DNA of 56,837 nucleotides, counting the filler, from Porpidia crustulata (Eukaryota), in NCBI GenBank assembly GCA_964255105.1. It is 4 parts of 4 records of this genome, joined end to end, with 100 filler letters (N's around TTAATTAATTAA, not from the genome) between each part and the next. Parts side by side here need not be neighbours in the genome. Positions count along the whole stretch, not along the records: positions 28,496 to 42,621 come from CAXUWE010000393.1; 3 more parts are not named here. One strand, given 5' to 3'. The position numbers were made by a program, and so were the translations under genes. Positions 1-56,837 of this stretch are shown here, piece by piece. How positions within the stretch are numbered: the stretch's first letter is position 1; every line of letters starts with the position of its first letter. The notes beneath the pieces were generated by a model. It was not told the origin of the DNA and searched no databases. It saw only the letters and a program-made list of their open reading frames with translations.

Positions 1-220
1 GGGGGAGTGGGGGATGACGGTATGATGGCTACGGGGATAGTGATGTTCTTGTGTCAGCCTGGCTAAGTCGTTGTTGGCTCAAAAAGAGAAATTGCCTCAT
101 AAGTGGCGCGTGTGCAATGCCTTGGTTGGAGGCGTGAAATTTTCAACGTGTTCAGAACATGATTATTTGCATAATTGTATCGGCTGGCAACAGGTATCAG
201 TCGTCCGTAACACCAATTTC

Positions 221-1905
221 TCAAAACCTAGAAGCCAATTTCACATTCATAGCCAAGCTCTCGTAGAGCAGCCAAACTTTCTGATCAGACCAGTCCTTCA
301 CATTGTTCTCGGCCAACTCAAGGTCGAAGCTCCAGATGATCTTTGCCAGGATTAGACTCATTTCAGCCCATGCCAACCTAAATACAAAACTATTAGCTCT
401 TCCTTGAAAGATAGCGAACTACTAAATCAAGACTCACGTTTTACCCAGGCATGCACGAGGACCCACCATGAATGGCTCGAAGATACCTCTCCTGTCCGCA
501 TCAAACCGCGGGCTTGCGTTTTCTAGCCACCTTTCCGGATTGAAGACCAACGGATCAACGAAGTTTAGCGGAGACAGGTAGGCCGTCTTTTGCGCGATAC
601 CTACGCGTGCCTAAGAGTCCGGTCAGCAGAGGCATGGCCTGAGTATCTCTGGATTACACTCACTCCTTCTGGAACAAATCGGCCGCATACCTGCATTCCC
701 GGACGATTTATCTGGCGAGGCAAAGCCACGGGTTCGCTCGTATGCATGCGGAGCGACTCCTCTAGTACCGCGTGCAAATACGGCATTTCGATGGCTGATG
801 AAACTGTGATGTCTTCAAACTTGGAAAACCTGCCTCTGATTTCCTCCTCGAGCTTCTGCAGTACAGACGGGTTCTTCAGTGAGTACCAAATTGCTGCCGA
901 GCAAGTGCCCGCAGGGCTTCCACTACCTGCTAGTACAAGAAGGGAAACAGTGGAGTTGATCTCTTCGCGGGTCATTCCCTTCTTGTCGTTGTTCTCGAGG
1001 ATGTACTTCATGAAATCTGCTCTTTCTGATTTCTGATCGATCCGCCAGTCGACCTTCTGGGATGTCCGATCATAGTGGCGTTGTGCCATGGCTGTTAACG
1101 ATTTCGGAATGCACCATCTCACGATCGAATCCGCGGGAGCGAAGTATTGGAAAGCAGTAAGTAGCATCCCAAACTTTACGCCCTTAATGATCGTTTGTAC
1201 CCATTCATGGGTTTCCATACTCTCGAGACTGTGGAAAGATTCGCCGAAGCAGAGATCACCAACAATGTCAAAAAGCGCAAACTGGAGCCAACTACATATA
1301 TCAAGTTCAGTATGTGCTTTTGCTGCTGTGAGTTGTTGATGGAGCCGGGTAATAAGAAGATCGGAGTATTTCTTCAAGATGTATTCCTGTTCTCTCACAG
1401 CCCTATCAGAGAACGCGTGAGAAACTATTCGCCTTTGTCGAGCGTGATCTTCGTTATCAGCCGCAATCATCGCCTTCGCTCCGATAGAAACCTCGAGTTT
1501 CCCGACATCAGGCCTTGGAAGTTGAGGACGGCTGGCATGAATATCTTGCCATGCAGATGGTCCAATGAACGAAAGCTCATTTGGAGATATACGGACAACT
1601 TCTCCATACTTGCTGTGAAGATATGTGGTCCAATGAACGAAGCGGCCGTTGATAAGACGATAGACATAAGGAATGGGCGTTGCTGCTGCTGACTTTGGAC
1701 CTGGGAACACTGAAAGAGGGTGAAAGTAGATATTATAAATTACAGTAGTTATGATTTTGACAAGAGAAAGACCCACAATCTTGCGCTGTTAGCCCTGACT
1801 TCTGATGTTCTGTCGCGAAGGTAATCTTACGAGCGCAATTGCCCATTTCAAGGCAAAGGTCAAGCCGCCAACTAGACCTTGATATTTTCCAAACTCGTTT
1901 TGCAT
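221..1905 (-). CDS. Cytochrome P450 (CYP65/trichothecene C-15 hydroxylase-like), multi-exon
   Basis: Contains IYNIYFHPLSVFPGP, K-helix EESLR and heme motif FMVGPRACLG (~440-480). Manual start ATG 1905 (MQNEFGKY...), intron ~1830-1780, further introns near 660-600 and 440-380, stop TGA 221-223. Confidence 0.93.
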
Positions 1906-2212
1906 TCTTGAAGAGACGTAGCTCCAGCAAAGCTCAATGTTCCGACGAGACAAACTCTTGGCCAATAAGCTAGTGATATTCCATGTATCGACAACTCCAG
2001 GTGTAGAGTTCGCTATATCGAAAATATGTTGAGCGGCTTGACACAGACTTTGTAGATCATGTGCACAAAGTACTTAAAACCAAGGTTGAAGCATAGTAAT
2101 TGATTCCAATAGATTGGATCAGAAAAATCACTGAGGGTCGGAATAAACCCCAACATACGAGGCTGAATTGACGCGCTTGCCGAGTAACTAATTCAGCCCC
2201 TCTTCGAAGGAT

Positions 2213-2662
2213 TCAATCGCTGCTCACAGGCTCTGGTCTCGTCGAGAAGAGCACTTTATAGTACACTACATCCACGATCTCCAAATCATCATCCCCCTCA
2301 TCGTCCATATCATGTGCCAATCTCTTACGAATGACAGCCATAGGATTGATGAGTTTCTTCACTTCGCCAGTCATCCGTTGATGGCGCCCTACATAGAGAT
2401 ATGCTCTCTTCATCCAAGTCCTGCTCTCCGACGGGTCGCCCTCGGTATAGTCTGGGAAAACGAGACGGCCAATTAGTGTTCGCCCATTGTTGCCGTTCTC
2501 CTCATGGCTTGATAGCTCCGGAATTGGCAGATTGATTGTCCCTTGGATTTCGAGCAGCGCAAGTCCCGAGGGAGTATGGAGAAGATGTGGTAGAGGATTG
2601 GAGAATCCATTACTAATTTGAGACCTGTCCTTAGGGGTTACGTGCAGTTTAATGGAAGGCAT
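2213..2662 (-). CDS. CTF8: Chromosome transmission fidelity protein 8 (Ctf18-RFC subunit)
   Basis: 149-aa intronless ORF with PLPHLLHTPSGLALLEIQGTINLP, LYVGRHQRMTGEVKKL and YYKVLFSTRPEPV, typical of fungal Ctf8. Confidence 0.9.
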   Translation of the reverse strand: MPSIKLHVTPKDRSQISNGFSNPLPHLLHTPSGLALLEIQGTINLPIPELSSHEENGNNGRTLIGRLVFPDYTEGDPSESRTWMKRAYLYVGRHQRMTGEVKKLINPMAVIRKRLAHDMDDEGDDDLEIVDVVYYKVLFSTRPEPVSSD

Positions 2663-5600
2663 ATTATACTCAGTATCTGTTGTTTATCATTTATAAAACT
2701 TCCACCCCAGCGCGTGAAAGGTTTCGCGAAATGAGCTAAACTATTATCGGTTAGACTTAGATGCTCCTTCCAATGCGCAGGCGCTGTTTGCTCCAGTAAC
2801 AATTCTTGCTTGGTACTGTCTTCGACTACTATATATACAATTTCATGAGGCGCACAGGCCTTGAGTACCTTATCCACGGGACTTAGAGTATGAACGGGCA
2901 CTTCAATCCCAACAATTGACAAGCCAATCTGGCGTGCAATCCCTAATCTATCAATGCAATCTTCATACGAAAGAGCAGGGGACATTGCACTACGACATTA
3001 AAGCCTCGATTGAAGATGCGCTGTTGACTGGCGACTGTTATCCAACAAATCAAGCAGCGACTTGAATCACCAGCTTCAAACCCCTAGTCTTATACGTGGT
3101 GGCCTTATGGGACTTGGTGATTTGCTGGCACCTATTGGTCAGACTTGATATCTGTATGCTGAAAGAGGCTGTTTCAGTAAAGTCCTAATTATTTTCTTAC
3201 GTCGATCAGCTCACCATCAGCATTGGTAGTACTCTGAGAATGTCACAAGGTGTAAGCAGGCCTTGTCAGGTGATACAAAGTGTATGAATTGGTGACGGTG
3301 GTCGGTTCCTATGTGGTCAAGGCTTGAATATGACAGATACTCTGACAATGCTGCATGTTAGCAATTTCACCCCAGAATTAGGGCTTTTTCCAATCCCCTT
3401 TGATCGATAGTACCTTCTGAAGTTGACTGGTGTTGGCCTGCCCCTTCTCTTTGAAAAATTGGGTGGTTTCATTCAAGCCAGGATCACCGCTCCAGCACAA
3501 GAAAAAGTCCCCAACAACTGATTTCTTCATATGCGTTCCATCCGTTACATTATACCCCATGACTACAGGTTGATCCTCCCAAGGATGTAAGTCCACGACG
3601 CTTCGGTGATATCTCTTCTCTCGAGAGAGGATAGAATAGGGGCGAAACATATTGTTGAGGAAGCGTTCATATTTTCCGCAACTAAATTGGCCATAACGCT
3701 ATCTACGATCGAAGAAACAACCTCCTCAGCGCATTCTTAGATAGCTAAACTTATTTAGCCGACTTCTCCCACTCAAGTATCCACACCTTCGAAGCCATCG
3801 CGATTCACGTATTTGTGCTCCTTCTACATTACCACACCATCCAGACCACAACACCTCTTTCCCAAAGCGGTCCCTTAGAAATTACTAACTAGATAATCCC
3901 TCTACTTCCCTAGCTTAGCATTTAATGCCACCCCCTTTGTATAATTTGCATATCCATCTGGTTATTTCTGCACCTAATTCTCAAATCTCACCGCGTCTCT
4001 TCTCTTTAGCTACAGATAAAGATTCACAACGGTCGAACTTGCGAATTGTTGAATCTATTTCAGATGGATGAAATTGACGATCTGGATAGGGGTTCGAAGT
4101 GATACCGCTTATGCTTCTCATACGCGAATTTCCATGGATATTGGGGCGGAAAATTCTTTGGCTTGCCGATCCGGAACTAAACATTTAATAGAATCGATAG
4201 GAGCAACTCAACTAGACAGCGGACCATATCCCCTTTGACGTAGAAAAGGTATAGGCAGAGTAAGGGAGCCCGTATTTTGTCTATGCTGACTCGAATTGAA
4301 TACACAGATCCATACCCCGGTCACCGCGCATGAATACGGCGATTCGTTGCGGCTAGGTAGATTGAGAAGGGAAAGAGCGCGCAACGGCGAGTTAGAGGTA
4401 AAATGATAGTGGATTTCTGGGGGTCCAAGACAGTCGGTTACTTGATACTTGCTAGATGAAGATTTGGAGATAAAAAGTTTTTTCGTAGGGTTAAGATCGT
4501 CATCGAGATCTTTTACTCCATGATTACTATGGACTCTCCTCTATGGGCCAGTGCCGTCAAAGTTGTGGATGTAGAGTTTGATGGTAGCGATCAGTAATGT
4601 AGATAAGTACAATGTAGCCAATCATCATCTTACTCACAGACTTCTCATGTTCTACCGGGGCTTCCTTTTCCGCTTGCTGCTCACGTGCAAGTATTAGGTA
4701 TGGATACGTTCCAGTATGATGCAAAGTGACCTTCGAGTCACGTCCTTATGATCGGTCAGCGAAAGTTCATTCAAGTCTTAACACAAGACCCCTATCACTT
4801 TGGTATATCTCAGATGCTCGTCACTCCTCAGAAGAATTGTTGTATTAGTCTTACTCGCCGGCGCTGCCTCTGTGCGATGGGACTTGGTGTTAATCTAGTC
4901 ACGGCTGGGTCTGTCGCCGCCGACTTGGGGACCAGACATCATAAAGGCTAGTCGAGGAGATTCATTGCAATAAAGTATACGGGTATGACTCGTCGAGTAC
5001 CAATGCTACCGCTAGCTTTACCATGTGTAGAAAATATCTAGGCCAGCCGTGGAAGCTTTAGAAGCCGCTCCACTTCGAAGCCTGAGTCCAGAGGGGAGTC
5101 ATGAAAACCAAAGGACTCGACTCCTTCGTAGCCCTCTAATCTATTGACTGCCAGATAGTGATTACTTTCAGGCGTTTGGAGATAGGCGTAGCTGTTGCTC
5201 TTGCGTCTGTATCAGAATTCAAGGGTGTTCCGAATCCAAAAGAATGGTATCGGAGATGACAGCGCCTCCAGAGTGATTTCAAGGCGGTTAGAGCGTTAGG
5301 AAAAATTGCTGTCTACACTTGATAGACTGGGCTAAAAAAAAGGGGGGGGCGCAACCTTCTTAATCACTGTAACGGTAAGAGCAACCCGAGGAGAGTCCAA
5401 AGCTGGAAGAAATATGAAATGGTGATACGTTTCGAATTCACTTCTGTGAATCATATCTTCCCAGCAGTCTAGAGGCCCTGTCTGTCGGGCACACAGTAAG
5501 CGGGGTTTTGGTGAATATAAAGCAACTTCGGCCTCCGCGCAAAGCATTACTTCTCATCTTACGAATGCCAATCTTTTGATCACTGCTACACCATCCGATC

Positions 5601-6047
5601 TTGCAGGAGACCATGCCTTTGCGTTGATCTGCCAGCAATGCAGATCAGACAGCGGAGAAATTGTAAGTTTAGTTGATCCCTTCGCGAAATCGTGAGTTAT
5701 TGTTGAGCTTGATTATAATATCACATACGCGAAGGTAAATGGAAGTCAAGCAAGTAGTTCGATCTTGTTGACCTTGGAGTTTGATAATGTAAGTTGAACA
5801 ATGCGAAGTTTGTGCTATGACAATTAGCAAGCATATCAGAACGACTGGTCGAACAGACCCGGACAAAGAAACCGAATTGGACTTTGAAAGCTTCTATAAG
5901 TCCTTAATGCCTTTGAAATCCCCTACTCCATTATCTTGCCATTGCATATGTACACCACTCACACTATCTTCATGTCCACATAGGCATCGCGACCGGACAT
6001 TGAATTGAAAGCTATAATTTCAATACTCACTCTGTCGGTCACTCTGG

Positions 6048-7492
6048 ATGTCCAGCCACCCAAGACAGATTTGGCTACTTGAACCTTCGGAGGGTATCCC
6101 GTAAGCTTGTACTGCTTCTTACTTGGCTGAGCCAAACCTTCTGACTCCAATAGCGGCCAAATGCGGACAGCTTTGAACCCTAGGGCTCGGCCGTGGACTG
6201 GTCCTGGCACGAACAAGCATCAGGTAATGTTGAAAACTGTAGTCCAACACAATTCTCAGCTGACGAACCAGATCGCCAACATTCCCAACCGACAAGTCGT
6301 GCCATCAATTGCCCACCCACATGCTCCCATCTTGGCCATCTTACAAAAAGATAATGCGCTCGCACCTGCTAGGTTGACGATACGTCCTCGATCTCCCGGC
6401 TATATAAGGCCTGAGCACATCGCGCATATTGTGACGGATTTGCCAGAACCTACCAAGACTCTCCTCGCCCGGGGCGTGATCAGCGAAGATGTCGCTTTGG
6501 AGCAGCTGCGGGCATCAAGATCAGATCAAACTGAAACTAGCCATGAAGGACGATCTATGAGCAACCAAACCCAGAACTCATGGGTTCTTCAGGATATAGC
6601 GGAGCGCCGCAAGGCCGCAGATCGTGAGGCACGGGCAGCAAGAAATCCAACACAGGATCAGGCGGGCCCAGGAGAATTCAGCCCATCAAGCCCTGAGCAA
6701 TGGAAAGACAGCGCAGAAGCTGTAGAATGTGAGCAGCGCTCATCAGCATTCGACCTTGCGACTCCCGTACAGCAGGCTGGCGAAGATAGCATAGAGCGCG
6801 CAGATCCCGCGCAGCACTCACCAGCACATGCAAGTGGAGATGAGCACGTTCGAAAAGACTCCAATCGTCATCGCAAGGTTTGGGTTAATCCCGAATACTC
6901 GGAGCGCGATAATTGGGCAAGGATTGAAGCGAACCTTAAAAAATCGGACCTGATCAAGTCTCCTTTCGTTCCTCACAATTATGGAGAACATATCCAGCAT
7001 CGCGCAATAATCGCCGAGGCCGTCGTTCGGGACGATATCCAAAAAATTAAGATCAAGAAAGCGGAGAGGGAAAGACCACCGTTACTCATCCAGCCAGCAA
7101 TGATGGGGAGAACATTCAACGACAATCGTGGCCTTGTTACATCCATGGAGACAATTTGGTCCCCAAATTGGAAGCAGTCTGCATCTCATCCGCAAGCTAG
7201 GTGGCCTACCCCTGCCGAAATGAAGGAGGAAGGCGATGAACGCTACACATCCGGATTCGATCGTTTTTTGCCATTACCCCGTGTACCTGGGAATGAGACG
7301 GTTGGACATAAGATGAGATCCCTTGTGGCGCCTTATCATATGGATAGGGTTCGTGAGCTTCCTACGCCGGCATATGAAAACGACATACCGGAGCCAGTTG
7401 ACGAGAATGAGCAGCGGTATTGGCTGGGCAGTGATCTTTTTGAACATATCGAGAGGTACGGAGATGATCCCGAGACTGAGGCTGGAAGTTGA
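6048..7492 (+). CDS. Fungal hypothetical protein, probably conserved
   Basis: 443-aa ORF extended by an upstream exon (ATG 6048; GTAAGC..CTGAC..TAG intron joins in frame) and a second intron ~6224-6270. C-terminal block WPTPAEMKEEGDERYTSGFDRFLPLPR looks conserved. Confidence 0.75.
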
Positions 7493-8767
7493 GGAGAGGG
7501 GGGTCTTGGTCACTAGACTGTTCCTTGGAAGTGGCCATCAAAAGAGAATATTATGTCGCAATGCCTGTCAATCGGTTTCTCCTCTTGACGCTATTAGATT
7601 TAGCGGAACACGCTTACTTCTGCGGGCAACGATGAAGAGCTCTGAGTTCCATATCGCTTCCCAGAGAGACATGAACTGTTTATCGCTATTGTTACAGGGC
7701 CTTCAGCAAGCGCTACTTCTACATAGGCTGCAAGCCTATTCATCAGACAAGCATCATTTCCAGATTTCCTCTTGCCAGCACCTTGGACGGAAGCTCCTTA
7801 GTATTTAGCTCCTTAGTCATTAGCTCCATAGCAATAAAAATGATTCACGATGCCCCCTTTCCTGGTTGAAGCTCAAAAAAAGCCTGGAAGAAGCATAATA
7901 GGTGATTTCTGGGTAATCGGAACCAGGACCTGAAATCGAATGTATGCGTCACTGGCACTTATACTAGTAGGCCGCCTTTCATACTAAAATCTTGATGATC
8001 CATTTCAGTTGACAGCGATCTAAGAATTGTAGGAGCCTGGATGTTCAAGAGTCGCTCTGCTTAGCGTTAGCACCTCGTACGGCTCTCGGTTTTGCTTGGA
8101 GCCATTTTCACTTCTGTCACAACAGATTCTGCTATGTACTCAAGGTAAATTCTTCGGTTACGGATCTGGCATGAGCTTTGCAAACACGTGTACCTCTATT
8201 TCGACAGACCGCGAGGACACCTAGATTGTCTTCTTCATACTATACAGTGTAATTAGCAAGACCTCATACATTGTTTCTTTCTTGTTAAGAGTCCCAGAGT
8301 ATGTTAGAGTCTTGTGTGCGGAACAGGGTGGCCCTCAGCGTTGTGCCGACGTTCGGAAAGGGATGCTAGGCCGGAATGGTAGTGGATCTAGTAGTGTCCT
8401 CTTTGAAGGGTCTAGAGCTCGGTCGTGAATAAGGCAACGACCAGATCAGGGGACTAGACACATTGCCACGTTGGTCCTGGCTGTGATCTAACGTTGTCCT
8501 CACTGTTGTTGGTACATGATCACGAGTTTAGCGTTCTCAACTTCGCGCGAATCTGATACCCGATGGAAGCCGCCATTAGCCGCTACAGTGGAAGGACTCT
8601 AAGGGTCCTGTCGTGCATGTGCAAGGTACCGAGAGTCGCAGGGAGACTTTTATTGTATATGCCATGCAAGGCCGATTGCAGGTCATATCCAGGTCGTACG
8701 TATGTGGTCATCCGATGTCATCCCTCCGATCAAAGATAGTCTGGTTTCCAAGTTCAAGAGCACTACA

Positions 8768-10095
<1,328 letters not shown>

Positions 10096-10670
10096 AGTGG
10101 TAGGTGCTGGGAGTGACATGTGCGGAAGACGGCGTTGCGGAGTTTGGATATTGTTGAGAGACAATCGAATACTTGGCGATGACTACTGTGATATCGTTTA
10201 CCATCAGAGCTTCACTTAATTGAATTGAGAGAGATGATTCTTTTCAACGATGTATGAGGCAAGAGAGGACGGGAAATAAAACGGTGATCCACGGATTCCC
10301 GCTTCTCCCTACTCTAGCGCAAACGCCTAAGTAATTAGAGGCCGAGTAATCCCTGTCATGAATTTAATTGATATCTCGAGATTCACGTCCCTATTTGACT
10401 GTCTAAAGCTATCAATACAACTGACAAATTCCGACAAGAGTGATCATTCTCCTAATTATAAGATAGCACTCACCGTCGCCGTATGCGTGATTCAGAGAAC
10501 CACGTGCAGGCATGACGATCCAGTAACTTACCCTACCTCGATAACTGCTAGAGTTGATCAACGCTTCCCCGGTACTCGAATTTGGCGAGCCATTTTGACA
10601 CGAATTCTATGCGGGAGTCTCTTGCAACGTGCCATATCAAGATTACGACAATCACTCTGGTTCCACAGCG

Positions 10671-13544
10671 ATGGACAAAAACCAAAATCCCTCGAGTGCG
10701 GACAGCTCGGACAGAGAAGGGGTAAGCAGAGCAAAACTCGCGGCCACGATGACTCCCTGACGTGAAACAATATAGGAAAACTTCGAAGATGCTCCCGACA
10801 CTAAATCACGACCGCAATCGCGAGAGTCGAGGTCTTCATCATCAATCCGCTCGTTGACAGACCGCCCGCCATCCTCCTCTACTGTCACAACACCCCGGGT
10901 CTCACAACTCCCTCCAATCTTTACCGACCGATCCCCTCCAAAGTCTGACGGGGAAAATCTCACCAACATGTCAGAAAGCAACCCTTCGAAGTCTCCGCTT
11001 CTTACGGCTCGACGTCTCTGGACGTCGTCATTAGACGACGTGCAGCTTGAAGATAGCAACGATGCAAGTTCCAGTAGATCACGCTCAACCACAATCACGT
11101 CAGACGACAACAATATAGCCGCACCTGCTCCACCACCTAAGCTACCTGCCCGAACGAAGGGTCTTTCAGGCAACTTACCTGGCATACCTTGGGGGCCTCC
11201 ACCCGCTTCCAAGCTCCAGACCCCTGCTCCTCCTCCGCCGCCCAGAAAGCTTGCGATGCCATTCTCGTGGCTTTCGAGGAGTGTATCAATTCCTAAGGAC
11301 GCTGCGATACCGCCTTCGCAACCAGCAAGCTCCCACCTAGACCGTCGCAATACCATTGTTTCGGTAACAGGCAGCAATTCAGAGCTTATGATGAGTAGGC
11401 TGGATGAGGACAATGAGTCAGATGGCTCCGGTGCTGGTATCCATAGACATACACGCAACAGTCTCCGGGATCGTTTCAAAATGCTTCGGATGAGGGAAGA
11501 GGCTGGGATACAGTCACTTGAAGGAGCTGAGCCAGGATCGCCAACCAAGGGAGGAGTCTTTGCAGGCTTGGTTGGACGAAGTGCGAGCGTAGGACTGGGT
11601 ATCGGTAGTCCCACTAGTGTTACTGGCGAAGAGGAACGAGGACCCGGAGGATCTCCAGCTCAATCCCCGACCTCATCGATTCCACCGGCAAACGTCTTGA
11701 CCTCGACGGCTGACCCTAATCTTGCCCCTGGTACAGCCTCTGGGGTCTCTGCTGGACCTTCGGCAATGACAGATCCTGCAGCTCCCGTAGATTGGGACCT
11801 ATGGCAAGCTGTAGTTTACGAAGGGCCATCTGCAGTTGCAAAGACTAGCGCCGAGGAGCTCAACCGAGCCATTGCAAGTGGAATCCCAAGTGCCATTCGA
11901 GGCGTTGTCTGGCAAGTGTTAGCCCAGAGTAAGAACGAAGAATTGGAGGGTGTATATAAAGAGCTCGTTGTTCGAGGAACAGAAAAGGACCGGGATCTTG
12001 TGCCAATCTCTAATGGCCCGACTGCTTCTAATGCTCTTTCCAATGGCAGCACTAAGGAGAAGAACTCGATAGCTTCTTCCGCATCTTCGATACATTCAGA
12101 CCATTCCACACCTGCTACTTCGACTACGAATGGTATGGCATCGCCGTCTCCCTCGCAGGAAAGAGATGCAGAGAACATGGCAAAACTACAGTCTACGATG
12201 ATTGCGGAAAGAAAGAAGAAGTCGAAGGACGATGCCGCCATATTACAGAAGCTAGAAAAGCAGATTAAAAGAGATCTTGGGACGCGGACCAGCTATTCAA
12301 AGTATGCTGCATCTGCCGGTCTTCAAGAGGGACTCTTCGGCGTGTGTAAAGCCTATGCTCTCTTTGACGAAGGTGTCGGCTACGCCCAAGGCATGAATTT
12401 CCTGATCATGCCTCTACTCTTCAATGTATGTCATGTATAAGAACTGATACTTGGAAAGACTGCTAATTTCGTTCAGATGCCAGAGGAAGAAGCCTTTTGT
12501 CTCCTTGTCCGTCTAATGAACCAGTATCACCTTCGAGACATGTTCATCCAGGATATGCCTGGCCTTCATCTACATCTATATCAATTTGAACGTCTTCTAG
12601 AAGATCTCGAGCCAGCGTTGTACTGCCATCTGAATCGAAGAAGCGTCCAGCCCCAGTTGTATGCTACCCAATGGTTTCTGACCCTCTTCGCCTATCGTTT
12701 CCCATTGCAGCTTGTCCTCCGCGTATACGATTTGATCCTGAGTGAGGGACTTGAAGGTGCGATTCTCAAATTTGGCATCGTCCTTATGCAAAAGAATGCA
12801 GAGAACTTACTAGCCATCAACGACATGTCTACACTTATCAACTTCCTCAAGGACCGCTTATTTGATGTTTACATCGATCAAGCTCCATCAGCAAACTCGC
12901 TTCTTGAATCCGGCTTTTTTGGCAGTTCTGGGGGCATTGACAAGGAAATATACCGTGCAGACGTTCTCGTTCAAGATGCATGCGCTGTCAAAATCACTCC
13001 CGAACTTCTCGCAATTTATATCGTAGAGTGGGAACTCAAACAAAAGACCGAACGGGAACGTGAAGTCGAACTTGAATCGTTCCGCTCGACAAATACATCT
13101 CTTTCCCTGAAAGTCCGTTCACTCGAAGAACGAACCGAGAAATCGGATACCGAGCATGTACAAATGGCATCTGAGCTGGTAAGGACCAAGGTCGAAAATC
13201 AGGAGTTACATGACAGCGTCGAAGGACTAAAAGGCCAAATCGAGGAGCTAAGATCCTTAGTGGAAAAACAGCCCGAAGAAGTCGAGGGACGCCTCAAAGC
13301 AGAAATGGAGAGAATCATGCAGAGAAACCTAGAGGTGCAAAACGAGAATCGAGCACTGGAGGAGAATATGACCGAGATGGAGAAGGTACTCGTGGAGACG
13401 AAGATGCAATTTGCCGAGGTATGTCTTTGGTACTCTCGCAAACATAACCCCAATCCACGCTGACCGCGGCCCCACCAGATCAACTCCGAGCACGAAACCC
13501 TCAAGCAGAAATGGAACGACCTGCGCAAAGCCATGGACCTGTAG
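10671..13544 (+). CDS. GYP5: Rab GTPase-activating protein, TBC domain plus C-terminal coiled coil (Gyp5-like)
   Basis: GIPSAIRGVVWQ, IKRDLGTRT, GYAQGMNFL, YATQWFLTLFAY. Introns 10722-10775, 12426-12476 and 13419-13478; stop TAG 13542-13544. Confidence 0.92.
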
Positions 13545-14148
13545 CCCCACCACATCAATGCAACCCTCTTTCCTCATGTTAACTTTTTCATGCAAGCAGC
13601 GAAAAAAAAGGGGAGTTTTCTGGGCGTGCAAAATCATAGAGCTTTAACCAATATCCCCCTTCCTGTACATCCTACTATACTCCAGCGGGTGTTCTTTTTT
13701 TTTTCTTGTTCAAATATGAAGCGAGCATAATATACCCCCCCCCCTTTGGGCCTTTGTGGCTTTGCAATCGGAGCTTTGGGAGTCGTGTATAGATACCCGG
13801 GAATCGAAGCGGAATTTGCGTGCAGTGTCGTTTTAATTGTGCATCGGTGATATGCCGGTGTTTTCATGTTGTAGTAGCTATTACGCGTGGAATTTTCTAT
13901 CCAACCCTATCACGCTCGCAATGTCAAAACTCGAACATAGCCACATCGATCACTCACTCGGAAAACCCTATTCTCCTTCCTCTTTCCCTCCTCACCAAAG
14001 TCCCCACGGAAAAAAGAGTCCCCAAAAAATCCAAATACAAAATATCCAGTATGAGATCCCAATCACCCACAAAGGCGATGATTCTCCACGTTTTCTTGGA
14101 TATGTTTTGGGATGGAAATATGATGTGATGTTTCGAAATGGTTTGATG

Positions 14149-14248
14149 NNNNNNNNNNNNNNNNNNNNNNNNNNNNNNNNNNNNNNNNNNNNTTAATTAA
14201 TTAANNNNNNNNNNNNNNNNNNNNNNNNNNNNNNNNNNNNNNNNNNNN
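14149..14248. other. Artificial contig spacer N44-TTAATTAATTAA-N44
   Basis: 100-nt spacer carrying a 12-mer with stops in all six frames; identical to those at 28396 and 42622. Confidence 0.98.
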
Positions 14249-14720
14249 GGGAGATTGGTGTTGGTCAGGTTGGAAGCAAGGAGATTGAGTGAAGGCATCA
14301 CAAAAGAAAAAAATTGTTCGAGTACACGATGATGATGTGTCAATATGTTGATGTATTGAACAGAAAAGTTACGATTTCGAGCCCGCACGAGACCGTAATC
14401 TTGGTGGGTCGAGAAATCGTTGCTTCAAAACACAGAAACAACGCACACCGTTACGAATTCGCGCGCAATAGCCTAAAACACTCGAATTAAATCTTTATCT
14501 GCTGCGCTTTCGCACTGTTTTATCGTGTTCTTACAAACTCCCTCGCTGTTCTTTCGTAAGCATTTTCTCCATGTTTTTCGTGCTTCTTCGATGTTTGTAC
14601 TTGCTGCGTTCTCTTACTTTCGCGATATTCTCTCTCTCAAAAAAGCGATCTTGTTGTTTTTTCTTGGAACGCAAGTGATGGATTTTGAACACGAAGACAC
14701 GTCGCTCGTCGCTGATTGAT
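14249..14720. repeat. Probable mutated repeat or TE relic at contig end
   Basis: No credible ORF; visibly poor in CC/GG and rich in TCG/CGA and A/T runs compared with neighbouring genes. Confidence 0.4.
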
Positions 14721-15053
14721 GGGACAGTCGCTTTGCCTTCGTGCTACACTAGGACCTATTTACGTCGCTGCTCGCTTTTGACTTCCTCGAGCTCTCTCGC
14801 TGCTCCCTTGATGGCACCCCTTGTCCCACCCTGCTTCCTCAATGCTCCCCTTGGTGCGCAGCCCAACCAGCCACTCCTCGTTGATTTTGGAAGTGTTGGC
14901 GCGGCTTATATAGACTCTACGTAGCTAGGATTATCCAGTCTATGCATAACGCATACTCTCCCTATTTCATCCCTCATAGACCTTGGATGGAATCTATAGA
15001 TTAGGATTGGTCGTCACCTTCTCTGCCACTACCTGATCGCCATTCAATTCCTG

Positions 15054-16052
15054 TCACGAGCTATCAGGTAGCTCAAGAGCTTTCAGTACGTCGTTACTTG
15101 GCTCTTTAGCCTCCATTGGTTTGCTGCTCAATTCCGGTTTCTCCCATCCCGACGTACTTCTGCCACTGGTTTTCCTCCGCTTGCGTGAACGATAGATCAA
15201 GAAGCCAAGTGCTACGACGGCACAGAATCCCAGCGCGACCCCAATACCTATTCCAGCTTTGGCCCCAGCCGATAAAATCCCGTGCTCGCTGGAGGGCGAA
15301 GAAGCCACGCTTGATGTAGGCCCGGTCGGGGATATCGTGCTCGATGTACGCATCGACGAATTAGCGCTGGTCGTAGACGCGAGCGTTACGCTTGAAGGAA
15401 TGTCATTGTCTTTGATTTGCACAATGATAGGATTAGCACCCAGGATTCCAGTATACACAAAGATTGTTTCGATACATTCCGTAACATATGAGGTGCCGGT
15501 GGAAATTTGAGTGTAAGTAATAGACCCTGCATTGATCACTGTTGAATATGTGCCCGTTGTTGTAAATACTGTGCTGTTATAGGTGAGTTTCTTGAAGCTA
15601 TTTGTGAAGGTACCGAACAACGTGAGCTGGGTTCCAATGAATCGGGACTCCCCGTATGAGTGACATAACTTCCCGCATCTCTATCACCTCATGAGCGTAT
15701 CCCTGTAGGAAGATTGCAGCACCTACGAAGGACAGCAATATTTTGTCGTCACACTGTTCGAAATACCAACAGAAGCCGCTGGCCACCCACTAGGACAGAT
15801 GCCAGGACTAATGGTCATCCCACAATAAGAACAGCTCGCCCAGCTAGAGGGTACACATTCGTCTCTCGTCGAATTCTGCGTGAATGAGATCTCAGGGCTG
15901 CGGCCTCCTATCGTGGTAATAGGTGTCCAGTAATCGAAGCAACGCGTAGGAGGAGTGAACGTCGTTGTGAGCGGCGAGGGATCGTGAGCACAACTGTCTA
16001 TGCAGAAGATATCCTTTGGGCCCGGACCTTCGAGTCGTTTTATCGCCGCCAT
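15054..16052 (-). CDS. Single-pass membrane protein with Cys-rich N-terminus and Ser/Thr-rich stalk (Mid2-like architecture)
   Basis: PLTTTFTPPTRC..ISPGICPSGW..YCCPS, an S/T-rich stalk, TM segment LSAGAKAGIGIGVALGFCAVVALGFLIY followed by RSRKRRK, then WEKPEL. Exact intron ends near 15725-15680 are unresolved. Confidence 0.75.
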
Positions 16053-17935
16053 CCGTGTCGATGCTTACAGTCGACGCTGAGGCAGCAAGAATCTCAATTG
16101 AGAAGACCACCAGTGACTATGCAGTTGATCTAGACAAATGGATTGGAGGTATGATAGGGACGGAACGCGATGGGTATAGATGGGGCTTCCAGATGTGTAT
16201 GGATGGTTGACCAGTCGATCGGCTGGGCCCAGGCGCTTGCTACACGCTGTCCTAGTAGGGAGCGATCACCCCCAATCTGAAAAATGTGTGATTTAAACAC
16301 CAAGCGACGGTGTGTGAAGCAATTCATAAGTGGACTTTGAACGTCACAAGGCGACCTCCCTGATGTATACAATTGCGCCAGCAGGTCCATCCATGACGAA
16401 ATCTGATTATTGGCGACCGTGGTGCCCAACAGACACACGAAAGCTCTGCATCAGCAGTCACTCCAAACCACTGCGAGGCATCCGTAACGGATTAGTCCCT
16501 CAAGCCTGTTCTGCTCTGTCAAAAAGACAGAATCTCCCTAGACCTCTACCCCCATCGGGCATTGGGTGGCGCCGTCTTGCAAACGCGGGACCTGGGTGAT
16601 CGTCGCGCGACCCCTGGAGTGATCCTAGATGGCTGCGTACCTTTGGACGTAAGGCGGGCCTTGAAGTATGTATTAGGTTAATTGGTGACGCTTTCCCAAT
16701 TCAGATACCTTATACTAGTCATCCGGACAATCTCCAATCACAAACGATTCCAAAGATAAATTCAGTCATAATGATAGTACATCTCTTTTCCCATCTCATC
16801 TATCCGAACAAATCGTTAGGAAGGCTGAAACTTGGAACTAGTTTGCCAAGTTGGGTGGTGATAGAGAATCGTGTCAAGCCTGCGGGTTAAGGTAAGATAC
16901 TAGAGTAACCGGTAGAGTAGGAACTTCAACATCCGCGGCACATCCGCGGTGCCGCGGTACCTTATTCAGGCAAATATCTAGAAAGTATGTAAAAGACATA
17001 CTCATAGCATCACACCAATCTCAAACCCTCCCGTCCTTTCCAATCAAGGGATATAGATCAACTACAAACCTCCACCACATATACCAGAAATTGCCCGTCA
17101 ATTCTCCAACTGTTACTCAAACACAATTGCGGATCCTGCATTGCGCGTCACAGACAGTACCCTAGGCTTAAACGTGTTCAAATAATACCTTCCACATTGT
17201 TCTGAGCCACCATGGCCAGGTACGAGTCGGTCGGCTCTCGTCTGTTACTCGGAGCTATTAGAGTACCGGCTCCTTCAATGGTGCTTCCCCCGTGCTCCCC
17301 CTTACTCCCTCGGTGCTCTCACTTCCTCTTATCTGGAACGGCAGTTGCTTATCCTAAATTCGGGGTGTACATAATATATATCATATTATTCTTTATGACC
17401 TTCTCTGGCGGTGCGGCGGTTCTCTCACATACAGTCCGAAATAATCATTTCCTTTGGTGATTGTTTTTTTCTGAGTTTGCTCACGACACTCGTTGCAGAG
17501 AAGACTAGTGCACGAATTGTATGATGATTCTCAAATCTCAATCCTACATTTACATTGCATATCCCGTAGCTCGAGCATTGACCACAAAGTCCCCATGACC
17601 ATACATCCCTGATACGCCAGGACATAACCGCCCAGCCTCCATCCGTCCAGACCTTCCTTTCGGTCGTTGCAATCATTATATTCTGCCGACCGATCCACCC
17701 CCAACGCCTACGCTAGTGCCCTGCGGCCTCTTTGAAACGCCAATGCCCAAGACTTACACGAGAAAAGCACAAAAAACAAAGCAAAATCGCACATGGGTAT
17801 CACAACAACGGGAAAAGTACCAATCTGAAAAGCCTGCCAGTATCGGAGATCAAGAGGCTCGGTGCGATCGGTCGTCCGACCTAGATTTTTCGAATTGATT
17901 GAACGGTAGAGAGGAATAATCAGGTGTTGGCGACC

Positions 17936-19754
17936 TCAGTTCAATAATCCACCAACATCTCTCAGCACACTCGAGCTATGTTGCCTCTGGGCTGCACTGG
18001 GGTGGAGATGAGAGGATGTAGTTGACGCAATAGATGGTCGCGGTGACGCCGGAAATCCGGGAGAGCGAGGATACGGAGGGAAAGCCGACGGAGATATCGC
18101 TTGGGATGAAGGAAATGATGGTTGATGATGATGAGGCGACGGAAAGGACATGGACGATGGAGAAGTGGGACGGCTGAAATTACGCACTGGTAAAGTAGGT
18201 TGACTGAGGTTTCGTACTGAAGGGGCGGTTCCGAGGTTAATCGTTGGAGCTGGCGAACGTGGTGAAGGAGGGGAGGGGGATAGAAGGCCACCGATGTCCT
18301 GGAGTAAAGCGTGGCTGCCTCTTCTCACTTGCTGAATCTCAGGCGTCCCAGGCGTTTCAGGCGGTTCAATCGCCTCGGCGTGAGGTGGAAGTACTGTCGG
18401 TCCAAATAAGGAGAGACTGCGGTATCGAGGGCTTGATCCCGCATGGTCGTCTTCGAGTAAGCCTCCTACGTCGAAGAACGACATTCTTCGAGGCGTAAGT
18501 ATAGGCACAGGGACTTCACCTGGGCCTACGGTCTCTATTTCCGTGCCGATTGCAGGGGCTTTCAAATCCGTATCATCGGTTTCGGCAGAGCCTCGAGTGG
18601 GAAATGTCCAATCATGCAACACAACTTTCGGCGTCACATTATTTGCCTGAGATGCAAGTGGCAGGGCCATCGGTGCTGGCCTGGGCATTTTGACTTGATG
18701 GTCGTCAAAGTCTGGCCCCAATCTCATGCCAAGATCCCCTGCCAAGTCCGTATCGCTGCCCCATGTTCTACTTGAAACAATATTCCGATGGACTTCCGTT
18801 GTTCTGTTCAAGCTGCTGGCACCTCCTATGCTACCAATACGGTACCGCTGCTTTTTTACGCCACGATCTCGTATGAAAGATCCCAATACGAGGGCGTTGG
18901 AGACTGCGGTGGCCGCTAGTATTTCGAGAGAAGCAAGCAGAGATCGGAACTGCTGGTCTGACCCACGGTCAATCACCCCTATGACGCGGTAGACGGTGAT
19001 GCCAACCAGGATTAGGGAGAGGGCGAAGAGCATGACCAGGGAAATTTTGCGCTTGATCGCCATGTGAGACTTCAGAATGATTGGGATAGGAAATGCGACC
19101 AGGAGAACATCGGTGGTGACATCGCTCACCGCCATGGTGATGAGTTGAGCATAACCTTGACGACATTGGGCACCAGGGTCTGGAACGACCTGCCAGTATT
19201 TGTGGAATGGCTGACACTCTGCAAGAGTCGCGATTACCACGGCGATAAAGGTCACGACGAGAAACCACCGTATGAATTGGAGGCCAAGTTCATAGGACCG
19301 TTTCCATACTTGACTTGTGATGCGCTTGAGAAATTCGGAGACGGTGAATTTGGCAATCCATAGACTTTGATGATGTTAGTGATGGTTCTCAATCACCCAA
19401 GAAAGCTACCCACAATGCGACATAAAGAATCCTGGAACATAGAACAAACTTGCTTCCAAGCGCGCGGCGTTCCAAATCGTGAGCATTCGATCCGGACGTG
19501 ATAGCGTTATTCGTTCCCCACAGAAGGATTAGATGAACAAATCCCATCCTGCCCAGCAATGGTATGATACTCAAAGCCATGACCTTGTCTTCCCGGAAAA
19601 GTTTCTCTGTACGTATATATCGCCCAGTAAGTCGTACGATTATAATGGCCAGCGCGAAGCCCGTACACCACCACGAAACCAGAATTGATGGATTGTCTTG
19701 ATGGCCACTCTTGGCGGGCGGTGGGCTGGTATACAATCGAGCGGAAAGAATCAT
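17936..19754 (-). CDS. Rhodopsin-domain (PTH11-like) integral membrane protein with Pro/Ser-rich tail
   Basis: Seven hydrophobic segments including LVSWWCTGFALAIIIVRL, LAECQPFHKYWQVVPDPGAQC, DVLLVAFPIPII and LEILAATAVSNA. One intron ~19411-19366. Confidence 0.88.
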
Positions 19755-21160
19755 TGCTGGGAGGCGCCGAGGCCCGCCCACCAGCCTCCGAGGAGGGGTA
19801 AGCGTGGAATCGAAGTCAGTGACCAGCTACTATGATGGCATTCCGGTGGTTCCTAAAAGACTTGGTCGTTGCGATGATGAAGCCTGGTACAACGCTTGGA
19901 CCATGCTTCCGCACTGCTATCTCCGAGAGAACGCCGAGGCTAAAGAACAGCGAGAGGAAGGTCAATGCAATGCCGAACAAAACCGTTCATTCAGGAATGT
20001 GATAATGGTTACTCGTGGCCTATTATAAAGATGATGCTTAAGATGATGATTGTTGGGAAAGACGGTGAAGAGAGACGAAACGATAGAGATTGCGAACGAG
20101 TAGATGACGGTCAGCATGGCTGGGCACCAGGCAGGAAGTGGCCATGATTGCTATTCTCTAGGGCCAGACTGTATCCGTCCACGGATATAGATACGGTACG
20201 AGGGTGCGAGGGTAGATAGGCATTATTAGGATGGCCGCGGGCTGCCTGCCTTGCTACCCCAAAAGAACGATATGTATTATTGGTTTACCGCCACATCCAA
20301 CGTGTCAGGCCGCAGGCATGAGCGGAGTCCTTCTTATCACCGCCTCATGTGAGTGAGCGACGGATGGTATAGGCCCTAAGTATGCACGTCGGTAACTAAT
20401 CCAGCACCGCTGATAGGGATGTGGGAAGCGTGGGGTCATGGTGGTGGGGGCGCGATTTCGGTATACAGTCTTTTCTCTGACTGATTGAAGTCCTAGACAT
20501 TGTAACTTGGCAACTTGCTAGCTTGCTAAATTGGTGTCTGTCGCACCGCCTCAGTTAATAAATATCAAATACACGTTAGCGGCGCAGTCTGCAACGGTCG
20601 AGTGTCACGACAGATGTGGATTACCGGTTAGGTACCTCGTAGCTACTCGTATCCCGTATTTAATTATTAGTTTGCCCTGGCAGTTATAAGGCAGAATTTA
20701 ATTGGCAGAACTTGACTACTCTAAGTAAGCTCCGGTAATTGGAGCCTCGGTTAGATGGGACGGAGAGTGCCTGACGAGCAGCCTAGACCATTTCATAGGC
20801 CTTGGAGGCTGATACAGTACGTACTCTATTGAAAGCACTGTACGGAAAAGCAATACAAACCCTCCTTTCTCGGCACCTTAGGTTGGGATGCTCAAGGCGC
20901 TAAGGTACTGGTCAAACACGGAATGCTCCGGGATGGCAAGTTTGATATTGATTTGAATTCTTGCTCTTAGTCAAGTGCTACTTTGAGCAGGCATAACTGA
21001 GCATGCGGAGGATCTCGCAAGTTCTTCACATGCTCCGCTTGTCAATTAGAAGAGGTCAAAACAAGCCATGGATATTTCGCTCTGTGGAGGATACATAGTC
21101 ATAGCAATCACATCAGAGGGAAAATACAGGATACAGTTCTCTAGGATCTCGCTACAGCCC

Positions 21161-22831
21161 TCAATCGTCGAGTAGACCCACAGTCCATTGTGGGATTCGG
21201 TCCACTCCTTCCCCGCGAATGGCACTGACCGGAATCGCAGTGAGCCTACCCTTCCATGCGTTTTTCCTGCCACTCGGATGATCGACTGTACCCGATGCCA
21301 AAGCGTCAAGATATGCTCGCAGGTTGGCGAAATTATCTTGGGTGCCTTCAATGTCAGCTTTTGTCGCCACGACAAACCAGGGCTTTGTCGATATGGGTGC
21401 CATCCAGAGCGCTGGAAGTGCCTGCGATGGTGATGGATTAATCACAATGTGCTCTTCTTTTCTTGCCACTGCGCCGTCCATTGCAAACGCAGTATTATTG
21501 GCCTGGCTGCCGAGAGCCCTCCAATCGACGGTTCTTTGTTCTGTTTGGTTATTCGTTTCCATTCCCCGTAGAGTCTCAAATTCTCCCAATTCTTGCCAGA
21601 GATTCTGCAGGGCTTGAACAGCGTCTCCTCCACTAAGATCAACGACAAATGCCAGGACTTGCGCACGTTCCACGTGACGCAAAAAGCCCAGTCCTAGTCC
21701 TCGATCGAGATGTGCATCCGTTATGAGCCCGGGTATGTCTGCTATGGATATTTGCGTCCTTGGTTCGCCTTTCGCCCTGTTGGCTTTGAGAAAGGGCTTG
21801 CCGCGATTATTGTCCAACACGACCGTCCCTATATTCGGTTGCAGGGTAGTAAAAGCCCAGTTCCCAACTCTTGCTCGACTTTTGCTAAGTGCCCGTAGCA
21901 AAGTGCTCTTGCCAGCATTGGGCATTCCCACAAAGCCAACATCCGCGAGTAGCTTGAGTTCTAATTCAAGTGTGATAGACATCCCGGGGTCACCTTTGGT
22001 GGCGACCTTTGGCCTCGGATTCGACCTTGATACGAAATGGGGATTACCAAGACCGCCCATAGCACCAGCAGCAAGAAGCATTGGCTTTTCCATGGGCTCC
22101 GAGAAATCGAGAGATACTGGCGCCTGAGGTTGCAAGAGATTCAGGCTCGACTTTCTTACTTCAGGGAGGGGAGGGAATTCTGCGGTGGCGTATTCGGACG
22201 GCGTGGTCGATGGATAGAGTACCCATTTATCTCTCCTCCATTGTCCTCGCGTAGTCTCTCCTTCAATTCGTGGTGTACCGGCATTCTCGATTGACCTCTC
22301 CTCTTCTGCTGCTACGGGATCGTGCCTGGAAATCTCCCTGACCACAGTGCCTACTGGTACTTGTACCAATATGTCTTCTCCTCTTTGACCACCCTTTCCC
22401 CTTCCGTAGCCGTTCTTTCCTCTGCTGGCTTTGATGGTCCCACGTCGTGCTAGCTTATGTAGGCTTGTTTCTCCGCGAACTGCTTGTATATAGACATTAC
22501 CACCACTACCACCGTCGCCTCCGTTTGCCGGGCCAGCTGAAATGAACTTATCCCGGAGAAACGAAACGCATCCATGGCCGCCAGAGCCAGCTGCAAGACT
22601 TAAAGTGCATTTATCTACGAAAATCGTACGACCATAATCCTCCGGTGTCGGATCTAGTCGCGAATGTTCATGGACGGGTAGGTCTTCCTGCGATACCAGC
22701 GTAACCGATGCTGTCGATTCGTGACGTTTAGATGTTCGTGTAAGATTTGGGTATCTCGAAATACGGCGAAGAGGAAGTACAGAAAATTCCAGGCCAGGGT
22801 AGAGGAAGGGCATGAGCACTAGACGAGCCAT
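21161..22831 (-). CDS. MTG2: Mitochondrial Obg-family GTPase
   Basis: Obg fold FVDKC..AGSGGHGCVSFLRDK..GGDGGSGG; G1 DVGFVGMPNAGKST, FTTLQPNIG, G3 ADIPGL, FLRHVERA, G4 ATKAD, G5 VSA. Confidence 0.95.
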   Translation of the reverse strand: MARLVLMPFLYPGLEFSVLPLRRISRYPNLTRTSKRHESTASVTLVSQEDLPVHEHSRLDPTPEDYGRTIFVDKCTLSLAAGSGGHGCVSFLRDKFISAGPANGGDGGSGGNVYIQAVRGETSLHKLARRGTIKASRGKNGYGRGKGGQRGEDILVQVPVGTVVREISRHDPVAAEEERSIENAGTPRIEGETTRGQWRRDKWVLYPSTTPSEYATAEFPPLPEVRKSSLNLLQPQAPVSLDFSEPMEKPMLLAAGAMGGLGNPHFVSRSNPRPKVATKGDPGMSITLELELKLLADVGFVGMPNAGKSTLLRALSKSRARVGNWAFTTLQPNIGTVVLDNNRGKPFLKANRAKGEPRTQISIADIPGLITDAHLDRGLGLGFLRHVERAQVLAFVVDLSGGDAVQALQNLWQELGEFETLRGMETNNQTEQRTVDWRALGSQANNTAFAMDGAVARKEEHIVINPSPSQALPALWMAPISTKPWFVVATKADIEGTQDNFANLRAYLDALASGTVDHPSGRKNAWKGRLTAIPVSAIRGEGVDRIPQWTVGLLDD

Positions 22832-23034
22832 GCCGGGAACTTTGCTATATATCCTCACACCTCACGTTCTCAGAAGCTTGATTTATCATAGGTTAGAAGG
22901 TTTGGTGTTTGTATAATGCTTTGCTGCAGCTAGTAATTATATCTCGCATAATTAGCTTGTGATGTTGCGTCTCGGTAGGATTATAGATCGGAGGAACCGA
23001 AAAATGTTTCCGCCGCTCAAATCCTCGAGATGAA

Positions 23035-24226
23035 ATGAGTCTCCCGCACAGGCGCCAGTGGTATCGCAACAATCGACAACACGCTCTTCTGGAATAGTGA
23101 TTTTTAGACTGTACCTTCTCGAATCGAGACAATCACTGACAGAGTATCCCTTCTAGCGCGAGCCTAAAGTATCTCTGTCCGGAAGGCATCTACATCAGCC
23201 TTAAGCCAGGCAGCCCGTCGCAATGGTCGGGTATTCTCTTTGTTCGGAAAGGTGAGCTCTGTAGCTGTTGAACATAAGGTGCACCACTAAGGTAATTGTC
23301 AGGGCCTTACGCGCCAGCTGTACTACGCTTTGATATCTCGTTTCCGTCGAGATACCCGATCTTACCACCCTCAATCACTTTCGTTAGCGACATCTTCCAT
23401 CCGCTGGTCACGCCCTTGACTACGTACACGTATAGCACTGGGTCATTGAGCTCAGAAACAGTCAGTGCCACCGATGAAGAACGCCTGCCGCCCGGAGGCT
23501 TCAGCTTGAGCCATGGATTTCCACACTGGTTCGGACGGGCAGAAAAAAGCGCTCCCTCTTCATCGGCTTCATCAAGGAACGTGAGCGGCTCCCAATACTC
23601 GCACGAATGCAACAACGAGCAGGGTGGTCTTGGCCGCTCCACTACAATTACGTCAAACTTGAGACTTGCCTCTCAAAGGCAGCCGTCGCCGAGTGTGGCC
23701 TCTAGTATATCGACCTTTCAGCATCCGAAGAATGGGCCTTTGGGTATCGGAATTGTCGCCGTCTTATGGTATATGAAAGAAGCGTTTAACGACGAGGCAA
23801 CTATGGAAACGTTACCACTGGAAGCGGCAGGAAATCCCGGGGCTTGGAATGCCTGGCGAGCACATCGCAAGAGCCTCAATACGGTTTCGAATTTGAGTGC
23901 GCCAGAGGTTACGAGTGGTAATGCCAGCGATTTCGATCCAGATAACAGTCAGGGTAGAGCTACACCGAATAAAGGAAAGCTGCCAAGCGACTGGAACTGG
24001 GACGGTGTGTGGCAAGAGCGAGTACGAAAAGGAATTGACGCAAGCATCTCAAACTCCGTCTTGTATGGAGCCCTTGGTGGAGGGAATGATTTGGTATGGC
24101 AACTACCACCTCATGTGAATAGAATTAACTAACACTGCTGTGAAGATTGATTTCGTTGACGCGGATAATGATCTTATCAAAGGTATCAAGGACTACGTTT
24201 TTGCAAACACATCGATTGCTGAGTAA
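23035..24226 (+). CDS. Catalytically inactive UBC-fold protein (AKTIP/FTS-like)
   Basis: Spliced start MSLPHRRQ..LLEYASLKYLCPEGIYISL..WSGILFVRKGPYAPAVLRF..FPSRYP..PP..IFHPLV, with no catalytic Cys after HP. Three GT-AG introns; stop TAA 24224-24226. Divergent from MTG2 across ~200 bp. Confidence 0.8.
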
Positions 24227-25430
24227 AGATTCTTTCGTTCCCAACGTCAGCATTTTTCTCAACTATGTGCCTTCCGTACGCGCCTTTAAGTGCAGTAAAT
24301 GGTTTCATTAGGATTGTGACGACTCTTCATGAATCCAGGTCGAGCCTACCCTATCTGTAATGTTATTTCATCATGTTGGCTCTTTCTCAATTCAACTCCC
24401 AGTAGAATCCTTAATGCCTAGGATTCTCTCATTTACCCAGGCCATCGGACTTCATGACTGAAACGCATCATAGTACTACTTCAGCAGCATATCATAAGTT
24501 GCAGTTTGAATGTGCATCCAGATACAGGTAGCATAAACATGTTTTCCGCCACCCACATCAGCTTGTTCTTCTCGATCGTCTATAGCTCATGAGGTTTAAG
24601 AGAAGACTTTCAGGGTTTGATGCCAAGAAAACGTAAAGCACTCACAAGCCCACGGAATCCGCTTAGGCCTTGCCCACCAGAAACTCCCCCAGAGACTCCG
24701 CCGGAAACGCCAGTGAGAAGTCGGCCGAGTTCTACCCATTTACTGGAGAAAGCAGAGCTGCAAATTAGCTTCCGACTTCGTGTCCTCGGAGCAATCTCCA
24801 AAACGACGCAAGTCCGATCATCAACCAATGGTCTCTCGGCGAGATTTTTAAGGGGTATCAGGTATGCGGTGATATAGATTTATTTGTCTGCGAGGTAGCT
24901 GCAGAACCAGTTCGCTAAGCCCCGTTCTGGACACAGATCAATCTACCACGCCTGGTGCTGGGTGCTTTTCTATCCCCATATCTTGCTCACCATTTGCAAG
25001 CGTCATCCGGACCTACGAGGTGCTTTCCTAGTATCCCATGGTCTGCTTCTCATTATCCTAATTTCCCTTGTTATTTCGTACGGTAGTATCTTCAGGCTGT
25101 GCTACGGTATATTCGTGGCACTAACCAACTGTCTTGAATTGTGCTACGCTTTACCTCAGGGGACAAACTACCTTATAGACAAGGGTTTGCAATGGAAGAC
25201 ACTCTACTATAATCTCGACACTCTCTCTGCTGTGCTACAAAGAACCGGCTACCTTGGAGTGGTCACTTATCACTTTTTCAACTCTGTATATGCACGGCTT
25301 ATCCTTTTAATGTCCCCAAATTTATTTGCCGGGTATTTGATGTTGAAGTCTCGCTCTGCCGCCCATCACCCAATATAGTAGGGTTCAGCACTGCAAACGC
25401 GTTTCGAATTTGGATTTAGCCTCTTTCCGA

Positions 25431-25691
25431 ATGAGCAGCACTGACGGTCGTATCGTTGGGCTGCTGATACTGACACCCATTGCCATCCTCGCCTTAGTGG
25501 TGTTTGGCGCTATCAAATTCTCTAACTTTTGGCCACAAAGGTGGAAGCTGTTGAGATTTTGGAGAACGTCGGAGCCCAATCACGAAAGAAAGAGCTCCGA
25601 ACCTTCTTCGGACAGTGCCGGTACCGAAGCATCAATTGACCTAGAGGCTGGTCTTGCGATCCATATAACCAAGCGAGAGCATCATGGGTAA
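25431..25691 (+). CDS. Small single-TM protein (86 aa)
   Basis: MSSTDGRIVGLLILTPIAILALVVFGAIKF hydrophobic segment followed by a charged tail containing DLEAG. Confidence 0.5.
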   Translation: MSSTDGRIVGLLILTPIAILALVVFGAIKFSNFWPQRWKLLRFWRTSEPNHERKSSEPSSDSAGTEASIDLEAGLAIHITKREHHG

Positions 25692-28395
25692 ATCTAATGA
25701 CTACCCACAGCTTGAAGATGCGGATGGCCCTCAGGAAAGCGATCTTGTCCCACATCCTCTTAGGATCATGAGACGGGAAAACCAGAAGACTCGGAGCGCT
25801 TCATCAGTATTCCTTCGCACTGCAGATTGTGAGCAGAAAGCCTTATTTTCAAGCCGGCAGCCCTCGATGCGGAAAAGCCACACTCAGACAGACCTCTCAA
25901 ACCACAAAACTTCTTCCAAAAGTTCTGCGATAGCTGAGTCTCTCAATATCCGCAAGCAGCGTCGTAATGACCTCGGACATGCTCGTCCGGGTAAGGCCAG
26001 TATCGGTACAAAGAGCTTGTCTGGTATCACCTTGTCCTACCCACCTGCACCGCTAAGGCCCAATGAGGATCACAATTTGGCTTCCCCTACGCAGAGTGTA
26101 AATGCGATATTCAACAGGGAAACACCTAGATTCCGCGCAGACCGTGCACGAGACCGAGCTGTGACTTGTCCGTCTTCTAGTAATCCAGGTTCATTGGGTT
26201 CATTTCTAGGGAAACCATCGACGTTATCGGAACAAATACCCGTGGTTGACCGCGGCCAACAACGAGCTGTGACCTCTACCGCAACCCTTCATAGCCTCGC
26301 AGACCTCAAAAAGTTGGAAGTAAGCTTAGGGCAAGAAATTGGTCGACGGCGATCCATTAAACAACGTTTCGTTTCTAGGATGATGAATGGTCTGAACAGC
26401 AAGCCGAAAGCCAGATTCGATGCAGTGCACCCTATTGAGCGCCCTTATGCCCAGCAAAGCGCCCTCACTAATATCCTGGATACGTCAATAGAGTCCCGTC
26501 CATCAAGAGCCAGGGCGGACATGATTCCAAGTACAACAACAGAGTCTTACCTTGGCAGCGATTTTGATACGGTTATTGCGGCGTTTCCAACTCCCCCCTC
26601 ATCTAGTATTGCATCCCCAACAACGTCAGCATCCTATGAGACATCAAGGCTAGACTGGGCTGCAATACTTCAGAAGCCGGAAGAAGCTTCTGTACTCGGC
26701 GTGGAACTCAGGCTGACTAGCGAGCTCTCAAAATTGAGCTCTGATAGCGGGCAGAGCATGTTTGTAACCATCGAGGTAAAGGGGGCATTGAATGTACCAA
26801 ACACACCATGTGAAGCCTTGACCAACGTTCAAGGCCTTGACATTGCTGTCATCATCGACAACTCGTAAGTCTCAATGACTATTTCTCGACTTTGCCACTA
26901 ATGCTTTCGCAAAGGTTATTCACATCTCCGGCTACGTTGATGGCAAGCTGCGAGACCGCTCGATTTATTGCATCACTGTTAAATTCTACAATGGATAGAA
27001 TGGCCATACTTAGCACCATGCCAGTAGATGTTAATGCATCCAACCCAAGAATTATTTCCCCCCTGAGCAAAACCACCGCCCATAACGCCAAGTTGAAGCT
27101 AGACACCATCGTTAGCTCACAAGATAAGCTGAATCCGGAAGCACTTTCTACAACCGTAAGACTCGCTCAAGAAATCCTGACTCAATTTTCATCCGACGAA
27201 CGACGGCAACCTAACCTTGGTCACATTTTTGTACTCAGTCCGACATTAAGTGGGCTCTCATCAAACATTCTGCGAGATGAAGTCATTCAGACACATTTAA
27301 TCTCTCCAGGGAGTATACCTTGGAAGATCACTGAAAGAGTAGAGTGTAATGGTTGGAAGCTCCGCCCGTATTACACAGACCAGCTACAGTTCCTGACCTA
27401 CAACAAGAGAGATACAGACGTGGAGAGTCTCTTCAACAGGCTTCGAAGTCTCATTTCGCACGCACGTCGCGGAGTATGCTTTGGCGTAATAAATGACCTC
27501 GTTATAGATTTACATCCGGGGGAAAATTGCACCATTGAAGACTTGACGAAAGGAAAAGCAATACCCTTCCTGCAGCCAGGCGAAGTGAACACCACGCTGG
27601 TAAAGGTCAGAGTTGATACTCCTCCTGCGAAAGGGTACTCTTTGTCAACCTCTCAAGAATTCCAACAACAAAATCCCAGCACGCTCGACCTGACAGAAGA
27701 AATAGATAGCCTGCTCGGGACATCTGCCACAGTCGTCCTCACTGCAACAGCTCGTTACAAGCATTCTTTTCTCCCAGCTGGTACATCATGTACGGTAACT
27801 GCCGAGACTCGTTTAAAGAGAGACGACCCCATTTCTTCGAGATCTAGGCTCAGGCATAGCTCTTTGGAGGTGCGGCCCCGTAAGGTCGCCTGCTCTCAGA
27901 TAGCGGTGCAGAAAAGGCTCGTATACTCCTTGGCGACAAGCCGGGAACCCAGGTACGCTTTGTTTGCGATAACGCAGGAATTCGGCGAAGCAGGATGTCG
28001 ATCAGTTTGCCCCGAATACATTAAGCTTGTGAGCGAAGAGCTGAGGTATCAAGCGCGTATCGTCGATCGCTTTGATCTCATCGCTACGGAATCTGGTTTC
28101 GTCTCCAAGGATTCCGGAAGGCCTTTTGGGCATCTCGGCCGCGGCTTGTTTGACGTCTCAAACTACATGTCGCAGGACTGGGTGGCAACTTTCTCAAATC
28201 ACGGTTTTGGATCTGCGTTGTTGGAAAGGCGCAGGCAAAGCGAGGATTCTGCCAAGAGGGTCTTGGTGGATTCGTCGGCACCGAGGAGGAGGATATCTGG
28301 CAGGGGGAAGTGTGGGCGGGCGAAGGCGGAAGATGATAAGGAGAATTGGACTAGGGATGAGATGGTGGAGAATTGGGAGTGTGCTGGGGGGAATG
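25684..28395 (+). CDS. Large protein with degenerate vWA-like domain; 3' end truncated by contig end
   Basis: Two long ORFs joined by an intron (GTAAGT at 26865, CTAAT branch, acceptor ~26914), giving LDIAVIIDNSLFTSPATL and later HIFVLSP. Runs into the spacer. Confidence 0.75.
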
Positions 28396-28495
28396 NNNNN
28401 NNNNNNNNNNNNNNNNNNNNNNNNNNNNNNNNNNNNNNNTTAATTAATTAANNNNNNNNNNNNNNNNNNNNNNNNNNNNNNNNNNNNNNNNNNNN
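28396..28495. other. Artificial contig spacer
   Basis: N44-TTAATTAATTAA-N44. Confidence 0.98.
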
Positions 28496-28545
28496 TCATT
28501 TCGCTGCACAATCTTCAGCGAACTATGGTATACCGGATTGACTGC

Positions 28546-29091
28546 TTAATTCGCACCCCACAGATTAAGTGATTGATTGCTTTTCAAAACGGGATCGCGG
28601 TCGGCTCGACCCAGGCCGCTAATGTAGGCATGAGGCACGCTATCGACCTGCCATACCCAAGGTCCCAAAGCGGAGATAGACTTGAGCGTGCCTGCGTTTT
28701 CTGTATAGAGGAAGAGTCGAAACGGGACGTCGAAGCGCGGCCAGATGTCCGGAGACCGGAGGAACGAGAGCATGGAGTACCATACATGGCCGTTCCTGGG
28801 GTTTGGCATGGTGCCTGCAGCGGCCAGACACAATGTATGCAGACACGCATAGGCGCTGTAAAGCTTTAATTTCTGGATTTTCCATTGGTCATAGCAAGAC
28901 TTCGATTGCTGGGAGAAGATTATTGAAGCTGCGAGGGCGTGGGGCAAGCAGCCGTAAACATACCATAGAGACATCTTAGTTAGACGACACTCTCTAGCCA
29001 AATTTGTACTAGCGCAACCGAGCATGTGCGGAATCCAGGATTCGGGGACTCCCGCTTCGAGAAGAAACAGGCGAAGAAGATCGTCACGCAA
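28546..29091 (-). CDS. Possible hypothetical protein or gene fragment
   Basis: 181-aa ORF with protein-like composition, a non-ATG start and no recognised motif. Confidence 0.3.
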   Translation of the reverse strand: MRDDLLRLFLLEAGVPESWIPHMLGCASTNLARECRLTKMSLWYVYGCLPHALAASIIFSQQSKSCYDQWKIQKLKLYSAYACLHTLCLAAAGTMPNPRNGHVWYSMLSFLRSPDIWPRFDVPFRLFLYTENAGTLKSISALGPWVWQVDSVPHAYISGLGRADRDPVLKSNQSLNLWGAN

Positions 29092-30711
29092 ACAGTCAAG
29101 TCTCTATCGTCTGGAAAATCAATTCATAAGTTGGCGCAGAGGGCAGTACTGATTAAACTACTTCCAAGAACAAAATACATCGACTCAAGAGCCAAGATTA
29201 TTTACACCAAGACAAGCCGTTATTGCAGTGCATGAGGCTACGGCAGTCAGCAAGAAGCTTAGACCGCGAGGCCAAGAGCTGAAACATTATTTGCTCTGAG
29301 CACATGCCATTCTCCCACACATCTTCGATTTCGAGGAATACCTACAGAGTTTATCCAACGCTAGACAAACTAGAAGGAGAGTATTACGTGATTGTACCAC
29401 CAACGAAAAAATCCTGGGCGTGAGATGGCAGTTGGGTCTCTTTGTCCCAGCTAGCGTGTTCCTGATGAGTCCATCCATCATACATAAGGCGCACAGGGAA
29501 AGGATTTAAGGATTTGAAGAAACGGGAAAGATATCATATCGATACAGCAGTCGGTTGGGATGTCCTGAATCATCATCACACCATTTGCCCTATCACGCCC
29601 GGTTGCTCGAAGTAGATGGCCCAGCTTTGAGGACCCTCGATACAGCTCTATGCTATCAGAACTGTCCGTTGGAGGCCATAAACTCTGTTACACTCGAAGC
29701 CTTTACTCCGTTATAGCTCCGCAAGATTGGGGCCAGTACAATGCCTGTGGTACAAGGTCACACTCAAAGGGCGCAGATGCGACGGTATCAGCCTCCATTC
29801 TAGAGAACTGGCAGCTGATACCTATAACATTCCCGAGAAAGCGGTAGCAGCCTTTGGGCAAGGCATGGCGCGCACGCTGCGGCGAGCTGGACTTAGGTTC
29901 CTGCACGTCATGAGATGACAAAGCAAATGTCTTATGAGCACGAAGAGGTACGCTCAGGAAAAATGAGAAAATGAAGAGCTGAATGCTGGCATATCTATTC
30001 ATCATCGATATGGGTTTCGTCACAGACACCTCCAAGATCACTGCACACACCCGTCTAACTATCTTGAGCGATTTAGAGAATGCACATATCAAGGTGAGTT
30101 TTTAGGGTCTATCTCATGCAAAATAAGCGAATCACCCCACAGACACGACGTGTCGCATTATTATCTATCGAATGACGAAGTTACCTAAAGTTTTGGGGGC
30201 AGCATTGGCTGTCGCCTATCATCGCATTCGAAGTTACCTACTGTAGTATGCAATGGTTCTCCTACCTTCCTGGAAATGGAAAAGCGTCGTTCAATCGACC
30301 TCCGACCCGATTGGGTCCTGCATTGTTCATCAAGATTCGACCTCCATGTTCGAGCCACCTTGCCAATAACGTATCATGATTTTCGTAAATCATAGGCTTT
30401 AGGCTAGCATCTTGCAGAGGGTCCTACATCCTTCTTGGAAACATGGATGTACTGGCATACAAAGTAACCAACCATTGCGTTTCGCTTTCCTTCTGGAATG
30501 CATTGGCGTTCGTGTATGCTTCTGCAGGCAGAATCATGTCACGCAGAGCTGAGATGCATACCGTTGTACGGGCCGCTCATGCTTCCCTCTCCTGCGTCCG
30601 CCAGCTCAACGTTAATATCAGTATATATGGACTAGAAGTTAGACCTCTCTTATTTTCTCCGAATTTTTTCGTCTCCATTTGTGCCTTCTGAAATTCTCTG
30701 TGCGTCTCACC

Positions 30712-32204
30712 ATGTCTCCTCCTACTTCGGATCCGTATACTACGCCTGCTCTGAAGCCGCCAAAGGGTGTTACTCCCAATTTTGTCGATCCAGCTTCCAA
30801 AGGGTATATATGTATTATCGTCATGATCGTTTACCTCGTCATTACCACTCCCTTCGTCGTTATCAGGATATATACGAGACACTTCATCAACCGGCGACTA
30901 TGGTGGGATGATTGTATGCTCCCTTGATCAGTGGGCCAGATATCCAAATAAGCTAACATATCCACAGACACGTCTGTGATTGCCTGGGTATGTACCTATA
31001 TCTCGCAATAGTAATAATGGGATAAGAGGTTCTGAAACTTCCTTAGTGCGGTCTTGTTGGATTAACCACCATCATCTTCGATGCGCTTAATTATGGCATT
31101 GGCAAGGATATGTGGAACGTTAATGTGGCAGATGCTCAACGTTTCTCCGAGGTAATAGACTTATCCGTACGCTACAGAGGTAATGCTGACGATCACAGCA
31201 TTTCCATGATCTCGAGATCGTTGCGCGGCTCTCGATTTTCTTCGCCAAATTATCCATCCTGCTACTCTTTCTTCGAATTTTCGTGCCACCTGGTGCTCGG
31301 AAGGGCGGGATCTTTTACGCAACTTGGTTTGTTATCTGGTTCAATCTGCTGTACTGCATCGCTCTAGTCCTCGTGGTCCTCACGGAGTGTATCAACAAAC
31401 ATGCGGCCCGAGGAGCCACCTGCATCAACAGCTATCTTTTACTCGTCACCGCTTCCATCATCAACGTGCTCTCGGATCTTGTGATGTTGGTGATTCCTAT
31501 ATACGCGGTCTGGCATTTGCAAATGGCGAAGAAACGAAAGTTTGGCCTGACCATCGTTTTTGCCGTTGGGTCACTGTGAGTACCACGCTGCTCCGTTCTT
31601 GGAATGATCAAGCTGACTCCGCAACAGTGCTGTCGTTGCGAGCGCAGCGCGGCTTGGCTTCCAAGTTGTACAAGCTCATGACAAAAATCAGACCATTCTG
31701 TTGATGACAGTATCAATCTTAGCGTATGCACTATTTCAATTTGGACAACAATTTCCACAGTGGTGCTGACTTCTTCACAGTATTGCCGAGCAAGTTGTCG
31801 GGATCATCGTCGGCTGCATGCCGATCCTGCCAGCCTTCTTCCGACATATTTCTGGCCAAAAGACCCAGTCCGCCAAACCGAGCAATAACGGCTACATTAG
31901 TAGTTTCATCTCCAATCGCAAGTCCAGGCCATCCAAGGGCAGTGCAAACGATCCTTACCTCATTAGCAAGGATTACCAGGAGCTGGATGATTTGGAGAGC
32001 GGAGCCCACGATGCTAAGGGGACGACCACTACTGTGATCAAGGGTGGGCGAAGCGACACCTCAATTCAGGACACCATAGTCGAGGAGTTACAGGAGAACC
32101 CGACAAGCAATGCCGTGGTGTCGAAGTCAGTGCACGTGGAATCACATCCAAGGGCGATTGGAGAAGCCCGGACAGCGCCGTTGCCCGTGCATATCAGGAG
32201 GTGA
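30712..32204 (+). CDS. Rhodopsin-domain (PTH11-like) integral membrane protein, about 6 exons
   Basis: PALKPPKGVTPNFVDP, IRIYTRHFINRRLWWDD, YGIGKDMWNV, FAKLSILLLFLRIF, NVLSDLVMLVIPIYAVWHLQM..KFGL and AEQVVGIIVGCMP, joined by canonical introns. Confidence 0.9.
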
Positions 32205-32592
32205 ATGACTAACGGAGAGCCCGAACCCATTAAAGGCTAAGAGTAAATGAACAGGTCTACTTTTGATGGGAGCTCTGGAGACTAGCGTCTGGCGTTCGAG
32301 GAAAACCTGGGGGAAGATACCACATCCTCGGTTATACTGTTCTCTACCTCTATCCGGTCTCCTTCCTATTTGTTGTCGAGCAATGTATAATAATAACGAA
32401 ATTGTTCTTCGACATACGTTTACCCCCGACTTAAATTGTAGGGAAAATTGCCGTCGTATCATCACAAATAAGATTGTTCGACACCGATGCAAACTGCCTT
32501 TTGGTTGCACTCGTCGGTACTTCCCTTATCTCACCATCTTACTATGTGACTCTAGGTTGAGTTCTGTCTACCTGCGGCTGTTTGAGGGTAAG

Positions 32593-34150
32593 ATGGGCGT
32601 ACAAGATTCAGGACGTAGGCAAGCTCAACATTCTCCCGAGCATTTTCGATGGCATCGGTAAAACTTGGCTGAGATGTGGACAGTGAAGAAGGAGCATGCC
32701 GATTCAGTAAAGGAAAATGTCTGGAGGGTGATGAACCAGTGGACGAGGTAACGCATCTAACATCTGGGCAAGTAGTCAAGAAAAATACCTAACGTGATAT
32801 CTAGACGCTGGGAATCTCTCGTAGAAGATAGACTTCATTTCCTTGTGTAGTCCATCAAGGAAGACATCATAACCTTTCTCACCTGGATCTTGGACTGTTA
32901 TCCCCGAGTCGGAAGAGGAGAAGCTTGCATGAATGTTGGAGACTGGTGCAGGCCATATCGGAAGTCAGTTGGCCGCAGTCTGCACGCTCAATCAATGGAA
33001 GAGCTCGGTGATGTAAGATGGAAGACCCCGATACATTTACCCAATGTTGATGCTGATTCGTCCCAGTACATTAACAGCTATCTGACAAGAAAATACAATA
33101 TTAACACGGCCACGCGAGAGAAGTCGGTTATGAACGTTGATGACGTTTACGTCGTCCTTTATCGTCACTGGATTCCAGACACTCGGTCTTCCCGGACGAA
33201 CGACAGAGGCTATAGGTAACTCTTCTACTTCTTCTCTCTGCGTACGCAGCGACTAGGCCTGCTGCGCTAGTGTATACGATGGCCGACCGGAGAAAAACAA
33301 AAGAAGCACACCATTGGATGGGAGAACGACGATTGTGGCGACGCTGATCCAACGGATATTGGCTGGAAGGACATCAGGACTGTCTGTTACGAGGACGTGA
33401 ACACTTGTGATATCTCCGAACTCGGAAGGGAAACGACACGCCCTTGCAATGGAGGTAACTCTGAAGTATACGAAAGGATCAGGGAAGAAACCAAAGCCGT
33501 AAGTGGGTTTCCACAGGACCCAGTGCTGCGGTGCCAGTTATTTTCTCGCAAGAACTACGTACCCACTGAGGTTGACATTTCTGTCTTCGATCCAATCATT
33601 CTTTTGATCACCATAGTCTTTTTGGATGACGTATTCGAGGCCGAGATTACGTCAGTAGAAGATGGTTTCTACATGCAGGTCGGCGCATCGCGGCGCAGCT
33701 TAGAATTTCGTCGAGTGAAGACCCCCATCTTCCGGCAAGCTGAACGGACTGCGAACGGCATTGAGACATTGTCCATCCAAGCTTTACGATATTACACCTG
33801 TCTCCATTACCTCCAGCGGCCAAACCTCCAGGCAGAATTTTTGCAAATCCTTGATGCCTGTGCGATCCGAAGGGGTACTGATGAGGCAGTTGAAGGTAAG
33901 TGACGTTTACCTCATCCGAGTATCTGCAACGTGTTCTAATACCTCTCAGTAGCTGTGGCCCAAGTTCAGATTCAATAGGTTATGGGCCATAAAGACGCTG
34001 ATGTCTATCAAGCCTACATCAATCTACGTGTTTAGTGTGATGTATAAGTCGTCTTTCTCGATCGCTCTTCATCAAAAGCCATGTTCAAGATAGTCACAGA
34101 TATGAATCGTCACGTTGATCCTCGAACGCTCATAGATATCAGTCGAAAGA
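32593..34150 (+). pseudogene. DUF3435-type tyrosine recombinase (Starship captain), degraded and 3'-truncated
   Basis: Motifs read across frames: FLTWILD..LYRKSVGR; FPDERQRL*VTLLLLLSAYAATRPAALVY (33192-33275); LCYEDV; LAMEVTLKYTKGSGKKPKP; FDPIILLITIVFLDDVFEA; PIFRQAERT; CAIRRGT; Q*VMGHKDADVYQAYIN; MNRHVDPR. Multiple in-frame stops and frameshifts. Confidence 0.85.
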
Positions 34151-34189
34151 GATTCAGATTCTTAAAGTCGGCTTCAGTATTGTTCGCAT

Positions 34190-34510
34190 CTGGCTCTGAG
34201 CCAGAACATTCCACAAATCAGCTTAAGGCATGGGCTATGCTATGACAAGTGATAAAGAAACCTTCCGGCATGGAGCGACCGCATACCGGAACTCCAAGAA
34301 TTGGACGAAGGAAAAGCGAGACGAGTTCATTAAGGTTGCAAACGGGAGGGTGGTAGATCTGCACACAGCATCAGCATCTTTGGGCCACCACTTGACGCAG
34401 GGATGTCCACCTCGACAACCAGACTTGATGCGACAGAGTCTCAAACGTCAGCTGACGAGCTGGGTCTGGATGATCATGATGACATATCTGCGTCTTATAG
34501 CAAGCGCGTA
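34190..34510 (+). pseudogene. C-terminal fragment of a widespread fungal accessory protein
   Basis: PEHSTNQLKAWAM/TSDKETFRHGATAYRNSKNWTKEKRDEFIKVAN..SQTSADEL. A GCTAT duplication at ~34234-34243 frameshifts it; no 5' part is present. Confidence 0.6.
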
Positions 34511-34934
34511 AGAAGATGGCTTGGTGACGCAGAGGAAACGACAGGGCAGCAGTAGAAACAAAGCAGCGATTCCAATTGAACTTGAAATATAAGCGTAGTA
34601 ATGCGGTCTAAGAGACTATCCTTATTATAGAGCCAGAGATCCATGTCCCGTAAATTCACGAAGGCCGCAGTATTCTCTTCGAATGGAAGGATAAGCTCAC
34701 AATCCCCGATCTTGAAGTTCGGCGGTTATGCTAGCTTGCATTCACACTTAGGTGTACCGGTCGGTTGATAGGAGCATGTGTGACCGTAACGCTAGTCGTA
34801 GGCATGGACATCGATACCCCAAAGTTCTTTCACGTAGAAATTCGCTGTTGCTTCTTTGACCCTAGCTCTTGTGCCTGCCACAATATCTACAATAATGCTT
34901 CGGCGATTTTTCTCTGAACGATCCGGCGAGCCCG

Positions 34935-34979
34935 TCCGTAGCCTTCCATAATGAATATCCGTAGCCTTCCATAATGAAT
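34935..34979. repeat. 23-bp-period tandem duplication
   Basis: TCCGTAGCCTTCCATAATGAAT at 34935 and again at 34958. Confidence 0.95.
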
Positions 34980-35915
34980 GCCCAACCCATTGACGGAATG
35001 AATCTTCTGACTGATGGTCTCGTTGGCGAGTAGCTTCGGTGTTGGGCTCCCACATTCGCCATCGTCATAGGCCTGCTGTCCATTTCTTGTCCGTGGATAG
35101 TGGATTAAGACGCCTTATTTATCTCCAGTGGAAAATAAATATATCGAAGCGGGCGGATGGTTTCAACGCGTAGGGTAGTGACATCAGAAGATATGTAGCT
35201 TCAAGTGTTTAACAGGCTTGAAGGAGCGGAAAAGCGAAGACGAGATTAATGGACGAGACAATAAGAAATCTACGGCAACCTGCGTTTAAGATCATAGCCA
35301 AGCTCATGGGCTCGATGGAATACACCCAAAAGAGCATAATCACATGCAAGTCCCCGAGCAGGAGAGCGGTGACGCCCACGGAGAAGATGTCAGCAGCGGC
35401 GAATACTTTGATCACACCCGAATGTTAGCAAAAGCGAGAGAGGTTGTACGGAAGAGCCGAGGAAAGAAGAAGTACTGGTGCTAGAATCTAATTAGAAAGA
35501 GACGGAGGCTCTGGTGCTGCTCCTACGGTGAGGGAGGAGGGATTTGTGTAGAATGTGGGCATAATCGATGTTCAAAGTGTCTATTGTTAATCAATTGATC
35601 AAAGTTTCGAGATTCTTTGTTTCGGAGGATCGAAGCCGCACTAGAGCAGACATCCGATTGGAGGTGCATACGTTCCCAGCTCAAAGTTAAGCTCAAAACA
35701 CTTTGGAGTAAATTGGTCATTTCTGGCACCTTCGAATTGAAGCTTCATGGTGTCAAATAATGCATAGCGTTCAGCCTCATCTCCGCATAGGACATGCATC
35801 TGGCTAATGAGAAGGCTGATGTAGAAGCTGCTTCTTGATGTTCGACCAACAACACAAGCCAAAAAGCAGGAATCTTGGGGCCCTCTGATGTCGTCACGTC
35901 GATGGCGGTGGCTTT

Positions 35916-36690
35916 CTATCTGAGTGTCCGATTCCGTACAACAGGTAAATTGAGTTCAGCTAGTGATGGTAACCGAAGTAGACCATCTCTGGGTACAGTG
36001 CTGCTGTGTCGTATATGTGATTGAGATGGCATGGACGTCGATGGCATGGGCTGGTTGCTTGACAACGAGAAGGCCGTCACGCCGGCGCGACGGGCCATCT
36101 CGTGCTCACCTATCTGCCAGTGCATGGCTTCGGCTGCTTGCCATGGCAATGTCAGCTCCTCTGCGATCTTCGCCCACATATCTACTTTGAATCTAGATGA
36201 GGGAATCAGCCTTCTCTCGCACAAGATGGGATCTTGTGCCAAGTTTCTCGACATACTTTTCATATAACCTGGCGAGCTTATTCTTCCTACTCTCGTCCCA
36301 TTTCCTTCGTCGCTCAAGGTAGTTCTGGTAACGGAGGCGACAACTGATCGCGCTTCGACCTGGGAGCTGCTTGCTGATGTCCTCCCATTTCATACCATTG
36401 CCATGAAGCTTGATGATCTCCGTATCGTCTTTCTCTGACCACTTTGACTGCTTCTTGGCTATCGACTCCGACGGATAAGCTTGAGCATCGGAGACCCTCT
36501 TTGCTGGGATGGACGATGATACTGCGGCCAAATTGGTAAAGTGGTTTGCTTTCTCGGCCTTGGGCTTCAGCAACAGTGAGATATCCAGGGTGGCCGACGT
36601 TGAATGAGGGAATTGCTGGCTTGTCCGATGGAGGTAGCTCTTGTAGTCGAGTGGTCGCTTCTTCAGAATGCTCCTCAGCGTTTTGGTCAA
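35916..36690 (-). CDS. MYB/SANT-like DNA-binding protein
   Basis: KKQSKWSEKDDTEIIKLHGNGMKWEDISKQLPGRSAISCRLRYQNYL..WDESRKNKLARLYE, then an intron (~36256-36193), then FKVDMWAKIAEELTLPWQAAEAMHW. Start codon uncertain. Confidence 0.85.
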
Positions 36691-37073
36691 AGATTTCGGA
36701 ACCGCCTGCTTTAGTAATTGGAATGTGGTGAATTTCTCGTGTGCCCGAAGGTGTGAAAGTAATATTCACGTCTTCAAAAAGGGTAGTTGACGATCCGGCT
36801 GGCTCACATTACTACATTTCCTAGCTGCCATGAGCCACCACGGGACTATCAAGAACGATAATAGGAGGTGATGGGGCTTTCCGTTTCCCCATATTTGAGG
36901 TAGGTTTCGAATAGTAGCAAGGTGACCGAAACAATCAATTTTTAGGTTTTGAGATAAGGTGACTGCCAGGAATAGCCCTATGGCTCGGACAGGATACTTG
37001 AAATACATAAATCATCGACGAGGAATTAAAAGGCAACCAAGACGAACGAGGCAGAAACGATAGGTACAAATTA

Positions 37074-37620
37074 ATGGAGCAGGGACAAGGTGACCGGGCA
37101 ACATGTTGCCTGACAAGTAGTACGGTCGAAATCTCGTTGGGGGATATGATAATGATCGCTGACTTGAAATTGCTAACAGTACGTGACGAAATTGAGAGCA
37201 ACATTCAGGCCAGCGAAAGTATAATGGACGAAAGTGTGTGCCTGGACACAGATGACGAGACGGAACTACAAAACACCACGGAATTTGGGAAGACGAAGCC
37301 TCCTCCCCGTTCTTCACAAGTTGTAGTCTCGGCATTAAGAAGTAGCACGAGGATTGGAAGGAGCGGCACGAAGACTGCGGTCCTATACTCGACGGCGGGG
37401 CCATCAAGAACCAGATACTGGTGAAGGAAATGACTACAACGTCGCTGAAGCAAGAAAGTCTCAAGGAGAGATGGATCCGCAAGAACAAGCATTATATCGG
37501 TCTAGCACGCGAAGATCAGTATGACTGGGAAGAAAGCAAGGACAGACATCCATGCAGCAAAGTGGAGGTGTACGTGACACTCAAACGAACGTGGTCTCCC
37601 TCAGACGATCCTCCACTATG
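37074..37620 (+). pseudogene. Possible FHA/protein-kinase N-lobe relic
   Basis: ISLGDMIMIADL (FHA-like end), then IGRSGTKTAV..TRY/LVKEM..E (resembles subdomains I-III) with a frameshift at ~37420. Confidence 0.3.
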
Positions 37621-37792
37621 CTCTAAGAGATGCTCAAAATATTGTAGATTAAGCTTGAGCTGATTGAGCGGGCCATATTTCTCACGCTAATTTTCACTGC
37701 GTGAAAGATATGTGTCGCACAGTACGCGTCGCTTCCTAGAGAGGCACTGTGTGACATTTGTAACCATGTGCCTTTGCTCAGAGATTGATTAG

Positions 37793-40438
37793 TTGAGAGG
37801 ACCTTCAGCGAAGGATGAGGATGTTTCTCAGCTAGTACTCTCTCCTGCCACTGAGTCCAGCTTAGAAGTTCACCTAGAGACAATTCGTTTGCTGCTTTAG
37901 AAATCAAGGCGCCTGTCCAAGAACCTACCGTATACGCTGCGTCGTTGAAAGGTAGCTGGAATAGCCCGTCGAGAACGTACGGGGGCGATCTTCCGGCGAC
38001 AATTCGACCATGAGGCACCACGGGAAATGTTCGAGAAATTCAAAGCAAATCTTGGGGCGTTCTGGTGCCGGGAGACGGATGATTTGCCACCAAGTAATGA
38101 ACAACAAGCCGCACTACTTCAAGACTCCGTGTACTATGCGCTAAAGAGATATCTACACCTTGATCAAGGTGAAGCACATCAAATACTGGTTCGCAGGCCG
38201 AATCGTATCGTCGTTTAACTTTTGTCGGAGGTTCTCCCAGCCCGATACGATCCCGAAGTAATTGCGAGTTCCTTTCACGACGTATCATTGTTTACCGATT
38301 GATCTCAAGAGGAGCTTCAAAGACACATTGCTCAATTTCGTGATGCGGGAAATAGATACGTGAATCTAGCCTTTCAATTAGGAGGTATAGGAGCGACCTG
38401 GTGTCTCCCGTTGGAAGTAGCTCGCACAGCGTAAATCTTTCATGTTAGTGAAATACCACTGATACTGATCATTTTCTTTAGCTGGGAGAGATATCTCCCG
38501 AAAAGCGGTGAAGATTTTCAGAGCGCTATCAAACATCTCAAGTCGGCGGGAATAGCTGAGCAGTCACGCAACTATGATGATTTTGTTAAGCAGCTCATAT
38601 ACCTTCAAATCAAACGTAAGTCCTGCGCGCATTTTATTTCTCACTTCTCACTCATTCATTACAGCAATATTTGGAGACTCCCGATTACTGGAAACGTACT
38701 TGGGTCCTCCGAAGGAGATTGAGCCTTTGGTTCGGCTAGGCTCTCCCACTGCCGCTATTCGTTCCAATGCTTCAAACGCATTGGAAGAAGTATCTATCAG
38801 CCAGCAAGAATCTGCAACCGGCAGCTCGCCAGAGACAGCCATGATTTTGCTCTTTCATGCCATGGGCGGTCCCATCCCAAGGATCTTCTTTGATCTTGCG
38901 TCTTATACGCAACAACGATTTGACAAGGATGGCAAGCAATATGAAGTGACACCACACTACACAGCCCTTGATCAGGCTCTGGTCCATCTACTGGATGCAA
39001 CAAAATTGAGACAAAATATTGAGCACCTGATCTCGCGTTCCACGATCAGTGTACAAGGCACAGCTTATGTGTATCATGATGATTCTGCTCGAGACTTATT
39101 TGAGCGGTCTAGGGAATATTGGATCCGTCAAGCTTTCATGCTTTGCTGTTATGTTTTTCCACGCAGCTCAGGTACAAATCCCTTGTAAGTCGGGAATGCC
39201 TGTTTTTGTCTCGCTCAATAGATCGCTTATGTCGTCTAGGTCCTCTCCAGGTAAAGAGTTGCTAGTCGTGGTTCACAATATGTTGCGCGTATACGTGGAA
39301 AGTGGCTTGGAACTACCACGTTGCAATAACACAGTGGAGACTTTACTATCCGCATCCAAATTCGAGGGCCTGCGGGAGAGAGAGAATCTGCTCAGAATGG
39401 GGGCACATCTACAACCAGAGCCCCCAGAACCACATGTGCGTGCCGAGATTGTTTACCGGCTGAGTGTTACATTCCGCTCGAGGGCGCATATTGGACTCGG
39501 AGCGCATACTAAATGAGTTTCTTAACAGCCGAAGTTTGGAATCGAATCAGGAATTTCATAATATTCTTGGTCTTCTACATTTATCGCAAGCTAATAATCA
39601 AGCGTACCGTTTCGACTTCCGCGGGGCGCGTGAGGGAACTTGCAAATGGCATCCTTTGAGCGACAATCTCTCGGATTCTCAACTGCGTCTGCTGTGGGAC
39701 CAATTATGCTGCAATGGCCGGATTTTGAGAGGAGAAGGTCAGTTTGACGAAGCAAGGCTCTGCTTTGAAGGATGTCTGGCCACACCTGGCCTCCCCCAAC
39801 CCAAGCGATTTCTTATCATATTTCACCTTTCGGATCTATATTGTGAAGTGGACTACATGCAACGGAACAACCCTCAGCAGTTGACACAGCAATTGACATG
39901 CCTGGATATGGAGAGAGAGATCGTGCAAGGAGAAATCAAATGTATCAGGACGTTGGGCAAGCCTTCGAAGGGCTTGAGAAGACTACTTCTCTCCTTGGTT
40001 GAGATCGAAATCAGACAAGGCCACCTTGACAGGGCTGAATGCTCAATCAGTGAGCTTATGGATATCTATAGCAAGATTGATGAACCAGACGTTAATGACC
40101 GAGTTGGGCATGTGCGAACACTAATTGCCAGGGCGCGCATATCTCATCTATGTGAAGCGGAAATGCACTGGAATGCTGCCCTATTTCAGAATAGGGCCTA
40201 CAACCCTTTGGAAGAGGAAGTTTTCACCTGCGGAGTGATATATCTTTTCATTGCCCTTGTGCGCTTTCAACTTGGGGATGTTGATGCGTCGCAATCAATA
40301 TTCAAGAAAGCGACCGAGGTCATCTGTAAGAAGAGGCCCCAATTTCTCATGCCTGGTATTGGGACGTATTTGTTCGACTTTGTAAGATCAGAGTTGATGT
40401 CAAGGGCGGGCTGGGTACTACCGAAGATAGCTCAGTGA
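37793..40438 (+). pseudogene. NLR-like gene: unknown N-terminal domain, winged-helix-like region and TPR-like repeats; disrupted
   Basis: Multi-exon, with in-frame TAG and TGA upstream of MFEKFK. Contains AGNRYVNLAFQLGGIG..LP..WERYLPKSG, LLFHAMGGPIPRIFF..LDQALVHLL, and the TPR-like GRILRGEGQFDEARLCFE. Frameshift at ~39470-39490. Confidence 0.65.
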
Positions 40439-40859
40439 TTTTGAAACGTGATTTGTTCTGCGAAATATGAAGCGTATTCTCTCGTGTGCAGAGTTATACC
40501 ACCTGCTCGCCTCAGTTCTCAGACGTGCATCGTTAATCCTTCGGATTAGCTCTCTGTAGTTTCAGTCAGACGTGCGTTAACGTAAAGAAAAATCAAAATT
40601 CAAATTCACAGAACGACATTACAAAATCGTGAATTTCGATCGCAAAACAGTGTCATCGCGAAATATAATACACATTAACGTATGAACGAATTTATAATAA
40701 GAATTTACAACGCTGCAATATGTGCATCAGAGAATGTCATAAATCATTAACACTGACTAACTATATTCTTTTCCCCGCGCACGTCGCGTAAGCAAACAGT
40801 ATCGATTCTATTACACGATACATTCCGAAATCCGTTGAAAGACTGGGAAAAGCCCGAAC

Positions 40860-41696
40860 ATGGCAAAGCAAATCTTTGAGAGATTTGACGGAGGCGAGCT
40901 CACAGTGAATATGTTAGTTGAAGCAGCCCAGCTATTTAATGAAAACTATGGAGTCTGGGGAGAGGATCCGACAAATTCTGAGTCTCAACTAAAGCCAGGC
41001 AAGTTGAGGCTGATTTGCTCTGATCTCACACACTAACATAAAAATAGGAAGTCGCGTAAAGCTGACCAAGAACCGACTTCGAGCCCAATATCTACCCAGC
41101 AATGCCTTTTGCTCATATGTTAGAGTTACCGTCGAGAATCGTCTTGCAGGGAATGCCTTCGCCTGCCGTTGGACCTACCAAGATAAAATTGTGTGTTGGG
41201 TCACCCAGTTGGTTGTCCACAGCGACTTTCGGGAGCGTGGACTTGCGACCGGCCTTTTGAATCAGCTCAGGCAAGATAACGATTCTATTTACGGCCTCAT
41301 GAGTTCTCACCCTGCTGCCTGCCTAGCGGCTGCAAAAGCATTTGGAAGTAAGCGCAATGCGACACTCCTCTTTTTCACTTTGATACTAATGTTTGAATAT
41401 GTGGCATTAATACCGTCGCCGTTAGCTTCATTCGCGACAATGCAGAAGCCATCATGAAAGTATCGCCAATCAGCTACGTCAAAGATGCTGAACTCCGTGG
41501 AAGCCTTTTTGATCCCGAAGATATGAGTGGCGCCATTTCGTCTGTTTACACCAAGTTTTTTGTTGACCATACTGAACCACTTGAGGCTCTATCATGGGTG
41601 CGAGAAGGACTGGATTGGCCTCTTGGAGGATTGCTTGATGGCTACGAGTTTCTCCTCATGACTATGGTCCGACGTCGTGATCGATCGAGATCTTGA
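40860..41696 (+). CDS. GNAT-family N-acetyltransferase (second intron acceptor appears mutated)
   Basis: AAQLFNENYGVWG; VCWVTQLVVHSDFRERGLATGLL (acetyl-CoA motif A); SSHPAACLAAAKAFG; SPISYVKDAELRGSLF..FFVDHTEP..WPLGGLLDGYEF. Confidence 0.8.
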
Positions 41697-41912
41697 TCCT
41701 ATATCTGGGCGCCAGAGGCGTCCCCTGGTATTAGTGACGGTCACGAGTCTGCGGTCGATGTTTGGTCGCTAGGAGTCATAGTCTTTGAATGGCTACATGG
41801 CATTCCCACCGTCTCAACTGCTCAAGAGCTGGGGAAGGATGAAGAGCGTGTCAAGGCAAAGCAGTACTTTGCTTGGGTCGCAAAATGGATCGGGTGGCTT
41901 CACATCAAATGA
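41697..41912 (+). pseudogene. Ser/Thr protein kinase C-lobe fragment
   Basis: APE..SAVDVWSLGVIVFEWLHGIP (subdomains VIII-IX), with no upstream HRD or DFG. Confidence 0.75.
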
Positions 41913-42431
41913 TCAGGGTGATGGTCTATGAACGGACACAAATCCGTAATTCTCTGTAACAGTGATGTACGCTGGCTGGCTTCCAGAGCGAGCGTCTGCT
42001 AAATCTAGCCGGATACAAAGGAACAACTCAGAGTTCCAGAGATGGTCCCTCATTCATAACTTTGCGTAACCAACTATAAGGCGGGGGTAAAACGTAGTTT
42101 CGGGCAGTCTAGAGGACGAAGGTAAAGCGGGTAATGAAGAGCAGACAAGGCAGACTACTATCTAGCTCCCTATTTCTGTCGAGGTAAAGGTTGATGCGTG
42201 TCGCTTACCATGTGTGCGCAGGCTTGCCAGCCTAGTCATGCGTTTGTGACACCTATGAACTGACCTCAAGTTTTCTCCTAGAAGCTTTGGTACTGAGAAA
42301 GTGGCTCCAGTACAAGAATAAGAAGGGTAAAAAGCCGAGACAAATGGCCGCGAAAGCCTTTCGGTCAAGGTGGAATAGTCCCTGTTTTCTGCTCCTAAGG
42401 CTAGATATGGACATCCTTTCGCTTCTTAGCT

Positions 42432-42528
42432 TACTCGTTCCCACCCCCAAACGGTCCGCGCTAGTTAAGATTAGTCAATATAACCCTAACCCTAGGTAGG
42501 GCGGACCGTTTGGGGGTGGGAACGAGTA
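42432..42528. mobile_element. 93-bp MITE (Tc1/mariner-type) with 26-bp TIRs and TA target-site duplication
   Basis: TA-CTCGTTCCCACCCCCAAACGGTCCGC (42432-42459) and its perfect reverse complement (42501-42528). Confidence 0.8.
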
Positions 42529-42567
42529 GTGGCCACCGAGGACTGTTACTAAGCCAGTCTTCTTAGT

Positions 42568-42621
42568 TAACGTAATCTACCCCCTACTTAGCCAAACCCT
42601 CTAGTTGGCCAGCGCCCTACC
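42568..42621 (+). mobile_element. Probable left TIR of a pogo/Fot1-type (Tan1/Vader-like) element, cut by the contig end
   Basis: TA followed by ACGTAATC, then two internal sub-repeats CTACTTAGCCA and CTAGTTGGCCA. Confidence 0.5.
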
Positions 42622-42721
42622 NNNNNNNNNNNNNNNNNNNNNNNNNNNNNNNNNNNNNNNNNNNNTTAATTAATTAANNNNNNNNNNNNNNNNNNNNNNN
42701 NNNNNNNNNNNNNNNNNNNNN
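42622..42721. other. Artificial contig spacer
   Basis: N44-TTAATTAATTAA-N44. Confidence 0.98.
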
Positions 42722-43045
42722 GGATGATCTGGTGCGGTCATAGGGCGGGTTGGCGCGAGGGCGTGACTGGTCGGCTCTGGTGCGGGCGGGCGCCGGAGTG
42801 GCGATGGACGCGTGCCGGAACGGGGGGAGTTGGAGCGGACTGTCCGTGCGTGATGTCCTCCCCGAGAATTCGGCGTTGGGAGCGTAGGACGTGGCCGTCG
42901 CGGTAGCGTCAGCCGGGATGAGGGAGAAGCGCCAGAGATAGTAGGCGGCGATCATGAGGGCGAAGAAGAGGAGAACGACGAAGCATATCAGGACGTATCC
43001 ACCCGTGGCCGGGAAGTTCGACGCGCGGCGGTGGATGGACGGCAT
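42722..43045 (-). CDS. Small single-TM protein, 3'-truncated
   Basis: MPSIHRRASNFPATGGYVLICFVVLLFFALMIAAYYLWRF with GC-rich coding-like composition; runs into the spacer. Confidence 0.5.
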
Positions 43046-43584
43046 CGGAGACGCGAGACTTAAAGAACGCGGAGATGGGTATTTGATGCTACACAATTGT
43101 GGTGGCTGCATACGAGGCAGCCTGGTTCTGCTCTTTCTTCCGAGTTGCGTGCGAAAGGTTGAGAAATCATGACGAGAACGCTTGAGATGCGTCAGATGCA
43201 CCATGAGGTGGGGGATCCTGTGAATTGACCTTGGTAATCGGCGAAGCAAGTCTGATATGAATGGTTTCTTTGCAATTATGAATGGTCGACAGGGACTCAC
43301 GACGAGAAGAAGCGGTGAGAAAGTGAAGAACGCGAATGCTATACAAAAATATGAAATAGGCGAGTATTTTGAAGTTGGGCCGCTTTCCATTATTGCTCGC
43401 TTTACAATAATAGAGCTATTGTTCGCTGAACGAGAAGTCTTGAAGGTCTTCGGAGATAGCATTGTTCAGAACAAGCCTCTTTGCACAAGTATTTTGTATG
43501 TACATGCGTGGAGTAGTAAAAGCCATAACCTTCGCTAGTGCTGTGAAGACCTAGCTACGTACAAAAACTTAACCGGATAGGGTA

Positions 43585-45751
43585 TCATGTCAACATAGTG
43601 CGCTCGTTGGGGATTCTATTTCGAGTCTTGTCCTGCGACTCGCTGCTGCCACTTGACGAATGCGGTTTCGCTGCTGGCATATCTGCACTAGAGGCGCGTC
43701 TCGACATATTAGTCTCCGATTGTCTCTTCAGCTCCTTTTCTAAGGTGTTCGATAGTCTCTCAAGGACCCATTCGGCCTCTTCCACTTCTCCCATCAATGG
43801 ACTTCGATTACCCAGCCAACTCCATTGGCGATCTTCTTTGCCTTTGTCATCGCTTGCTGCCTGCTGGGTATCTGGCTCCTTATCTTCACCCCTCTCGATC
43901 TTGACAGGTGCCTTGCGATGAGAAGCATCTGAGTTCTCGTCTTCTCCCATCAATTTCAAGAACCAAGCCCATTCGTCGTAGGTGTATTTCCGGGGTGGCG
44001 ATTCATTGAGGTGCTTCAGTACGTTCCGAAATTCTTTCACAAGCAAGTAATGATACTCGTGAACGTCTTCTCCAAGCTTGTCCCCTGTGTCTTTGGCATG
44101 TTCGGCTGCTTTGAGTTCCGTCTGCTCGAGATTGCCAGCCAGTCGATCAGTAGCAGCTATCTTGGCGCCGCGGTTCTGTTTCTCGTTATCATCATCATTC
44201 TTCTCACCAAGGAAGCCGGGTGGCTCGTTCACGAATGGTATTTTGGCCTTGTCTTGAACAAACCTTGATGCTCCCTGTTTTAGTCGATCTTTGGTACTGC
44301 CCGCTCCTGGTAGCACCGTTATATCACCGAGATAGAGTGTGAGATCTCGAATGGCTTTCACCACGGTATCACCCATATTGCTGATCACGATCGTTAGCGC
44401 AGGGACGGCAAGCAGTGACCAGAAAACGAAGAACGGTTTGCCTGCATTGCTGTATGGCCTAAGGTCGCCGTATCCGATGGTCAATAGTGTGGTGTAAGCG
44501 AAATAGAGTCCCTCGAAATATGACCAGCCCTGATAGCGTTCTGCTCTCCAGAACACGACAGCCCCGATTAGCCAGAGCGTAAACCAAGCACCTCCAGAGA
44601 TGAACAGCGCATTCCATTTTTGTTTCCTAGAAGCTTGATCTTGAATCTGCCGCATGAGGTGGAACTCTTTCTTCCGTCTCTCGCGTTCCGACATCCCTGC
44701 CTCTGCAAATTCTTCCTTACTAGAGAGAGGTATGAGCTTCATTGCACCATCCTTCCCCTCCCTCTTATATATCTTCTTCAAAAGCCTTTCCCTCTTTTTT
44801 TCGATGGCCCGCATCCCAAGCTTTTTCTTCCCACGCTCTAACACAAGCGAGCGAATAGAGCCTATCACAAGGCCCAGAATGACAATACCACCAACTGCAA
44901 ATGGAAATAACAAGCTTCGTCCTAGATGCGTTCCTGGCGTGTAATCTCCAATACCGATGGTGAGTAGGGTAAAATTGGCAAAGTAAACTCCGTCCAAGAA
45001 TTTCCACCCCTCTATCTTGGCGTAGACAGCACCGCCTCCGACCATGTATACCATGAAGCTGATAGTCTGCAACATCAGGGTCCGCTGACTCATCGTAAGC
45101 TTGAATTCCATAGGGTATTCGCCTTTCAAAGCGCCGTATACAGTAAAAACCATCAGTGTTGCAATGATAAAGTACAGTGCAGCGGCTATAATAGCGTAAT
45201 AAAAGGCCTGCGTCAAGGCACGATTATCTCCAGGTGCGAGCTTTAAGCTGTAGGTCGCAGTCACGATGAGGGCAATGAGGAGGATCGATGCGATGTACCA
45301 GCCAACTATCGTGATTGATTGTGCAATTTTGAACGAAAGGCGACGTGCCATGTTGAGAAGGAGGGCCATATTCGCCGCCAATGCCAGTACGAGGGACACG
45401 GCATTGACAGCTATAAGCCAATGGGGGTCCTTGATGTTTGTTCCCCGCTCACCCTCATTTCCTCCCGGTGGTATCACCACTCTCCAATTGACTACCAAGG
45501 CACATACAGAGAAGGCGCTAGCTATAGGCCCAAAGGTACCTGCGAGAAGAGGGAATGCTGTAGAAGCAAACCACCACCGACTATGCCAACGGATTAGTTT
45601 CAAGGGCTTTGATATGGCTAAGGAGCAATGGGTACCTTGGGTCCAGGAACGTCTGTTCATCCTCGTCCTCAGCCTCCCTCTCCTCATCTTTCTCCTCCTC
45701 TACGCGGTCTGCGACCTTGCTGATGGGCTCATCAAGCCCCGGGTCATTCAT
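43585..45751 (-). CDS. TOK1: TOK-type two-pore outward-rectifier potassium channel
   Basis: Start MNDPGLDEPI, intron ~45636-45583, WWFASTAFPLLAGTFGP, and two P-loops LLTIGIGDY and LLTIGYGDL with 8-TM layout. Confidence 0.95.
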
Positions 45752-46365
45752 TGGCTTGATAGTTTGTGCAATCGCCGGTGCTTCAGCGTATATTTGTCAT
45801 TTGAAGAACCTAAACCGAAATCTGAGAGGACAATGAATCAATTATAAGGAGCAATGACACGATAGATCCTTTGACAAGATCTGCGAATGCCTCGTTCAGC
45901 AAAGGAAGCAGGTGACACCCACATCTCGGTTGTTTACATCCTACGGTGGATCACCAGGGTCTCCAATCCAGGTTTCCTTGGCGGGGAACAGGCATAAACG
46001 CCGCTAAAACCCTGTACGTCATTAGCACGAAAGAAATACCTGACGGCAGAATATCACAAGACGTGCATCCTGTCTTAATGGGCAGACTTGACTGTCCAAG
46101 TCTTGATGCTAGTCTCGAGAAGTGCAAGGAACTAGATACTTCTAGTCATGCCTCGGCTCACGACCAGAACGAAGAATTATGCTGCGCTCAGCGCAAAATG
46201 CTACGTAAAAACCCCTATCTAGCTTACCTAGAAAGGCTCCTGATGTCGCTAAAGGTTTGGTTGATAGAATCGAAGCAAGGGGGTATGTGAACAGGAATGG
46301 AAACATAAAGGGGTATGAGCGCGGTCCAAATACAAAGTAGAACTCCACCCTTTCCCTGTCTTCCC

Positions 46366-48213
46366 TCATCCTCTCCATCTCTTCATGGTATGCTCGCCGA
46401 CTCCCCTTCCTGCCCTCGCCATCCTTCCGTTCAGCCGGCTAGTCCTCCATCCCTCATACCATAGCTCCCTACTTGCCTCCCTCAGTTCTCCTCTCCATTC
46501 GTTGAAGACTGTATCCTTCAAGCGGAGGAAATCGCAGTGCTCGGCATTATAAGGATCCGCGAATCCCCACGGGAATTTTCGGCCTACGACATCTGGCTCA
46601 TAAATATCCGGGGAGATGATAGAAAGGGGAAGGACGGGGGTTTCGGTCGTTAAGCGTGGGTCCAGAGGTGTGGGATGCCTTTGAGCACCGGCTGTTTTGA
46701 TGGCAGGCTTTATAAGATCAAAGTCAGCTGCGGAGGACTGGCTGGTACCAGTCGAAGATGGCGATTCTAGTTGAGAAGTGCTTGATAGGTTCGCGTCAGA
46801 CAATTTGCGTGAATCATGAGGGTATTCGTTTTCTGCTGCAGCAGCAGCAGCAGCATCCTCGTCTTGCTCCTTGAGCTGATCGAAATCAGTTGTGATATCT
46901 GCTTCGCCATCGTCCAGGCCTAAAGCTCCGAAGGTGTCAAGGTTCGCTTTTTTGAGGGATGCCCACACGGTGCGCTTGAGATGCGCCATGTGAGCTGATG
47001 TAATGGTATCTGCTTTAGAGATTACGGGAATAACTGTTGTTTTGCCTTGCATCGTCCGCAACACCTGAAGGTCGAGGTTTTCATCTAGACCTTCTAGAGC
47101 AATCGAAGAGCGGGTGTCAAGGAAAGAATTGCCATTCTTGACAGCACCATTGGGCGCATTCAACCTCTTCGTGGCAGCGATATTGGCATCTAAGCGCGCG
47201 GGGTCGAGGACTAGGAACACACAGTGAATGTGGGTATCACGAACCCCAGGCGCGCGAACGACCTTGTTCTCTTCCGTAAATGTGTCTTCGAATTTGCTTT
47301 CGAGAAACGATGACATTTCGCGAAGCTGTAAATCGACAATGTTGGTCTCCAGGCCTTGAGAATCCCAAAGCGTCAACCCAATTCGTTCGCCTTCCATCTC
47401 AGTTTCAAGGTAATGTGAGGTGAAGTTTGGGAACGACTTCTCCGTGGAAGAACTGCGTATATTGAAGGAATCGTCTTGATTTGGCGACCTCTCCTTACCA
47501 GCTGGAAGAGCGAGAGATGTGCGGAGGAAATTGAGAAACGAAGTCTTGCCAGAATTGCGGGCGCCTATCACAAGTATACTGCGTCATAATCAGGTGGGTA
47601 CAGTAGGACGCTTACACGTTGATGCTTACTTGAACGGTGTGGGGTCCTTTCTTCTTCTTAGCCTCCTAGGACTGTTGATCCCACTGACCATGCTGCTCGC
47701 ATAACTATACCGGCCACGATTTGTCATACTTTCGGTCCTAGCATATGGATCGACAGGATTGCGCGACGAAACGGGTGGCACAGGAGGGATCGGTACATCA
47801 TGATATCGTCGTGAGCTCGACGTGTCCATTGAATCCCTCAGAACAGATTTGTCCGGATCGAATTTACCCATTTTGTTTGACATGATAGCAAGACTATCTG
47901 GTCGTGCATCCTCACCACCGAACGTCTGCAACTGTGGGGCACGTGGAACGTCTGGAATCATTGGTGGTTGACCTGGTATTTGTTCCCTTTGCATCTCTTG
48001 CTCCCTAGCTAGTATTCTTTGCTTCTTGCTCAACTTTCCACTCGAGACACTTCTTACTGACGATACTCGGTCCCCCGACTTAGCGCGGCGAAGGAAACTG
48101 AACGAGCCGCGGCGGCGAGGGTAGTGTTGCCCGTCTTGACTTTCATTGATAGGTTGAAGTTGAGTGTCCCCATTGCTCGGAGTTCGAGCGCGTGGATTGG
48201 AAGGTGAGACCAT
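46366..48213 (-). CDS. Non-core septin (possibly AspE/group 5-like)
   Basis: Polybasic RRLRRRKDPTPF, intron, G1 GARNSGKTS, G3 LWDSQG, DTHIHCVF, G4 SKAD, septin unique element GRKFPWG..HCDF. No C-terminal coiled coil. Confidence 0.88.
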
Positions 48214-49055
48214 GTTGAACAGAAAGAGCGAACGAAGCTATGCGTGTTGAGATTTGCCGATTCAACACTTCAGGGAGGCAGCATCCGCGACCATACAATC
48301 TCGTCGCAGGTTTCTTTTGACGGCCAGCCGTATACTTGATCAGCTAACCGGGTTGCCAACTTGTCCGACGTCCACACTTAACAGCAAAGATCAGAATGCG
48401 CTCTAAGAGTACTAGACTGCTTACGGATCTCCGACTGGAGATTTCCTAGAACAGACGCAGACTCGAAACAATGTCGGCTCCCTGGCGCGAAAGGCAGTGC
48501 GAAGATCGTGCGTGCAGGCGAGAACGCGTCCGATCTCAAATGTCATTGACGCCGTTTTATGAGGTCTTCTCCTTTCTTGTACCTTATTTACTCCATAGAT
48601 CCCAGCGGGCTCCTTAGCCGGACACTACGAAAGTTTAGGCGATCTAAATATGCATTACCCATCGATACCGAATATATACCGGCCTTAGTTTATCCCGTGG
48701 GCTTGATTTGATAAATGGCGCTTAATACACATGAAGTTTCAACGTGAATGACAGTTGGAAGAGTTTCATTGCAGCTGAATGAGATGCGGTCAGATCAAGA
48801 TTCGTCAATGTTGACGGTAAATGCAATCCTTCAATTTCAAAATATACACATTTGAAGCATGACTCGACTAGTGATTACCTCAGGTATTTGTATGTATCGA
48901 TTCCCAAATATGAAACGCCTAAAGTACCTTAGCACCGTGGCACTTTAGGTCCACACGTCCAGAAGCTCCCCATTGAGCTAGCTTACAATTTTCTTAGGTC
49001 AGGGCCAAAGCTCGCTAGTCACCTGTCTACCCAAAGAACGACTACAAGGATTCTT

Positions 49056-51079
49056 CTATCCTTCCGTCAGCTCCATGGAAGCACCTGCTGCTAGAGCTTT
49101 TAAGATATCATTCTTTTCAAGATCCGTCAGCAGTACCAACAGCGCCAGATCTATTCCCGGTTGATTGAGTATGACAAAGAAATGGGTAATGACATCTTTG
49201 TTTCTGTGGTCCTTGAGTACGTTTCTATCTCTTCAACAGGGATAGTGCAGTTCGGGCAGCCAGACAAATAACTCAGGCTATTTGAAGAGAAGGTTGAGGA
49301 CACCAAATCTGAGATGTTGAAATCAACGCGGTAGTCTGAGCGACCCCAGGATTGAGGGAAGACTAGCAGTGGAAGTTCATTCTCGTCCAATTGGGCAAAC
49401 AGCGAATCGTTGATCCATTTTGAGAACATCGCTGCTGTTTCACAGCGGCCGCGTATTCGGCAGTGCTGATATGTCGATCATGAGCATGTCGAGCCTCGAC
49501 TACACGGTCAATGAATGGACGTCAGTCTCGATTGGCGGCTTGAAAATCGGCTATGAACCGGTCAATGCATTGTCGGACGCAGGAATGGGTCGCCAAGCCT
49601 GGTAAATTTGGCCAGTTGCCACATCTAGACCCACACTCTGTCCGTATGGCCGCGTTTCACGCCACAAGTCATCAATGTTGAAGGACCGCCGAATACAGCC
49701 TGTGTAGATCGCTAATTGCCGTATGAATTGTCCAAACCAAAACTCAGCCTCTACAGCCTCGCCTAGTTCGCCAGGAAATGGAAATCAGCGTGCCGAGTCT
49801 TGAAGTTTGATGCTCTTTGCTCGAATAAAAAAAAGCAGCTTGTTTGTCTTCTGCGGCAGTACAATTCTCGGCAGCGAGTATGACGGATCGATCATATATT
49901 TGACAGCTACTTCGATGATCGATGCGGATCGAGCGAAAAGTCCAACACTATCAAGGATTGGCGATACAGTATAAATCCCTGCAGTAGAAATAGCTTCAGT
50001 GGAACAGCGCAAGCCGTAGATTCCACATACATTAGCTGGATGACGGGTAGACCTCTCGGTATCAGTATCAATTGCAAAATCAAGCCATGGATATACAGCT
50101 AAAGCAACAACAGAGCCAGTACTAGAAGAAGATGGCGTCTGGTGGGAGGAAGTCGAACCTAATCAGATTAGCGATTTTGAATCGATCAAAGGCTTCTTCT
50201 GAAGTAGCTGCAGCGGGTTGTGCTGAATGGCTGTCTGGTTATCAACGCATCCAAAGTCGAATGCGGGCCTCGTCATCCTATTTCGGGTCTGGATGATTTA
50301 TTTTTCCCTGACCGACTCCCAGCAGCTAAACCACGCAGCCAAAAATATGGGAAAACGGCCGACAGAAAAGTCAGGGTGATGCGTACCATTATACTAGAAC
50401 TTGACCTTCAGCGAATTGCAAAGTCTTCGTTTTGCCTATGAATACGGCCCCTGCGTCGATTAATTGTTGAACACATCGAGCTGAGAAGATTCGCTTTTGA
50501 TAATCTCAAAAATAATCTAGGTTTCCACACTTGGTTTCGAGACCAGCGACATCGATGATACCCTTAACAGCGAAACAAAGCTTTAGTAATATTAGCTAAG
50601 ATTACGAGGCTCTTTCTTGTTATAACATACGTCCGCTAAAGATGAATATAGACTATCAGAATCATAGCTTATTTTACCAGCAAGGAAAGCTAAATTCCAA
50701 ACATCATCGTGACTTGCAAAACAGGCGACAATAGTACACAGATTTCCCTCAGTGGACTGATCCTCCACCCAATTTACTATCCTACAAGGTATCAAATCTG
50801 CTGTCAATTTACTAGCAGGCATTTTTTTTTGGAAGAGAAGGATGCAACGAGGAAAACCGGTGAGATACAGCCCGATGGATGTAGTAATCATTACCCTCAA
50901 CGCTAATAACATTGACGGAATTCGATTCTTCAGCTCCAGCGGCGCCAATAGCCTCCTTTACACCTTAACGTAGAGATCTGAGCGAAAAATTTGATTTCTA
51001 CAGTAGAGAAGCAAAACTGAGCCGCAGCTGAACGAAAAGAGAGCAAAGATAATTATGGTGAACCAGCGAAACTATGCAT
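49056..51079 (-). pseudogene. Amidase-signature family pseudogene
   Basis: FAVKGIIDVAGLET, DAGAVFIGKTKTLQFAEG, PSSSSTGS..YPWLDFAIDTDTERSTRHPA..GIYGLR, GCPNCTIPV..YSRTT..LPISLS. Broken into short ORFs by stops and frameshifts; 5' end approximate. Confidence 0.8.
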
Positions 51080-51342
51080 TACCGGCCAATAACGACCCCC
51101 CGTCTCGACAGCCCGCCAACTATTGATGATGTTGAAGACAACGATATTCTCAACGGTGCTATGCCATATGCCAGTGAGGGAATAAATAGAAATAGGAAAT
51201 CGCACTGAATGGAGCCCTTGCTCCAATCAATCACACGGTAATAGTTGTCCCAGAGCCAGATGGAAACATGATTATGTTTGATTAAATAGAGAATGCTCGT
51301 ATACATGTAATAAGTTAGATATGAACAGACAGGAGAAACGGC

Positions 51343-52488
51343 CTACGGCGTCAAGAACGGCCTGACGACGCACTGAACCTGATTGCTTGTAGGACATACG
51401 TTCGTGCGATTCAACTGCTTATCCTCTGGACCCGTGGGTCCGCCTACGAATTTGGCACTCTGCGGGATCCCGAAGATTTCCTGCTGCCTGCGGTCAGAGT
51501 TGGGGTATTGTTGATCTCCCCATTGACCAAGGTATCGAAGCCAAGCTGTTGGATAGCCAGGGTCATAGGCCGTGTAGGAGTTGGCGGTCACGTCGTACTT
51601 GTAAAAGTAAGCGTTGAGTGTGGGGTCCCAGAGTGTGCCTTGATCACAGAAGTCTTCTAGAGGACCAACCAGAAGGTTCAAGCCGGGGATGGTATGATCG
51701 TGAGTTCTGTACATTGGTAAGCTTGCTGTTGGGATGCTAGCGATACAAGTAGGGACCTACCCAGTCGTCGCGTAGTTCGCATGGGATCCTTTGGCGCTGT
51801 ACGAGACTGGCCTTTTCCCTTGCTTTTCCACAGCGTCATACGTAAATGCCTCGCCAAAAGCGTGCTGGCTAAACCAGACGGCTTGCGGGACGCCATTGGC
51901 AAATCGTACCATGGTGTGTTCCCAATCGCCAACGTGGTCGCCAACCTCTTGATCTATGATGAAAGGTCCCCCGTTGTACGCATAGAAGTACATGTAGAAA
52001 GCGTCGACGTTTCCTGCGCCATGGTCGTTCACAATGACCGCTGTGCTGACAGCTCCATTTGTCTTTCCCGTATTGTCGGGCTTAACTCCCTTGAGCCACG
52101 CAGGGTTGGTGGTGACGTCGTCGAGAGATGTCAAGTAGACGCTCTTTCCACTCAGGGCATTCAATGAATCGAGATTGTCCAGCGTCAACGGACTCGGCAC
52201 GCCTGAAACATCTGCAAAGTTCACTTGGGGTCTGGTATGAACAAGTTGCGTTCCGATATCCGACGGCATGTAGGCATCTTGGGAATGGAGCCAAACCACA
52301 GGAGCTAGTCAAACGTCAGCCAAGAATGAGGATCCTCAAGACGAAGTGGACGTACCGTAGTCCAGCACAAAGCTGGGGACTGCATTCATGGTCTGTCGCT
52401 TGGAAAAGAGTGCCGGTGCTGCTGAAGTAAATTGGTTGAGTAAGAGCGATGGCAAAAGGCTTAGTAGAACGCGATACGAGAATGCCAT
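51343..52488 (-). CDS. VPS62: Secreted Vps62-like protein
   Basis: Signal peptide MAFSYRVLLSLLPSLLL..A, KR site, VLDYAPVVWLHSQDAYMPSD, DAFYMYFYAYNGG, HVGDWEH, YSAKGSHANY, WGDQQYP, GPTGP. Two introns. Confidence 0.88.
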
Positions 52489-53585
52489 GATTTCCGTCGT
52501 GAGCCACAACGGTGGAGTACTGTCACAAACGAAATGCCCTCATGATGCTGAGGCATCGACTCCTTATGACCTTGGGCCATGACCTCGGCGGTGGAATGAG
52601 GTACGGCTGCCATAGAACACGCTGTACTTACCACGGTAGTGATTGGATGTGGAAACTAGGCGCAATGGGGTTCCTGCCAGGACGAGATACGGGAACAAGC
52701 ATCTCCTCCTCCGAAGGCTCGGATGATAGGTAAGATGCAAATCATCCTCTACAGGCTTTCCAAACGAATCAGCGTGACACATGGATAGCTGAAGACGATC
52801 GCCGGGCGACTGTCGATATCAGGTGGACGTCCGTGCCGGTTCTATAATAAACGTGCAGTTGATGCCGACCTCGAGTGGCTACCCCACGATCTGCAACGCT
52901 ATGACAGGATAGCGCAGCATGGATCTCCTGCAGTAGATTCGGATGCTTCCTTGATGCTTGCGAGTTGCGACCTTCCCCATCTGAAGGACATACGTGTTCT
53001 CTCCATCGTCGACCAGTCACGCCGACTAAGGTACGGTCTGATCATCAAAAAGTCACTTGCAAACTGTATCTCAACCTGCGAATAGCATATTCTGAATAAT
53101 TAGACCTCCCAAATAAATATAGCATTGCGCCAAAGAAGATGTCCGGTCGTCCTCCAAACCTCGTTTAACTCGTATACCATTAGAACCAATGGAAGATAGA
53201 GTAGGCTTTAACATTTTCAAGCCATCATCCATAGCCTGCGAATATACAACGTATCCGGGGAATCAATTGTTAATACGTGACGTTTGACTATACTCAAGTC
53301 GACATCGTTTATGATCAGTATATCTGTTTTAAATTCTAGTATGTTTTCCCTCTGAATCAATAATGATCTGAATATATGAGTCGAAAGACAGATAGATAGA
53401 TGAGTAATTGATTAGATGCTTAAGCAGATGCTTGAGCACGTAATTGAGTAATTGATCAAACAGGTGAAAATTTGCTGAGTTAGGAGCCGGATGTTCTGAC
53501 ATTGAAAATCAGACGTTAGCAGGGGGGCTAAGCGAGTGTACTAACAGTTGTTCCCCCGGATACCGTAGTATGTAGCTGGTCTAGC

Positions 53586-53855
53586 CCACAGGGGTGCCAA
53601 AAGTCAGTGGAGTCAGCCCTACCCAGGCATCTCCAGCCCCATCAAAACATTGAATAGCTATTTACATGAAGCCGTCATCATAAATCGACTTTCAGAGGCC
53701 TATCATCAAATTTTATTGGACGAACGCATCGCCAGGCTTGAATGCGTGCCCGTATTTCCTCCATGTTAATTTGGTCTCATTCGAATTCGATGTTTTATTG
53801 AGACTGAAGATGCCTGGGTAGGGCTGACTCCACTGACTTTTGGCCACTCCTGTGG
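53586..53855. mobile_element. ~270-bp inverted-repeat element (MITE-like)
   Basis: Perfect 37-bp inverted repeat (53596-53632 vs 53808-53844), extending with mismatches to ~70-bp arms around a ~130-bp spacer. Confidence 0.7.
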
Positions 53856-54396
53856 CCCATCGGCCCCCAACGAGCATACATATCCACAATAGCTTTTGGA
53901 GGCTATAAGAATGTTCGTATCATGACAGCGGTTGAAACTGAAGAACGGAGACCGGTGAATAGGGTATTCGACAGACTGCTGAGAGTATAATCCCAAGGGC
54001 GTGGTTTGTCAATTCGTGCAATCTCTATCTCGAACTCAGCGCTGTCACCGAAGCGAAGGAGATGGCACGAAATCTAATGTTGCAAAAGTGACTTCAAAGA
54101 AAATAAGTAAAGTGTTAGTATCGCTCAACAGTGCTGCTTGACTCTTTGAGTAATATAGTCAAGAGCTTTTACCCTAACCCTAATCTTGCTGGTCTTATCT
54201 CCGTAAATCCCTCCCGCCTTACAAGGACGACGTTTCAGCCCCCGCCGCATGTCTAGAAGCAGCGGCTGAGCTGAAGCTTGACTTGTGAGAACAGACTCTC
54301 ACATTTTCTTCCCCTTTCCCGTGGTGCCGTGCAGGCTCATTAGGATATACATACTCATAGTTGACATCATTCGAGCTGTAGAGAACTCAATTGGCC

Positions 54397-56837
54397 ATGT
54401 CCTTGTCCGTCAATGATCCTCGTTCGCGGGGCCGCTCCAAGTCCCCCGGCCGCCGAGACGAACGGTCGAGATCTCGCGACATTCGCGCGCCCTCTCCAGC
54501 TGCAAAGCCTAAAAAGTCATACAAAGAATCTTCCCAAAAGTCTTCCAAAAAATACTACGACGACGATAGCGACAGTGAATCGGATCCAAGGTCAAGAAAG
54601 AAGTCCTCCAAGAAATACCACAGTGACGAAGATAGCGATGAGGTCCGAAAGTCTAAGAAGTCTGCCAAAAAGTACTACAATGACGACGACAGCGATGAGA
54701 CCAGGAAGCCTAAGAAATCTTCAAGAAAGTACTATGAAGATGATGACGAGGAAAGTGAGAGCAGCAGCAGCAGCGACAGCGACGATCGGCGTAAGAGACA
54801 TGGGCGTTCCAAACCAAAGTACGAGGTCGCTGAGCCGAAGCACCGGCGTACCTCGTCTCCGGACAATCATTCTGTAGCGGTTGCCCGTAAAGCCGAGTAC
54901 AAACAGTCCTCACATCCTCAATATGACCGTGACCACCGTGAAGAAAGGCACCCCAACTATGCATCGCCTGACCGGTACGAGCACGGGAAGTCTGGCGAAA
55001 GCGTGAGACCTGGGGGATACACAAGGCACTTGAGTTCAAGCAGCAACGATGGGCATGGTCACGGACAGCCTGGATATGCTGTTCCTGGGCAATACAAATG
55101 GGAACATGATCAACCATCGGAAGGTTTTGACCGTGGCATTGGCGGAATTTCACATTCAGGTCCGGATACGACCCGAAATTTGTCCATGAGCGGAAACTTC
55201 AATATGAATCTTGGCAATTCGCACGTTCCACAACAGCAATTCATACCTCCAGTTTCAAATCAGTACGCCCCCCAGCCGATCTCGCCCAAACATGATCAAC
55301 CGCCATATGGGTACCCCCAAGCACCCCCGACCTCCCGACCTGAAAGTCAAAGAGTTCATTCTGGATCTCTAAGCTCGACAACCGGAAATTACCAATATGC
55401 GGACCTATCGCAGCAGATTGCCTATGCCTCTAAGAGTGATGGTCGGAAGCCTAGCTACACCCAAAGCGCCCAGCCCCAATTCATAGAAGCCAAGCCTCAT
55501 AGTGCCTCATTGTACGCCCAAGAGATTACGCCAAAACTACATCGGCTTTCTGTTTCAGGTGGTACCTCTGGTGGACTCACGGTTGGAGGACCGGGGCAAC
55601 GTCGCCCTTCAATGTCGGGTGGAAAGCCCCCTGGAAGTCCTTTGCTGGAAGCTTACCATGGAACGTACCAGTCAATATCGCCTATGCCTTCTCCGATGAT
55701 GCTTCCATCGAATATGGACGACGGGCTATCCGACCTGGAACCACTCTCATCTCAGTACTCCTCAGATGACTCACATACAATACATCCTAAAAAAGCTGGC
55801 TTCAAAAAGCGCGTTTCCTTCTATGACCCAGAGCCTGATGCTCTCGCTCTTGCAGCTGCCTTGAAGCACTCGAAGCCCGACTCTGGACCCGTTATCTCAG
55901 TGCTGCCGCATCTTTCACATGACCACATCCTAGAGCTGAGAACAGAGTACAAGAAGCATATTAAAACAAACGGTAAAGGAATCAACATTGCCAAGCACAT
56001 CAAATTGAAAGTACCCGGAAATCTCGGCAAAGTTGCTTACGCAGTTGCTCTCGGCCGCTGGGAAAGTGAAGCTCACTGGGCTAACTTCTGGTACCAAGCC
56101 AATACTTCTAGACGAGAGCTACTCATTGAGAGCCTTATGGGGCGTACAAACAGTGAGATTGTCAAGATTAAAGATGCCTTCAGCGATAAGCGGTACAATG
56201 ACAGTCTGGAAAAATGCATGCAGACAGAGCTGAAGAAGGACAAGTTCCGTAATGCGGTTCTGCTCGCTCTGGAAGAGAAACGCATGGATGAAAGTGAGAA
56301 ACTCTCTCTTGATCTAGTTCGCAGGGATGTGCAAAACCTTTACAAAGCTTTGATGTCCAAGGAGGGAGGGGAAACGGCCATGATCGACATCATCGTCGTG
56401 CGGAGCGACAACCACCTGCGCGAAGTTCTCCGCGTCTTCGAAGGCAATTACCACAAAAACTTCGCGCGCGAAATGATTCAAAAGTCCAGGAACTTGGTGG
56501 TAACGTAGCCCCCTTTATCCTCATTCCCCCCAAGAAAAGTTTCCCCATCAATCTAACCCGCCGCAACAACAGGGCGAAACGCTCGCACACATCCTCAACG
56601 GCGTCCTCAACCGGCCCGTGCGCGACGCCTTGCTCCTCCACCAAGCTCTGGCCGAGACGTCCAAAGACCGCACCGAACTGCTGGTCAGCCGCCTCGTTCG
56701 ATTCCATTGGGAACCGAGGCACCTGGAAAAGATCAAAGTGGAGTATAAGCGCAAGTATGGGTCTAGGCTGGAGCATGATATTGAAGCGGGTACGAAGGGG
56801 GATTTTGGGGAGTTTTGTGTGGAGTTGTGTAAGGGGG
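54397..56837 (+). CDS. ANXC4: Fungal annexin C4-type protein, 3' end cut by the window
   Basis: Long low-complexity N-terminus, then KKRVSFYDPEPDA, ILELRTEYK, INIAKHIK, RRELLIESLMGRTN, GGETAMIDIIVVRSD, an intron, and GETLAHILNGVLNRPVRDA..GDFGEFC. Confidence 0.9.

Follow-up and report, generated by a model that had tools for sequence, protein, structure and literature searches.

A Decayed Starship Captain-Type Recombinase at a Break in Gene Order in a Lichen-Forming Fungus

Results

Gene Content of the Locus

The DNA analyzed here, referred to as the window, is a stretch of 56,837 nucleotides (filler included) from Porpidia crustulata (assembly GCA_964255105.1). On its left side, Pfam searches of stop-to-stop open reading frames (ORFs) identified P450, Ctf8, HPPD-like dioxygenase and RabGAP genes, together with a PTH11-like gene (Fung_rhodopsin), an OBG GTPase gene, a UBC gene and, ending at 32204, a second PTH11-like gene. 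The right-hand block contains a K+ channel gene, a septin gene, an amidase scrap, and genes for Vps62 and annexin. The K+ channel ORF (43588-45699, minus strand, 704 aa) has closest relatives that are 83-89% identical, and its named matches, at 66-69%, come from Teloschistales and other Lecanoromycetes (Loekoesia, Variospora, Teloschistes, Xanthoria and Letharia), which identifies the host as a lichen-forming lecanoromycete. Between the two blocks lie the features listed in Table 1. The first of these genes, a broken recombinase gene, has its 5′ end facing the PTH11-like (Fung_rhodopsin) gene whose end is at 32204.

Table 1. Features between the left-hand genes and the conserved right-hand block, in window coordinates
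Feature	Position	Strand	Remarks
Spacer between PTH11-like gene and captain	32205..32592		388 nt; no recognizable left end
Captain pseudogene	32593..34190	+	residues 1-467 of 712-aa homologue
Intron 1	32748..32804	+	57 nt, GT..AG; alignment restored on removal
Intron 2	33013..33066	+	54 nt, GTAAGA..CAG
Intron 3	33896..33949	+	54 nt, GTAAGT..CAG, phase 1
Gene-free stretch	34191..35918		no recognizable gene; no captain C-terminal third
Myb/SANT gene	35919..36765	-	Pfam Myb_DNA-binding, E 3e-11; tblastn of P0125
TPR-family gene	38829..40438	+	one intron, one frameshift; Pfam, protein alignment
GNAT-type acetyltransferase gene	41014..41693	+	Acetyltransf_1, E 3.2e-4, 21.4 bits vs cut-off 20.7
Protein kinase scrap	41697..41909	+	C-lobe only, APE to DVWSLG
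Dispersed repeat with 43-nt palindrome	42316..42621		right limit of non-syntenic stretch
Small membrane protein, Pro-rich tail	42722..43057	-	first gene of conserved block

A Recombinase Gene Broken by Stop Codons and Frame Changes

The check proposed in the initial annotation, a search with the PF11917 (DUF3435) profile, gave a match for the ORF at 33271-33903 (210 aa; E 7.8e-11; profile positions 101-209 of 418), scoring 42 bits where the curated cut-off is 25.8; ten ORF pieces were tried, and the other nine were too short for scoring. Among 372 candidates from a collection of 5.8 billion proteins, three were related at E ≤ 0.001, each with a PF11917 domain: P0001 (Exophiala xenobiotica; 640 aa, partial), P0002, and P0003, which is Lindgomyces ingoldianus protein 223650 (712 aa). 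When P0003 was searched against the window with tblastn, a single alignment was obtained, joining its residues 1-459 to 32593-34167 (E 9e-99), and its Met1 lies opposite an ATG at 32593.

The motif-bearing stop-to-stop ORFs are spread over all three plus-strand frames. Codon identities were obtained with our own script, which permits frame changes, by aligning the DNA to the homologues after removal of the three introns. Read in this way, 280 of 454 codons (61.7%) are identical to those of P0003, whose residues 1-467 correspond to 32593-34190; the corresponding figures are 235 of 383 (61.4%) for P0001 and 190 of 307 (61.9%) for P0002. The proposal that scattered motifs reassemble into one recombinase is therefore upheld, at 61-62% identity, a resemblance well outside what chance would produce. 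An extent of 32593 to 34150 had been given, of which the start is correct, but similarity continues slightly further, to about 34170-34190.

FPDERQRL followed by a stop was located at 33186-33215, and SAYAATRP, EVTLKYTKG (in a different frame), PIFR, AIRRG, VMGH and YQAY are also present on the plus strand. Only LCYEDV, from the motif list first drawn up, was not recovered: the relic reads TVCYEDV, and LCYEDV is the form found in the homologues. ATRP, LKYTKG, x-x-I-R-R-G, VMGH and YQAY follow one another as in the homologues, in keeping with the R..K..xxR..H..Y order that had been suggested, and in the alignment the R is retained in ATRP and in AIRRG, the K in LKYTKG, the H in VMGH and the Y in YQAY. 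The central box departs from this picture, with C-A-I-R in the relic in place of the Y-[A/V/L]-I-R of all three homologues. In clades 1 and 3 of the Starship recombinases, Y-x-x-R replaces the usual H-x-x-R (Gluck-Thaler & Vogan 2024; PMC11162782), and the Y-A-I-R of P0003 is of this type. With cysteine at this tyrosine, the relic would have lost one of the six canonical active-site positions (R, K, H/Y, R, H/W, Y), if catalytic roles are assigned according to the description in PMC11162782.

Six in-frame stop codons interrupt the gene, at 32659 (TAA), 32848 (TAG), 33213, 33976, 34033 and 34045; the last four had been reported before and were all found, and the two upstream stops add to them. 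Five of the six stand opposite a glutamine of P0003 and correspond to changes of CAA or CAG to TAA or TAG, that is, C-to-T at CpA, which is the RIP context. There are also at least six frame changes, near 32908, 32943, 33181, 33306, 33403 and 33491; a seventh, near 34138, is weak. Since residues 468-712 are missing as well, no complete open reading frame is left.

The DUF3435 domain of P0003 comprises residues 148-594 and the relic ends at about residue 467, so that about 127 DUF3435 residues have been lost. No trace of P0003 residues 456-712 was detected on either strand of 34151-36000, where frameshift-tolerant local scores of 37 and 48 compare with means of 45.8 (sd 4.7) and 44.5 (sd 3.3) for shuffled sequence, 12 shuffles each. 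ORFs in the gene-free stretch that follows gave no credible Pfam match, the single weak one (TMEM190, E 0.048) falling far under its cut-off. An undetectable C-terminal third, added to the lesions, indicates that the captain has been cut off besides being mutated, and without its 3′ third its physical continuity with the downstream DNA is broken. Judged by its sequence, 32593-34190 certainly holds a dead DUF3435 tyrosine recombinase gene of the Starship captain type, now a pseudogene.

These lesions recur in an independent assembly, made from the one public run that contains this DNA; the run is probably the source sample, and its reads are possibly identical to those behind the window. A 10,749-nt contig of that assembly spans 30606-41354 with zero differences and a flat depth of 11.2, and no joint that skips the captain region was found among its contigs. 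The captain region is single-copy and contiguous. As the second assembly shows no differences, the lesions are not an artefact of the assembler, though they could still stem from read errors.

Relationship to the Phoenix Family

P0003 is listed as lining1_223650 in the supplement to PMC11162782, where it is typed as 'tyr' in Table S3 and, in Table S4, assigned to fam01. That supplement gives the Phoenix captain the same assignment, and Table 1 of the paper numbers Phoenix as family 1, in clade 1. As given in PMC11162782, identity within families has a median of 35.4% and a 75th percentile of 43.6%, against 25.8% between families. With 62% identity the relic lies above the within-family 75th percentile, and so fits the family of P0003. 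On this comparison it fits the Phoenix family, or a place very near it, the label being carried over from the nearest homologue.

Like P0003, a captain of the Phoenix family, the relic has DUF3435, the R/K/R/H/Y motif order and homology from Met1 onwards; it differs from P0003 in its central box (C-A-I-R rather than Y-A-I-R), in its six stops and at least six frame changes, and in the absence of residues 468-712. Its host is a lecanoromycete, whereas the nearest named relatives come from one Dothideomycete and one Eurotiomycete. The N-terminal residues 1-147, upstream of DUF3435 and the expected place of the DNA-binding CB domain, are retained; the CB domain is missing in most captains of the Tangerine family (PMC13486527).

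Genes Downstream of the Captain

The Myb/SANT gene is convergent with the captain and consists of two exons, at about 36612-36253 and 36194-35952. Its ORF contains no internal stop and offers no in-frame Met ahead of the domain. In the first repeat, 11 of 65 positions differ from the nearest homologue, P0125, compared with only 4-5 differences between P0125 and the Aspergillus and Talaromyces (Eurotiomycete) proteins, and of the 54 columns on which six homologues agree, the window copy departs at 6. The second piece is well preserved (3 of 33 positions different). By these counts the gene is evolving fast in its first repeat. Homologues occur across many Pezizomycotina, apparently at about one per species, as for a core gene. 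Our search returned none from the genomes that gave K+ channel locus tags, which says little, the proteins covered being those of at least 334 aa. The window copy shares lineage-specific residues with P0125, its closest homologue; this is the pattern of a native gene and counts against a cargo reading.

The alignment of the TPR-family gene to P0246 runs through three frames. The first frame change is a 55-nt intron (39185-39239), and the second, at about 39478-39481, has no space for one and must be a true frameshift. The family is small, with 301 representatives at E ≤ 0.001 among 1.84 billion, and the best named relatives are from Clathrospora (57%) and Zopfia (50%), which are Dothideomycetes, and from the lichen fungus Protoblastenia (50%). 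The GNAT gene is split over two ORFs, with a probable intron between them, and appears whole; its look-alikes in the atlas are GNAT clusters, with a score of 0.94. In the kinase scrap, positions 165-212 of the 263-position Pkinase profile are matched (E 5e-5), at 23.3 bits and thus below the cut-off of 31.7. The ORF at 37626-38039 had no usable atlas match.

Starships carry auxiliary genes such as DUF3723, FRE, PLP and NLR, with MYB/SANT at the distal edge. None of the 103 ORFs between 34.1 and 43.9 kb matched DUF3723, patatin, ferric reductase or NACHT, which speaks against a Starship whose outline can still be drawn. The neighbors of the captain appear, from their sequences, to be only partly decayed. 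At least 12 lesions in the 1.6 kb of the captain, as against one in the TPR gene, imply that the two have spent unequal times under neutrality.

Such unequal decay would be expected if the captain fragment stood alone, as a solo recombinase or as scrap from ectopic recombination, and if the Myb, TPR, GNAT and kinase sequences were native, lineage-specific genes decaying in a rearrangement-prone junction flanked by two conserved blocks. The residues shared by the Myb protein and P0125 point the same way, and solo recombinases are common: PMC11162782 counts 10,212 of them against 559 bounded elements and notes that many are thought to be pseudogenes. This account must nevertheless treat as coincidence that four decaying or scrap genes lie directly downstream, in the direction in which cargo would lie. 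It also sits poorly with the patchy distribution of TPR relatives (57% and 50% in Dothideomycetes, 50% in Protoblastenia), which is typical of accessory genes.

Gene Order in Related Lichen Fungi

Nine related loci were found in metagenome contigs by way of the K+ channel, at 84-85% protein identity. The window is colinear with all nine from 43527 to 56835, at 75-78% DNA identity and within the reach of each locus; six contain the K+ channel, septin, Vps62 and annexin genes, and three shorter ones (L002, L003 and L007) the K+ channel and septin genes. The small membrane protein at the edge of this block shares 33% identity with the neighbor of the K+ channel in the relatives (117 aligned positions, 110 query residues), and DNA identity to the relatives is about 60% over 42927-43328. 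Its gene, read from 43057 to 42722, runs into an N mask at 42622-42721.

From about 42.7 kb rightwards, then, genes are syntenic and intact in the relatives, which makes them part of the core chromosome and not cargo. Because protein homology reaches to 42722, no more than about 10.5 kb (32.2-42.7 kb) is left for any element. The decayed genes downstream had been taken as the cargo of a dead Starship. The next 8.5 kb does contain genes that show signs of decay and are missing at this place in the relatives, and these may in part be such cargo; the suggestion does not extend to the genes at and beyond 42.7 kb, whose conservation in the relatives contradicts it.

Past the conserved block, the 8-10 kb of flank available in five of the related loci matched no part of the window at E ≤ 1e-6, and six queries made from the captain, Myb and TPR proteins had no relative in the nine loci. 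No empty site was found in any of the nine, as far as their contigs reach: as the relatives' flank is also without the window's left block, it is not an empty site, and gene order differs. With a flank that matches neither the accessory stretch nor the left block, rearrangement alone could explain the lack of synteny. The relatives' own junction, moreover, includes 8 kb in which none of 36 ORFs has a Pfam match, so this place appears to be variable throughout the group, as an isolated captain fragment among native genes would predict. Weighing this against the coincidence and the patchy TPR family described above, we regard the isolated fragment as an improbable explanation.

Element Boundaries and Traces of RIP

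The upstream boundary of a Starship usually lies less than 2 kb from the captain start, and the direct repeat of Phoenix is listed as TTTACA (PMC11162782, the latter in its supplementary Table S1). The spacer upstream of the captain contains TTTAC once and TTTACA not at all; at its length of 388 nt, about 0.3 occurrences of TTTAC are expected. An imperfect inverted repeat of 19-20 nt that begins with TTTAC (32415-32433 and 42077-42096) was considered as a candidate pair of ends and rejected. Its score of 13.5 is at chance level, being matched by 17 of 300 shuffles and by 17 of 113 real 388-nt segments. The best direct repeat scored 10.5, less than the null mean of 11.7. A search for repeats shared by the two candidate border zones, or recurring in the rest of the window or among the relatives, found none.

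Known Starship targets are 5S rDNA and, for Phoenix, AT-rich or transposable-element sequence. Rfam and ARAGORN each gave zero matches over the whole window, which disposes of a 5S rDNA or tRNA target. No target of a known type was recognized, and a dispersed repeat occurs at the far end only. The left end that had been proposed between 32204 and 32593 thus cannot be placed, with repeats at chance level, no target and no empty site.

The dispersed repeat has palindrome arms at 42432-42474 and 42486-42528 and abuts the N mask at 42622. Its summed contig depth is 161.5, against about 11 elsewhere, many contigs stop there, and its TpA/ApT ratio is 2.41. GC content is flat across the region (0.45-0.50). 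Over the captain the CpA+TpG index is 1.09, compared with 1.25 for the window, and the lowest two of 29 bins of 2 kb are 32001-34000 (1.04) and 42001-44000 (1.03). Dinucleotides of the spacer are RIP-like (TpA/ApT 1.16, CpA+TpG index 0.78) over a sequence as short as 388 nt. Strong RIP is ruled out over 32.4-42.1 kb by the flat GC content and the mildness of the dip over the captain; the RIP-like trace is mild, no more, and the absence of strong RIP or a GC shift counts against an eroded element here.

These data can be set against the proposal of a dead but still delimitable Starship of about 10 kb, with its left end in 32204-32593, its right end at about 42.1-42.7 kb, and all genes between them as cargo. 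The captain's 5′ end points outward to the left, as in all Starships described in PMC11162782, the stretch from 32.2 to 42.7 kb is missing from the relatives' flanks, and it ends at a dispersed repeat. Even so, Starships measure tens of kb, and at 10.5 kb or less this one would be smaller than the smallest Starship reported (15,020 bp; PMC11162782), and the truncation of the captain at 34.19 kb implies a deletion or rearrangement that parts it from the rest. An inverted repeat starting with TTTAC, reminiscent of the Phoenix direct repeat TTTACA, would be welcome evidence of ends were it not at chance level. In terms of Starship architecture, the orientation fits; the size and the missing 3′ end of the captain do not.

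In the Starship-like regions of O'Donnell et al. (2025; PMC12256816), as at our locus, a Myb/SANT gene lies downstream and is transcribed towards the captain, and that paper gives this opposed arrangement for 23% of Starship-like regions. There, however, it marks the far edge of large elements, whereas here it is found 2 kb from the captain's truncated end. Taken together, the lack of end repeats and of an empty site, the missing tail, the limit of 10.5 kb and the unequal decay argue that an element is no longer delimitable, and we consider the survival of a bounded 10-kb Starship unlikely.

A more compact variant would make 32.4-42.1 kb a collapsed mini-Starship of about 9.7 kb, formed by the captain, the convergent Myb/SANT gene, three cargo leftovers and inverted ends that start with TTTAC, and inserted at the synteny junction. 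Were it true, no Starship-derived unit yet recorded would be smaller, and it would mean that these giants can shrink to a captain-plus-Myb core. We hold it to be very unlikely.

Discussion

The observations presented here are, in our judgment, probably best accounted for by an eroded relic whose neighbors may in part be former cargo. An old insertion headed by a Phoenix-type captain would have been eroded since its arrival, to the point at which the ends of the element can no longer be recognized. Three features fit a Starship remnant: the captain's 5′ end pointing outward, the decaying DNA without synteny behind it, and the Myb/SANT gene convergent with it. What remains would be at most 10.5 kb (32.2-42.7 kb), in which the Myb, TPR and GNAT genes and the kinase scrap are possibly remnants of cargo. 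A living tyrosine recombinase of the captain type cuts and rejoins DNA via its catalytic tyrosine, and moves its element. The present copy is incapable of this, given its nonsense codons and frame changes, the cysteine at the tyrosine of Y-x-x-R, and the loss of its C-terminal third.

Captains that have lost their function yet persist in the genome have been described before. The Wallaby captain has many premature stops (PMC11162782), and the Tangerine captain of Xanthoria parietina, like our host a lichen-forming lecanoromycete, is 283 aa long and lacks active sites 1 and 2 (PMC13486527). The relic resembles both in this respect. The elements headed by the Wallaby and Tangerine captains, however, have mapped boundaries and cargo; the relic heads no such element. 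Among lichen fungi, the survey in PMC13486527 counts 1,508 recombinases across 554 genomes and describes Phoenix and Galactica types from Xanthoria.

Dead and solo captains are already known as the majority class, and the relic is real but ordinary; by itself it changes nothing in the current picture. With it, lichen-forming fungi, a group surveyed only recently, gain a further dated-looking scar of Starship activity. Since it lies exactly where gene order departs from that of related lichen fungi, it can be used as a marker in studies of whether breaks in synteny are seeded by Starships.

A dispersed repeat at the edge of the non-syntenic stretch

The right limit of the non-syntenic stretch, where the conserved block begins, is marked by a dispersed repeat. 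When contigs from an independent assembly of the sole public sequencing run containing this DNA were aligned, their summed depth was 161.5 across the repeat versus ~11 in its flanks, and dozens of contigs start or stop within it. The repeat has a TpA/ApT ratio of 2.41 and carries a 43-nt palindrome, the loop of which contains the telomere-repeat-like sequence CCCTAACCCTA. A possible identity for it is a MITE-like element belonging to this lichen fungus. The N masks at 14149-14248, 28396-28495 and 42622-42721 (three pairs of 44-N, regularly spaced by ~14.2 kb) are non-biological, and the third covers the junction of the repeat with the first syntenic gene.

Features in and beside the non-syntenic stretch
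Feature	Coordinates	Details
Tandem duplication	34935-34979	Gene-less stretch behind captain
GC insertion	40536	Just downstream of TPR gene
Protein-kinase C-lobe scrap (APE...DVWSLG)	41694-41909	Same frame as GNAT gene, one stop codon between
Dispersed repeat	42316-42621	Palindrome arms 42432-42474 / 42486-42528; contig depth and contig ends
Septin-Vps62 interval	48305-51342	~2 kb additional DNA
Amidase scrap	49788-50162	ORF within septin-Vps62 interval; matches positions 123-209 of the 445-position Pfam Amidase profile

Small features to the left of the repeat

Behind the dead captain recombinase gene lies a perfect 22-nt tandem duplication, TCCGTAGCCTTCCATAATGAAT, with 1 nt between its two copies. 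Close to the TPR gene, a second public-run contig has 2 extra nt (GC); this contig makes up roughly half the summed depth there, and the insertion may represent a strain or allele difference inside the sample. Of the kinase represented by the scrap behind the GNAT gene, no N-lobe was found anywhere upstream.

The conserved block and its border in relatives

Septin and Vps62 are spaced by ~1.1 kb in relatives, and the extra DNA found here, which includes the amidase scrap, is a second decayed insert, inside a block that is otherwise syntenic. A database relative from Blastenia crenularia (P0037, 1221 aa) joins septin and K+ channel domains in one gene model; the fusion is probably a mis-merged annotation, but one that reveals the pair to be adjacent in Teloschistaceae as well.

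Past the conserved block, 8 kb of related metagenome loci (L004:14100-21992 and the equivalent stretch of L003, L005, L008 and L009) showed no similarity to the window, and Pfam searches with 36 ORFs of at least 80 aa from these stretches returned no match. The site adjoining the conserved block is variable or gene-poor across the whole group.
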